Source of the DNA: Paecilomyces variotii
Taxonomy: Eukaryota
Assembly: GCA_004022145.1 (NCBI GenBank)
Contig: RCNU01000005.1
Length of the DNA stretch: 64,000 nucleotides
Strand: one strand, 5' to 3'
In this document: positions 1 to 64,000 of the stretch, in pieces
Numbering within the stretch: position 1 is the stretch's first letter
Layout of the letters: the number at the start of each line of letters is the position of its first letter
The notes under the pieces: model-generated
Told to the model about the DNA's origin: nothing
The model's database searches: none
The model's input: only the letters and a program-made list of their open reading frames with translations
Program-made: the position numbers and the translations under genes

Positions 1-2500
1 TAATAGAAAAAGACTAATTTTTTAAAAGCCTATTAATAAAGAACTATAAGAGATTAAAATAAGAATAAAAAAGAATAATCTTCTAGAGAAGATTATAGGA
101 AAAAAAGAAAGATATTAAATTAAAAATTTAGATAAAAGCTTATTAATAAATCTAATATTAGATAAAGAAAAGGAAAATATAGAGAAGGAAAAAAAAGGGA
201 AAAAAAAAACTAAGAGTCCTAAAAAACTAAAAAGAGAAAAAAAGCTTAAGATTTAAGATAAAAAAAAATAGCTAAAAAAAGGATATAAATATAAGATTAG
301 TATATCTATATTAATAAAAAAGGCTATTATTAACCTAAAAAATAAAAAAGTATTAAAATTTTTAAAGAAAGAAAAGATTAAACCTATTGCTATACTAAAT
401 TTATATTAAAAAAATATAAAATATAATAAGACTAAGAAGTATAAAAGATAATATCTTTAAAAAAAGATTAAAAATACTTATAGATAGTAATAATAACCTT
501 AAATACTAGAATATTAGCATAAACTACTAGAAATAGTTTTAAGGGAGATAGAGACTTAATATTAACTTTAAGAATTATTACTGCCTAGATAAGGAAGAAA
601 CTAAAATATAGTTCTAACTAAGTAGACTAAATATAAATATTAAGAAGATTAAAGAAGTCTTATAATAGGTTAATTTAGGGAAAATTAAATTAATCTATAA
701 GCTATATATATAACTATTAGCTAATATAATTAATATAAAGGAGGATATATTTATAAAAGAAGCTAAAGGAGTATTAAAAATAATTAAAAATATAAAGCTA
801 GCAGCAGTAAAATAATAGAAGAAGAGATTATTTAAAATAATAATTTATCCTTATAAAAGTTTATTTAAAGAAATTAAATAATTTATAAATAAAATTTCTA
901 AAAGTAAATAGATAATAGAACCTTCTAATAGAGCCTTAAAAATTAATATAAAGCCCTTCTTTTCTATAATAAACTTAAAAAACCCCTTTATTAAAAAAGA
1001 AACTAGATACTTAAAAAATATATAAAATACTAAAACTATATAATTTAAAAATAATTTAAAGGCTAAGCAGATATTAAGTATATCTAGCAACAGCTAGGTT
1101 AAAAAAAGAATAAAAAATCTTATTTTAGAAAATCTTAAAAATATAAAAGATAGAGATAATATAAAAATTAAAAAAACCTTATTTAAAGACCTTCTCCCTA
1201 AGAAATTCCTAATATTAAGGATAATTTAACTGTTTAGAGATCTTAAATTAATTAATATAAATATTTTTAATAATATACCTAGCAGCTTATATTATAAGGC
1301 TTAAGATAATATATATAGGGCTAAAGAATATCTTAAATCTAAGTATAGGGATAAAAAATATTTTAATTTAAATAAAAAAGACTTTACCCTAAATAAAATA
1401 TAAAACTAATATATTTAATTAAGTATTATAATAAAAGAGGATTTTAATTATTAGGAAATAAATAAAGTTTTTTAAATTATACTCTTTAAAAAGAAATTAG
1501 CAGAAAAAATATTATAATATACTATTATAAAAATAAAAGCAGCCCTTTATTATAAAAAGAAGAATAAAAAATTAATAGGGCTTAAAAATTTATTTAAGAA
1601 TATTCTTTAGAAGGTTATTATATAAGATATTTAGATTTATTTAATTTAGTTAATACTATATAGTTATAGTAAATATAGGCTACAGGTTTAATATCTTAGG
1701 GGATATAAGCTAAGAGTATTAAATATAGAGACTATAATCCCTAAGAAAAAAATAGGCTAGAGCTTTATAACTCTAGGGACTAAACTAATTATTAAAGATA
1801 AGTCTAAGAAAATTATAAGCTTAAGAGATATTATATTTAGGCAGGGAGAAGTAACTTTTATTAGTAATCTATATTAGCTAATATTAGAGAATTAAAGAAT
1901 AGATCTTAATAATATTTATTATTTTAATTATAGAGAATAAGATAAGATAAGATTTAATTAAAGAGAATCTAGGCTTTTTAATATTTAAATAAATAGAGTT
2001 ATAGCTATAAATAAAGTAATATTTAATTAATTAAATTAGGATTATTTAAAAGTTAAAATAGAGTTATACTTTATATTAAAGCAAGATATATTATTAGTTT
2101 AAGATTATTTATAGAAGAAAGGAACTCAGCTTTATAAATTAGGGGTTTTAAAATATATATAATATTAAAAACTAGAATATTCCTATTTTAAAAATAATTT
2201 ATAATATTAAAAAGAGGAGATAATATAGACTATAATAATTAAAAAAGATAAATAAGGGTATCTATTCTTAGAGAAGGGGAAGCTATATAATAAAAAGAAT
2301 TAGTATAAAGAATATAATTAGTTAAGAGATTATATATTTTTATTTAAAATCTTTAAAAAGTCTATAAGTAAAGCAGGAGAAAGTAAGAGTAATAAAGAGA
2401 TAATACCTTTTAGTTATTTAAAATAAAATAATTAGCTATTTTTATAATATACTAATAATTATAATATAAGAAGTTTAGAAAGTAATAAGAGTAATAGCAA
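1..2500 (+). mobile_element. RIP-degraded repeat relic, family not identified
   Basis: Very AT-rich, TpA-saturated, CpA/TpG/CpG nearly absent. Purine-rich plus strand suggests a former plus-strand ORF; skew reverses near 2500. No motif confidently recovered; boundaries approximate. Confidence 0.5.
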
Positions 2501-5500
2501 TAATTTATTAATATTAATAATAAATAGGGATTTATAATTCTAAAAAGCTCTTATATTTATTTTATTAAAATATTTCTCAAGATAGTATTTTATAATAGTT
2601 TTTATAGATTCTTAAGGGTAGTATTAGTATTATAATATAATAGCCTAACTATTAATAGAATTTATAATTAAATAGAATTTTATAATAGTTATATTTCTGC
2701 CTAATTCTTTTACCTTTAGTATTATTAAAAAAAAATATAATAAAATAAGGATTAGTAATTAGTTTTAGCCTATGCTATAAATTATAGATACTAGTATTAT
2801 AAGATAATAATAATTTAATAGATTTAATTAATATTACTAGTAATAGCTTAGTTATAATTATTAAATCTATTAGTCTTAAATCTCTAGAATAATTATTATT
2901 CTCTATAACTAGATTTTCTAGCTTCTATATATTTGCTATTTTTTTATTATTATTATCTTATCTACTTATTATTAGTATTCTAATAATAATCTCTAGTAAT
3001 ATATTTACTGCAAATATTAGTAGTATAAATATTAGAAGTTCTTTATTTAGCTTATTAATAGATCTATCTAGAATATTTTAATCTTTTATTAGTATTTAAC
3101 TTTTAGTAATTATTATATTATATATAATATTACTATTTATTTTATTAATTAGTTATAATTATAATATAAGATAATTCTTTTATAGCTATTCTTATATTTA
3201 GTATAAGGTAATTTCTTAATATAATTTCTGCTATTCTGCTAGTATTATTATATTAAGTTTATTATAAGTTAGTAGCAGTAATTCTTCTATATTAATAATA
3301 GCATTTACTTCTAGTAAGGTTATAATAATGCTATATAATTTATATAATTCTATTTATTATTTTAGGGTTAACTAAGATTATAAGACTATATTATTAAGTA
3401 TATATACTAGGATTAATTAGTTTTTATTAATAAGGTATTATAAAATATTGCTATTATAGTTAGCTAAATAATATATTTTAAAGGGATAAGCTATAAGGAT
3501 TTTATATAGTCTAAATTAATATTTTTTAAATTTTTAATATGTTTTATTATAAATAAATACCTATTTATTAAGTTTAAAAGAAGACTTAATAATATTATTA
3601 TAGTAAACTTATAATACTTATATTACCTTTTTTAATAACTTCTTATTAACTATAAGCTAAGTATATTATAATATAGTAATTTATTTTTTATACACCTTAA
3701 TTATATTTATAATCTCTAATAAGTATAGTAGGTTATTATTAAAGAGTAGTATTAAATAGTATTTATATAAGAGATAAAAGAAATTATATCTTATAGTCTA
3801 GTATAATTTAATATATATTATAAAGATTACTTATAGAAGATATTTATCCTATAAATAAATAGGCTTATTAATAAGCATTTTAGTTAGTATATTATCTAAT
3901 AGACTATTATAATTCTTAACCTTATTATTAGTTCTTAGGTAATATAGTATAATATACTAATAATATATACTAATAATCTTTAAGTAATAAATAATTATTT
4001 AGAAAAGGAAGTTAGAGCTATTATTAGATAATAATTCCTATAAAGCTCTATAATTAATAAAAATATAATTATAGATAAACTTTATAATTATTTTATCCTT
4101 TATATTTAGTAATATTTCTATAACTAGCTATTCTATTATATATTTAATTATAGTAATAATTTATTTATTACTGTTTAGTATAGTTAGTAGAATATTAATA
4201 AGGTTAATTGCCTAATAGTTAAATAGTTAAATATTGTAACTAATAAATATTTATAGTATCTCGCGTTTAAGGCCTGGTTATACTTATTATACTACTTAAT
4301 ATTTAAGGCAGTATTATATAAAATATTATATATCCTTTTATATTATTAGCTATTATATATAGAGTTATATTACCTTAAATAGGGCTAGATATCTGAGATA
4401 TCTATAGTCTATATATATTTCTTCTAGGAAATTATTATAAAAAAATAGATAAAGATAGAGAATATTATTATTACTATTATAATATTATAAGAATCCTTTT
4501 ATATTAAATATAAACTTATCCTTTTTTTTATTAATTATAGATTATAAGTATTATAGTAATATTATCTTATTACTAAATATAGTAACTATTATATTATATT
4601 ATTTTATCTTATCTTATTTAATTATAAGGGAGTTAATAGTATATTATATTGCTTCTTTCTCTTCTAATATAAAGTTAAGATATTGTAATATTATATTAGA
4701 GATAATAGCTTAGCTATTTAGGCAATATTTAATATTAAGATTATAATCTTAGAAATCTGCTAACTATTATATTAATTGTTTTAATAGGGTTTTTATTATT
4801 TATATATATTTAAGGCTTTTATAGTTAGTAAAGACTATAATTTTATATCTATTATTAAGATATATATATTAAATTATAAGAGTATATTTAATTACTAGTA
4901 GTTCTTTCTTATATATTAAGTAATTCTTTTTATAAATTATTAATTTGCGATCTTTAAAAATAATTAGATATAGGCCTTTTATAATTATATCTTTTTATAA
5001 TAAGCTATAACTAATTGCTTAATTGCTAGTATTTATTTTAAGAGTAAATAATTTAGAGATATTTAGCAATTAAAGAATAGATTTATTAATAATACTCTTT
5101 TTTAATTATTTAAATATATATTAATATTTAGCTGTCTATTTAATTTTATAATACTTTTATTTATATAATTATATATTACCTTCTTTTAAAAGGTCTAATA
5201 AGGGTATAGTAATATTAGTAAAGTTCTTAATATAATATTAATAATACTATACTAATCTTAAAAACTAATAAATCTTATAGATATTAATAAATATTAGCTA
5301 TTTCTTAATAATCTTTATCTTTAACTATATTAGCTAAATTATCCCTCCGCCTATATTATATCTATAAAATTCTAATTATAGCTTTATAAAAATATATTTA
5401 AATAGCTTTATAAATAATTAATTATTAGATAAAACTTATAAAACTATAGATAAGTAATAAATATACTCCTCTAATATTAGAGAGAAAACTATAATATTAT

Positions 5501-8500
5501 TAAGATAAATAATTATAAATTTATTAAGATATAGATATAAAATCTTATTTATTAAGGCTTAAAAAATAGCTAAAGCATTAGCTAATCTAAATAGTATTAT
5601 AATAAATTTAAATTTTTCTTAATATATATTAAATACTATCTTCAGAATATCTTCTTCTTTAATCTAGATTTAATAGTAGCTTTATATAAGGTCTAGTTTA
5701 TTAAGAATTTCTGTATTATAGAGTTAATTAAAATATTTTTAGATTTTTAGCAGTAAATATTTATTATATTTAATAACTGTATTAAAGGCTTAATAATTAA
5801 TATATATTCTCTATCTTCTACCTGGTTTCTTTATAAATAGGGCTAGGAAATTCTAAGGGCTTACTAATTTATAGACAATTCCTTTAATATAAAGGTTATT
5901 AATTTATTACACTTTCTTATCCTTATATAAAGGTAATAATAAGTATATATTAATATTAATTAGTCGGGCATCTTATATATTAATTTTATAATTATTACTT
6001 AGCTATAATAGTAAAATTATATTAAGTAGCTTTTCTTAGAAATAATATTTAAATTATTATAATATAATTATAATTTCTAATAATATATTCTTCTATTTTA
6101 TTATAGATAAAGTATTTATTATATTATTAAGTTATTATATAGTATAAAGTTGCAATTTAATATCTTTTTTAAAAAAGTATTTAGCTTTATTATAAGAGAT
6201 AAGGGTATTATTAATATCTTTAACTAAATCGCAAATTATTATATATTATAAGATAGAGCTTAAGTAATATATTAAACTATTATAATTATTAATTATAATT
6301 TATATTATTTTTTAATTAATCTTTAAGTTTATAGACTAAAGCTATATTATACCTAAAATAATATTAAAATTATTAAGGTTAACTACTTATATAAATAGTT
6401 CTATATAATATATATCTAACTATAAGAGTATTATTGCAGTACTATAAATAGTTATAGCTAAATTATTTATAAATTATATTTTTAATTACTTAATTATATT
6501 AATAGAAATATTAGCTATCTTATAAAATTTAACTGAGGTATATATTATATTAGCGCCTAAGTTAATTAAATAATATATAGGATATTAGGTTTTAAATAAA
6601 AACTTACCCCTTATAATCTTTATAATCTTTCTTAAGAATAAGTAGAGATATTTATCTAAACAGCTTTATTATTTATTAATTTTATAGGCTTTAATTGCTA
6701 TAATATATTATCTAAGATCTTCTATATAGAATTAATCTTATTTAAATAGTTATAAGATAGCTATAATATATTAGCAGTTTTTATCTAATATATTAAAGGA
6801 AATGCAATAATAAGGCAGTATTAAATTAAAAAATCTAGTCCTGCTATTAGAGTAACTATAGGATTAATATTAACTATTCCTTAAGCTATTATAATTATAA
6901 TAATATAAGTTTAAAAAATAAGATATTAACTTTACTATATAAGATAATTATTATCTTAATTAATAATTTTAACTAGAGGAATATTCTCTTTTATTATAAT
7001 TATAAGTTTAGTATTCTATATAATTATATTAGAAATAAAGGTAATTCTTCTAATAATAGTTAGTTTATTCTAGGGTATTTTTTTATAAAGTATTCCCTAG
7101 TAATATTATTTTAAAGGAGTAAGATAAGTGCTATAACTATATTTATTATTATAAGTAATCTAGTATTAGCTTAACTATTAATAACTCTTATTTATTGCTT
7201 ATTATATATAATTATTAAGATTATTATTCTAAGTATTAGTAGGTATTATATATATATATAGCTATATATTGCTAATTAAATTAGTTAGCTATTATAATAT
7301 AGTTTATATAATTAAGATTATTATAATTTAGATTTTCTTCTATATAATTATAAATATAGATTTTTAATCCTTAAATAAAGTATTTCTTAAGTTTATAATC
7401 TAATAAAAAAGAGTTAAATTATTATTATAATATAAGCAATTTAATAATATATTCTATAATAAAATATATTTATATTAATTAATAATATTTATTACAGTTA
7501 TATACTTTTTAATTAATATTTTTATATAATACTAAGATTTACTATAACTAATTATTTAAGATATTAAACTTTATAGCCCTTCCTATCTTAATATTATTAG
7601 ATTAAGTTTTTTATATTAATCTTATATTACCTTTAAGAAATCTAGTATAATATTATATAATCTCTTATTAATTCTTAAACTAGTCTTTAGTATTATATTA
7701 TTAAATATAATTATAAATTTTAAACTTCTAGACTTCTAGAAGTTCTATATTATATTTACCCTTATATAAGAAAGAGGTTTTAGGTTTAAGTCTAGGTCTG
7801 TTATTAAGGCCTATTGCTTATATTACCTATGCTTAAGCAATATTAATAATATTATTAGCAACTTAGGCTAAGAGACTTAATAAGCTAAAGTCTAGTTATA
7901 ATAAGTTTAGTATTATAATATTTGCAGCTTATTCTAGAGCTAGAGGAGATTATCTTAAATTAGGTGTTTTAATACCTAATATTAATTAGTTATTTTTATT
8001 TAAATCTATATAGCTAATATAATTAGCTAAGTCTTCTGCTATAGTTATTATAATTATTTTAAGGTCTTAATTATTAAAATAATTACTAAATATCTATATT
8101 AATTCTTCTTATAATAAGAGTATATTTATATCTTATTATTTACCCTTTATAGCTAATATATTATTATAAATTAGACTTTAATATAATTCTTTATCTTTAC
8201 CCCTTTTTTTAAATATAGCAGTAAGGTTAAGTTTAAAAATATTCTATATTTATTTAATTTAGTATAAATAAGAAGTTATAAGATAAAGTTTAAGTTTATT
8301 ATTATTTAGATTTAGGTTTCCTTAATATTATATATATTATTATATTATTATTATTATAGCTAACTGCTATATTATTAAATAGGTAATATCTTTTATACTT
8401 AATATTATATTTTAGGCTTCTTTATATATAGTAATATAATAATTATTATAATTATTAATATTATAATATAATAGCATTAGCCTATATAGGCTATAGCCCT
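2500..8500 (-). mobile_element. RIP-inactivated Ty3/Gypsy LTR retrotransposon relic
   Basis: Minus-strand motifs in Gypsy order, differing from consensus mainly by G>A/C>T. Protease INLGA (=IDSGA, ~6552-6566). RT ILFRLANALAIF (=MPFGLANAPATF, ~5562-5600) and IYLNNIIVFS (=YLDD, ~5496-5507). RNase H KELLVIKYTL (~4880-4910) and VFTNYKSL (=VFTDHKSL, ~4812-4835). Integrase YYPRTNNKVKN (=YHPRTNGKVE, ~3915-3945). LTRs not resolved; ends approximate. Confidence 0.9.
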
Positions 8501-8614
8501 CTAGGCCTATGTAATCCCCTTATTATTGCCTAATCTAAATATTTAGATATGCTACTAGATATTGTTTAGAAGAAGAAAGTTAATTACTAAGAGATATCTA
8601 TACCTAAGGCTATA

Positions 8615-9051
8615 ACATAATTCTCTACTAACTAGATTACCCGCCTAAGCGGATTAATACTATATAATATATAGAATAACCTCTTTTTAAACTGAGATTT
8701 CTCAACAACTATATATCTAGCATATATAATACTTAATATATAGCTTTCTATAATAGTAAACTTTTATATACTAAAATTTTAAGCTCTAAAAATTACTTAT
8801 TATTTAGGTAATATAAATTATTATTATAATTTTTATAATTATATTTTACCTAAGATATCTAAAGAATAGCAAGACTTAAGCAGATAAAATTAGACATATA
8901 TAATCTTAACAATATATATTTTACATATATCCGTTCTAATAACCTTTAGATACTTAGTTATTAAGATATTTTAGTTTAAAAAAGGGCTATTTTGTATATA
9001 ATACGGCACTAATCCGCTTAGGCGGGTAATCCGGTCGGCAGGGAATTACGT
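8615..9051. mobile_element. Fot1/Pogo-type (Tc1-mariner) MITE, 437 bp
   Basis: ~50-bp TIRs. Right TIR read inward is ACGTAATTCCCTGCCGACCGGATTACCCGCCTAAGCGGATTAGTGCCGTAT; the left TIR is the same with only transitions. ACGT terminus and TA on both flanks (8613-8614, 9052-9053); no ORF inside. Confidence 0.85.
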
Positions 9052-10290
9052 TATAGTAGAGAATGACTAAGCTAGATGACATAAGAAAAGACCACACATA
9101 CGCCGTTGAGGCTTATTTAGTTTACTAAGCACAATGACAGTCAGCAGAGAAAGCAGGCAGTACTGCTCGTTAACCAGCAAACCATTGTTTATTACAAATT
9201 TCCGATGAAAATTTCCTCGTAAAGGTTACTTAGGTTTAGGCGTTATATATGAAGAGAATTATGTGTAGCACCGTCCAACAACGGGTGTGGATAATTACAC
9301 GATCGAGATATATCTCCTCGCACCTAATTCTTTGAGACTTCCATCCTTTGTTTTCTATGCCTTCAATATTATCACTATACAAGTCATATATGTAACAGGT
9401 GAAGAAATAACAATTATTGGAGGCGTCTTGCCCTCTCCCAGTTCATAGGATTGGACATGTCGGGCCTCAATTTGAAGAGCCTAAGAAGCTTGTCCCGTTC
9501 GTTTATAAGCCACAAAAGTCACATAAAATGCCAAATCCAAAAGAGGAGTCATATGAGAATCTATCTATATTCTACCCGCAATTATACCAGCAAGCAATAT
9601 AACACACAATTTAACTAAATCGAAACGAATACATCCAGAGTACACATACCACCTCGGCGAGAGCAGAGAGGTATGAAAGTCAGATTCATGATCATATAGT
9701 AGCCAGTGCAGCATCTTCGGATATGGGGAGCGCGAGATTGGCTCAAGGAGGAATACCAGTACAGTACAGTAGCTAGGTGTAGTTGGCAGCTTGTGAGCAT
9801 AGCGAAGTCCGTGTTGTTGCGAGCGGGGTCTTTCTAGCTTAATTCAAAAAGCTCATTTGGCACTCAGCTACCACTATGATCCCCTTATAATGAGAATATA
9901 GCACGGAAATGTTCAGCATCAATGTTAAAAGTCACAATGTGCGCTTTCTACTGGCTCTTAGTTGAGGTTCTGTAAGTTTTGTATCAGGAGGCGATGGAAA
10001 GATTGACTAGCTTGTGGCCAAGGGATTGGTCGTTAGTGCGATATCGAGACCTGCAACAGTCTGTACTGTCTCTAGTTTCTCTGAATGCACGGAAACAGAA
10101 TTAGTGATGATCATAGTTACGACCCATCTCAACCAAGTACGCGACAAGTATCGAGGTTTGTGAATTATATCGACATATGATAACAAAATATCCGTACAGG
10201 ACAGAGTTAGCTTAAACATGCCTTTCAAATGTTATATGACCGGTCTATATACAACATGAAGTTTACATTTGGAAGGAAATTCTATTATCC

Positions 10291-10643
10291 TCTTTTTTGC
10301 GACTTGATGCATTCTGTTGAAGCTGCAGTAAGGCATGGTAATCGCATATCCAAAATAACATCGCGGTTTCCCAAAAAGGAAATCACAACATTACACTTCC
10401 ACAAGGAAACAAAAAGCTCACACCTCCACAAGGACACAAAAAGCTCACATCCCCGGCCTCCCGAGTGCACTCGGGAGGAGGAGGATGCTACGAAAATCCC
10501 ACCTTGCTTGCGGCGGGCAGGATTTTTTCACCCCTGGAGGCGCCCTCCAGGGTTCGAACCGGGAGAGCAGGCAGTGCTGGTGCCTAGAGCAGGACCTCAA
10601 CGAGGTCCTGACTCTAACCACTGCACTACCTGACCCCCCGCGT
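10291..10643 (-). mobile_element. Probable tRNA-derived SINE
   Basis: Minus strand: A-box TAGTGCAGTGG (10628-10618), B-box GGTTCGAACCC (10560-10550), tRNA-like stems and a short A6 tail. TATTATCC direct repeats at 10283-10290 and 10644-10651 are a candidate TSD. Confidence 0.55.
10399..10452. repeat. 27-bp tandem duplication (2 copies)
   Basis: CCACAAGGAAACAAAAAGCTCACACCT followed by CCACAAGGACACAAAAAGCTCACATCC. Confidence 0.9.
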
Positions 10644-11758
10644 TATTATCCCAACCTTTGCGGAGTATATATGGTCCATGTTATAGAGGCCGCCGCCTAC
10701 AGCTGAGTCACATGTCTACGTCAATGCGGGTTCAAAGAATTGATTTCGTCGTATCACATGTGTACTCATGATAGGCCCGGTTGGTTGTGCTATGCTATAC
10801 ACTCAGGCTCTCTACCTTGTACAGCGTAGGTTCAGTCTGGGTCTTGTTGAGCCGGTTTAATCTCGAAAATAATATAATAAACTCTTCTTTTTGTGCCCTA
10901 TACACATTACAGTTCAAGATATGGTAGTGTTCTAGCTTCGATCGTGACTACGAACGACGTTCTATTCGAAAACATATAATAGATGTTGACTTTGGCATTG
11001 GAGCCTAGAGGGGGTATGCACCCACCAAATAAATAGGTCATATCAATAGGTTTCTTCACTTCACTGGAGGGAAGTCAGAAACGAGAGCAAGTCCTACCGT
11101 ATTCCTCGGCATTCTCAGGCTCGGTGGCTCTCCATATATAGTAATTCCATGTTCTGTCTCTCACAATCCTATGCTATCCAAACTTACTATGCTGGTGGCT
11201 CTTGCAGCTTTTCCTTCGAGGGCTCCTCCTGAACTCAAATGGCAGGTACAATAACATCATAAAAGAAGCAAACCTCACCATCACCCTACTCACAGACTCT
11301 GGTATAGAGACATATCGCCGGATAATCTATGAGCTACTCGATATGCAATGATAGTATAGCTATACTCCAGGAAATTCATTCCGTGATTTGCGCTAAGGCC
11401 GAAATCTGGGTTGAGGATCTAACTCACACCTTGGCTATAACGAGCTGCGTTCACTTTTCGGACGCGTCGGCAAGAATAATACTTTCTAACGTCATAATAA
11501 GCTTGGAAAGACAGCATTTCCGTGGTATTTATTCCTCTCGAACTTACAAGTGCAGCACAGACCGCATGGCCTCGAAGGTCCTTTTCAAATAATAGCTTGC
11601 GACGATGCACCCTGATTTCTTCACAACAGGAGAGCTGCATACACGACCGACATGAGTCAATTGGAGCTTGATTTGCTACGCGCAGAGCGTCTCGCTCACC
11701 GCTCACACTGGACTTTCGGTTCGTATACAATATGACTGTCTAAGATGCTGATATTGCA

Positions 11759-12217
11759 ATGAGTGAAGCTAATACGTTCTTCACAGGACGCACACCAGAT
11801 ACATGCGTCTTCTGTTTCGAGAGGCTGGAGGCAGATTCTCCATATCGTCAACTTCCCTGCGAGCACTGCTTCCATCTGCCATGCATCGATAACTGGATAG
11901 GTCGACATCATGCGAATTGTCCACTGTGCCGGGAATCGTTCTACTACTTTAGACGACCACGAATTGTCACCATCACACGACCACAGCCGGCTCCTTCGCA
12001 GTCTACGGACTGGCCTGGTGAAAAGCAGAACAAGCTCACAGGAGGTCTTGAAGATAGCCGACCCATCCAGGCTGTTTTCAGTGGTCTCAAGACTTGGTGC
12101 AAAAAGAAGATACAAGATCGTGCGAGCGGTGGTATACTCAGCCCTGCGCGTAGAACGCCACAAAAGTTGTTGATGAGGGTGAATCCGACAGAGGGTATTC
12201 CGGAAATAACGCACTAA
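11759..12217 (+). CDS. RING-H2 zinc finger protein (upstream exons unresolved)
   Basis: CVFC...LPCEHCFHLPCIDNW...CPLCR fits the C3H2C3 RING-H2 pattern. The true start may lie upstream (~11170). Confidence 0.75.
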   Translation: MSEANTFFTGRTPDTCVFCFERLEADSPYRQLPCEHCFHLPCIDNWIGRHHANCPLCRESFYYFRRPRIVTITRPQPAPSQSTDWPGEKQNKLTGGLEDSRPIQAVFSGLKTWCKKKIQDRASGGILSPARRTPQKLLMRVNPTEGIPEITH

Positions 12218-12592
12218 GTGGTGCATGCTTATATCTAGGATATCAATTATATCAGAAATTGGTGGACCTCTCTATTTCTTTATCTACACCTTATCAAATG
12301 TTCTACGGTGTGAGACTTGGTAGCAGCATAAGCGAGAAGAGATGACTCTAGAATTCAGGTAAAGGTAAATTCCGCGGAAGTGTCTTCATAAACTTCGTGC
12401 AGTGACGTATATGGTAGTTCTGTGCATACCTCGCGGCTTTTTATTCCGTCTGATAAAGTCTCCCAGCCATGCAAGTCAAATTTCTTCATGGATGCAGAAA
12501 CTTAACCATAGATATTCCAAATGAGGCGTCTTATCGGTAGTTCACTCTCAAAAAACAGAGAAAATGGGAAGCCCAATAACAGTCGACCTGAC

Positions 12593-14131
12593 ATGTCAAG
12601 CAAATTCCCTAGCACGATCACCAATGTTCGCGCAGCACAGAGACTTGACTCTAGAGGGAAACCAACGGTACAAGTATGGGTAACAACAAACAAGGGTAGT
12701 ATTCCAATGCAGGAAGAATATACATGTGTTACTGTGCTGATGGTACTACATAGGTACTTTCACCGCGTCAGCACCTTCAGGTGCGTCGAGAGGACCATAT
12801 GAAGCGCATGAGATTCTCGATGCAGATCCAAACATGTACGGAGGCAATGGTGTTGAGAAAGCGGTGTACCACGCTCAGCATGTCATCGGACCTGGGCTTG
12901 TGGATAAATGCTTCGATGTGAGCAGGGACCTAGCCAAGATAGACGACTTCATGATCAAGCTTGATGGGACAAAAGACAAGGGAAATCTAGGCACCAATGC
13001 CATCTTGCCTCTTAGCATGGCATGTGCACGAGCCGCAGCTGCAGCGAGAGTAAGTCTGTCACAAACTGAATAATCTATCAGTGCTGACGTTCGCGGTTAC
13101 AGGATGTGCCACTTTACGAATTCTTAAGGCAGGAAGCACATGCACCAGAGGGCTATGTCCTGCCTGTCCCGTTCTTCAATCTTTTGAATGGAGGCGTACA
13201 CTCGGGAAACCAAATGGCATTCCAGGAATTCATGATAGCACCGGTGGGCGCGGAGTCAATGGCACAAGCCATTCAGATCGGGAGTGAGGTGTACCAGGAG
13301 TTAAAGAGTATGATCAAAAAGAAGTATGGAGCAGCCGGTGAGTACCTAGTTGATTCACGTTTTCACCAACAAGAGCTAACATTTTCACGTAGCAACTGCT
13401 GTTGGCGAAGAGGGAGGCTTTTCGCCCCCAATATCCGATCCAGAAGAGGCACTAGATCTCTTAACAGAAGCAGTGAAATCCAGTGGTCATCAAGGGAAAA
13501 TCAAATTCGGCATCGACCCTGCATCATCCCAGTTCTTTGAATGCGGCTGCTACGATATCGGTTACAAACGAGGAAACGAGGAGAAACTATCTTCAACGCA
13601 GCTTACCGATCTATATAATAAACTCTTACAGAAATACCCGATAATCCTCCTAGAAGACCCCTTTGCAGAAGACGACTGGGCTTCTTGGAGGAACTTCAAC
13701 AGAGATTGCAAAATCGAACTTGTCGGCGACGATCTTCTCGCCACTAACATCTCTAGGCTTGCAATGGCACGAGAACATGCCGCTTGCAATTCCATTTTGC
13801 TAAAGGTTAACCAAATTGGCACTGTCAGCGAGGCTCTTTCTGTGTAAGGGTTACAATTCCAAATACCCAGTCTCCGCCTCCATTAACAATGTGTTGCAGT
13901 GCACAAAGCGCTTATAGCTTCGGGTGGAAAGTATTCGTCTCCCATAGATCAGGCGAGACCAACGATGACTTCATTTCCGATCTGGCTGTAGCTATTGGCT
14001 GCGGACATTTGAAGGCAGGGAGTCCTTGCAGAGGTGAAAGAGTGGCCAAGTACAATCGGTTGATGGACATTGAAGACCAATTAAAATGTACACATGCGAA
14101 CTTTAAGTATGCTGGGAATATGTGGGAATAG
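12593..14131 (+). CDS. eno: Enolase, divergent paralogue (multi-exon)
   Basis: [52 protein letters not shown] and RGERVAKYN are present. Four GT-AG introns seen; stop TAG 14129-14131. Confidence 0.93.
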
Positions 14132-14411
14132 TCCTTGACACTATTTGCTAGAATGTTATGGGGGTAGAAATACAATTTCTAAGAGTAAAGTAAAAGATGA
14201 TAATCGACTTCTCAGGAAAGAAATCCTAACTGGCCACCGGGATTCAAGATCCGAAGTACTTACTCGCTACGTCATCTTGAGCATACAATATTTTCCCCAA
14301 GCATTCAATATGTAGATGCATTGTATGTGCAGCGCTGTATACCCACCATTGAAACGCCGTGAAATCGATCTCTAAACACCCCCTTACTGAAGATTATCCA
14401 TCCCAAGCAAA

Positions 14412-15613
14412 ATGTCCACCACAGACCGTTACATTATCCGCAAGACCGGGCAGCCCTTCACATCCGGATATCGAGTCTACATCGAAAAAGACAATGAAAT
14501 AATTTCCCCATGGCACGACATCCCACTGTACAATGATGAACAGAAGGGAATATTGAACATGATCGTTGAGATCCCACGCTGGAGTAATGCCAAGATGGAG
14601 GTGAGAATAAGCCATCAAAATCATATATATAAGCTCTTCAGCTACAGAGAATTTATTTTAGTTCTGCGCAGATATCCAAAGACGAATTCCTTTCGCCCAT
14701 TAAGCAGGATATCAAGAAAGGCCGACCACGCTATGTGCCAAATATCTTCCCGCATAAGGGATATCCCTGGAACTATGGGGCTTTTCCGCAGGTAGTTTCA
14801 TACACAGATCACTACAGCTCCAATAATATTATGATATCTGATAACTCTATACTCACAGACATGGGAAGATCCCTCCATCGAAGATCCCCACACCCACGCT
14901 AACGGCGATAACGACCCACTCGACGTATGCGAACTGGGCGGCTATGTTGGCGAAACCGGTGAAGTGAAACCAGTCAAGGTCCTCGGTGCATTTGCTATCC
15001 TCGACGAAGGAGAGACAGACTGGAAGGTCCTCGTGGTAGATGTGCGTGATGCATTAGCTGCGAAAGTGAATGATATCGGAGACGTCGAGGCGTACATGCC
15101 TGGTTTTCTGGAGATGATGAAGTGGTGGTTTAGGATGTATAAGGTGCCGGATGGGAAGAAGGAAAATGAACTTGCATCGGAGGGCAACATATTTGGCAGA
15201 GAGTATGTTTCACACTGATCGTCTCTGGTTTCATACTTTATCACTCGAAAGAACTTAATGTCAACAATACCAGTTTCGCCATGGAGCTCATCAAAGACTG
15301 CCACAAAAGCTGGAAGGCCATGATGAATGAAGAGAGGCCGGAACATACATCATCGTCTCTGTACGTGAAGCGTGCCTCGCGTTGACTTTTGCTAGGGCAA
15401 GCACAAAACTAACTTCTTTCTAGAAGCGACCTTGGTATACGCGGTAGCGAGATTCTCGGCGAGACATATAACGAAAAGGGAGCGGACCCTGATAAGACGG
15501 CGATTGATAAGTCTTATTTCTTTCCAGCCAGCCTTACGCGTGTACCCGACGGAAGAGGTACTACGAGTATTGTTGAAATTCCCGCGCCGGCACCGATGCC
15601 GGTACAAACATAG
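14412..15613 (+). CDS. ipp1: Family I inorganic pyrophosphatase (Ipp1-like, multi-exon)
   Basis: [61 protein letters not shown] and a C-terminal AIDKSYFF. Final exon boundaries less certain. Confidence 0.9.
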
Positions 15614-16022
15614 AGTAGATGGCGTATAATGTTCTCCCTATAGGATAAGCTCAAGCTACATGCATGCTATGGAGATACAATTTCCAAATATAATGGTTTC
15701 TTTGTGTAGCACCTATCGAGGGCATCGTGTTATATCTTCAATGCGGACGGAAAACTAGGTAGGCTGGCAGACTGAAAAGTACCATGTTCTTAAAGTAGTG
15801 GTATCCCTATTCCATGACGTCTACAGCTGAAACTATTATGCAAAGGAGTACCACGCAAAACATGTTTAATTCTTGATAATAACTATAACTCCACTCACAC
15901 CATCTAAACTATTTCTGAGAGATAATAGAGCTCTTTCAATTGCATCGAACCTGCCTCGATCCCTGCAGTCTGTAGATTTAAACTTGTACTGCGTTCCAGG
16001 AATCTCAGCTCGGCCAATTGAT

Positions 16023-16491
16023 TTATCTCCTCGGACCTCTTCCCAGCGTAATAGCCGGCTCATTCAAATTGTCATGCTCATATCTACCAAGCAAGAAATC
16101 AGGATCAGCACCAACCACATAAGCACGCAACAACTATTCCAGTATTCCCGAAACAGCGAATGTAGAGTATCAACTTACCCTAGAACAGCCACACCCGCAG
16201 TCTCGATCAACATACGCATACCATTCTTGAGCGGCTGTTCAGCCCAACGCAGCGCTAACGCCGCAAGGATATGACCATGAGCCACGCAGACGATATTTTT
16301 GGGCTTCTGGCTCGGTGGCGTATTTGCTGCCGTGGGTCTGGTGTTGCGCTCAATCTCGATTCTCATCTCGTGAACGAGGTGGTCGAGTCGGTCAGAGACT
16401 TGTTCGGGGGATCTGTTGGGTTCTTTAGTTGGTTTATCTTATCCGTACACAATAGAGGGATTATCTCTTGTTATATCTCTCTCCCTTGCCA

Positions 16492-16530
<39 letters not shown>

Positions 16531-17069
16531 TTACTCACTCTCCACCTTCACATCCATCACGCCAGATATTCCATCTCTTACCATTATCCAGGTGCCTCTC
16601 CTTGCGTAATTCATGCACTTCGTCAATGGTCAGACCTTCGTAATCACCGTAATCCCACTCCTGCAACCAGGGAGTGATTTCAACGATGGTGGAATTGCTC
16701 GATGGAGCAGAGGACGTCGACACGCTGAAACCATCCCGTTCCTTAAAGTGGTGGTGACTATGGAGACCAAGATGGAGGAGCTCAGCGGTTCGCCGCGCGC
16801 GGCCCTTGGGAGAGCAGTAGCTGGATTGCGGATACACTTGTCAGTGAAAGGATCGAATGAGAGACAAATGTGCCATTGGATATGGAATAATACATTCTGC
16901 CAATATCTTGTGGATTGATCAACTTCCCTTCGCCTACAAAGGCTGCGCGCGCTTCTTCGACCTGCTTCTCGCCCTCGTGGGACAAGGGGATATCAGAGCT
17001 GCCTGTATGTTTGCCCCCCTTCGACCACTCCGTCTCACCATGGCGGATGAGGAAAACACGGGCCGTCAT
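16023..17069 (-). CDS. Histidine phosphatase / PGM family, SHB17 (sedoheptulose-1,7-bisphosphatase)-like
   Basis: IRHGETEWS-G-HTG-SDIPL, EWDYGDYEGL, WNIWRDGCEGGESP, VAHGHIL and a last exon YEHDNLNEPA; three introns. Confidence 0.88.
16493..16528. repeat. A36 homopolymer (poly-U in an intron of the minus-strand gene)
   Basis: Seen directly. Similar tracts at ~37465-37488, ~55933-55950 (T) and ~60218-60247. Confidence 0.95.
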
Positions 17070-17871
17070 GATCGCTCTGTCGCCGCTTTCTATTGAAGAG
17101 ACGAATATAAGAAGTGGTATGTTTTCTGACACAGGAGGGGGAATATCTAGAGAAAAACGGTCCTATACACTACAACCTCACGCGGCGATTGGGTTATTAC
17201 AGCTTACACCAAAACGCGTCGATTGGTGTCGGACATTACTCATTGCCCGCTTTTCCGGTTGGTACCTCCAAGCAGCCTTCGTATGAACCAACTATGAGAC
17301 TGGCTACCGGCAACTGTAGGAGTGATAGAGGGAAATATGACACTAATCTGATGTATTGCAGGCATATCGCAGAAACGCATCCTGAACTTCACGTCGAATC
17401 CACGTCAATCCCGAACGGCCCGTATTTTCCGAAGTCGACGGCGGGACATGCTTCAATTGACGACAGATTAGGCGCATACCCTAGAGTAGCCATACAGTGC
17501 ATTTTCATTTTCCGTGATCAATAGTTTTCTTATTGCCGTTGATCTCGCGACGACGGATATTACTGCTCCAATAATCTATACATAGTATGAACACAACGCC
17601 CGCTGGGGCTCAAGAAGATATGCAGAGAAATGCCAAAAGGACCAGTTGTCCAATTGCGCTCTCAAAAGACCGTCCAGCTGTTTCCGCTGAGACATTTTCA
17701 ATTCGTACCCGTCAGAACGCCGAGGATCATGCACCGTATCATGTGAGAATCATAAACAAAGAATAGAAAAAAAGAAAATCCAGCATCCGAGACATCCTGT
17801 ATCGTACGTGTAGGAACCAGTCATTCTGCGTAACCCATTCAAACGTTCAGTCATCAAGTTGGTAAGATCGC

Positions 17872-19381
17872 TCAAAAGAGAGCCAAAGCGCCTCCAAGGA
17901 ATGCGCAGAAGGCACCAAGACCAGCCGTCATCCGAAGGTTGCTGTTAGCTCCACCCGTGGAAGGGGCAACAGGGGCAGACGAGGTCGACGATGCAGAAAG
18001 ATGAGCCGCAAGACTGGTAGATGTCACTAAAGTGCTGTGGCGCCTGGTGCTGGTTGTCGCCAACGTGGCTGGTCTAGTAGTGCGGCCAGAAGGGGAAGGC
18101 GAGGCCGATGAAGAAGGAGACGGCAACGAAGAAGGCGGGGATGTGGACTAATACAGAAAGAAAAATCAGCATTGATGAATAAATCAGAAATAGGAAATAC
18201 GGGGTGTGCTCACTCACAGGGGCCGCACTCGGCGGTATGGCGTGCCCAGAGCTGTTGATTGTCCAGCCGCTGGGGAGTCCGGGATAAGAGGACGCAGTTT
18301 CCGTAGACATTGTAGTCGGTCCAGGCACCCAGGGATAAATACTTGGAGTGCTAAAACTGGACGTCTCCTTGTGTGTGCCACTCCATGGGAGGGGACCAGA
18401 TTCAGCCGTCGAGGTCACCGGCGGAGCAGAAGATGCCTCTTTGGGAGCAGCGCCAATGTTACCATTGATCTTGCCGCCATCGGATATGATTGACTCCCAT
18501 GAGCCACTCTTATCTCCATATGTATATGATGTACCCGTCGAGTAATCGGTCACGGAGAGCGATTTCATATACATGGTGTAGGGGCCAGCGCCGTAATCGG
18601 TCGTGCCTCCAGCCCATGCTGGGAGTTGTCAGGTCCAAAGTATCTCTCAACAGGGGACTGTAAATTTACTTACCAATCGTGCCCGCAGCGTTGGAGGGAT
18701 CACCACCAGCCCACACTCCCACCTTGACCATCATTGGACTTTCGGGATATTGGTTGGCAGCCGCAGTTGAAGGTGTAAGCACACGGACGGTGTTACCATC
18801 AATTTGCCAAACGATCTGCTCACTCGTCCAGTCGACAGTATAGGTGTGGAAGCCGTCGTGGTTTCCTGGGTCCGAATGGAAGGCACCACGATTGTAGGTG
18901 CTAGTATCTCCCTTCCCGAAATAGTTCGTCTGCACCTGAGTGTCATCGCCGCCAAGCCATTCCCAGTCAATCTCGTCCAAGTCGTCAGACTGGAGGACGG
19001 CGCTGCTGACGATACCCGTTCCGGGAGCAGCCTTGATTTGGAATTCGACACGACCAAACATGATGTACCACTTGGACTGGATCAGAGGAGCATCACCTTG
19101 CTTGGCAACAGTGAATCCTACTCCATTGCTGTCGTACGTGGGAGTTCCAGTAGCGGTAAAATCTGACGAAGGGCCTTGAGTGAAGTCAAATGTCTTCGAC
19201 GTCCCAAGTGCGGGGTCCGCTGGACATGCTGCTTGAAGTCAGCAGTGGTGCTTGAAAGTAAGAAGTCAATGAGACAATACATACTCTTCTGTAGAGGGTC
19301 GCAATCCGTGTATGTCTGAGCAGCCACGAACGACGTGGAGGACAGCACGAAAGCTGCGATACTCGCTGTGGAGAACCTCAT
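17872..19381 (-). CDS. crh: GH16 Crh-family chitin-glucan transglycosylase, GPI-anchored
   Basis: Signal peptide then AQTYTDCDPL; catalytic DLDEIDWEWLG; QTNYFGKG; GVWAGGD; Ser/Thr-rich stalk; hydrophobic C-terminus. Confidence 0.92.
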
Positions 19382-22300
19382 GACGACTATACAGCACACT
19401 GTAGACCAATCACTGCAAGGATAGAAGATACAGAGGAAAAGGAGTCAGCTCCTTCGAGTGACAATCTCTTAGACCGGTGCACTCGATGGGTCAGCAATGC
19501 AGATTAACGGCTATGGTATTGTAAGAGAGGATGGAAAAGAGTGAAGATGAGAGATGGCGGGGGGGATAAAAATATAAAGGCCAGAGCTGGCGCTGGCAGA
19601 TGGAAAGCACCACCATAGCAGCAGCACCTGAGACCTTTAAGGGGAAACAGCGAATTCGAGAAGCTCCTGAGAGCGGACAGTCGAAACGCAGCCCAGCCTC
19701 CTCTCTTTCCCAATTTTGCCTGTTCAGATCTGTTGTATCGACATCATCTAGGTAGAAGCTGTTGGCGGGGACACCAGTGGAGCGGCTATTCATCTTAGCT
19801 TCTCCGCTAACTACGGCACCAGATGAGCTAAAGGTTGCTAAACAAAGCCTGCGCCCGGACGCTCATCCACCTGGAGTCTATCGCAGAGATCGAGGATTCG
19901 AGAGCCATCCTCGATCGGGTCAGACTGTTACCGCAGCATGCAGACGTGTGCACCGTGAGGTTACAGTGTGTGGCATGGCGTCTGGCCAAGCCATCACTAC
20001 TTCCAAACAGTCATCATATGAACAATCAAGGTGAGAGTATGGCTTCCAGGACGAGACACATCATCAGCAAGTCAACGAGAAAGTCGAAAAAGAAGATGGC
20101 TGGGTGATCGACCGTCTATCTATCGTCTCTTCAGCTGCCAGTTTCATTTGCTGCGTTGCGGCAGAAAAAGGCGGGAAAAGAAGAGGCGGGACCAAAGGCG
20201 GTCAGTAAGGGCTGTGCCACACCAGCCTCTTGTTTTTGTCCTGCCAATAAAAGGTTGATGCTTCATCTTATTCTCTGTATAGGAAATCGACACTAGTCTA
20301 GCACACTTGCAAGGTTTGATACACGTCGCCTGGTCTGCAACCAGCGGCAACATATGGTTGAGGCCTATCTGCCTCCTCTTTTCTGTCAGCTCTTATTGAT
20401 TTGGCTTTAACGGCCAGTGACCCGGTCCAAGTTAAGATCCTGTTCCTGGCGTCATCCCCGTATATATGCTCCGTACCATGGGCAATGATCTGTGCACGAT
20501 CGCCTCCACTTATTTAATAGATTCTCGGATCTTGCCCTACTCTGAGAAATGCGCAGCCAGAGTGCAGATCATCATTCCGGCTGGGTATGTCTGGAATACC
20601 TACAGACACTGAATCCAAAATAGCTTATTTCGTTCCTGCTGTAGGCCATCCAGAGCTTTACTGCCAATATCGTATTTCTCTTTACTATAGAAATCTTGTT
20701 CTCGCTTGTAACCAGGCTCAATGGCTCGGTAGTTGCAAAGGGAGGACATTATAGTAATGCTGACGTTGATGCTGCTGGCACTCTAGTGCGATTGCTTGCC
20801 GTCAGAGAACCCAAAGAATAAATTATTATCTCGAATGGCCTCATAGGTAAAGAAATAGGTAAAATCGCAGTCAAAGTTGGTGTAATTCTGGCAGTGTCGA
20901 TCATACAACCGATCCGCACTAAGTAGATCTGCACTTGACAATGCACGCAACCACTGCGGATCTAGAAACTTTATCTACTTCCAAATAGCGACTAATACCC
21001 TGGGACTTCTCTGTTTAAGGGCCGCAGAGGAAGTACGACCACAGGGGGAGCTTCCAGAAAGATTCCGCATATAGTAAGTAGCGACTGGCCCCATCCGATG
21101 CGCTTTGGAGACCAATGCCGGTCCCAATGCTCTACCAATCAAAGAAACGGGTACATAACCCTGGAAAGGCTAATGGTAATCTAGGAAATAGATTGATATA
21201 TAAATCACATGCGTCTGTATGCAAGAGTAGTGGATTAGACCAGGCACGTTTTCTTCAAATGGAACTACACTGGCCGCTGCACGCAAAATACTTAGAGAGC
21301 ACCAAAATAGTATACTTAAAATAGCCAATTCTTATTAAATTCCTGATTTATAATGTTGTATCTTGCCTCGCTATCGAATTGTGAAAAATGATGGGGTTTG
21401 TACCATAGTTTCCCTTTAAGATATGGGCCCCGAATTCGCAAACCATTATCTACTACTTATGAGCGCTGGATTTCCAGGGCTCAGCGATAATAGTAGCAAC
21501 TAAGAAGAAGTGATTACCGCTGACAACGTATTCGAAAGATAATAGCTCATCGATAATGTATGTCGTACATTATTGTATTCTCTAAGTTCAACGCCGCAAT
21601 CGTTCAGGTTGACGTATGTTTCTTTAAATCAGCTACGGCGAATGTAGGAGCAGAAACGAAAGTATCCCGAGTCACTCGGAGTTTGATACATTACTGATCT
21701 CCAACTTTTTATTCCTTAGTTACCAGTTAACTCGTTAGAAATTTCCCAGCGCTAATAGCGTCGGCGAATATGTTAAGGTAAAAGGGAAGAGGGACTCATC
21801 TGTTCTGGAGAACGTTATCGCGGAATGAGAAAACCAAAAAGTGAAGAATGTTGAGACCTAATCACTCAAAATCAGACAATGGGGTCTTGTGGTTGGAATA
21901 GAAGGGTATAATAAAAATACTCTATCCTTCCTAGAGAGTCAAGCGTTGGAGATAGCCGTGTAGTTAGCGCCATGGTGCATCCAGTAACCCATTTGTAACC
22001 AATGAATGGACATCTGTGAAAAGAAACTCAAAATATTGTTGTATAATTACTTTTGTTGTCTTTACATCTCAGCCCCTATGGGTGCGGACAATATAAGCGA
22101 ACAGCCCATATTTCGGCGTCGCCAGAATGGCATAGGTCTAACCTCGTCTCTTGAAATGATCACTGCGAGATTATACCATTGAACAACATTCCATAAATGC
22201 CACTCTACTGGCGTGTTAGTTGCGGGGTTGACAGTTGCACTTTGCGAGCTTCCACCAGCGAATTGCGTGATACATATGCCCTCTCGATTCAACCGCATAC

Positions 22301-22780
22301 TACTGAGCTGTATAGTAACTATCCATATTATATTCTGGCGGAAAGTACCGCCATCAACGGACCTTGTTGTATTCCAACTGCACGGTGCTAATTTGCAATC
22401 CTTGGCGTGTTCACACCATCGAAATCGATGCTGCGCATCGCCATAGATGGTCTGCGCTCCGGATAGCGAGAGCCAGGTCAATTCTAGCCATTCGATCACC
22501 AATGAAAGGACGTGTTCTTATCGATTTCGATTTATGCCTGGCTTTTCCTCGTTTAATGTTGACAGGTTCTTCTGGTCTCGCGTCATTTCCCCGACGGTGA
22601 CATTATGTAGATAGCTTGGCGGTGAGGCAACATCCAAATACAATATTCCCCTTTAAGAAGAGATACCCGAAGGATCTATTTAAATGAGATGGTGTCGTTT
22701 ATAAATATCTCATTGTATCCCTGCGCTTGACAGGACATGCTTCTTCGACAATTGTCTATGCTGAAGTACTAAGTAGAACA

Positions 22781-25128
22781 ATGGCTACCGTCATTGCTCG
22801 CACCTCAGCCAAGGGGGGTGGCAGCATCTCACAGTTTGTCTCTCATTCTGGGGTGGATGACGATGGAAAAGGGCCCGTTGTTTCCAGCTCCGCAATCCAA
22901 TCCGGTTCTGATATCGCTGAGTTGGGCAATCCTGTAGAGGAGCGCCGGTTCTGGTTCCAGAAGGGTGCTAAATACGATCCCAATGCGATTGCGACACAGC
23001 CATCTGTTTTCGATGACCCCGAATTGGCCAAGCAGTATAAGCCGCGAGCCGACTGGGAAAACCTACATCGTTTCGATCCCTCAGCGAGATGGACATGGGG
23101 TGAAGAGAATGCATGTTTGGCCTGTGAGGAACTAGTTAGTAAATTGAACAATGCTGACAGATTGCAGAAAATTGTACGCAAAATTGATGTACGGATCATG
23201 ATATGGGCTTGCATAATGTTTATGGCCCTGGAGCTTGATCGCTCGAATATACGTGGGTGTTTTTCGTCCCAATTATCGAACGGAATATACTAATGATCCA
23301 TCTTATCAGAGCAAGCCAATACGGACAATTTCCTCGAAGACCTCGGTTTAACAACGAATGGTAAGTGATACTAGACCATTTTCCACCACATAACATCGCT
23401 GCATATCTAACGTTAAATTCAAGATTATAACCTAGGAAATACAGTTTTCAAATTAGCCTTTCTGTGCGCTGAGCTACCTTCTCAACTCGTCAGTAAATGG
23501 GTCGGTCCAGATAGATGGATTCCATCGCAGATGATCTTATGGTCTGTTGTCGCTTCAAGTCAATACAAACTCTCCGGAAAGACTTCCTTTCTCGTGTGTA
23601 GGGCATTGCTGGGTATACTTCAAGGTGGTTTCATCCCGGATGTAGGTGATACCCTTGAGCCTATCTTCCTACACCGTCCCACTGACATGATTTAGATGAT
23701 CCTATACCTTTCCTATTTCTATAAGCACCATGAACTTTCTATACGGCTTGGCTTTTGGTGGACAGCCATGTCTGTCGCGGACATCATAGCTGGTTTCTTG
23801 GCATTTGGGATACTACACTTACGCGGCCACGATGGTGTTGCCGGATGGCGCTGGCTTTTCTTGCTTGAGGTATGCTTCGCTCATCTACACTAGTCTTTTT
23901 GAGGTGGAGACTCACTGAAGACTATCTAAAGGGTCTTTTCACAATTGTGATTGGATTCGCAGCGTTTATCTTCATGCCGCCCTCGCCTACGCAAACTGCG
24001 GGCTGGTTGCGAGGGAAGAAAGGTTGGTTTACTGAGAGGTATGTACTCCATTTCAATATGAGAAGACAGGAACAGTGTATTGAAATATGTCTCCAGGGAA
24101 GAGATTATCATGGTGAACCGCGTCATTCGAGAAGACCCCAGCAAAGGTGGCATGCATAACCGCCAGCCAATCACCCCGAAACTTCTGTGGCAAAGTATTA
24201 CGGACTTTGATCTATGGCCGCTGTATATCATTGGGCTAACTTTCCAGACGCCAATGAGTATGAATATCATCTGGTTTCCTCCTTTAGTACTATGCTAATG
24301 CGGTATGTCTGCAGCAACTGTAAACCAATACTTCACTCTCATTTTAAAAAGTTTCGGATTTGGCACCTTCAAAACCAACCTGCTTACCATTCCATATAAC
24401 GTAAGTTTAGCGGACTTCAGCTGAGCGACTTGACTCATTAACTCCTACCCAGGTAATCTCAATCATCACTATGTTAAGCTTAACATACTTCGCTGAAGTT
24501 GTCAAGTCGCTTACCTGGGTTTCGCTTTTCCCGCAAATCTGGGTTTTGCCACTCTTCATCTATATCAATGTAGTTGATCTCACGCAGATCAACAAGTGGA
24601 CAGCATGGGCGGTGCTGACCATAATCCTTGGATACCCTAGCTGTGAGCTCTACCAAACCAAGACCATGATCCATCCGAGAGACATCGAACTGACAACCTA
24701 TCTGCAGCGCACCCTATCCAAGTTGGCTGGAACTCACGAAATTCGAATACCGTCCGTTCGAGAACGACGTCCGCTGCTCTTTACAACATGGCTGTGCAGA
24801 CTTCAGGAATCATTGCTTCCAATATCTATCAAAAATGTGAGTATACCAACATAATGGCACTTCTGCTATCTCGACAACCTGTTCGACCCGAGTTCTGACA
24901 ATACATACTTCAGGGGACGCCCCACGGTATAGGGTTGGCAACCGAACGCTGCTAGCTTTGGTCTGTATGAACATCGTCATCTATATCTTGACCAAAGTAT
25001 ATTATGTCGTGCGGAACTATTACCGAGCAAAACGATGGAATGCGCTCACGGAGGGTGAGAAGATCGAATATGTCTCAAATACAAAGGACAAGGGAAATAA
25101 ACGGCTGGACTTTATGTTCGCTCACTAA
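22781..25128 (+). CDS. MFS transporter, Dal5/ACS family, Soa1/AstA-like (sulfonate/sulfate)
   Basis: [53 protein letters not shown] and terminal KRLDFMFAH; about 9 introns. Substrate is inferred from family resemblance. Confidence 0.85.
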
Positions 25129-25604
25129 AGTCACTCGTATCCTTGACTGGGAAGGGGGTAGAATGGTATCCGGACCGTTGGGACCATGAGGCGTGCCTTC
25201 CACGAAACTGGTCCAGATGGATGGAAAGGACTGCTTCACATGGTACAAATGATGACAGGAAGGTCATGTTTCAGCATTGCTCCAGTACTTTGCTGAATTT
25301 GTTCTTGGTGATTCTCTAAATGAGTCTGGTAGGTCTAGCGACACCGGATATTCACTCCATGTATGGAATTGCGATTTACTTCTGATGGTCATTCTCACAG
25401 CGCCCTGTATTGTTGTATAGGCCGGAATAATCCCGACGGCGGATATGTTTACCAATCATGTCACTGAAATAAATAGTAAATATGGTGGTCGAACAATCAA
25501 ATATAGTCTGGTGTAGTACACGAACTAAAAGATTGAGTACCGGTTAATTTCCATATCAAATAGTCCAAATCGGACCAACTCCGGCTTTAAACGGAGCCAG
25601 CTGG

Positions 25605-25612
25605 TTGGTGGA
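25605..25612 (-). promoter_or_regulatory. Candidate GaaR element (GARE core CCNCCAA)
   Basis: TCCACCAA on the minus strand ~430 bp upstream of the L-galactonate dehydratase; short motif that could be chance. Confidence 0.3.
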
Positions 25613-26041
25613 ACGGCAAGTAGTCCGACCGAAGGTAATTTATCCACCAGTCGGCGTTGAGCGCGGGGTTGTTGAAATGCCCCGCGACGAAGAACACCAT
25701 ATCACTATGCCGTCGGGTGATGGAAGAAGGGGGTTATATAACGGGTCTAACGAGGAGGAGAACTTTTCCAAAGCTCATATATAGGCTGCTGTTTACCCGG
25801 GGAGAATGCTGTTTCTACTTTCCCATTATTATTGCATGATTTGGTGTTCCGGTGACGTATTTAGTCGCGAGCTTGTCTCCGTTATTTATTAATCGCGTCC
25901 GATCTGCTGCTCCATTGTCAGACGGCTTCTGTGACGAGAAACAGGATCAATTGGGCGATTTGAGTCTGAGTGCAGCTGTCCTCACGGGAGAGGTTGAATT
26001 AGAGAGGTCACAATTGCAAAATTCGGCCAAAACAAGACACG

Positions 26042-27611
26042 ATGGTGAAAATCACAAGTTTTACCACGCGGGATGTGAGGTTTCCGGTATGTCCACAATC
26101 TTCAGAACATGTCCCCATACGGTTTCTGTCTGCTCCCTGAGCTCTTTGGTTGCGATGGCTGACCACCCCGGAGACCTCCCTCGACAAGACAGGATCGGAT
26201 GCGATGAACGCGGCTGGTGATTATTCTGCGGCATACTGTATCCTGCATACCGACTCGGAACACGCTGGACACGGAATGGTACGCGCTTTTGCAGACACAA
26301 TAACTAGGATCGTATAAGGAGTCTGCTGACACTGTTGCTCCTGACAGACATTCACCATTGGCCGCGGCAACGAGATCGTCTGCGCTGCGATTGCTCAGCT
26401 TGCTCCCTTAGTGATCGACAAGGAATTGGACGACTTAGCAGCTGATTGGGGCAAGACATGGAGATATCTCGTTTCTGACAGTCAGCTAAGATGGATTGGT
26501 CCGGAAAAGGGTGTTATCCATCTTGCTCTCGGAGCTGTTGTCAACGCTCTCTGGGACTTGTGGGCGAAGACGTTGGGCAAGCCCGTCTGGCGGATAGTTG
26601 CAGAAATGACTCCAGAAGAGTTTGTTCGCTGCATTGACTTCCGCTACATCACCGACGCTTTGACGCCGGAAGAAGCTATCGCGCTGCTGAAAGAGGTCGA
26701 ACCCGGTAAGCAGGAGCGCATCAAGGAGGCTGAACAGAGCAAGGCCGTCCCCGCCTACACCACAAGTGCCGGATGGTTGGGCTACTCAGAAGAAAAGTTG
26801 AAGGCGCTTCTGGAAGAGAGTGTCAAGCTCGGATACAAGCATTTCAAGCTGAAGGTCGGTGGAGGCGTCGAATCAGACAGGAGGAGGTTGAAGATTGCCA
26901 GAGAAGCCATTGGATACGATAAGGGGAACATCCTCATGGTGGACGCAAACCAGGTAGGCCTACGTTGAGCATTTCTCATTTGCGGTTTTCGAAATACTCA
27001 CATCTATCCAGGTTTGGTCCGTCCCAGAGGCCATCGAGTACATGCAACAACTTGCGGAATTCAAGCCCTGGTTCATCGAAGAGCCGACCTCCCCCGATGA
27101 TATCCTCGGTCACGCCGCGATCAAGAAAGCCCTTGCTAACACACCTTACGGCCCCATTGGCGTTGCGACGGGAGAGATGTGCCAGAACCGCGTTATATTC
27201 AAACAGCTCCTACAAGCTGGTGCTCTAACAGTTCTCCAAGCAGACGCTTGCCGTGTCGGTGGTGTGAACGAAGTTCTTGCGATCCTCCTTCTCGCGCGTA
27301 AATTTGGCGTTCCGATTGTCCCTCACTCCGGCGGTGTTGGCTTACCCGAGTACACTCAGCATTTGAGCACGATCGATTACGTTGTCGTAAGTGGCAAGAA
27401 GAGCGTGCTCGAATATGTCGATCATCTGCATGAGCATTTCAAGCACCCTGCCAGCGTGAAGGATGGATACTATGTGACACCCATGGAGCCCGGATACAGC
27501 GTGGAGATGAAAGCGCAGAGCATGGATGAGTTCTCCTTCCCCGGAGAAGAGGGGAAGAGTTGGTGGAAGACAGAAGCTGCGAAGCCGATTTTGGAAGGTC
27601 CTCGTATTTGA
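26042..27611 (+). CDS. gaaB: L-galactonate dehydratase (enolase superfamily; D-galacturonate catabolism)
   Basis: RDVRFP|TSLDKTGSDAMNAAGDYSAAYC, TFTIGRGN, WIGPEKGVIHLA, YTTSAGWLGY, KLKVG, DANQ, IEEPTSPDD and PHSGGVGL match the fungal Lgd1/GaaB type. Confidence 0.88.
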
Positions 27612-28497
27612 TGGGACAGGACTTGATTGTAATTATTTTTTATACCCGTGCGAATAGACATGACTATTAGAGAAGATCCTTGCACTGCGATATCGTCATA
27701 ATAACGAACATATATGTTCATCATCAAGGTTTGATTTGTTCCCAGGAATTTCTTATATCTACTTTGAGCACATCTTTCCAACGCGCAGCATTAAGCATAA
27801 TATAATAATAACTTAAAAGTCCCATAATCAACTAAGGTTGATGACTGGGGGCAGACGGACAAAGATAGAATCGGCAAGCAAGAACCGTAATCGTTGGTAG
27901 GATGATCACAGGCCACGGGGCACATTATCCCGTATGCAAATAAGAAGAAGATTGAAAACTCGACGTAGGACCGTTTTAGGCAAAAGGGGGGTTGGATCTA
28001 TTTCGATGTTCTCTATAGCTCGATATGGAATTATGTAGAGGGCATTCTGGGAGGCAGTCAGTGAATCAAGGATTGCATCCGCTCCCCTTTTTAGCACAAA
28101 CATTCCTGGGTCTGGACTCTTGATGTTCTACGGCAGTCAGTGTTTTGATAACCTTTTTAAGGTATTCGGTCCCGCCGGGATCGCAGCCGGTCAAGTGATC
28201 GGTTCCTGGGCTTAATGCACGTTAAAATTGGCCACTGGGATTTCTATGAGTATCCAAACATCATCGGCATCGGATTCAAACGGTTGTTTGCCGGTGTAAT
28301 CGATATGATATGGCGTGGTGAACTACATGTCAAGCTGGTCGCGATGGCTATTTAGAAGAGCAGATGCCTGGAAGTTCGAGGGTTGTCAACAGAACCTCCA
28401 AAACACACTTCAATCGTCAGGATTAGGGCTTAACAGACTCTATCTTCTTTTCTTCTCTTACTAGGAGGACGTACCTTCGGCCACTGGTCTATTCATA

Positions 28498-29614
28498 ATG
28501 TCTTTCTTGAGGAACTTCTTTGGTACCTCCGCAACAGCGGAGAAGGATCTTGCGAAGAATGACAGGAAAAAGCCTGTCCGTGCTTTGCCCGCTTCCTGGT
28601 ATACCTCCCAGGAGATGTTTGAGCTTGAACGACGATCTATCTTTTCCCGGAAATGGCTCCTCACCACGCATAAGCATAGAGTCGCCAATCCCGGTGACTT
28701 TGTTGAATATGATATCGCCGGCTACGATTTCATCATCTCCAAGGACCACCAAGGAAGCATCGATGCTTTTCATAAGAGTGACACATTCCCTATCCATGTC
28801 CACGTTGACAGGAACGGTTTTATCTGGGTCAACTTGGATGCTAGCGAGACCCCCGAGGTTGCCTGGAAGGACGACTTTGATGGTGTCGATGAGCAGCCCC
28901 GATTCGACTATTATAACTTCGAAGATTACGTCTTTGACCACACGTGGGATCAAGATGGAGAGTTCAACTGGAAGATTCTGGCCGACAACTACAACGAGTG
29001 CTACCACTGCCTCGTCGCCCACCCCGATATTCCCACAATTGCTGATCTTAACTCCTACTATGTGAAAACCAAGGCCGGTCACATCCAACACTACGGCGCC
29101 GCGCGACCCGAGCAGATCGAGAAGGGCTTTCGGATCGCCGTTACTTACTTCTGGCCCAATGCCTCTTTTAATATTTCGTAAGTATATCACTCCCACTGCA
29201 GTTGGTTGGAACATTGCTGACCTCTTCAGCCCTCACTTTTTCTTCATACAGCGATTTACTCCCGTCAGCCCCACTAAATCAGTAATGCGATATGAAGTCT
29301 ACCGCAATAAGAGTTCCAGCGATGAGGACTTCAACCTTATCAGCGACATGTATAAACGTATCATGTCTGAGGACAAATACCTATGCGTTAACACCCAGAA
29401 GAACCTCAACGCCGGTGTCTTTGTCAACGGCGAGCTTCACCCGGAGAAGGAAATGGGACCTCTTTACTTCCAGAGTACTGTGCGCGAGGTCGTCATGGAA
29501 CACCACAAGAAGGAGCAAGCTGCTGGCCACGAAATCTCGCCCGCTCATCAAACTTCTCCAAGTAACGATACTGTCAGACAGGACAATGGACAGCTACAGC
29601 GCAGAGAGGAATGA
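28498..29614 (+). CDS. Choline monooxygenase-like ring-hydroxylating oxygenase alpha subunit lacking the Rieske CxH/CxxH segment
   Basis: ALPASWY..ELERRSIFSRKW, NWKILADNYNECYHCLVAHP and MSEDKYLC are present; one intron at ~29178-29229. Confidence 0.8.
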
Positions 29615-30731
29615 TACAATTGACACTCTTGCTACACCAATTGCTGTCTAGAAAATCCCTCGTGGAGGTAAAATGGAGAAGAGCTATTCGTGCTATAATT
29701 GCTCTCGGGGACTCCCTACCAAGGACACTAAGAAGGCTTTCCCACGCACTGGGTTCCATGATGATGATTCAGGACACTTAGTTTTCTTTAGAAGAATTTA
29801 GCCATGATGAAGTTGGTCCTTTTAATATGTAATCCGCTGCTTCTATTGCTATTTCTTACGAATTGGGGTACATATGAATGTATTAAAAATGACAATCATG
29901 TGCCGAAATGAAATCAGGTCCGTCCTAGACCCTGAACACGTAGAAATATGCCAACAGCGATCGGCCAATGAACAGTATTCAAAGTCAAAATTTGACAGAT
30001 CTTCCTTCGTGTTGTGTTTTAAGGATAAGTGGTCGCTGGTGATCTATCTGGGCTATAGAAGCTTAACTTTGACCACTAGCTTTCCTACATAACAAATCGG
30101 AACCCGATTGTGATAGTAACGGAAATACAGATGGAATATTCAAATTACCTAGATGATACGACTCACAGCTCACTTGGCTCATATCTACTAGATCTATCCA
30201 GTCATTGTTTTCAATGCCTATGTGAGATCAGTATGGGATATCTTGAATCTTGGTAAATTGCCATCTTGGAGTTTTCTATTTTACTTATCCTCGATTATCA
30301 GAGATCCTATTGCTCTCATTATCAATAAACCCTTTATGGAGGCAGTTTAATTATTAGATATTGCTGTTCCTTTCGGTGAATTCTCGACTAAAGTAATACA
30401 ACAGAATAAACAAAGAGCTATACGAACAGAAAGGAAGGAGACAGCCACACCAGAGTCACGGGATCTAGACAGATATCGATCGCAGCTCCATTCACTTTGT
30501 CTGTTCCAGTGTCATTTCATCTGTTTTGCTACCTGTTTCCGCTTTGTCTCCTCTATCTGCTTTGTCTAATTTGCGGCTGCAGGTACAGTGGCTTCGTCTG
30601 CTTTGCAAGACTTCCCTATTTTATCTCTTTGCTAGCTCCTGCTACCTCATGAATTTTTTACCTACAGAAGTTTCAGTGAACGAACAATTCTAAACCATAC
30701 TTCTCCTGTCTTCAGGACATTTCGTGACAGA

Positions 30732-32208
30732 ATGAAACCCGCACACTTTTCTTTGGAAAAGGCCATTCGTCCTAACATCCTCGTTTCGCCCAAGTTCATC
30801 ACGAGCACCTCGGATGAGCTCCAGGCCCGCAGCAAGATTCTTCTCGATGCCAATGAGAATTCGTCCGGGACTTGTCTCGAATCGCTGACAAAGGTGAATA
30901 ACGATGGAGACACCGATCACTTGCTGGGCTCTATCTTTGCGGGAGCAACTCCTCTCAATCGGTACCCGTCGGCGTCACAGGCTAAGTTGAAGAGCCTTAT
31001 TGCAGACTCCAAGAAGCAATGGGGTATGTACTAGCTTTTAAGAATAATTTCTTCATTGAACCTCTTTGCTAATGGGGAATTTAAATTGCAGGAATTACAA
31101 AGGAGATGATCTGTCTGGGAACAGGGGCCGCTGATATCATTGATCTGGTCATACGAGTCACCTGTCGACCAGGGTTGGATGCTATTCTAGTTACACCCCC
31201 AACGTTCGGACTGTACATGTTTCGGGCTGCGCTGAACCAGGCAGATACAGTGCCATGTCCCTTGGATGCTTCTTTCAACTTGAAACTGAAGGAGGTATGA
31301 ATTCATACTTGGTTGTGTCTGCTGCATTAAGATCTGATTGGTTTAACAGGTCTATAAGGAACTAGATAACAATCCTAACGTAAAGCTGGTTTTCCTGGCG
31401 TCTCCGGGTAACCCAACGGGAACACTGATTCCACTGGAAGATATCCAAGCAGTGCTGGACTATCCAGGTAAGTCGATGTAATTTGACAGAGGATATGATA
31501 TCCATTGACAGCTTGAAAGGTTTCAACGGATACGTGGTGGTTGACGAAGCCTATATCGACTACGCCAACCACCCAGACACGGCAACATCGTTGAATCTCT
31601 TCTCAGAGTATGCAAATCTCATCGTAATCCAAACCTTCAGCAAGGGCCCAGGACTGGCTGGTCTTCGGTAAGATCCTTTCTATCGTTATTTTATTTTATT
31701 TTTCTATTTTACCTTTCTTATTACGTCCTTCCAAACTGACTAGCATAGTCTCGGGATAGCATTCGCCCATCCAGAAACCATTAAGATGTTGGATAAAGTT
31801 CAAGTGCCGTACTGCATTCCAACCACCACCTCCATTCTAGCCCAAGCAGGCATGTCTCCAAATGGCCGGCGGTCACAGAAACTGCTTGTGCAGAAAGTAG
31901 TTGCGAACCAAGAGTCTCTTACTCGAGCGCTGACAGAACCCAGCATGGCTGAGCTCGGCATCGGAAAGCCACTTGGGGCAGGAGAAGCCAACTTTATCCT
32001 TCTACCTATTCTGAGTCGGACTTCCAATGCTCCTGACTCAATGCGCGCTGAGTTGACCGCTCAGAAGCTGCAGGAAGACTATGGCATTTCGGTTCGGTAC
32101 GTTGGAATGATGCCGCATTGTGAAGGTTGTCTGCGGATCACCGTTGGTACCGACCAGGAAAATGGCGAGCTTGTCAAAGGATTGATGAAGATATTGCCAG
32201 AAATTTGA
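30732..32208 (+). CDS. Histidinol-phosphate aminotransferase-like (His5 paralogue)
   Basis: LLDANEN, LNRYP, PPTFGLY, SPGNPTG, VVVDEAY, TFSKGPGLAGLR (PLP lysine) and LRITVGT. Confidence 0.85.
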
Positions 32209-32910
32209 GCGAGAAGTTTCCGACGCAATGGGACGAGAATAGCTTTGCAATTCTATCTGGCTTTTTTCCAAATAGTCGCAGACGATACGTAGTCATGTGA
32301 AGAACAACAGTCATGAGATTCCTCCTTTGAAGTAAAATCACGACTTAGCCTTGTCAATTCCCAGAAAGCCCACATGTACTTAGGACCTTGCGAAAAGTCT
32401 CATAATACTCAGATCTGCCTCCAGGAACGCGTCGCTGAGATTCGTGTCGGTGACAAGAAAATGTCGCTTTTCTAGCCACGCAATGGTGAATCGAACGTAC
32501 TCCAGCGTCTTTTCCTAGTGTTCAGGCAGTATAGTAGCTTCATGTTGATACTGCGGGTCGTTCTTATGGGTCATGGGATGGTCTGATCCGGCTGTTGTAT
32601 CTATCCGCGCAGGCCTCGGCCTCCGTGGCATCCAAGACTTTCGCTTTCTGGTATCATACCGCGGAGATCTCCCATGTTGACCCACGGGGTATTTAGGATA
32701 GATCTGAATATCTTCAATATTTTGCACCATAGTGGGCTTCCCCACGATACTAGGGAAATACTCCTGGAACGAGTAAGCTACACGTTCAAACTTCGGAAAT
32801 AAGGATTAGTGCCCCTATTTAAGACAGTTAAAGCCACATTCCCGTGAAGAAAGCCATACTCTCAATCCATCTTTCGAAGATAGTTTCCTGTCAAGACCCA
32901 ACCGTGCGAG

Positions 32911-33805
32911 ATGGCAGACGCAATACATGTTCTCAATGCGACAGCGACGATTACTCACAACTACTATCCACCAACTATACAACTACCCCATTATGTAGCA
33001 AACGACGGTACAGTGCCCTCATTAATCGCTCGATTCGGGGCTCTCTGGGCAACTCTTGTTGGAGGGGCCTTTGCTACGATCTATTATGTGCGACCTAGAG
33101 CTAGCCGGTCAGATCAGATCGCGTTTATCTGGATGTGCTTCAGTGGGTGCCTCCTCTCCTTGTTGAGTAGAATATTACGGAATACCCATGGATTGACGTA
33201 TAACACCACAGCGGGATTTATCCATTTCTTCTTCGAGGCATACTTTGTCGTTAACCACAAAACACTTGCTGGTTCTCGAGAACTATTCGGGCAGCTATGG
33301 AAAGAGTATTCTCTCTCTGACTCCCGATACTTGACATCCGATGCTTTCGTAGTCTGCATGGAAGCCATAACCGCAGTATGTCAATGTTTTTTGAAACTAT
33401 CTACAACCTTATCGAACTGAAACATACTCACTTCATTTATAGTTCTGCTGGGGCCCTCTTTCCTTTATCATCGCTTATTGCATCGCCACGCAGCATCCCG
33501 CACGTCATCCTCTCCAGCTTATTGTCTCTCTAGGCCAGATCTATGGGGATATTCTTTACTATGGAACGAGTCTGTTCGATATCTCGTACTGCCGGCCAGA
33601 GAAATACTATTTCTGGTTTTACTATGTTTTCTTCAATTTCATCTGGGTGGTTGTTCCTTTCTGTGAGTATATCTCTTTTCTGTATGGCATGACGTGAGGT
33701 CGTTGCTGATATTCTATAGATTATATGAGACAGAGCTTTGTCGAAATCGTGAGGGCTTTTAGGAAGATCGGGGAACAGTCATTTGTCCCAACGAAGAAGT
33801 CATGA
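32911..33805 (+). CDS. Emopamil-binding protein / sterol delta8-delta7 isomerase (EXPERA)
   Basis: IHFFFEAYF, GQLWKEYSLSDSRY, CMEAIT, SLGQIYG, YFWFYYVFFN; C-terminal KKS. Confidence 0.88.
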
Positions 33806-34152
33806 TTGAGGCTCATTCCGTCGGTAGAGTTCAACGTTGACCCCATCCGTCGATGCTGGTGAAGGTGACGCCAAGATCTTCTGCAACTGTATCATCGGAC
33901 CAGTTAGGAGTAATCAGCGGGTAGAAATAATTAGCTAAAGATTGAGACTACATCTTAATGCAATCAATTTCGGTTCATTTTGCACTAGCACCCAGTAGGC
34001 AATCTCCCTTGCCTTCCGCTTTGAGTCCGTGTAGCACACAGTAGATAGCTTAGATAGCCTTGAGCTCTCGAGCTCGATTCCTCCATAATCAAGCATCTTC
34101 CGTAGCCCCCGAGAGTTTAACATTCACGTCCAGACCGAACAGAGATAATGAT

Positions 34153-35588
34153 TTACTCTAAATGCCTCCCGTTCGAACTTACGGCAGCTTTATCCCTGAA
34201 CGCACCTCTCGCTGGGCCCCGCACATATGGTTCTAGGGGAAAGACCTGCGACTCAGGAGTTATTCCATCATAGAGTGATTTCCATGTTCTGGACAACTGC
34301 TCCGGTGTGACCCAAGCATTCTCGGGATCCCGTTGCCAAAGGCGAATCAAGTGCCGTCTGCAAAAGCTTTCATTAATATGATGAAAAATGGGCAAAGTGA
34401 AGAAGGCTAGGGACTCACTGCTGCTCAGGGGTATCTTGGAATTCATCCCGGGCGTGGAAGATACTTAGATTGTTGATATATTGAATGTCACCTTTGCGAA
34501 AGTCGAGACCGACTGCATGTTTCTCAGCCAGGAAATGCAGTGCGTCCAATGCCTCTGCTTGTGCTTCCGTGATTGGGGGAATGTCTTTTGATCGAGGCAG
34601 CGCTTGGAATCCGGTGAAGCTTCGACGCGCATACTGGATTAGAACTCTCTCCGGCTGTTTCTCCGTGGCAGGCTGGTAGAAGAGTAATGGGCGTAGGTGG
34701 TAAGGTGACGAGGGGTTCCCGAATCTATCACTCTAGTTAGTACATGTTCATCGAGAACAGGAAACAGCAAGCTGAAGCTCAATCGTACCCATCGAAAGGC
34801 CAACCCTCCGCAAGTGTCCTGATGAGGTCCGGACGCGTCTCCGCCAGTTCATTATAGACCCTCCAGCTACTGGCCAACTTGCTCTGTCCACCAGACGCAG
34901 CTGTGCTGAGCGCAAAGAGGGATATGATATCCCCTTGATCGGTGTGAAAAACTTGCTTATCAGTTGTGTATGCCGGGGCCCCGATCCTATCTTTATTCTT
35001 TTCCACAGTACTGAGGTCTTTGATGTGGTTGAGCATTACGTCCGCCGGCTTTCCATCGAAGGACGAGTCCTGCCGACCTCGGATCGAAGCAATGTGTGCG
35101 GAGATACCAGCGTAGATAATCACATTTTCCTCGCGAGAGTACTTGTCGACTGGTAATCCTCGGATCACTTTGAACCCGTGACCATTGTGCAGTTCATTCG
35201 ACACTTCTCTTAGTATAGGATGGAGGTTCGGGAGTGGGAAGGTCTCCTGGTCAACGAACCCGATTGGTTTATCAAGAGCTTTGCAAGTTAGGATATAGAT
35301 AGCTGAAACCCAGAAAGCGTCTCACTTACATCTAAAGTGCATCAACGCGGTCTGGATCTCCTCCAAATCAGCCTCAGTGAGAACATATGTCCAATCATAA
35401 CGGTCTTGAATATCTGAACCCTCCCAAACGAGATCCGAGACGAGCTTCTTGGGGAAACCTGCCGGGAGCTCCTTAGACAGGGTTTCGGTTCGTAGTCGAT
35501 GCTCCGTTCTCGCGCGCCATTTATCAAAGTCTGGCGCATACTGAATATCTGGCTGCTTTGCAGCAGTGACAGTTACAGTCGTCGACAT
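34153..35588 (-). CDS. TauD/TfdA (clavaminate synthase-like) Fe(II)/2-OG dioxygenase
   Basis: QVFHTDQGD (HxD), GG-S-LASSWRVYNELA, NNLSIFHARD, RHLIRLW; multi-exon. Confidence 0.87.
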
Positions 35589-35798
35589 GATGGATGGATA
35601 GGCGAGTATGAATGACCAGAGAAAAGAGATGTGGAGATGGAGACTGCCCACAGTTGGAGACCAGGCTAACTTATAGATTCACCCTCGGTCCTCGATTCGT
35701 AATCCTACAGCCAGCATACAGGGATCATGTTTGGCTGTGCTATACGATGCCTATCTGAATAAATGTATGGTGCAACGAGCGTATCATTTCGGTCGGTA

Positions 35799-35808
35799 AT
35801 GATACCAT
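35799..35808. promoter_or_regulatory. Candidate MetR/CYS-3 site
   Basis: ATGATACCAT fits ATGRYRYCAT, ~210 bp upstream of the TauD-like start. Confidence 0.35.
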
Positions 35809-36950
35809 CGACACTAACCCGCTTGGCGCGTTGGATCTATAAGTATTCCAACTCTTGTTCTGAACTACAGCTCTTGCGTCATTTTACTACTACCGGTAGA
35901 AAAATTCATTGATTGGATGGGTGTTAAATGAACTATATATACATGTAACGTTGTGTCTCCTTAGGACTATGCACTTCAGGACTCACGGACAGGAAACGAG
36001 ATAATGATTAGTCTCAGGCCAGGCAATCTATTTCGATCAAGTACTGGATCACGCAGCTGGAAACTCGGTCTTCTTTTCATGCACTACATCATCATCTTCA
36101 TTGCCGCTTTGACTACTAGGAGTTGTAGTCCGATCACATCGAAAACATGGTGGCCTTTGCTCTCGCACTTGGTGATTTACCTTTTTTGGAATGACATGCA
36201 AGAAAGCAGGATAATTAGAGAGGAAGCAGCTTACGAACGGAGTAGACTTCTTTCTGTGGCATAGATAAGCCTTGGGAAAACCTGTGACTTTCTATGCTAA
36301 TCTGCCCATGTTGCGTGTCTAGCTCATGGTACATTTATTCATTTTTTACTGGGTTGGGAAAATAAAGATTTTTAACCCCGCTCCTGTAATCAGCATAAAC
36401 TGTCACATTAGAGCAAAATAAAGTAAGTGCAGTCTGCTCGTAAATATCTAAACTGCATTCCAGCTTCAAATTGCGCTGTGTGGACCGTAAACTAAAAGAT
36501 AAACATAATCCATCTCACGTAAGAATCCACAACTTTGCAATTAACTAAGTAACTAGAGTACGCGCTCTGACTACCCCAACACATCTCAACATGCGCATTT
36601 CCAAAGCTCCAACCAATGAGGCATTGAGCATGCCATTTCTCTCCAAGAACCCCATTTCTCATTTCCTCCAAACGCGCAATATCAGCAAACAATCATTCAA
36701 GACATCCTCGACCATTTCCCCCTTTCTGGCTCGATTTGTTGTTCGCAGCCCGCTCCCGCCGCCGGTTATTCGTACCGGTCTCGGACATCTCACCGCGGAC
36801 GCGAAGAACGGAGATAATAATAGTAAAGTAGGATCAATACTAATACAAAGAAACGCGCGAACTCACGGTTCCTCTTATTTCCTAAATCAAAACGTTCCGA
36901 GAGTATTTTCGACAAGACGACAATTCAGTTCTGAGTCTAAAGTCGCAACT

Positions 36951-37897
36951 ATGTCTGCGAACAAGGATATCGCTACGCTCGCCGAGGAAGTTAGGAAAGT
37001 CTTACCGGAGAGGTTTCGGGATGATGCGTGGTATTTGATTGTTGTATGTTTTATATCCTGATTTTTTTTTCTTTAATTTTAATTCAATTGCTCATGATGC
37101 ACGGGACTAACCCTTTCTTTCTTCTGCGCATTGTAACGGAATTCATAACTAACAAATCCTCCCAGGCCTCAACGCTCGTAGCATGCAACAAGCCCGAAGA
37201 ACTCGGACCTCTGTATACATACATTACAGAAACGAGTTCCGGCACGGCGCTCAACTACGAAGCTCAAAAGCGAGTCAAAGCTCGATTGAGCGATTTGCTC
37301 ATGAAGGAATGGACGCTTGTCGGAATCCCAGTCGTCGTGATAGCGATTACTGCGCTAGCTAAAGTCGAGAAGGGAGTGAAGGAGGAGGATGTCAAAGTTC
37401 CTGAGAAGAGGTGTGTTTCGTTTTCCTTTCCCTATGAAAATTGGCTGGTCAATGAGTTGAATAGAAAAAAAAAAAAAAAAAAAAAAAACTAATACCAGTG
37501 CAGAAAGTCCATCGATATTAACAGTGCGATTCCCGAGCGAGGAACTAAATTCCTCCAAGCGGTGTATAAGGAGAATTTGGCTCCGATCTTCGCCTCGTGG
37601 GGTTCCTACGGACCGGATTTCGAGTGGATGGAAAAAGCGGTTATCTACGGTTTATTCCTCTCTGATCATGAGGTACTCTCGCCTGTCGAGACGGAATTGG
37701 TCTGCGTCTCGGCGATCATGTGCGGGGGCTGGAGGGCGCCTACGATTTGGCATCTGCGCGGTCTGAGGAGGATGGGAGTAAGTGAGGCGGATGTGGAGAT
37801 GGTGCAGCAGGCGATTGAGATCGTGGCGAAGTGGTCTGGGAAGGATGTTACGGGGTGGCCGAGGGTCAAGGATGTGCCAGATGTTATCGATGATTAA
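36951..37897 (+). CDS. AhpD/carboxymuconolactone decarboxylase-like protein
   Basis: WYLI..STL, LMKEWTLVGIP, YGLFLSDHEVLSPVETEL and WHLRGLRRMG; two introns. An in-frame upstream ATG lies at 36591. Confidence 0.7.
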
Positions 37898-38277
37898 GAC
37901 GGGGAAATTCTGCGTTTACTGTTCATGAATTGTTTATCCTGAAGAAAAGCAATTGCTGTCGTCATAGACATAGAATGCATCTATAAATACATGAGGTGTG
38001 ATCACTACTCGATCAATAGTCAAGAGAGATTAACTAGTGTAGCGGAAATGCAATGCCAGTGGATGTGGCATAGATAAACCTCGACATTTCAGATATATGC
38101 ACCGTATCCATGCACCGGGCACTCTGAAATAATTCAGGCCAGTGGAAATCTCCTAAGAAGGCCTCACAGGGGCTGCTGGTGAAGATAGCCTCTCCATCTG
38201 AGAAAGAAACCCTTCGTATCTGTGTATCCCGTACGATGTATCAAGGTTGGAATCGACGACGGACAAGATACCATCAC

Positions 38278-39237
38278 CTAACGCCACTGGATACCGAATA
38301 TCTTCAATGGACCCTTCCCACCTTTGATCTTATCCGCAGCATTCTCGAGATAAATCCGCTGGTGGCCTGCAGAAATGTCAGATATAATAGACCGCGCCAG
38401 AAATGTTGAAAAGTGACTTACCTTTGATATCCACTGCAAGAAGCAGGTATTCGTACTCCCACTGATCCGGTTGCCTGACCATATGCAGGTTGACGTGACC
38501 CTCATTGCGAGGTCCCTCAACCTAAACCACATTAGTTTTGTACATATATTCAACGCAGTATTGCTACCCACCCAAAATTGCATTTTCAAGTGCTCTCGAC
38601 CCGACTGGTCTGTCTCAACATTGGTCCTGCATGGAGTCAGCATAAGCTGAAAGTTACTATTACTATAGCCCGCAATAACATACGCAATGGGTCTGTTCCT
38701 AGCCCATCTGCTCCCTGTACTGCTGCCATGAGCGACGATCTCTTTGGGGTCTCCCAGCAGCTCCGTACACCGCGGGTCATCCTTAATGCGATCCACGGCT
38801 TTGTCGAACTGTCTAGTTGGGCTGTTCGGGGAGAGGACGTCGGTGAAGAGGAAATAGAAAACACCGCCCTATCACCATGATCGAAGAGTCAGATATACGG
38901 TTCCCTTTGGCTCAAATCCAATTGCAAGGAACCAACTAACCGTCATAACAGCACCGATCAGCACAACCACAAAGTTGAAGGACTGCTGCGTCGCGCGAGC
39001 AGCCTTCTCCGTTCCACTGAGTTCCGACCAGGGCAGTCGGCCATCATCTGACATAACAGTAATCTGCCTCCTTCTTGTACCGCCGGGAGCTGAGCCATCG
39101 CGGCCTAGGTTACTGTGCGTCGCATACGAGCGGGAGATGTCGAGCGTGCGGGGACTGGCGGAGCGGAGCAGGGCGGAGACTGAATTCAGTCTCGACGCCC
39201 GCGGAAGGGAGGAGCTAAGCTTGAGATAGCGATTCAT
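38278..39237 (-). CDS. TIM21: Mitochondrial import translocase subunit Tim21
   Basis: Arg/Ser-rich presequence, WSELS..EKAARATQQSFNF plus TM, RIKDDPRC, WARNRPI, GHQRIYLE, IFGIQWR. Confidence 0.9.
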
Positions 39238-40047
39238 GGAGACCGGCAGTCATTTCCCGTCATTGGGGCTGTGCCTATGATCGGGGAGAATTGGCGCAAC
39301 GGCTTTCCAGAATAAAAAAATCGTTGAGCTGTTCCGCATCATTCAAGCTCCGCGTGGGGATGGCCGAGAATGGACATGATCACGTGATACTATATTCCCG
39401 CCTGGATATACTCGCCTAGATAGTCATTGCTTTGCTGAAGTAGAGCGGTCAGAGTCAGATGCATAGATGGAGAAGATCTAATCGCGTCTTCTATGTGCTG
39501 AAGGGATCTTTCCCATGTCCTCTCATACTGCTATCCCCGTCGCCAGAAGATGAACCGCGGATTATCGCGTGACAGTCGCTACAGGAGATTCAGGGGCATA
39601 AATCTTGTTGTACAGTAGCCAATTTTTACTTTAATTTCTGCCCAAACTATTACTCCGTAATAGAGTAATTACTCTCATTAGAGGAACTAAACGATGTATT
39701 ATTATTACTTCAATCTCCCTTTTCTCAAAGCGCTCCACAACTCCGGCCGGCGGCGATAATTGCGATATTTATTATTTGCCTCGGAAGTTGAGGCGCTAAC
39801 CCCATATTGGCAATCACCAAACCGCAAAAAGCCACAAATTGCCGATCCGGGAATCTGCAAATCCCACTTGGGACAGGCGGGAGCATCCTCCATCTCCGAC
39901 CACGTTCCCTCCCGACTTCCTGGAAGCGTGTCCCCGAGAGAGCCATACACTCCAAGTTTCCCCCTCGGAGACTCCCTCGACAGCTTCTTTCTCTCCTCGA
40001 TTCTTAGATTCTCTTGGCGCACACGTCTCATCATCCACTCACCCATC

Positions 40048-41787
40048 ATGAGTGCCACCAAGGCGCAGTCGCAGAAGATCTTCGAGAAACTGAAGACAAA
40101 GCCCGCCAACAAAGTCCGCTGCCCCTTGCCCGGTCTGTTATTACACATTAGCGGCACTTGCTAACAGCTGGCAGATATGCTTTGACTGTGGCGCGAAGAA
40201 CCCGACGTGGTCGTCTGTCCCCTTTGGAATATATCTCTGCCTGGACTGTTCGGCAAACCATCGTAACTTGGGTGTCCACATCTCGTTTGTCCGATCCACC
40301 AACCTTGACCGTATGGATACAACTGTCCGTTCATGAATAGCAACGAATGCTGATACGTGTGCTTTAGAATGGCAATGGGAACAGCTACGCCTCATGAAAG
40401 TTGGTGGAAATGAATCCGCCACCAAATACTTCCAGTCGCATGGTGGTTCCGCTGCGCTCGCAAGCAAGGACTCCAAAGTGAAGTACACCTCCAGCGCGGC
40501 GACCAAGTACAAGGAAGAGTTGAAGAGAAGGGCCGTTCTGGATGCGCAAGAGTGGGTGTTATGATATGGATGTACGGAAAGCAGTCTGCTAACGGGAACA
40601 AAGGTACCCAAATGAAGTTGTGATCACGGACGTCGCGGCCGCTAGCGAGGTGTCATCGAAAGACGGTGCTGATGACGACGATTTCTTCTCCTCGTGGGAT
40701 AAGCCTGCCATCAAGAGACCCAGCAATCCTCCCTCCCGAACAGGCACTCCGCCAGTCGTCAGTCGGACCTCGTCTCCTTTCCTCACCACCGGTGCCAACG
40801 GTAATGGTTCGCGGCCGAAATCTCCCCTGACAGGCTCAGACAGTGCTTTGCCTCCCCCGACCGCAGTTAAGACGGGATCTGCCATTCGGAAAGCACCTTC
40901 CTCTGCTGGCGCGAAGAAAGGAAGTGTTCTCGGTGCCAAGAAGACCCAGAAACTGGGAGCAAAGAAGATTGTGGGCGCTGATGCGATTGATTTCGAGGAG
41001 GCTGAAAGAAAGGCAAAGGAGGAAGCTGAGCGGATCGAGAAGCTTGGCTACGATCCAGAAGCTGAACAGGCGGAAGCTGAGGCAAAGACAAAGGCAGCAG
41101 CCCCAGCTGCGAAGCTGGCTTCTCCTGCCCCGGTCAGCCCTAGTAGAAGCGTCAGTTCGGCTAGCAGGAGTCATGAGCGCAGCGCAAGCGAGGTGGAGCG
41201 CCTCGGTATGGGCATGTCACGTTTGGGTTTTGGACAAGTGAGCGCGAAAGCCGCTCCAAAGAAGCCAGGCTTTGGTGCCGTTGCCCCGGCTAAGTCTCCG
41301 GTTGATGGTATGTCAGATGCTATATCTTGCAATCGACTGTACTAATAACATTCCTTGCAGAGGAGGAACTGGAAGCTACCCGTGCCAAGTTCGGCAACCA
41401 GAAGGGTATCTCCTCTGACGAGTTCTTTGGACGGGAGAAGTTCGACCCGGCTGCCCAGGCTGAAGCCAAGTCCCGTCTCCAGAACTTCGAGGGCGCCACG
41501 GCTATCTCCAGCAATGCGTACTTCGGCCGACCCGAAGACGATCTCCCCGCTGTGGATGACTATGGCGATCTGGAGACTGCGGCGAAAGACTTCGTTCGAC
41601 GATTCGGTATGACCGCCGGCGACGATCTTGAGAATCTGACGCAGGTTCTCGGTGAAGGTGCAAGTAGGTTACAAGGCGAGTTGCCTCTTTCTCAAACATA
41701 TAATTGGATCGAGGCTCCCATTTCCAGGATAAGTCGCTGACGGTTATCAATCTTCTAGGGGCCATCCGCAACTACCTCAACAGCTAA
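40048..41787 (+). CDS. GLO3: ArfGAP Glo3
   Basis: [35 protein letters not shown] zinc finger, [14 protein letters not shown] and ISSNAYFG. Confidence 0.95.
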
Positions 41788-42561
41788 ACGACTTCGCTAC
41801 CGGTTTCGACGACAACGACAAGATCTCTTTTCTACGTACGAGCATATGCGCTCCATGGCGCCAGCCAATTCTACATATCATTCTTCTCGTCTTATGCATA
41901 CTCCCCTTCAGTCAGCTGTCTTCTTTCACCCCACATTCGATATTTATCCTAGACTTTAGCATTCAAGCACACGTTTGGCAGAGCCGGCGATCCTCATAGG
42001 TCTGGACTGAAATGGCCGAAATGCGTTTGTGCTGCGTTTGTACCAAGGAAGATGGATCTCTATTTGTGCTTCACGAATGCTGGATACTTCGATTCTGTTT
42101 CTCGATACTACTACTACTACTTATTTACCATTATCTTCGAGGAGTTTGTGTTAGAAAAATGAATAATATCTTGATAAAAGCGTATTGCGTTCAGTCCTCA
42201 CTCTAGTGTCCTTACGGCAAAGCAGGTGCGTACGCAAAAGCCAACTGCCCTGTATAGTTATACAAATACAGCCGCGCGCCAAGGTAGGCAATTTGGAAGA
42301 TCAAGAATACGTTCTGCCAGCGAATTCCCCACTAGAAAGAAATCATACGACGCCTAAAGGCGGTTGGTTGGTTGCTGGTATCACCCTTATTCCAGTTCTT
42401 CAAAAATAGAACCTGAAGCTAAAACTACTACTATGCATGCCATGACAAGAACCTCCTAATTGAAGAATAACTGGAATTTAAAAAAAAAAAACCAAACCAA
42501 AAGCAAATGCAGAGGAGCGAAGGGGAGCGGCCGTATCAAAACATATAAAAGAACATAACAT

Positions 42562-43873
42562 CTAAAGCTTAGCAATCATCTTGTTGCCTTTCTGTAGCCA
42601 AGCAACGGCGTCGTTGACCAGTTCGTCAACGATGGCCTTAGCGGGCTTCTTCTCGTTGACGACGGCGGCAGCCTTGCCCATTAGGTAGGGACGGGCGTTG
42701 TCGAGAGTATCGTCGTCAACGTCATCGGGGAGGTTCTCCATGTCGTACTCGACGGGGATGATGCCCTTGGCGGTGAGCTCCTTGATTTCGTTTTGGCGGT
42801 TCTCTTCCCAGTTCTGGATGTATGCGTTGTTGCGGACACGGAGGGGACGACCCTGAGGCGGGGAATTAGTACTGTTCATAGTAGTAAAGTGGTGAGGATT
42901 TAAGGGAGAGATGTAGAGCGTACCGTGAAGATGATAGTGCGAACATTGTCATCAAATCCAGCGGTGCGGACAGCCTCCTGGTGAGCCTCGGGCGCACCAG
43001 CCTCATCAGAGAGGATGAAACGAGTACCGATCCAGACGGCAGAAGCGCCTAACATCAGAGCAGCAGCAACGGACTGGCCGCTGAACAGACCACCGGCAGC
43101 AATGACCTGCACGGGCTGACCGGTCAGAGGGCTCTTCTTGCCCTGGACCAGCTTGGCGACAGCAGGGATGAGGACAGTGGTGGGAACATCACCAGTGTGA
43201 CCACCACCTTCTCCACCCTGGGCGCAGATAATGTCGGCTCCGGCATCGAGGGCCTTCTGAACGTGCTTGGGGTGGCCGATCATGTTCATGTAGAGAATGC
43301 CAGCCTTGTGTAGCTTCTCAACGACGGGCTTGGGAGCGACTCCGACGGCGGAAACAAAGAGCTTAGCACCACTCTCGATGATGATATCAACAAGCTCATT
43401 CAGCTTTCCCTTGGTGTAATCATAACTATCGGGAAGAAAGTCACATTAGCACTGTATACTACCCACGCTTCATCGTATGGATAGAGCTATCTCTTACTTG
43501 GTCTTTCGGGCACTTCCTCCGACCTGGGGGAGAAGGAGATCGACTCCGAACGGAGCATTCTTGTCGTTAAGGAAGCTCTTGAGTTCAGCGATCTGTTCCT
43601 TTAGCATCTCGGGGGTGTAGCCAACACCACCAATGACACCAAGACCACCCGCATTGGTGACCGCTGCGGCGAGCTTAGGACCAGCAGCAACGTTCATACC
43701 CGCCAGCAAGACGGGGTGGTTGATCTTCAGGAGATCAGTCACTGGAGTGCGGATTTTCTCTGTCAGATAAAGCTGTCAGCACAGTTGTCATCGTCTCAGG
43801 TTCGTTGCGAACTAGCGAAAACCGCAAAGGTGATCCAGTTGCGTCACAGGGAATACTCACGAGGAGAAGCCAT
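42562..43873 (-). CDS. Nitronate monooxygenase / 2-nitropropane dioxygenase family
   Basis: HPVLLAGM, GGLGVIGG, QGGEGGGHTG, IAAGG, WIGTRF. Confidence 0.92.
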
Positions 43874-44521
43874 GGTTGTTTTCTTTTAATTTCTAACCAA
43901 CTGTTTCTCAGAAAGAGATACGAGACGAGATGAACCGTTTGTACCAAATAAAATAAAGCAGCGCAGCAAGAGCACGGGAGGGAGAGGGATTGATTATTGA
44001 ACAGTAAGACACCGTAGCAATTGACCGTGAGCCTCGGTATATTTGCGGAGTAGCTCTGGCACGCGGGAACTGCTTTAGCCGGCCTGTGAGTGTGGGGTTA
44101 GACTACGGGTAGATAGTCTGGTACCTGGTGGGTACTTGATCGCGCTGCGTGTTTCCGCTGTGTTTTGCAGTACTGCTGGCGTACTTACTCTGCGCATCAT
44201 ACCACTGCGAGCTATCCAAGTCCCGAAGCGATCAGACGGGCTGTTCTGCGGTATAGTATTGATACGTTACTAAGTACTACATAATAGAACAAACGCTTGC
44301 TCCAGCTACACCATGTGAACCCTACCCACATATATGCCGCCTTGTTAGATCCGAATGTTCATCTCATCAATTCGAGAATTCGTATGGTAGTCAACAAGGT
44401 CAGGTCATGTGACTTCGCGACAGACGCAAAAAGAAAAGTGGCGGCTCGTGCGACTCGTGACGCATTCGCCGCCACAGTCGATCTGCTCGAGTAAGATCGA
44501 GATGTCTTTTCGGCGCCAGCC

Positions 44522-46524
44522 ATGAAAGGTAGAATAACGAGCCGCTGGACTTCCGGCGCAGAGTGGTCGTCCTACCTGAATTCAACGTCCAACGTCTCGA
44601 TCTTCGCAGGCCCAGTGCGACGAGACACGCCCATCAGACCTTTTTCGATTCTCTTGAGCAGGGGCTTTTCTAGTACTCCCAGTAAGAAGCAGACCTTGTG
44701 AGAAGCTACTTGAAGATCTGTTATCTTTTTGGTCCTCTTCTGACGTTGCTAGTAGTAATCTCTCGGCGCCAATCAGTTTGGGTAAGTCTTTGATATAATT
44801 GTTAGCGTAATAGCTTCTGTAGCTGCCCGTCTTGACCGGAGGCGACAAACATCAGTGAGATCCGTGCTGATTGCCCTGCAGGTCGGATCTCCCAGGCTGA
44901 TGGGTTCTGTCAACCATTGAATAGAGTGTCTGTCAGGAATGGCAAATATCACGCTCAGTGTCCCTCAGTCAGGTATTTCTCTTGTTCAAAGGTTCCTATG
45001 AGAGAGAATCGGTCCAAGTCAACAATGCCTCTCACGAACGGGAGTCAATCCCACCGGGCTTTCATTGCTCTAGGGAGCAACGTTGGTGATCGTATTGAAA
45101 CGATTGAAAAGGCACTTCTCGAACTGGACCGGGCCGGTATCAGAGTAAAAAGAACCAGTTCTCTGTTCGAGACCGCACCTATGTATGTCCTTGACCAGGA
45201 GCCATTTATTAATGGTGTTTGCGAGGTGCGTCGAGGAACTCTACTTTCTCGCATTCATTGCTCATTTAGCATTCTCAGGTTGAAACAACCATGGAGCCAA
45301 TCGAACTTTTGGATACGCTCCAAGCCATTGAGACGGGCCTGGGGCGCTACAAGACGATTGACAAGGGGCCACGGTCTATCGATCTCGATATTCTGCTGTA
45401 TGGCAATGACATCGTATCCCATCCGCGTCTCAAGATCCCCCACGCCTTGATGCTGGAGCGGGAGTTCGTCCTTAGACCACTCTGCCAGTACGGCTGCACT
45501 CTTCTGGAACCCTTTGGGCACGAAGATTGACATATATCCCAGGTTGATTCCTCATGAGCGACCTCCTCTCCCAGGGGAGAATTTAACTTATCTCTCCTAC
45601 CTGAACTCTCTACCTCCGTCAGAGACGCCTCCCGCTCTCACGTCGCCAATCTCCTCCTCGTTCCCATCTTTACATCCTTCGGATCCGAAGCGCCGCACTC
45701 ATGTTATGGCTATTCTGAACATGACTCCCGATTCCTTCTCCGACGGTGGATTGCATTCGCCCGATGACTTCTCTGCTTTAACTGCAACAGTGCGCAGATT
45801 CATCGCAGCTGGAGCTACCATGATTGACATTGGGGGTGAGAGCACTCGCCCTGGCTCTGCTCCTGTGGGTGAGGAAGAAGAACTAGCCCGCGTCATTCCC
45901 GCTATTCGTCACATCCGTACCTCTATCCCTGAAGCCCGCAACGTTGCTATTAGTATCGACACATACCGTGCTCGTGTGGCTGCCGAGGCTTGCGCCGCCG
46001 GTGCAGATATCATCAACGATATCTCCGCGGGAACTCTAGATCCTGAGATGCTACCTACAATGGCCAAGACTGGCAAGTCAGTTATCCTGATGCACATGCG
46101 TGGCGATCCCTCGACCATGACCAAACTGATAGACTATCCTGGGGGCATCATCCAAGGCGTAGGATCGGAACTTCTGGAGCGTGTCCGTGCCGCTGAAAAC
46201 GCAGGCGTGCGTCGTTGGCGCATTATTCTCGACCCAGGGGTCGGATTTGCGAAGAACCAATCCCAGAACCTCACGTTGCTCCGAGACATGCAACAACTGA
46301 GAACCAACGTCGAAGGACTGGAATGCTTTCCTTGGCTCGTAGGTACGAGTCGGAAGGGATTCATTGGGCGGATCACCGGTGTGGAAAAGGCCAGCGACCG
46401 AGGATGGGGCACAGCTGCCGCAGTCACTGCCAGCGTCGCAAGCGGCGCAGATATTGCGCGAGTACATGATGTCCCAGAGATGTGCCAGGTGGTGAAAATG
46501 GCTGATGCCATTTACAGAGTTTAG
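44522..46524 (+). CDS. fol1: Folate synthesis protein, HPPK-DHPS bifunctional
   Basis: HPPK: IALGSNVGDR, GPRSIDLDIL, IPH. DHPS: ILNMTPDSFSDGG, DIGGESTRPG, INDISAG, LMHMRG, DPGVGF, SRKGF, RVHDV. The 5' exon from 44522 with a presequence is inferred. Confidence 0.9.
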
Positions 46525-47281
46525 ATGAATAGTCTTTATATTCTGCACTGTGCTACATATATAGAGGTTGGCTTTTGTATGAATATGTATGATGTGCATG
46601 AGATACATGTAAATAAAAAAAAAAGTTGGAGAAGTAGCTCGTCCTCTGGGCCATTTGTTACGTAGATCAAACTGATATTGACCTTTCCCGAATATATATA
46701 TATGTAATAGAGAACTTGGTAACTATCTGAGGAAAAGAACCAATGTTTTGTGATCAGACCAATCAGATCCCCTCAGATGCAGACGCCGCGTCTCTGGCCT
46801 TCTTATTCACTTATATTCAGGTAGTGCCGCAGTATAATTGCACAGAATTACCACCTGGTGCAGGAAGCAGCAGTAGGCAGGGTGAGCAGGTTGACGGTGA
46901 CTGAAAGGTCGAAATGAAATTGGACCTGTAGTGGTGCTGAGGATGCTGCCGCCGCCCTGGCGCCACGAACGGTCGATCCAGGCACCGGTCAGGGAATCAC
47001 GTGCAGCATCCGGGGTGAGTCGAGTGCGTGGAGAGAAGGAAGAAGTTACTGTGAACCACGTGGGAAAAGCGGCGTACTTGATTTCCATACTTTGGGGAAT
47101 GTAGTGATATTTAGAATGATGCAAATATACAACGGCTCTGAACCTAGTACCCTTACATCCAGGGTGATTAATGAGTGCGAAGGTGAGAATTAGAATTCAT
47201 TTGGATTAGCTACAAGGTAGATAAGGACAAATTGAGCTGCTCAGAGAGGCGGTCGCGTGTCTGTCGAACCTCAGAAGCGCG

Positions 47282-48099
47282 CTATAACTCCCACCTTCTG
47301 GCCGGGGCGCTCAGAAGAAGTCGAGCAAAAAGCTCAATGTTTGCGTTATCCTTCCGTTCGAAGCTATAGAGCTTTGACTGTCCGATAATGACTTCATCGT
47401 CCTTTATGCGAGCGTAAAATACTCGCGCGTGTTGAGGGCCGAGAAACGACAACATTAATATAGGGAATGTCTTCTCACGTTCAAAGACTAATTTGCCGTC
47501 GTATGTTTCATCCCATAGCTCGAATGCGGACTCCCATTCCTGAGGAGGAATTTTTGGCTGGTCTGCTCTGTTTCGCATAGCGCAAACCAGAGGTATCAGT
47601 TCCTCGTAGAAGATAGAATTATCTTGACCAACGCGGTCTACAGTTGTTGTCATAGTAATATGCGGCCGAGTAGGGTATCCATTCTCTTTCGGAGCCTCCA
47701 GGATTGTGTGGGTTCTCCAAAACCAAACATTTCCACTGTCTAGGCCTCCCCCCCACAGAAACGGGTCCGGATCTCTGTAAGTTCAGTCAGTGGTCATATA
47801 GCTTTTTCATTTTTGTAGACTGTACCAGCTTACTTTATGTCACTCAGATTCATGCTGAAATAGCTGTACTTGCTCCTGACCGGATTGAGAGCAAAAGAGG
47901 TTATGTATTGTAAGACTTCTGCACCACGAGCTTCCGAAGACCAGGCAAAGTTGTGATGTCCTTTAGGTCTCTCAGCTTCAGGCCTTTCAGAAGGCTCCAG
48001 GTACTTCGGAAATGGTTCTATTTTTTCTCGTAGGGGGTCTGTCCTGAACATGTTATGTCGGGGCATTGAGAATAAGAAAGGTGGATCGTCGACAGTCAT
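47282..48099 (-). CDS. Uncharacterised fungal protein (2 exons; N-terminus uncertain)
   Basis: Two ORFs join in frame via a GTAAGC..CTGAC..CAG intron (~47777-47833). C-terminal FPILMLSFLGPQHARVFYA..QSKLYSF resembles an unannotated Eurotiomycete family. The frame stays open to ~48222 without an ATG. Confidence 0.65.
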
Positions 48100-48730
48100 G
48101 GAAACACCAGTGTGAGGGTCTATCTCGAGAGGATGGACCCTGATATTGAGCCGCGTGAGAATGTCATCGCCAACAATTCCTCTTCCTTCGAGATACCGAG
48201 TTTCTCTGGATGAGCCAGAGTTTTATATAGGACATTTAGAACGTCGCGCGCCTCTTTCCTCGGCGCTGTGTTCGGCATTCTGAAGATGAGAAGCGGGGGT
48301 GAATTTGAATAGGCAAACTTGGAAGTGCAGAGCTGAAGATAATGAAAAGCCTCAAGCTCTGTTTATCTGGCTACGTGCACCGACCAAGGCCTATCATGAA
48401 AGACGACGGCGATAGCCAACAGACCCTAGAGGACAGCTATAGCCTACAGGGGACCGAGGAAGCAATAAGAATGATAGCATAAAGAGAAGTTCTTAGATGG
48501 TGGTGCGAAAGATCGAGTGAGTCGAAAAAGAGAAGTGAGTTGAAAAAAGAGAAGTGAGATGTAACACTGAGTCATTGTGGTATTCACCCAAGGCAGCAGG
48601 GCGGTAAGTTGTCCCAGGTCACTATGATACGAGAAGACGAGATAGTTCCGGATTGTCGCTATGTACAGTACCATAGGGTCGCGGCGGGTGCCTGTTGATT
48701 GTCGAATCACGTGCAGGGTCCAGGCAACTA

Positions 48731-49175
48731 GCGAGCTCACGTAAGCAAGACGTACCGACGAGATCTACATATCAATTTTCGAATACAACAGAACTTAGAA
48801 AAGACATCTCAATGGAAATATGGTAATGAACGCTAGCTATGCAAAAACAAACAGATTTGGCCTTTACCGACTTTGCAATCGCTCCGAGATAACTGAGGTT
48901 GCGAAGATTATTATTGCCATAATGCTTTATGTCTAGAGGTCTCAAGTGCACTCAAGCACTTGTGACTTTCTAGTCTGTAAAGTATTATGGCAATAATAAT
49001 CTTCGCAACCTCGGTCATCTCAGCGCGATTGCCAAGTTGGTATGGGCCGAATCTGTTCATCTTTGCGTGGCTGGCATTCGTTACTATACCTCTATCAAGA
49101 TATCTTTTCCAAGTCCTATTGTACTCGAAAATTGAGACGTAGATCTCGTCTCCGTCTTGCGAGACGAGAGCTCGC
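48731..49175. repeat. Long inverted repeat: arms 48731-48949 and 48956-49175, 6-nt loop
   Basis: Arms align at roughly 80% by hand, including a perfect 29-bp block GAGGTTGCGAAGATTATTATTGCCATAAT. Differences are mostly transitions. Confidence 0.95.
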
Positions 49176-49948
49176 CTTATTCCATTAGATAGATTTCCTC
49201 ACAAGGTAGCATGGAGTGGTACTTACCAGCGCCTGGGCACCGCGTCAGGATACTCCTTAATGGAGGCGATGACCTGAGCGGTTTCCTGCTTCTCCACTTG
49301 GGGAGTATGCCTGTCCCTCGGGCCTACCTTGCATTCCATAAATGCGACGATCTGGTTGCCTATGACCAGTTGATACTGGCCATCAGTGACGGCCGTAAAG
49401 GCTCGTCTCTGTCCCCCGTGGACCCCAAAGTTGGCCTCCAGAGAGATTCCCTGGGCGTTCCATTGGCCGCTGAGCGGCGCAGCCAACATTGCCAAGGCTT
49501 GCAGGAACGAAACCAAGGAGGTGTTTACGGCCGCCTCCGACCTTCTGGTCAACTTTGACCTCCCTCTATAAACTGCAGCAATTGCTTGCTGCTGTTGTGC
49601 CAATAGCACCTTAAACAAAGTATTCAAGGTCCATTGGGCAAAATGCCCGGGGCCCAAGATACCTGCTCCAACTCTCTGGGCATATTCTTGAAAATTTTGG
49701 TTGGTAACCAAGAGACCAGCTTGCTGGTAAGAAGGGGCAAGCCCAAAAATGGCCGGAGTGAATATTTTTCTTGTCCTCGGAAAAATTGTACGAAATAGGA
49801 GAAATTGCTCCTCTGTAATATCGGAGCCTGACCGCATATTCGTACATTGGATTAGAGACATGCCGGCCACATTGTACTGGCGGGCTTCAGCTTCCCAGGC
49901 CGCCACAGTCGCCGGCAGACGAAGAGAGGAGTTGGTGCTTGAGGCCAT
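48911..49948 (-). CDS. Uncharacterised protein with PD-(D/E)xK-like motif; exons 49948-49227 and 49175-48911
   Basis: TDG..(x12)..MECK...QETAQ. Intron 49226-49176 (GTAAGT..CTAAT..AAG). Exon 2 reads WRALVSQDGDEIYVSIFEY..RFGPY and runs through the hairpin loop to TAA at 48913-48911. Confidence 0.8.
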
Positions 49949-50099
49949 GGTGGATAGTGAGGAGGGCGAGAATGAGCTTGTGGAAAGAGGGTGGGAGCTG
50001 GACTGATACGTGTTTAGGGAAACAGTAGTTGTTTATATTTAGGAGTCCTTTGTGTTATAGACTAAGACCTGCTAGACACGACTGATACACAACAGGAAT

Positions 50100-51550
50100 A
50101 GGCGCCTCTTCGTCATTCCTGCTGGAGGGGATTGTCCCAATTATGTTCTCAATGCTTGTCCTTATTATTATCCGAGATATAATTAGGTTATGCTCTTTCT
50201 ATCTTTTTGCTTCCTCTAAAACAAATGAATATCGCAATGTAATTTGCAAGGATATCAGTACCGAGGTATCTCTTCTTTCCAAACATATCCAGCCAGCGCC
50301 TCTAGGGCCTGATAACTATCCAAACAAAAGAAACCAAATAGAACGGGAGCAGTTAACCGGCATGGGATCAGAAATAGTACAATGGCAATCAAAAGTTTAA
50401 AAGAAAAAAGGCCTCGGGGATTAAGATTCCACCACAACGGCCAATGCGTAATATCCTCCACCGTGTACTTATACAAACGCTAGATCACCGCGCAGACTCC
50501 CCATAATAGTCCAATAAATACTGTTGGTGTCCTTAACACTAATGAGCCGTTATTCCTCATTCTCAGCCAATCTCTATTATTGGTCACTATAGTTGTTAGG
50601 ATTATTATTATGTCTATATCCGCCCGTCCGCATTAAACTTATATGTTATACTTAACTCTTTATTGAATCCGATTCCCCTATATACTTAATTTCTATTATA
50701 TCTACCCTCTTTGGTGCATCCATAGAGGCCGTCCAAGTATATATAATAGGGTATACCTTATACCACCAGCACTGGCCATTTAGCTATTTGCACTTATTAA
50801 TTAAATTGTAATAGTCCTCTGAACCCGTTAGAGAGTCTCCGGACTCCTGACAATGGTTACTTACCAGGCTACCTTAGCCCAGACTGCCCTGGCTCCAGAA
50901 GCGAGGAAGAGGTGTAATAATTTCACTGTACTTTTTGGCGAAGTTGGGTTGGCTACCTTATTTCTGCGCGTTTAATATCTGGGATAGTGGCCATACCTAG
51001 GCGGAATACCAAATATTATTGGTATAGATTAAACCCAATATTACCATTAAGATAGGCCGTGGAGGTAACTATCGGATCTCATCCATATATATAGAGATTA
51101 ATCCAGCTATCTCCACATTACTTAATATCCTCCGTACTTTCTTAAGCGCTTATAAACCCAACAATATCTTACTATTTAAATAAGCTAAAAATATTGGGCT
51201 ATTAGAGTTTCTACTCTTTACATAACTATAAATAAATACTTTAAGTAATTTACTTTTGGAAAGAATAGAGCTGCTTGGATTAATAGGCCTCAGACTAAAA
51301 TATTTTGGGTAATTATATACTCTTAAAAAGTAACTATACCTGCTTTGGGGCGGTTTAGGAAAGAATGGTATTATATTCTTAATACTAATATTATTACTCT
51401 AAAATTGTAAGGAACTCCTAGGCGCCAGCCAGTTCCTAGAAACCCTTCAGCCAAAAAGACTACACAAAGTAATAGCCGCTGGGCTATTACGGGCTGGCAC
51501 CCCTTATAAGCTTTAACTGAACCCCTCGAGACCGCGCTTCTTACAAAAGA
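50100..51550. pseudogene. Partially RIP-mutated relic, identity unknown
   Basis: Local TpA enrichment and stop-rich, coding-like sequence; no long ORF. Confidence 0.4.
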
Positions 51551-52589
51551 ATCAGAAAACCAGATGTAAGGACGGGACGCGCGTAGCGCGGCCTAAGTGC
51601 TTGTTGAAATACAGACTTGGAGTTCTACGCGTGATGAAAATCTCGATTCCTCCTATTTTTAGGAGATAAATATGGAGTGAAATTTCCCCCGTACTCAAAC
51701 AAACAAGGAATAGATAGATATCTAGGCCACGTGCAGCGGAGGTGTCCGGCTTCAGGGCCTGCCATCCGCCATGCTCCGTACACCCCAATATCAGCCCCCC
51801 GTCCACATTGACGATCAATATTCTTTGTCTCTCAGAGTGTATCCTGGACTACGAGGTTTCTAGCACGAGAGGAACCTCTAGATGAACAATCCTCCACGTC
51901 GAAACGCGGACGATCTCGAGATCTGGTGCTGCAGGCGATCATCCCCACGAGTCATCCCCCACGAGGTTATCCTTGCAGCTCCTTTGGGATGTTCACATCT
52001 CCAATATCCAAGCTGAAACTGAATAAACTCGGTCCTTATCTTCTCGAAGTCGATTTAGACTATGCAGACGTGAGTTTCCGCGGCCATCCCCCTGCTGCGG
52101 ATTTCTCAACCCTTGCGGGACCCGGGGAGCCCCGGATTGTATCCACAAAATGCTAATCTTGACTTTAGAGTACTTACAGATCCTAGCTTTATCCTCGTTC
52201 TTTGTCAATTATACCATAATTGCAGGCTCACCAGTGGACAACCCGGATGATGCACTCACTACCTGCTTGTTTCAGTAATGATGGGACGGCCCGGGCGCAA
52301 AAGATTTGTGCAACGCGGTCAATAATGCGTTGCACAGTACTTACAAGGCTGTTAAGGAAGCATGGAATCTGGTTTCATGTTATGATATGGTAAAATGAAT
52401 ATGGGAACTCTAGGAGCAATCAATTCAGCAGCAATATGACGCAGCGTCGCATACAGAGTTGAGAGCATTGAGAGCATTGGCCCCCAAAGCGATCGATTCC
52501 TAAGCTGTTCAAGAGTGATGTTACTTCGGAGCTCGCCGTGCCTGTTAGGCCTGTTAGCGATGTGCACCACGGCAAGAATGCGACATGGC

Positions 52590-53050
52590 GGGCGTTATCA
52601 AGGATGATATGGTTGATCAACGTTTCTGGGGATTGATAATTATCTATTGAAGAACAGTCATATCGCGGGTCATAGTTATTATTATCTCTGGCTGGTTCAA
52701 CCGTGCTTATCGTCCTCCGCCACCCGACCTTTTATTGCGGTTATGATTCGCTTACAAGGACCGTTTCGGCCAGCGTCGGCACAGTCTGCTAGTCAAAGCT
52801 TGGGGTGTCTAGCCTATCAGAATAACATGCGACAAGATATCCAGTGGTCACAGATAAGCCGGACAATCTTGGCGGCGTCTGGATCTTGCTCGGGCCCTGG
52901 ATCAAACCTTTCTGGGAGGAAATCCGGAGCTTGACATGCCACGCGACAGTAGGACTAAGTACACGATCCCCTGTTTGAACATAGGGCTACCACCGATTCT
53001 ATCTAGGTGGGCCCCCGCGATGCACGGTGGGAGAGGAATTTTTTATCGCG
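52590..53050. promoter_or_regulatory. Cluster of GATA sites (AreA-type) upstream of the permease
   Basis: Several GATAA/TTATC motifs, e.g. ~52595, 52635-52645, 52682, 52707, 52853 and 53043. Confidence 0.35.
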
Positions 53051-53222
53051 ACACGAGGCACGTATTAAAAAGGCTCTCGTCCCTGCCCACGCGATCATGA
53101 CGAGCTCTTCGTCCTGGTTTGCCCCGCGCCGCTGGTCAGCATCGCTGCGTTGACAGCCTGCCCTCTGTCTTTTTAAGCTCTGTCACAATCCCTCCCCATA
53201 GCGGTCGTCCAACGGGCCAACG

Positions 53223-54947
53223 ATGTTTTGGAAATCCCCAGAGGTCGCCGCGACGAGCTCCGGCTTCGAGCAGGACCTCGAAAAAAGTCCTGGGGTGGGA
53301 AATTCCCCCGTCGACGACAATCACAGCAATGGAGCTGTGCCGGGGGAGACTTTTGTATACGGCAATTCGCTCTATGCAAAGGTCCAGCGCTGGGCGGGAA
53401 AGCTCAATATCGAGCAGAGAGGCATTGAGCGCGTTCCAGAGAACGAGAGGACGGATACCTCCTATGTGAATATTGGCAGCATGGTGTGTCTCTAAATTTC
53501 ATTTGCGTTCTATCTATGCAACTAGCATTCCTCATGAAGCGCGCGGCGCTGACGACCACCTGAATAGTGGCTGGCAGCAAATATGGTGGTCAGTTCATTC
53601 GCCATTGGAGTGCTAGGCAAATCGCTTTTCTACCTCGGTTTCGTCGATGCGTGTCTGGTGATTCTGTTCTTCAACTTGCTGGGCATCATGACGGTCTGCT
53701 TCTTTTCGTCCTTCGGGCCCGCCTTCGGATTGCGACAGATGGTGCTGTCACGCTTCTGGTACGGCTGGTGGGGAGTTAAATTGAGTGAGTGTTACAATGA
53801 AACATTTAAGTGCAAGACAAATTGCTTATATTGGTTTTCAGTCGCCATCTTTAATATCCTCGCCTGTATCGGCTGGTCTTCAGTCAACACTATTGTTGGC
53901 GCCCAACTCATCCACACGGTCAACAATGATGTTCCCGGCTTCGCTGGTATCATCATCATCGCTGTCTGCACATTCGTCATTACCCTGTTCGGATATAAAG
54001 TCGTGCACGCCTATGAGTACTGGAGCTGGATTCCCACCTTTATCATTTTCTTGATCGTCCTCGGTGTGTTTGCGCACTCCGGCGCCTTTGTGAATATTCC
54101 ATGGGAGGTTGGTACGTCCGAGTTGGGTGGAGTCCTTTCCTTTGGCTCCACCGTTTATGGTTTCGCGACGGGCTGGACCAGCTATGCAGCGGACTACACT
54201 GTCTACCAGCCATCCAACCGCAGCCGTACCAAGGTCTTCTTTGCGACATGGATTGGACTTATTATCCCGCTGCTATTTACTGAGATGCTCGGTGCAGCAC
54301 TCATGACGGCAACTAGCCTCAACGATGGGAATAACATCTACCAGGAAGGCTATACAGCTTCAGGAACAGGTGGTCTGCTAGGCGCAGTGTTGTTCCCGCC
54401 TCTCGGCAGATTTGGAAAGTTCTGTGTGATCATTCTAGCCTTGTCGATCATTGCAAACAACTGTCCGAATATCTACTCTGTTGCCTTGACTCTTCAGGTG
54501 ATGGGTCGCTGGACTCAACGCGTTCCACGGTTCATTTGGACGCTCCTGGGAACATGTGTTTACATCGCCATCGCCATCCCCGGCTACTCCCAATTCGAGG
54601 CCGTCCTGGAGAACTTCATGAACTTCATCGGATACTGGCTTGCCATCTACGAAGGCATTGCCTTGACGGATCATTTCGTCTTCAAGCGTGGCTTCTCCGG
54701 CTACCGCCCTGAGATCTACGACCAACCCGACAAGCTCCCTCCTGGAATCGCCGCCGTCCTTGCCTTCGGCTGCGGCGTCGTGGGTATGGTCATGGGTATG
54801 AGCCAGCAGTGGTTCGTAGGCCCTATTGCCCAACACGCAGGCGCCCCACCGTATGGTGGTGACGTCGGTTTCGAATTGGGCTTCGCTTTTGCTGCAGTTG
54901 GTTACTTCTTTTTGAGGCATATTGAGCTGAGGATATTTAAGCGATAG
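53223..54947 (+). CDS. Purine-cytosine permease (NCS1, Fcy2/FcyB family)
   Basis: IEQRGIERV, WLAANM, GLRQMVLSR, WTSYAADY, NNCPNIYS; many TM segments; two introns. Confidence 0.93.
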
Positions 54948-56231
54948 GGAGGTTCTGGTTCATTGGGGAGTTGACTCTTGCATAATTCCATATTTTTGGA
55001 TCGCGCGGTTTTAAGTGGATATTGCATTATTTTCGGTGCATAGTATTGTAGTATATATATATATTTCTGAGTGTCTTCCTATATTTAATAATCTCTCTAT
55101 ATGTAAATGGCTTAACGAAAAAGGAAAAGCATATGTCCATGAATAATAATTGTGACACCCGAAAAGATTAATAATTCAATTGGCATCATGCTATTATTCA
55201 TCAAGGACACTTTTCTGAGAAAGAAAATCCATTCGTAGCGCCATGACGGATAATAGGGATCTAAGACCACAAAAGCAAGAAAAGAATGGAAGAAAAGCAC
55301 TCAATACGATAAGTAACAGGATCTCGATTGCTTGAAGAGCTAACTAGAGGATACCGAAATCGATCAACTATTTATGTATATCCTTGGACTTCGTCCTAAT
55401 TAAACACTGTCTGGAGCACTACTACCTCAGCCACTGTTTCTGTGTATTTCTTACTTCCGGCGTGTCTGCTTTGATTCTATATAGGTGGAAATAAGTGGCG
55501 TCATATTGTTTATTCTATACCCTTTATATAGATAGGGTAATAGTGGCGTTTTGCAGCTCGTCTCTAATAAAGCAGTTGGGTGCTGATAGAATGGAAGCAA
55601 TAGATATATCATCAATCGAGAGATATTCACTTATTCAGGGGCATTATTATTGACGTCGAGGATGATACAACGTAAGAGTGGTTCACAGTTCAGGATTGCA
55701 GAGCCAGAATGATACACTATATGATTGGCTTTATTCCAGAAGAGAAGCACAAATAAGAGAAATAATGAGATACTTATTGTATTTTGCATTTCGTACTAAG
55801 TACATGACCACCTCGTGCGTGTAGTGTTTTCGAGAAAGAAAATGAGCAATTTAACACTTCAAGGGCTGCTTCGTCGGGGAGAAATTGGAAACAAATTTGT
55901 GAGACAAGCATTGATGTGATTTTTTATCGTTATTTTTTTTTTTTTTTTTTGGTACGGGAATTGAACGAAGGCGAGGGGATGAAATGTGGAAGAATGGTAT
56001 GAAGATGAACTTTTATGTAGGCAATTCAGTGTTCAGACTTCAGAGGGGCATTTATGGCTCGAGTGCTGGTGGTAGAAATGAAGAGGAAACAATTCGGAAA
56101 GATAATCCGGAGTCACAAAAAGAAATCAATATTCGATTCCACCGTTGAAAACATGAAGAATGTGTCAAGCGGACCAGAATAGCAACGTCATATCCGGTCA
56201 GTTATGGAGCTGCCGCGTTCCATGATCACTA

Positions 56232-57612
56232 TCACTGCGCTTGAGAATACGGCTGGAGATCATCGTACTCCGTTTTCACCAGAAGACTTTCTTTCTTGGA
56301 AGGAGACTCTAAGCCGTCCATGTGGTCATCCTCGGATTCTTTCTTAACCCGTTGGAGCTGGCTCTGACGATTTAGATGGGCAGAGACAGTTTCACTGAGC
56401 TTCACAAGGATGGTTGCCTTCTCAATCTGTATCCATGTCCCATTGCCATTTCCTTGTCGAAAGAGGGCTGGAAAGATTACCAGGAGGCATTGACCTATTC
56501 TTTGGTTAGACGGCAAAACAGCCAGTTTTTCTTTTTTGACTTCGTTGTGCGTCTGGCTATCAACGATGACAAATTTCGTAACACTAGATTTTGAGAGTCT
56601 CTTGAGTTCTCGCAGCTCCTCATCACTATTGTCGTACCATTTCCAATGATATGATTCGGGTGTGTAGCTCATTTCTTCTGCGAGTTTTGCAGCGGGCAGT
56701 AATACTCGACGTCGGAGATCATCCATTACCCCTAGGGGATCGGATAGGTCTATGTCAATAAAGGAAAGCGTGCTCAGTATTTCACTGTTTAGCGTTCCTA
56801 TCTGCGCATGCAGCTCCCTATTATAGGCCTCTCTGATAACATGAGCGCGCATGGTATTGGACCTCCAGGCATTTATTGCTTCTTTATCTCCTACATGCTC
56901 TAAATTAGCAACCATAATGAAGAACATGACAACAGTATATAAACATCTTCTGACGGTTTAAAGTATGGGCCTCATTGTAACGTACCGTTTAGTTCCCCCA
57001 TGCTCGTCTCAAGGGAGATCATGAAGTTCTTCTGACTCTTCTCAGCAACAAGAGCCCATGGTTCGAAGAACATTCTCCAAACACGTTGACAAATAACCGC
57101 ACAGAAAACCTCAGAGCATGTTCTGCCGGAAGTTGTGCCATGTTGCTTTGGTATTCTTGGGTGAGTGTAGCAGCAGGCAAAAGCCACACCCAGTCTTCAA
57201 CAGACCCACGAAGCGTGCTATACTCTCCACGGAGCCTTGAGTCATCGAGTGATGAAGTGGGCAAAGTCTTAAGAAGCCTCTTCGTGGAGTCGCTGACTGC
57301 ATTTTCGAGCTTGCAGATCTGCACTTCTGCAGCCTTCAACTCTAGATCCTTTTGCCGAATCTCCGCGGCCATGGCTGTGACAAGCGAACACAGATCTTCA
57401 CTTGCGTTCCCCATGAGATTAGCCAATACATGGGCTCTACTGACAAGGCATTCCTCTGGTCTCTCAGTGTTCCTATGTCCGTCACTATCACCCTCAGCGC
57501 TGGTGTACGGCATGTTTTCGAAAAGCAAATGCTGCTATATCTGATTCTGGTCAGTCTGTGTCAGTTGTAGTGATCATATAAAGCACAGAGTTTCTGTCAA
57601 TTGAATTACCAT
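56232..57612 (-). CDS. Uncharacterised coiled-coil protein, apparently frameshifted near 57120
   Basis: Heptad region (EIRQKDLELKAAEVQICKLE), LRGSVEDW, INAWRSNT, VIFPALFR. The reading frame must switch near 57120 with no intron signal; start codon uncertain. Confidence 0.6.
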
Positions 57613-58014
57613 CCGAATAAGCTGTGTGGGATGTCAGGTAAAGAGATCATCTAAGGAAAGTACTGAAGAGGAATATTAAGCCACTGCTTGGCAGGTACGG
57701 ATCGTAAATGGCTCCAATGAAACAGCTCTAGACTTCGTTTTCAATGAGGTGAAGTGATAACAAGCCGCAAGGCGAGGAAATTGTCGGAGGGTGACGGATC
57801 TTTCTTTGTTTACAAGTTCTGGACGTGACATTCACTTTTCACTTCACTTCACTGTTAGTCCACCCCGAGAGATCAACACATGTTGATCCATGCCACAACT
57901 CCATAACTCGAAGAGTTCTTTAATCTTGCTGTCACCTCACCTGTGTCTCTGATTCTTCTGTTCCGATAGCTGAAAAATCCGTGACACCATCCTTGATATC
58001 CAACAGGATCAAAA

Positions 58015-59966
58015 ATGTGTGCCTCTCGAAACAGGCACGTTGTCATTGCCTTGGATTTTGGCACGACGTTCTCAGGTGCTGCCTGGGCTCTTACAGACAG
58101 TGTATGCATTTGAACATGAAACATGACGAAAGTCCTATCAATAGCTAATGATATATAGCCTCATGAACATTACCTCATCAACCAGTGGCCAAGCACGGCT
58201 TCAGGGTCTCTCAGCGGTCCCACGAGCGAAAAGGTGCCCACTGAAATCGCATTCGAATACAGTGAATCTGGACCAACCTGTCTTTGGGGCTTTCAAATCC
58301 CGGAAAGTATGCCACGCCACCAGTGGATAAAGCTGGCGCTTGATCCTGGTCAGAAAGGGTCAGTGTCCCTTTTGTCTTCCATCTGTGGTGATCGCAGAGA
58401 AGTCCCACCTCCCTATCACGCATCGCCTGAAGAGCTTGTCACCAGCTACCTCAGCTGCATGCACAAGCACATTATGCGAGTTCTCGAGTCAAAGGTTGGA
58501 GCAGCTTTCAGCACCATGACGTGGGAATACGTCGTTACTGTCCCTGCCGTGTGGAGTGATGCCGCAAAGGCTAGAACAAATGCATGTGCAGAAAAGGCCG
58601 GACTCGGAAAGATATCGAGTACTCGTATGATTTCTGAGCCTGAGGCCGCGGCGATACACGCTCTACGATCCTCTAATCCTCGGACCCTGAACGTTGGCGA
58701 CACAATCGTACTCTGTGACGCCGGAGGTGGAACAGTCGATTTGATAACGTTCTCGATTGTGGAATTGAAACCCAGACTCCGCCTCAAGGAGGAGGCTCCA
58801 GGCTCCGGTGAACTCTGCGGTGGTGCTTTTCTCAATCGTCGCTTCGAGGAGTTCCTAGAGAAGAAGTTGTCATCTGATCCTGGTTGGGGCAGAGACACTC
58901 TTGAGGAGGCGCTCCAACGCTTTGAAACGGTTGCCAAAAGGGTGTTCGATGGTAACATACACAATGAGTTCATGATACCGGTCCCCGGTATAGACAACAA
59001 TGACGATCTCGGCGTGCGCCGAGGTAAAATCAGATTGTCAGGAGAGGATATGAGAAGCATCTTCGAGCCCATTCTGAAGCAAGTATTGGAACTAGTTAAA
59101 GGTCAAATCGAGGCATCGAGGGGAAGTGTCAGTGCTGTCTTTCTGGTTGGAGGTCTAGGCCAGAACCCTTCCTTACAAAACTTCATCCAAGAAAGAATCG
59201 ACCCTAGAATCGAAGTCATACAAGTGACAAATGGTTGGACTGCGGTTGTTAGGGGCGCATTGGCCAAAGTCGCTTCTGAGGTTGCCCCTTCTCTGGAAGC
59301 AATCTCAGTGGACTCGAGAATTGCGAGGAAGCATTATGGGTTCATATGTATAAAGCCCTTTGACCCTGCCCGTCATGATCCCCACAAAAAGTAAGTACTG
59401 AATATTTATCCCGCATGCAGGGCGATGCTGATTCACCAAGGTATTTCTGTGATTATGAGGGGAAGTACGTAATCCAAGTGATGAAATGGCTCATTCGTAA
59501 GGTACTGTTGACTTATTCAATTTATACCTCTTGCAAATTTGCTTAAATTAACGGGACAGGGCGATCGGATCGAAGAGGGCAAACCACTCGAATCAGAGTG
59601 GTATCAATATCAGCTGACGAAATATGGCATATTCAACTCCATCTCCGTTACTCTCTATGAGCTGGATACTCCCAATGGTGAGGACGCTCCAATGTATTTC
59701 AACCGCAGTAAGTGAGAATCCTTTCTACATGATATGAAGAAATAATCTCACATATCTATCCACCAGAGATGAAAAAGCATGTACATTTGTGCCCCAGCCT
59801 TGGTGAAATTCCTCGATCACGAATCCCCATTCGCACTGGGAAAGACCGGAGATCCTACTACATCCTGAATTTCAAGATCCATGCTGCTTACTTTTCGGCA
59901 CACTGCGAGTACACTCTTTGGCACGAAGGGCAGAACTACGGGACTGTGAAAGCGACCTACGACTGA
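58015..59966 (+). CDS. Atypical Hsp70-family (HSPA12-like) actin-fold ATPase
   Basis: IALDFGTTFSG, TVPAVW, SEPEAAA, CDAGGGTVDL, LVGGLG, AVVRGA, ARKHYG; multi-exon. Confidence 0.9.
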
Positions 59967-60214
59967 ATCTCGTGCTTGATCCAGCAAGATCTGAGAGTCT
60001 CCCGAATCCTTTTCCCTAGGACGCTGCGATGTGACGTATGCGTCTTGCAGAAACAACCACAACAGTCACAAAATCTGGCCTTTTGATTTTTGCGACCTCG
60101 AATCTTCCTGGTCCTGCTCTGCGGATACATAATCCGGCTTATGGTTCGTTTGGCATTGGGAATAGGAAGGATAGGGGGACAAACCATCAAGGGCGAAAAG
60201 AAGAAGCAAGAAGA

Positions 60215-60250
<36 letters not shown>

Positions 60251-60722
60251 TACAGACTTGAATGACGTTCAGTGAAACTGGAAGACCCCCAGATGATACA
60301 TGTGTCGGGACATCGATGACATATGAATGCATGGCATACCTACCTAACTACCTTAGCAGCTAAGGAGTAGTGATACCAGCATATTGACCTTGATGTTTCA
60401 TCTAGAACCAGAAGGCATGTTGTATCTAATATTGCAACGACTACTCATTATGAAAAGTAACCTTGCTGAAAAGAAGACCACACGTCTTGTCGTACCTAAG
60501 TTAGTTAACTAGGTACCTAGTTAAGTTAGTTATTCTTCATCCATTAATCAGTGATGTAGACAGTAGTGTCGCTTCAGTCACGTGGTGTGGCTAAGTATCT
60601 CCCGCCACAGATCGCTCCACGCGCCACCGAACTTGGCCGCATCGAATAAATCCACAACGGATTTGCCTCCGTTCGGAAATCGAGAAATTCAGCAACTTCA
60701 ACACAGCTCCATATCATTCACA

Positions 60723-61782
60723 ATGTCCAAACTCGCAAAGTAAGTGAGATAATAACCGTTTGTATCGCGAATCTCTGCTGACGGAATTTCTTCATTTTAG
60801 CCGCGCAGCCGACTGGGCCGACGACGAGGAGTTCGATGACCCCTCGGCCCTCCCCGCACAGCAAGTCATTACGAACAAGGATGGAACGAAGACTGTTATC
60901 TCCTACCGCTTCAACGACGAGGGAAAGAAGGTGAAGGTCACCCGCAAGATCAAGACGACCATTGTGAAGGAACATGTGAACCCCAAGGTTGCGGAGCGCA
61001 GACAGTGGGCCAAGTTCGGCTTGGAAAAGGGCCATGCGCCAGGACCCTCTTTCGACACGACCTCCGTTGGAGAGAACATCATTTTCCGACCTAGCGTGAA
61101 CTGGAAGGCACAGGCAAAGGAGGCTGAGAAGGAGGGCGAGAAGGGTGGCATCAAGGACCAGCTCAAGGACAAGAAGGTCAAGTGTCGTATCTGTAGCGGA
61201 GAGCATTTCACTGCTCGCTGTCCCTACAAGGACACCATGGCACCTGTCGACGAACCGACTGCTGGATCTGGACTGGATCTGGACGACGACGAGAGACCAG
61301 CTGCTGGCGGCCTGGGCGCTGGTAACAGCAGCTACGTTCCACCTCATCTGCGGAAGGGCGGTTCTGGTGCTGGCGAGAGAATGGCTGGCAAGTTCGACAG
61401 GGACGATCTGGCGACTCTGAGAGTCACAAACGTGAGTTTTCATCCCATTTCGAGCAAGCTGTATCCGATAGCAATATTTGCTGACAACCGGTCAACAGGT
61501 GAGCGAACTTGCAGAGGAGCAAGAGCTGCGGGATTTGTTCGAGCGCTTCGGTCGCGTCACCAGAGTCTTCCTTGCAAGAGACAGAGAAACCCAGAGAGCC
61601 AAGGGCTTTGCCTTCATCAGTTTTGCAGACCGGACCGATGCTGCGCGCGCTTGCGAAAAGATGGATGGCTGTGAGTATCTCCCACGAATTCCTCGTACGA
61701 TAAATATACTAACTTCGATTTTTCTGCAGTCGGTTACCGTCATCTTATCCTGCGCGTCGAGTTTGCCAAGCGAGCTACTTAG
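60723..61782 (+). CDS. TIF35: Translation initiation factor eIF3 subunit g
   Basis: [30 protein letters not shown] zinc knuckle, YVPPHLR, and an RRM with KGFAFISF. Confidence 0.97.
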
Positions 61783-64000
61783 ATTTCCTACCTTTTATGA
61801 CGTCTTCTTCACAAAAAGCCTATCGGTTGGACTTGTCTTCATGGCTAGAGGCTTTTCTTTTTCTTTGTACTGTATGATCTGATCGATAATGATTTCTACC
61901 CTCGGATGCTACTCGGGGAGTCGCATTCTGCTTCCGTTTCAGTCACGATCAACTCGGGTCGCAGTATGAAAATGAACCTTTCCTTTTTCGCTCCGGTCTT
62001 AAAAGTGATTGCTGTGGAGGTTTTCCCTGGGGAGTATATGAGTGGCATCTGGATATGTAGACACTTTAAATGGTATGAAAAGTTGTCATGAAATCATCTC
62101 AGAGCTTATACCTACTACAGTATCTATGTAGTCGAACTATATAGTGTGACACGCTTCTTCACCGAATATAGCAAACCGGTTATGTGGTATTCCACTGAAC
62201 TCTTGCGTCTACAGATACTCTGTCTAGATAGGAAATATCTATGATCCGAGTCTTGAATTTAGTCGATATCGACACTACTATTTTGAGAGTTGCCGGTCTT
62301 CCCCGGGGATCTTTCATTCATGGTCCTGGGCTTTGGTCCTAAGTGGTAATTGCAGGTCCATACTACAAAGACAACGGAGCACATGTCCTCGTTTTACGAC
62401 ATAGATACCTGGATAGTTTGGAAGGTCCTATGGATAGCGACATGCTCACAGCAATGAGATAATCATCTGCTACAAACCGGAAATACCACTTTGTGTTGCT
62501 ACTAATGGACCATCATAGTCGACAGTAAGATATGACTAGTTCATTCTAATAATCTACCGACGTTTTCCATCCTCAAGATCGAAAAAGACATGTCATATTT
62601 CTCATGAACTATGGATGCTCGCAGGCCTAGGCCTCTATGTATGGGCAAGTCAGTAGGTGCATACATACACGTAGTAATCCGTACGACGACCTAGATATGG
62701 AAATAAGGCCGGGCCTAACGGGTCCCTTCGGATATGCAAGACTGGTAATAACTCTCTTCACATGCTAGGATTTGTCGTGTACTTGCTAGGTTTCTTTGAG
62801 GTCATGGTAGAGCCGCGTAGTAGTCGCAGAGTGTGAGGAAAGTAGTGACTGGTCTGATCGACGTCATATACTATGAGCTTTGAATTGGGAGAAGGACTGG
62901 TAAGATGCTATACCTGATGATCGACGTTGAGCTGCTGGCGGCAAAATGGAACAGCTTGCTATGCCTCAGGTCCTTAGATAGCTATTCTCGTGGGTGTGAC
63001 AGTATGGTCTGTGCAAAACGCCTCGAGAACCCGCCTGTCCATTTAGATGAGAAGACTGAATAGATTCAGAGGCAAAATAGGCACCAGATGACACGGACTT
63101 CCTTCCGTAGTTCATAGATAAGAGTTCCACCCTCGGATAAGGCTGCAGTGGCTGGTGGATCTCAACGTCCACGTAACCGAAGAACGAAGGAGCTTTGATA
63201 CGGGACTCTTTTTTGTCCTAATTATGGGAAAGGAAACCAATTCCAAAGGCATCAGGTGGTCATCGTATGTCACACGAGTCAGTAATTTGAAGACAGCCTT
63301 TCCGATTTGCCATAACTCAACGAATCATATCCAGTGTGTATCAACTCTTCAAGCCCTTGTTGACTTTGGTCCAGAGAAAGCTATAGACCTCGGTAGTTGG
63401 CACGTTCTGCCTCTTGATCGACAGCCTCCCACAGAAACAGTTGCACGAAGCTTCAGACTCGCATGATGGTTAGCAGGGGTCTTCATAGAAACACGTGGAG
63501 TGACAAACAAACCGTCAATGCGTGGTCAATGAATTTGGCAGCATGAAGTCATCCAAACAATCGGGAAACCGTTCAGGGGCGTTTTGAAGCGATTGGTCGT
63601 GGGGATTCTCGAGATAGCCTGCAACGTCGACTGCAGAATACGTCTGTCTGCATACCGGGGAAGAAGACAAGTCCCGAATGGAATGATAAGCTGTCAAGGG
63701 ACCTGCTTACGGGATTAGTCTATGGATCACTTTTCGAGAAAGACTGAACTAGCACCTTGTCATCTTCCCAAAATGAGAGGCAAGAAGGCCAAGTTACCCG
63801 TGAGATACCTTGGAAGAATCATGCTTTCAATCCCTACAGCCAGAGTAAGTTCTAGACTTGACATCTCAGATATAGCAGTAAATTGTATGTGGAATTGAAA
63901 GTGGTGAACCTCTTGGATAGTTTCAAATCAAAATAGGACGTTGAGCATGTTTCCCAACGCTTTAATTACCATATTGCAGTGAGTGACTCGAGTAATCATG

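Follow-up and report, generated by a model that had tools for sequence, protein, structure and literature searches.

Three adjacent genes of Paecilomyces variotii, encoding an enolase (ENO), a family I inorganic pyrophosphatase (PPA) and a histidine phosphatase of the PGM family, are intact, spliced and expressed on separate transcripts, and the trio appears to be an inherited block of accessory isozymes. The genes lie in the window analysed here, the whole stretch of 64,000 nucleotides from contig RCNU01000005.1. Sequence comparison gives an about even chance that they form a back-up isozyme module with a joint function. Whenever inhibition or shortage of the housekeeping enzymes set in, such a block would supply spare or alternative enolase and pyrophosphate-hydrolysing activity, perhaps together with sugar-bisphosphate hydrolysis, and protection would come from target dosage or back-up and not from export. 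As trigger, fluoride would be the leading candidate: it is to our knowledge the one agent that hits both enolase and pyrophosphatase, and bacteria combine additional eno and ppa copies with a PGM-family gene to the same end; fluoride specifically as the trigger is, on our analysis, possible if somewhat unlikely.

The gene models were assembled by hand from GT..AG introns, and their features are listed in Table 1. The order is RING-ENO-PPA-PGM, with ENO and PPA on the plus strand and the PGM-family gene on the minus strand. A spacing of 280 bp separates ENO from PPA, and the stop codons of the convergent PPA and PGM-family genes are 409 bp apart; the initial annotation had pointed out this tight packing of three genes at 12593..17069, and its coordinates and both gap sizes were reproduced. 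It had also placed the genes next to a RIP island. The left end of the window (1-9000) is AT-rich, with a GC content of 0.16-0.17, and does carry RIP-like dinucleotide values (TpA/ApT about 1.3, (CpA+TpG)/(ApC+GpT) 0.19-0.30); a RING-finger gene, whose function is probably unrelated to the trio, separates this island from ENO. For the three genes the same two indices are normal (0.74 and 1.25, respectively). The earlier remark that no FEX/CrcB exporter is visible in the window agrees with our Pfam searches, in which no CrcB/FEX-family domain was detected among 138 ORFs of at least 90 aa at 9-64 kb and 126 ORFs of 45-89 aa at 9-12.6 and 17-26.4 kb; this result counts against a fluoride-resistance cluster of the bacterial type.

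Table 1. Features around the three-gene block; positions are those of the window.
Feature	Position	Strand	Exons	Basis and remarks
AT-rich island with RIP-like dinucleotide bias	1..9000	.		GC 0.15-0.19; left edge of gene-bearing region
RING-H2 finger ORF, immediately 5' of ENO	11744..12214	+		Pfam zf-RING_2
ENO, paralog-clade (type-2) enolase, 5 exons, 438 aa	12593..14131	+	12593-12695, 12754-13049, 13103-13337, 13393-13843, 13900-14131	hand model, Pfam, RNA joints, tree
PPA, fast-evolving paralog-clade family I (IPP1-like) inorganic pyrophosphatase, 5 exons, 309 aa	14412..15613	+	14412-14600, 14672-14791, 14859-15202, 15274-15360, 15424-15613	hand model, PF00719, RNA joints, tree
SHB17/YKR043C-like histidine phosphatase (branch 1), 4 exons, 250 aa	16023..17069	-	17069-16894, 16820-16539, 16412-16179, 16083-16023	hand model, Pfam His_Phos_1, RNA joints
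GH16 (Crh-like) exon, first recognisable gene rightward of trio	18669..19238	-		Pfam Glyco_hydro_16, E 1.4e-46

Pfam matches to Enolase_N and Enolase_C extend over the full length of ENO and were obtained for all five exon ORFs; the matching protein P0001 carries PF03952 and PF00113. The model is equal in length to the annotated P. variotii protein (98.9% identity), and the motifs NGGVHSG, GEEGG and DPASS, which had been noted at the outset, are all found in its translation. Twelve positions were checked that we take to be the catalytic and metal-ligand residues in yeast numbering (S39, H159, E168, E211, D246, E295, D320, K345, H373, R374, S375 and K396), and all of them are kept in the alignment, both in ENO and in the full-length paralog rows. 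In the tree ENO falls within a paralog clade of 40 rows (support 100), apart from NGGSHAG-type enolases, and does not group with canonical housekeeping enolases of the NGGSHAG/DVAASEF type. Its identity to NGGSHAG-type representatives is 47-52%, and exon 4 scored 162 bits with yeast ENO1 and 144.6 bits with 7rhv, versus 193-225 bits with paralogs from outside Paecilomyces. As judged from these comparisons, ENO belongs, with a full catalytic set, to an old 'second enolase' clade that extends across the Pezizomycotina.

Since NGG-x-H-x-G and D-x-A-x-S are highly variable across enolase representatives, the motif differences of ENO are clade markers and, as sequence features, give no evidence for altered fluoride binding. 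GEEGG is confined to P. variotii, the sister lineages having GDDGG, in which the catalytic Glu211 is replaced by Asp. The enolases of P. lecythidis and of P. variotii No. 5 have this Asp, which may mean that catalysis is changed or reduced in these lineages and counts against a back-up role. A 917-aa 'enolase' model of P. expansum was set aside, its 547 extra residues having no Pfam match and resembling none of the trio proteins.

PPA has the features of a family I enzyme, namely PF00719 (Pyrophosphatase) and the D-x-D-P-x-D signature, and its model equals the annotated P. variotii protein in length, with 98.1% identity. Its exons align end to end with the yeast pyrophosphatase chains, where D115, D117, D120, D147, D152, K154, Y192, K193, E48, K56 and E58 were located; 14 of the 14 active-site residues of the yeast enzyme are retained. 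Together with the 12 of 12 in ENO, this bears out the earlier description of intact catalytic residues. Unlike S. cerevisiae IPP1, PPA belongs to a separate, long-branched Eurotiales clade (Paecilomyces, Thermoascus, Rasamsonia and Penicillium psychrofluorescens; support 100/99), which the tree splits from 24 canonical fungal IPP1 rows, that of Aspergillus nanangensis among them, and its C-terminal tail is longer (309 aa in total versus 287-304 aa in four canonical rows). The identity to canonical fungal pyrophosphatases is 53-61%. Two Paecilomyces species share only 73% of PPA residues, whereas canonical pyrophosphatases of Aspergillus and Yarrowia share 78%, and PPA is therefore fast-evolving. 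These data identify PPA, at the level of sequence, as a catalytically complete, fast-evolving IPP1-type paralog. In the trees both ENO and PPA are thus members of paralog clades, which supports their proposed divergence from the canonical types and makes them putative additional copies.

The third gene had been described as a PGM-family phosphatase. A His_Phos_1 domain, the nucleophile motif RHG and, far from it, HGH place it in the histidine phosphatase superfamily, but the best solved-structure matches of exons 1 and 2 are to S. cerevisiae YKR043C and not to a glycolytic dPGM. Exon 1 matched YKR043C at E 3e-09 and dPGM at 1e-06 or worse. For exon 2, the YKR043C chains (E 1.6e-14) were accompanied by a single further PDB match (2a6p, E 1.7e-05, titled 'possible phosphoglycerate mutase Gpm2') and by no glycolytic dPGM. 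YKR043C is SHB17, the sedoheptulose-1,7-bisphosphatase, and relatives of our protein are labelled sedoheptulose 1,7-bisphosphatase in their source annotations; a protein-atlas look-up returned generic His_Phos_1 clusters only. By these matches the gene is SHB17-like and not of the glycolytic gpmA type. It differs from YKR043C/SHB17 by a low-complexity insert in exon 2, and its substrate is putative. The model is equal in length and 100% identical to the annotated P. variotii protein.

RNA contigs from three organism-labelled runs of three studies (X3, X5 and X10) cover all three genes. Exact RNA joints were seen for 10 of the 11 introns (ENO 4/4, PPA 4/4, PGM-family gene 2/3); pieces of the contigs point to the eleventh, the remaining intron of the PGM-family gene, for which the joint row was lost at the A-run (intron 2 of this gene contains an A36 run at 16493-16528). 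The ENO contig spans 12439-14196 and the separate PPA transcript starts at about 14391, while poly(A) loose ends lie at about 15693 for PPA and 15849 for the PGM-family gene. Two fused enolase-pyrophosphatase gene models (P0002 and P0446) were accordingly regarded as annotation read-throughs. A 10-letter loose end 5' of PPA in run X3 was considered as a spliced leader; it maps to the opposite strand within PPA and was read as an assembly artefact. The depths of the RNA contigs are unsuited to ranking expression, and runs X21-X24 held next to no words of the locus, which is no evidence for silence. The presence of the trio in X3, apparently an ordinary culture, indicates that the genes are not strictly silent without fluoride and counts against a fluoride trigger. 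All three genes are under purifying selection, because 36 of the 40 SNPs listed (of 47) are coding and, of these, 30 are synonymous and 6 nonsynonymous. The upstream regions of the three P. variotii genes have no word of 7, 8 or 9 letters in common, and STRE, HSE and CCAAT elements showed no upstream pattern in common with a Thermoascus-like contig.

Conservation of the linkage, for which a synteny search had been proposed, was found in both Paecilomyces and Thermoascus. The trio has consecutive locus tags or accession numbers in six P. variotii and two P. lecythidis assemblies. In T. thermophilus, T. crustaceus and P. variotii No. 5, ENO lies next to PPA or is merged with it into one gene model, and in T. 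aurantiacus ENO and the PGM-family gene are three accession numbers apart. On the Thermoascus-like contig (L007) the order is RING-ENO-PPA-...-PGM, with a RING ORF at 9167-9586 directly upstream of ENO; PPA and PGM are about 7 kb apart there, with a STAND-NTPase-like ORF in the interval, and this separation counts against a joint function. From this gene order, a RING-ENO-PPA-PGM block is common to the two genera, and the ENO-PPA pair is still adjacent at 59-75% protein identity. Within P. variotii, the enolase cluster was found on 25 contigs, so the locus behaves as a core locus; cargo of a mobile element, e.g. of the Starship type, would be unlikely on the same grounds. In all four longer (at least 8 kb) fungal metagenome loci from outside the Thermoascaceae that carry the paralog enolase (L026, L034, L035 and L043), no PPase- or PGM-like neighbour was present. 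The enolase paralog is, by these sequence data, ancient and mostly unlinked to a pyrophosphatase outside this family. Rasamsonia and P. psychrofluorescens carry the pyrophosphatase paralog, and the enolase paralog was not found for them among the best 120 enolase matches, a weak negative result.

The closest known counterpart is the operon of Enterobacter cloacae FRM, given in the initial annotation as eno, a pyrophosphatase and gpmA with crcB; the published account lists ppaC, uspA, eno, gpmA and crcB and confirms this. According to this account, fluoride induces eno and ppaC about 100-fold, a strain without eno-uspA-ppaC no longer grows at 1,000 mg/L fluoride, and the authors proposed 'additional copies of enzymes'. 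A review names eno and ppa as frequent members of fluoride-riboswitch regulons and attributes fungal fluoride tolerance to the FEX exporter; in yeast, overexpression of IPP1 alone was reported to raise fluoride tolerance. The bacterial operon (ppaC-uspA-eno-gpmA-crcB-orf5249) and these regulons resemble the trio in linking enolase, pyrophosphatase and a gene of the histidine phosphatase superfamily, the first two being extra copies in bacteria and putative extra copies here. However, the operon is described as a single riboswitch-controlled unit that also encodes a CrcB exporter and a universal stress protein; its pyrophosphatase is of family II (Mn-dependent) and its phosphatase of the gpmA type, whereas the trio has three eukaryotic transcripts, a family I pyrophosphatase, an SHB17-like phosphatase and no linked exporter or known regulator. 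Within the literature found, target duplication is documented in bacteria only, and our searches returned nothing on a fungal cluster of this kind or its fluoride response. It is rather unlikely, on our analysis, that the Thermoascaceae block is what the bacterial fluoride-resistance operon would correspond to in a eukaryote. In that reading, heritable spare and possibly less fluoride-sensitive versions of enolase and of family I pyrophosphatase, joined by a histidine phosphatase, would have been convergently assembled from fungal paralogs and would confer FEX-independent tolerance at the level of the targets.

A different role is suggested by Neurospora crassa eno-1 (NCU01870). Like ENO, it is a second predicted enolase of a filamentous ascomycete, and published work describes it as non-essential and low in vegetative expression. 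There it is reported to be weakly expressed whatever the carbon source and induced by light, with a viable, female-sterile knockout; this developmental phenotype and the absence of a linked pyrophosphatase from that description set it apart from ENO. Since a Sordaria row places Sordariales members inside the enolase paralog clade of our tree, we infer that NCU01870 belongs to the same clade and is orthologous to ENO.

It is quite possible, and nearly as likely as the back-up module, that the adjacency was inherited without a joint function. In this case the accessory enolase, old as it is, the accessory pyrophosphatase of Eurotiales and an ordinary SHB17 orthologue would have been chance neighbours since the Thermoascaceae ancestor, each with its own role, e.g. 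as a developmental or condition-specific isozyme; the phenotype of N. crassa eno-1 points to a developmental role. The conserved order, RING gene included, may come from the short distance between Paecilomyces and Thermoascus alone, because the unrelated RING gene on the flank is syntenic too. The two paralog families also differ in age and taxon range, the paralog enolase lacks the pyrophosphatase link in the four longer loci outside the Thermoascaceae, the insertion between PPA and PGM is tolerated in Thermoascus, and the promoters are without a common motif. However, rare accessory copies of both classic fluoride targets are improbable within 280 bp of each other by chance, the pair has stayed together despite its divergence, and it is adjoined by a third enzyme acting on phosphate esters, from the superfamily to which bacterial gpmA belongs.

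A module for phosphate or sugar-phosphate homeostasis, induced when phosphate is scarce or when sugar phosphates cause stress, is improbable. By family assignment, pyrophosphatase and SHB17-type enzymes release Pi, but enolase does not release phosphate, and the Pfam scans of the ORFs at 9-64 kb and on the flanks revealed no phosphate transporter or secreted phosphatase near the trio. The Pho4/NUC-1-type site CACGTG is absent from 9-26 kb, while elsewhere in the window it has 8 matches versus 5.6 expected. A review does tie phosphate homeostasis and phosphatases to fluoride responses. Still less probable, and indeed very improbable, is self-resistance or a decoy against a natural-product inhibitor of enolase or pyrophosphatase within a biosynthetic gene cluster. 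Duplicated housekeeping targets are a familiar pattern in fungal biosynthetic clusters, but no core biosynthetic domain (PKS, NRPS, terpene synthase/cyclase, DMATS or PEP mutase) was found in the ORFs scanned with Pfam (at least 90 aa at 9-64 kb; 45-89 aa at 9-12.6 and 17-26.4 kb). The literature searches gave no link between enolase and fungal self-resistance, and the locus is core-like across the 25 P. variotii contigs.

If enzyme back-up is indeed how the block protects, this strategy would have its first example in a eukaryote, and the block would be a case of convergent clustering of the same enzyme families in bacteria and fungi. Its enolase and pyrophosphatase variants might then become relevant for engineering fungi that tolerate fluoride in organofluorine work. 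Fluoride aside, two uncharacterised fungal isozyme families are delimited here, a 'second enolase' found throughout the Pezizomycotina and a pyrophosphatase of Eurotiales that evolves rapidly. P. variotii can be cultured, and spliced RNA contigs of the locus exist in organism-labelled runs.

The genes for enolase (ENO), family I pyrophosphatase (PPA) and a PGM-family phosphatase were modelled by hand from GT..AG introns. Matching proteins at 99% identity place the window in P. variotii or a very close relative. The models agree in length with annotated P. variotii proteins (98.9%, 98.1% and 100% identity, respectively), and the expected Pfam domains were found on exon ORFs of all three genes. 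They lie beside an AT-rich island of 9 kb (GC 0.15-0.19) with RIP-like dinucleotide bias, beyond which the sequence is ordinary (42-54% GC). The arrangement described in the initial annotation is confirmed. A Pfam search of ORFs in the window revealed no CrcB/FEX domain, in line with the exporter's absence noted before, no secondary-metabolite core enzyme and no transcription factor adjoining the trio. No 7-9-mer is common to all three upstream regions, and CACGTG is absent within 9-26 kb of the window.

Features in the window and in L007, a Thermoascus-like metagenome locus
Sequence	Feature	Coordinates	Strand	Remarks
Window	RING gene (Pfam)	11744-12214		precedes ENO
Window	ENO, enolase	12593-14131	+	5 exons, 438 aa
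Window	PPA, family I pyrophosphatase	14412-15613	+	5 exons, 309 aa
Window	PGM-family, histidine-phosphatase (branch 1)	17069-16023	-	4 exons, 250 aa
Window	Mandelate racemase/muconate-lactonizing-type enzyme	26345-27608		possible catabolic/tailoring cluster
Window	Rieske ring-hydroxylating oxygenase alpha subunit	28465-29611		possible catabolic/tailoring cluster
Window	Class I/II aminotransferase	31744-32205		possible catabolic/tailoring cluster
Window	EXPERA protein	32884-33417		possible catabolic/tailoring cluster
Window	TauD-type dioxygenase	34418-35321	-	possible catabolic/tailoring cluster
L007	RING	9167-9586
L007	ENO	10001-11619
L007	PPA	12562-13377
L007	Phosphatase	21462-20388	-

Judged by its relationships, ENO is an old "second enolase" and not a recent duplicate. 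In a 59-row tree it falls within a Pezizomycotina clade of 40 rows (SH-aLRT 100, stem 0.5), apart from representatives of the NGGSHAG type; inside the clade, Paecilomyces and Thermoascus group together (100), with a Talaromyces/Aspergillus group (95) as their sister. ENO shares 75% identity with Thermoascus, 60-65% with other clade members and 47-52% with NGGSHAG-type representatives. The top 120 matches to exon 4 are all of the NGG-x-HSG type and mostly of the DPASS type, not NGGSHAG/DVAASEF. Clade members outside Paecilomyces reach 193-225 bits with this exon; of the solved structures, yeast ENO1 reaches 162 bits and chain 7rhv, probably the Aspergillus fumigatus enolase, 144.6 bits. The view of a divergent copy with intact motifs is borne out by the tree and by the alignment, in which all 12 residues for catalysis and metal binding are conserved. 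However, enolase representatives of all sources differ widely at the x positions of NGG-x-H-x-G and D-x-A-x-S, and these variants are clade markers that are uninformative on fluoride binding. GEEGG is a peculiarity of P. variotii, and P. lecythidis and P. variotii No. 5 (protein records P0002, P0003, P0449) carry GDDGG, which places Asp at the position of the catalytic Glu211. This split shows that the Paecilomyces enolase is changing at a normally invariant site. The same three records show an altered loop 1 (SSGVS), and in P. lecythidis VGDN stands in place of VGDD after the Mg ligand.

The pyrophosphatase had likewise been described as divergent with its catalytic motifs intact, and both points hold. 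Alignment of exons 1 and 3 to yeast PPase chains locates 11 of 14 active-site residues, and all 14 are kept in the multiple alignment. In a 31-row tree, PPA forms a group (100/99) with its counterparts in P. lecythidis, P. variotii No. 5, Thermoascus thermophilus, Rasamsonia emersonii and Penicillium psychrofluorescens, separated by a long branch from 24 canonical fungal PPases, Aspergillus nanangensis among them; placements within the clade are rough, given three long rows and a bootstrap that had yet to settle completely. PPA differs by 27% between two Paecilomyces species, the canonical PPase by 22% between Aspergillus and Yarrowia, and the PPA clade is fast-evolving by this sequence comparison. 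PPA lacks an N-terminal presequence, and its start resembles cytosolic IPP1. The third gene, either the ordinary orthologue or an additional copy, is classed by homology as SHB17-like, not as the glycolytic gpmA type. The closest solved relatives of its exons 1 and 2 are chains of yeast YKR043C, known as SHB17, a sedoheptulose-1,7-bisphosphatase, and relatives in Monascus and Didymella were given the latter name by their sources. The word-based search returned only 21 relatives, and atlas look-up matches were generic. A 153-aa fragment, DTO166G4_8909, has a distant locus tag, which fits either assembly order or a second copy.

Transcription is seen for all three genes; the claim is limited to this alone, since contig depth cannot rank expression. 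RNA contigs from 4 of 24 listed runs were examined, and spliced contigs in X3, X5 and X10 between them contain exact intron joints for ENO (4/4), PPA (4/4) and the phosphatase (2/3). The remaining intron is implied by contig pieces that stop at 16412 and restart at 16539; an A36 run within this intron 2 (16493-16528, T on the coding strand) was skipped as a repeat in read mapping. The whole spliced ENO mRNA (12439-14196) is covered without mismatch by one 1,536-base X3 contig. In X5, poly(A) loose ends at 15693 for PPA and at 15849 for the phosphatase show where the two transcripts end. Contig extents and poly(A) ends therefore indicate separate ENO and PPA transcripts. The trio is transcribed in a run that looks like ordinary culture. 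Among 40 strain differences listed (7 more were not displayed), 36 are coding, 30 of them synonymous and 6 nonsynonymous, which places all three genes under purifying selection.

Linkage was read from locus tags and accession numbers of annotated assemblies. The trio is consecutive in six P. variotii assemblies (DTO271G3 1185-1187, DTO271D3 4542-4544, DTO169E5, DTO021C3 and those with KAJ9222104-06 and KAJ9257775-77) and likewise in the two assemblies of P. lecythidis. In T. thermophilus, ENO has PPA as its neighbour (3304/3303), and in T. aurantiacus it lies three accession numbers from the phosphatase on a single contig. In T. crustaceus and P. variotii No. 5 the gene models fuse ENO and PPA; given the separate transcripts, we regard these as annotation read-throughs. 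Metagenomes were scanned with an alignment of 15 sequences from the enolase paralog clade, which returned 80 loci; the PPase is also encoded in just two of these, L005 and L007, and L007 alone extends to the phosphatase. L005 and L007 are apparently one sequence, 89% identical to the T. aurantiacus enolase over the best segment. In L007, about 7 kb separate PPA and the phosphatase, and a STAND/AAA NTPase-like (NLR-like) ORF lies in this interval (16445-17338), where P. variotii has nothing. Both partners are absent from four other fungal loci with paralog-type enolase (L026, L034, L035, L043; at least 8 kb each). The block, common to Paecilomyces and Thermoascus, therefore looks like a feature of Thermoascaceae.

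The genes themselves were thus correctly recognized, whereas their interpretation as a fluoride-tolerance module is supported in part only. The initial annotation is right about the operon of Enterobacter cloacae FRM. There, ppaC-uspA-eno-gpmA-crcB-orf5249 is controlled by a fluoride riboswitch, fluoride raises eno and ppaC more than 100-fold, and without eno-uspA-ppaC growth is zero at 1,000 mg/L fluoride. Its authors propose "additional copies of enzymes" as mechanism and consider fluoride inhibition of the mutase unproven. A 2024 review notes that riboswitch regulons often include genes for enolase and pyrophosphatase, and it puts inhibitory constants near 100 µM; in yeast, overexpression of IPP1 alone is reported to increase fluoride tolerance. 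By these precedents, an extra family I PPase and enolase could plausibly protect a fungus by dosage. However, the P. variotii trio has an SHB17-like phosphatase and no linked exporter, whereas the bacterial operon has gpmA and crcB. In the literature searched, supplements excluded, we found neither such a fungal cluster nor fungal fluoride data on it. Fluoride is the most specific and testable candidate trigger, at odds overall well below even.

We favour, at about even chances, a reading in which the trio would serve as a back-up isozyme module. Close behind, and put forward tentatively, is adjacency inherited without joint function, where the second enolase might be a developmental isozyme. 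N. crassa eno-1/NCU01870, presumably a member of the ENO clade, points to such a role. In addition, an unrelated RING gene precedes ENO both in L007 and in the window, which weakens conserved order as evidence for joint function. Phosphate stress and self-resistance are minor readings beside the back-up module.

ENO has two candidate start codons, 12593 and, within the leader (contig start 12439), an in-frame upstream ATG at 12521, the latter giving the 462-aa form annotated in P0417 and P0419. The leader also contains a short uORF, out of frame, which runs from about 12469 past the upstream ATG to a TAG near 12540 and is a candidate for control of ENO. In X3, a + strand GT..AG joint skips 17005-17150, within and upstream of phosphatase exon 1, and a loose end at 17258 continues in letters located further right in the window. 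The pattern would fit a spliced transcript, antisense or neighbouring, that overlaps the start of the phosphatase gene, or else two transcripts joined in one contig. Right of a GH16 gene, about 6.5 kb (window 19500-26300) hold ORFs of at most 201 aa with zero Pfam matches, followed by a possible small catabolic or tailoring cluster (26345-35321). The share of sampled words present in food-fermentation metatranscriptomes from three coded studies (X1, X2, X4-X8, X13, X14) ranges from one third to four fifths, which shows that such fermentations harbour this fungus or a close strain differing by about 1%.

Follow-up and report, generated by a model that had tools for sequence, protein, structure and literature searches.

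The 64-kb window, by which we mean the whole stretch of Paecilomyces variotii DNA analysed here, carries on its minus strand a gene for a nuclease-like protein, the last exon of which adjoins an inverted copy of itself. Exon 1 (49227–49948, minus strand) starts with an ATG at 49948, contains 240 codons, breaks off after the second base of a Trp codon, and encodes N-terminal helices and a core motif of the form E...TDG...ECK...QE. The intron (49176–49226, minus strand) is 51 nt in length and in frame, with the signals GTAAGT...CTAAT...AAG. It contains two in-frame stops (TAA at 49225–49223 and TGA at 49201–49199), and the unspliced product ends at Trp241. The splice junction, between ...PRPW and RALVSQDG, is the same in the homologue P0005.

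The genuine last exon, recognized by homology with P0005 and by the family HMM, forms the right arm (48956–49175, minus strand) of a 445-bp palindrome. The left arm (48731–48949, plus strand) is an inverted, decayed copy of this exon with its sense on the plus strand. The adjoining arms are 219 (left) and 220 (right) nt in length, and the fold-back centre between them is a 6-nt spacer (48950–48955, ACTCAA on the plus strand). In a gapped alignment of 48731–48949 with 49175–48956, the arms are 82.0% identical (39 mismatches in 217 columns), with four small indels of 5 nt in total; an ungapped core of 173 nt (48757–48929 with 48978–49150) is 82% complementary. A preliminary description of the locus had already placed the inverted copy and its ACTCAA loop here, and our alignments and an independent assembly agree with it: a 2960-nt Logan DNA contig (run X1) spans 47357–50316 with no differences from the window, which rules out an assembly artefact as the source of the repeat. 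Nor is the repeat a chance feature, because the window holds only two inverted pairs of at least 60 nt within 3 kb, the arm pair included, and because the minus-strand RNA is predicted to fold far more stably (-294.3 kcal/mol) than its shuffles (-137.1 ± 6.3 kcal/mol; z = -25, 0 of 100 shuffles as good). The second pair sits at the edge of an AT-rich isochore. The outer boundary of the repeat is exactly the 3' splice site (49175/49176). As read from the sequence, a short palindrome (GTGCAC, 48946–48951) lies at the repeat centre and a 9-bp stem (49144–49169) near the outer boundary.

By homology with P0005, the right-arm peptide comprises the fourth core strand, two more strands, and the C-terminal helix of the fold. 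Because this conserved C-terminus of the family is present and terminal in both P0005 and P0013, the repeat evidently derives from the gene's own exon. These two homologues stop two to three residues past a conserved ...AIML or ...ALL. The left copy retains the native stop of the family (TAG, 48934–48936), and P0005 residues 238–295 (295 being the last residue) align by tblastn to 48760–48933. In the coding arm, extra bases lie ahead of the TAG that is equivalent to the stop of the left copy, and a net 1-nt insertion near 48975 leaves the native stop position (48970–48972) out of frame. The reading frame continues into the loop because this insertion removed the stop that the left copy still keeps. 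The frameshifted tail is 21 codons in length, starting in the right arm near 48976 and crossing the loop into the left arm; its loop-and-left-arm part (RLESHKCLSALETSRHKALWQ; 48911–48955, minus strand) ends with a TAA at 48913–48911. It had been noted before that the spliced reading frame runs through the loop to this TAA, and that the coding arm is stop-free while the copy has a TAG (48796–48798) where the coding arm reads TGG; both observations hold. The left copy also has frame-breaking indels near its outer end. The read-through is, from these alignments, a secondary consequence of the frameshift and not a design feature.

A neighbouring gene lies downstream (47341–48640, minus strand); the locus as a whole is flanked by this gene and the DHPS segment on one side and by a permease-like gene on the other. 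Its intron (47775–47833) is spliced in X16 RNA, in a contig of depth 275.6 whose joint skips 59 nt (CT..AC), and the left arm is found 91–309 bp beyond this contig's 5' end, on its upstream side. No Pfam family was found for the neighbour protein, and its nearest Atlas clusters are mostly hypothetical proteins of Ascomycota. T>C differences at 47964–48226 occur at full depth and share their contig with an inserted base; RNA editing was set aside as their cause, as these two features make a strain difference likelier.

Protein family and predicted fold

The gene had been called an orphan, but 621 cluster representatives match the full-length homologue (E≤1e-3). The exon 1 product (P0001) is 52–59% identical to five Paecilomyces proteins of similar coverage (P0003–P0007), and no annotated protein more than 59% identical to exon 1 was found in the protein search. 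The nearest ESM Atlas clusters belong mostly to Ascomycota, to which the family appears, from these sequence matches, to be restricted. Pfam searches returned no family for P0001, P0002, or P0005 and, among 56 members, only two single-member chance hits; a profile search of the PDB with the family gave nothing below E = 0.25. Metagenome contigs were searched for the DNA of homologue loci, and neither the 103 pattern matches obtained with a 13-sequence alignment nor the 229 obtained with P0001 included a relative.

The AlphaFold2 model of the full-length homologue P0005, calculated from a 56-sequence alignment (pLDDT 94.0, pTM 0.92), has the alpha-beta-beta-beta-alpha-beta core fold of the PD-(D/E)xK superfamily. 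It also has the catalytic signature of this superfamily, with an acidic residue in the first helix, D in strand 2, and (D/E)xK in strand 3. The motif is located at the start of helix 129–146, between strands 170–174 and 177–181, and at the end of strand 187–194. The 56 family sequences show no variation at E129, D176, G177, or K194 and at least 90% conservation at E192; the window protein carries SEAAVN, TDG, and ECK. In a VIA-align wide search, 41 of the best 50 rows shown are, by their titles, named nucleases or restriction enzymes (Z up to 9.8), including DrdV (7lo5_A; Z 9.8, rmsd 3.1, 140 aligned) and BpuSI (3s1s_A; Z 9.5, rmsd 3.2, 150 aligned). Foldseek with the P0005 model returned no row at E≤0.001 (best 1.4e-3). 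Two further fold matches, 3j7y_5 (Z 11.8, rmsd 4.3, 214 aligned) and 7a5f_s3 (Z 11.7, rmsd 4.3, 217 aligned), are chains that we take from their lengths to be mitoribosomal mL37/mL65. The mitoribosomal pseudo-dimer mL37/mL65 has been described as 'repurposed endonucleases' that are non-catalytic (PMC8998825).

We are confident that the family has a predicted restriction-endonuclease-like fold of the PD-(D/E)xK type with an intact catalytic motif, and its members are putative metal-dependent nucleases. The earlier recognition of a nuclease-like protein by its TDG...ECK...QE motif is thus upheld by the model, by the restriction-endonuclease-fold matches, and by the nearly invariant residues. The family resembles the nuclease domains of DrdV and BpuSI (type IIL/IIG) and mL37/mL65 in fold, with E..D..ExK kept. 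Unlike these, it matches no Pfam family and no PDB chain at the level of sequence, and its members are stand-alone proteins of ~300 amino acids with an extra N-terminal helical region and are apparently confined to Ascomycota.

RNA contigs and a form lacking the repeat

The RNA evidence consists of Logan contigs and not reads, and gaps in it are not readable as a poly(A) site, dicing, or poor reverse transcription. X16 contigs cover 48970–49493 and 49502–50095, which indicates that the gene is transcribed; the first of them stops at 48970, right at the native stop position, which is not evidence for a 3' end. The intron is bridged unspliced in RNA-library contigs of X16, X15, and X17, and no spliced joint at this intron was reported in the contigs of these three runs. 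X16 has no cover on 48641–48969, and hence no loop-bridging contig, and X17 has none on 48719–49067. X15 has, between 48719 and 49138, only a 151-nt contig of depth 3.9, which bridges the loop (48898–49048) and may be carried-over DNA. The preliminary description had held that the mRNA must contain part of both arms. This requires splicing of the intron and use of the downstream stop, and it fails as a necessity because all three intron-covering contigs are unspliced, in which case the reading frame ends at the TAA at 49225–49223.

A second form, seen in two RNA-library runs of one study, lacks a 1051-bp segment (48719–49769; joint 48718>49770) covering the palindrome with its two arms, the intron, and the greater part of exon 1. 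The joint has a depth of 14.4 in X15 and 34.1 in X17 (side, 30), with no shared letters. The joint contig differs from the window at 7–10 positions in 1281 nt of flank (~0.5–0.8%). The segment looks dispensable, because the form without it exists and because exon 1 has no annotated match above the identity given earlier.

These findings raise the question of whether the whole gene is a decaying pseudogene, its open reading frame a remnant and its hairpin the mark of the lesion that started the decay. The retained intron in three RNA-library runs, the loss of the native stop, the deletion form, and the failure to find an annotated ortholog would all fit such a history. So would the coding-arm changes, three synonymous and seven non-synonymous when polarised as GC>AT, compared with eight and seven in the copy. 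Set against this, exon 1 is open over all 240 codons and has every nearly invariant motif residue, the gene is transcribed, and splicing is possible, as rare spliced forms are dropped by contigs. The coding arm, moreover, is not only free of stops but scores 32 bits above the copy on the family HMM (75.5 bits for the right-arm peptide; 43.0 bits for the left copy over 65 codons). The substitution tally, which is without a sign of purifying selection, conflicts with this HMM gap; polarisation is unreliable where the family consensus disagrees with it, and we draw no firm conclusion on constraint from the tally. We regard a pseudogene as rather unlikely, although it is the most serious of the alternatives.

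Divergence of the arms

Transitions account for 28 of the 39 mismatches between the arms and transversions for 11 (28%). An earlier hand count of 28 transitions among 32 core substitutions was right about the excess but not about the figure, which is 26 of 29 in the core (48783–48924) by a per-site tally. With the direction of change assumed to be GC>AT and not set by a DNA outgroup, 17 changes fall in the left arm and 11 in the right. On the same assumption, 21 of 54 inferred CpA/CpG sites have changed, compared with 7 of 39 CpC/CpT sites (odds ratio 2.9, Fisher p=0.039), and the contexts of the changes in the unmutated arm are CpA/TpG in 14 cases, CpG in 8, CpT in 4, and CpC in 2. The family consensus contradicts the assumed direction at some sites; at codon 49060, for example, ATG (Met) in the coding arm is the family state. 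The GC content of the arms is 0.40 and 0.45, as compared with 0.53 in exon 1.

RIP with a CpA bias has been proven experimentally by crosses in Paecilomyces variotii, as stated in an excerpt of PMC6300479. The window itself has a DHPS segment (45700–46521) that is 100% identical to a protein labelled P. variotii, and its first 9000 nt have a GC content of 0.168, a TpA/ApT ratio of 1.30, and a (CpA+TpG)/(ApC+GpT) ratio of 0.25, which indicates a 9-kb AT isochore of the RIP type. Homology of 155 bp suffices to trigger RIP in Neurospora, where closely positioned repeats undergo substantial RIP at 220 bp (excerpt of PMC4858203). Inverted orientation is likewise given in excerpted text as permissive for RIP in Neurospora. 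The present duplication, with its adjoining arms of 219 and 220 nt, is long and similar enough by this measure, and both of its copies are mutated in a host lineage that has RIP. We infer that RIP was the main mutator of the arms.

An old fold-back duplication might instead have diverged by ordinary neutral mutation, CpG deamination included, with no part played by RIP. The transition excess alone does not single out RIP, because differences between strains are also rich in transitions (16 of the 18 listed). Between 8 and 12 of the 28 arm transitions are at CpG and not at the CpA preferred by RIP in P. variotii, some changes run counter to GC>AT by the family consensus, and the 11 transversions and four indels make RIP alone insufficient for the divergence. 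The context enrichment is also modest, its p of 0.04 being tied to the assumed direction. However, neutral mutation has to account for a divergence of 18% over 217 columns, far above the ~0.5–0.8% between the flank haplotypes. It also has to account for the lowered GC content of both arms relative to exon 1 and the CpA/CpG enrichment, in a lineage with proven RIP and with a RIP isochore in the same window. Neutral decay without RIP therefore seems unlikely to us, somewhat more so than a pseudogene.

Origin of the repeat and the predicted hairpin

A fold-back duplication followed by RIP-like decay is the probable history of the locus, with the hairpin as a by-product and not an evolved silencing device. 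In a single fold-back event, the final exon of the PD-(D/E)xK gene would have been duplicated together with its stop codon and ~15 nt of trailer. The copy would have come to lie immediately downstream in tail-to-tail orientation, 6 nt from its source. At 220 bp each, the arms would have been long and close enough for recognition by RIP. Both arms would then have been mutated, mostly by C>T/G>A changes at CpA/CpG but also by some ordinary substitutions and small indels, down to their present ~82% likeness. The left copy, presumably unconstrained, would have decayed further and gained its stop and frameshifts. The coding arm would have stayed nearer to the family consensus, but the net 1-nt insertion would have destroyed its native stop, with the consequence that the open reading frame now runs 21 codons over the loop to what may be a chance TAA. 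The anatomy of the repeat suggests that a template switch in replication produced it, although an edge on the splice site at 49175/49176 is not predicted by a random template switch.

An RNA containing both arms would form a very stable stem over 217 columns, as the preliminary description expected of the transcript. The predicted stem has 178 Watson-Crick pairs and 16 G:U pairs, the latter number also being as described before for the mRNA orientation. An excess of G:U over A:C, as expected of a stem kept by selection, was not found: the ratio is 16:12 in the mRNA sense and 12:16 in the antisense (binomial p=0.57). There is no sign of selection for pairing in these numbers, because 16:12 is the even split expected of transitions on both DNA strands, as in RIP. 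The hairpin probably lacks a function.

Two readings would give it one. The accident may have been co-opted: a transcript that ended in the left arm or past it would fold into an imperfect dsRNA of ~200 bp, and Dicer siRNAs made from it would damp the gene in cis and perhaps paralogues in trans, making expression conditional on the state of RNAi. Hairpin RNA silences genes efficiently in filamentous ascomycetes, according to an excerpt of PMC4515635; a literature search found no paper on P. variotii's own RNAi among those listed, as judged by titles and the beginnings of abstracts. We consider co-option very improbable. The preliminary description had gone further and proposed a guard, in which a toxic nuclease gene is silenced through Dicer by siRNAs from its own hairpin and fires once a mycovirus, for instance, suppresses RNAi. 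The very stable stem, the entry of the spliced reading frame into the left arm, the X15 contig over the loop, the intact nuclease-type motif and predicted fold, and the efficacy of hairpin RNA in filamentous ascomycetes all lend themselves to such a proposal. It is opposed by the even G:U to A:C split, by the origin of the read-through in a frameshift that removed the native stop, by the unspliced intron in all three runs, by the shallowness of the one loop-bridging contig, which is possibly DNA carried over into the library, and by the existence of a form without the whole segment. A guard is, in our estimate, extremely improbable. The size of the palindrome and its long arms around a tiny loop would suit a mobile element of the fold-back or MITE type that had inserted at the gene's 3' end. 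This reading is rejected, as the right arm consists of the conserved exon that encodes the family's C-terminus, the flanks (...CAACTA and CTTATT...) show no target-site duplication, and blastn within the window returned nothing apart from the self match and the pair of arms.

If it did arise by duplication and RIP-like decay, this locus is a clean natural case in which a gene has had its terminal exon duplicated by fold-back, and in a lineage with RIP proven by experiment. Its arms record the aftermath, in which both copies were mutated, the free copy acquiring a stop and frameshifts and the coding copy losing its native stop. A short local duplication can, on this evidence, damage a gene in a RIP-active genome, and 'hairpin genes' read off raw sequence may be mutational accidents. 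A by-product of the analysis is an unnamed protein family of several hundred cluster representatives, with no Pfam model and a predicted restriction-endonuclease fold. Were the hairpin to feed RNAi, it would be a rare natural instance in fungi of self-targeting regulation of a coding gene, and nothing found points there; co-option, if true, would mean that a protein-coding gene of a filamentous ascomycete is naturally regulated by a hairpin.

The locus can be compared with three known systems. It shares with the hairpin-RNA transgenes used in ascomycetes the order of sense arm, short spacer, and antisense arm downstream of a promoter. It differs from them in that its arms are only 82% alike and in being natural and probably accidental, known here as a predicted stem. 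Like duplications produced by a template switch, it has an inverted copy adjoining its source, a 6-nt spacer, and short palindromes at the centre and outer boundary; the placement of the outer boundary on the splice acceptor is left unexplained by that model. The closest likeness in mutational pattern is to RIP of short, close repeats, as in the Neurospora constructs and in P. variotii: adjoining copies of ~220 bp have both undergone mutation, for the most part through C>T/G>A changes that seem modestly enriched at CpA (and CpG), in an organism with AT isochores of the RIP type. Unlike in pure RIP, transversions make up 28% of the differences and indels occur, with the changes unpolarised by an outgroup, and unlike in the CpA-dominated RIP of P. 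variotii, the contribution of CpG is as large as that of CpA. Finally, the repeat here is neither a transgene nor a transposon but arose naturally, by fold-back, from an exon of the gene itself.

Anatomy of the locus

The minus-strand nuclease-like gene and the inverted repeat at its 3' end form a real and unusual structure. In a gapped local alignment, the left arm (48731–48949) matches the coding right arm (49175–48956) over 217 columns with 39 mismatches (82.0% identity) and four small indels totaling 5 nt, across a 6-nt spacer (48950–48955), confirming the inverted copy of the last exon and the 6-nt loop of the preliminary description. The only strong inverted pair reported for the region by a repeat finder is 48757–48929/48978–49150 (173 nt, 82% complementary). 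Inverted pairs of at least 60 nt within 3 kb number two in the whole 64-kb window, the second lying on the boundary of an AT-rich isochore. Minus-strand RNA of the repeat region was calculated to fold into a single long stem (−294.3 kcal/mol; shuffled controls, mean −137.1 ± 6.3, z = −25), and 0 of 100 shuffles matched the native fold energy, in agreement with the earlier proposal that the RNA can fold back.

Exon 1 (49227–49948) opens with ATG at 49948 and has 240 codons (protein P0001), ending at the GTAAGT donor of an in-frame 51-nt intron (49176–49226; CTAAT branch, AAG acceptor) that contains in-frame TAA (49225–49223) and TGA (49201–49199) stops. Once spliced, the coding sequence is 987 nt (328 amino acids) and terminates at a TAA inside the left arm (48913–48911); unspliced, the product stops after Trp241. 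Thus, the claim that the coding sequence crosses the loop into the opposite arm holds for the spliced form and fails for the unspliced one. Exon 2 begins at 49175, so that the outer edge of the large repeat is exactly the splice acceptor (49175/49176), a coincidence that a random template switch would not predict. The opening of exon 2 also carries its own palindrome on the sense strand (49144–49169; 9-bp stem, 8-nt loop).

The surroundings are ordinary genes. Named from their translations, these are presumably an ArfGAP-like ORF (40.6–41.7 kb), a nitronate-monooxygenase-like ORF (42.6–43.4 kb), and a permease-like ORF (53.6–54.9 kb); an HPPK-DHPS gene (44.8–46.5 kb) was identified by protein search, its housekeeping DHPS segment (45700–46521) being 100% identical to a protein labeled Paecilomyces variotii (runner-up, Rasamsonia, 86%). 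GC content dips to 0.364 in the intergenic interval 55001–56000. The adjacent downstream gene, also on the minus strand (47341–48640), is represented by a 1244-nt contig from the RNA library X16, from which its 59-nt intron (47775–47833) has been removed. A Pfam search assigned it to no family, and the Atlas returned only "hypothetical protein" clusters, mostly from Ascomycota. The left arm lies 91–309 bp upstream of the 5' end of this RNA contig and is likely to sit in the promoter of the adjacent gene.

Origin and divergence of the arms

Two homologues, P0005 (295 amino acids, ending ...IIIAIMLSV) and P0013 (303 amino acids, ending ...ALLHL), include the exon-2 peptide. By tblastn, the noncoding left arm (48760–48933) aligns to P0005 through its final residue, and the codon directly following (48934–48936) is TAG; the native stop of the family is thus preserved in the left copy. 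In the coding arm, additional bases lie shortly before the equivalent TAG (48970–48972) and put it out of frame; this frameshift adds 21 residues (RLESHKCLSALETSRHKALWQ) with no counterpart in the family. The design-like appearance of a gene reading into its own inverted copy is therefore due to this late frameshift. What the fold-back first duplicated was the exon together with its stop and ~15 nt of trailer.

A mutational origin is the account best supported. A fold-back duplication would have copied the terminal exon, RIP-like damage would then have struck both arms, and a frameshift would have abolished the native stop. The 39 mismatches between the arms comprise 28 transitions and 11 transversions, the latter concentrated near both ends of the arms. 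Assuming a GC>AT direction, the left arm took 17 of the transitions and the right arm 11, with the contexts CpA/TpG (14), CpG (8), CpT (4), and CpC (2) in the unmutated arm. When an ancestor was inferred, changes were counted at 21 of 54 CpA/CpG sites and at 7 of 39 CpC/CpT sites, an odds ratio of 2.9 (Fisher p=0.039). GC content is 0.40 and 0.45 in the arms and 0.53 in exon 1. Elsewhere in the window, positions 1–9000 form an isochore of 15–19% GC that ends abruptly at ~9 kb, with classic RIP indices of 1.30 (TpA/ApT) and 0.25 ((CpA+TpG)/(ApC+GpT)); a 110-nt inverted pair (8610–8719/8947–9056, 78% complementary) lies at its edge. Recognition of copies by RIP ceases at ~80–85% identity, the range in which the arms now stand. 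In a study of P. variotii, RIP is proven by crosses, with all mutations C>T or G>A, a CpA bias, and 18–20% of sites mutated in two hph copies (PMC6300479). For closely positioned repeats in Neurospora, another study gives 155 bp of homology as triggering RIP and 220 bp as leading to substantial RIP (PMC4858203).

RIP alone, however, explains the divergence poorly. Transversions make up 28% of the differences, indels are also present, and the share of CpG among the transitions is high. In addition, the family consensus makes the "AT" state ancestral at some sites (e.g., Met at codon 49060), and strain differences in P. variotii are likewise transition-rich (16 of 18 among the differences listed). 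We conclude that RIP is the main but not the only contributor.

Whether selection has acted since the duplication was approached from both the stem and the protein. In the mRNA sense, the 217 columns comprise 178 Watson-Crick pairs, 16 G:U pairs (as had been estimated by hand), and 23 mismatches, and in the antisense orientation there are 12 G:U pairs. This 16:12 split is that expected of strand-blind mutation (binomial p=0.57), and no compensatory double change occurs at any position of the 217-column stem; the stem thus shows no visible sign of maintenance. Evidence on the coding arm is divided. Against the family HMM, the right-arm peptide reaches 75.5 bits and the left copy, matched codon by codon, 43.0 (20 differences in 65 codons), which suggests that the coding arm has been constrained since duplication, whereas GC-polarized changes (3 synonymous and 7 nonsynonymous in the coding arm, 8 and 7 in the copy) point to no constraint.

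RNA contigs, a probable deletion form, and proposed self-silencing

RNA and population evidence comes solely from Logan contigs. Two X16 contigs lie on the nuclease-like gene (48970–49493, depth 8.4; 49502–50095, depth 10.7), as compared to a depth of 275.6 for the adjacent gene, contig depth being a poor measure of expression. The first of these crosses the 51-nt intron unspliced, as do metatranscriptome contigs from X15 (49139–49799) and X17 (49068–49799). No spliced joint at this intron was reported in any run; splicing may still occur, since contigs lose rare forms. A single 151-nt X15 contig (48898–49048, depth 3.9) crosses the loop and may derive from RNA or from DNA carried into the library.

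In X15 and X17, which belong to one study, a contig joins 48718 to 49770 and omits 1051 bp, with 30 letters on the far side of the joint and zero microhomology. The contig retains the intron of the adjacent gene and has 7–10 differences from the window there. The simplest reading, tentative because of the minimal side length and single study, is a genomic haplotype from which the two arms are missing along with the intron and most of exon 1. In at least one other form, the gene seems to be dispensable. Between 47964 and 48226, eight sites are T in the window and C in the X15/X17 contigs, all on the same strand, with TpA in the window at five of the eight; a single G/A difference and an inserted nucleotide (48182) also occur. 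These sites could be RIP-like damage flanking the hairpin haplotype or ordinary strain differences, and are less likely to be editing of minus-strand mRNA.

The preliminary description envisaged a nuclease silenced by its own hairpin and acting as a guard against RNAi suppression. Such a model calls for transcription across both arms, for small RNAs, and for dependence on RNAi. The available indirect tests disfavor it: pairing shows no conservation, the read-through arose secondarily, the RNA contigs retain the intron, and a form with a deletion has been seen. An assembly artefact is rejected, as 14 of the 24 runs listed contain 48400–50100 at 0.98–1.00 of sampled words (nine of these, X6–X14, are possible sources of the window DNA and hence not independent) and a 2960-nt contig of DNA run X1 spans 47357–50316 with 0 differences.

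The nuclease-like protein family

A word-indexed search with the exon-1 protein returned 12 proteins, seven labeled Paecilomyces; five Paecilomyces proteins of comparable coverage (P0003–P0007) are 52–59% identical to exon 1. With the full-length homologue P0005 as query, an exhaustive phmmer search matched 621 cluster representatives (E≤1e-3; E≤1e-10 for 221 and E≤1e-30 for 22), many of them ~300 amino acids long and aligned from about residue 10 to 293 of 295, which contradicts the description of the gene as an orphan. In the ESM Atlas, the closest clusters carry the label "hypothetical protein" and come mostly from Ascomycota. Upstream of the intron, three homologues (P0004, P0005, and P0006) are 93% alike, but each is annotated with a different C-terminus. 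In the P. variotii paralogue P0009, a ~45-residue segment (GLPTCQWNGDRIPL.ADFG...SFIAVTDGQLQ) occurs in three tandem copies; local duplications within family members thus also occur outside the window. Short contigs from X1, and also from X15/X17, match 49161–49206 and 49039–49075 with three differences each before continuing into unlike sequence, so paralogues of the gene exist in the same organism.

The family matched no Pfam family and, by sequence, no PDB chain. In a 56-sequence alignment, E129, D176, G177, K194, and G271 are invariant, and E192, Q208, E209, and P272 are conserved at ≥90%. An AlphaFold2 model from this alignment (pLDDT 94.0, pTM 0.92) has, from residue 228, strands 228–235, 238–245, and 265–274 and helices 248–254 and 278–294. 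Exon 2 encodes all of these elements, so the unspliced product would be truncated ahead of the fourth core strand. Foldseek gave no match to the model at E≤0.001, its best rows being mitoribosome chains and the DrdV nuclease. VIA-align, a structure search independent of Foldseek, matched the nucleases DrdV (7lo5_A; Z 9.8, rmsd 3.1, 140 aligned residues) and BpuSI (3s1s_A; Z 9.5, rmsd 3.2, 150 residues), with many restriction enzymes, NucC, Cas4, HsdR, and similar proteins in lower rows; by title, named nucleases account for 41 among the 50 matches listed. Fold and conserved motif alike thus support the early guess of a PD-(D/E)xK nuclease, and the modeled protein is a putative enzyme of this type. 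The point that remains worth attention is this unnamed Ascomycota nuclease-fold family itself. Its two highest-scoring VIA-align matches are human mitoribosome chains, 3j7y_5 (Z 11.8, rmsd 4.3, 214 residues) and 7a5f_s3 (Z 11.7, rmsd 4.3, 217 residues), which we take from their chain lengths to be mL37/mL65. This animal mitoribosomal pair is described as "repurposed endonucleases" (PMC8998825).
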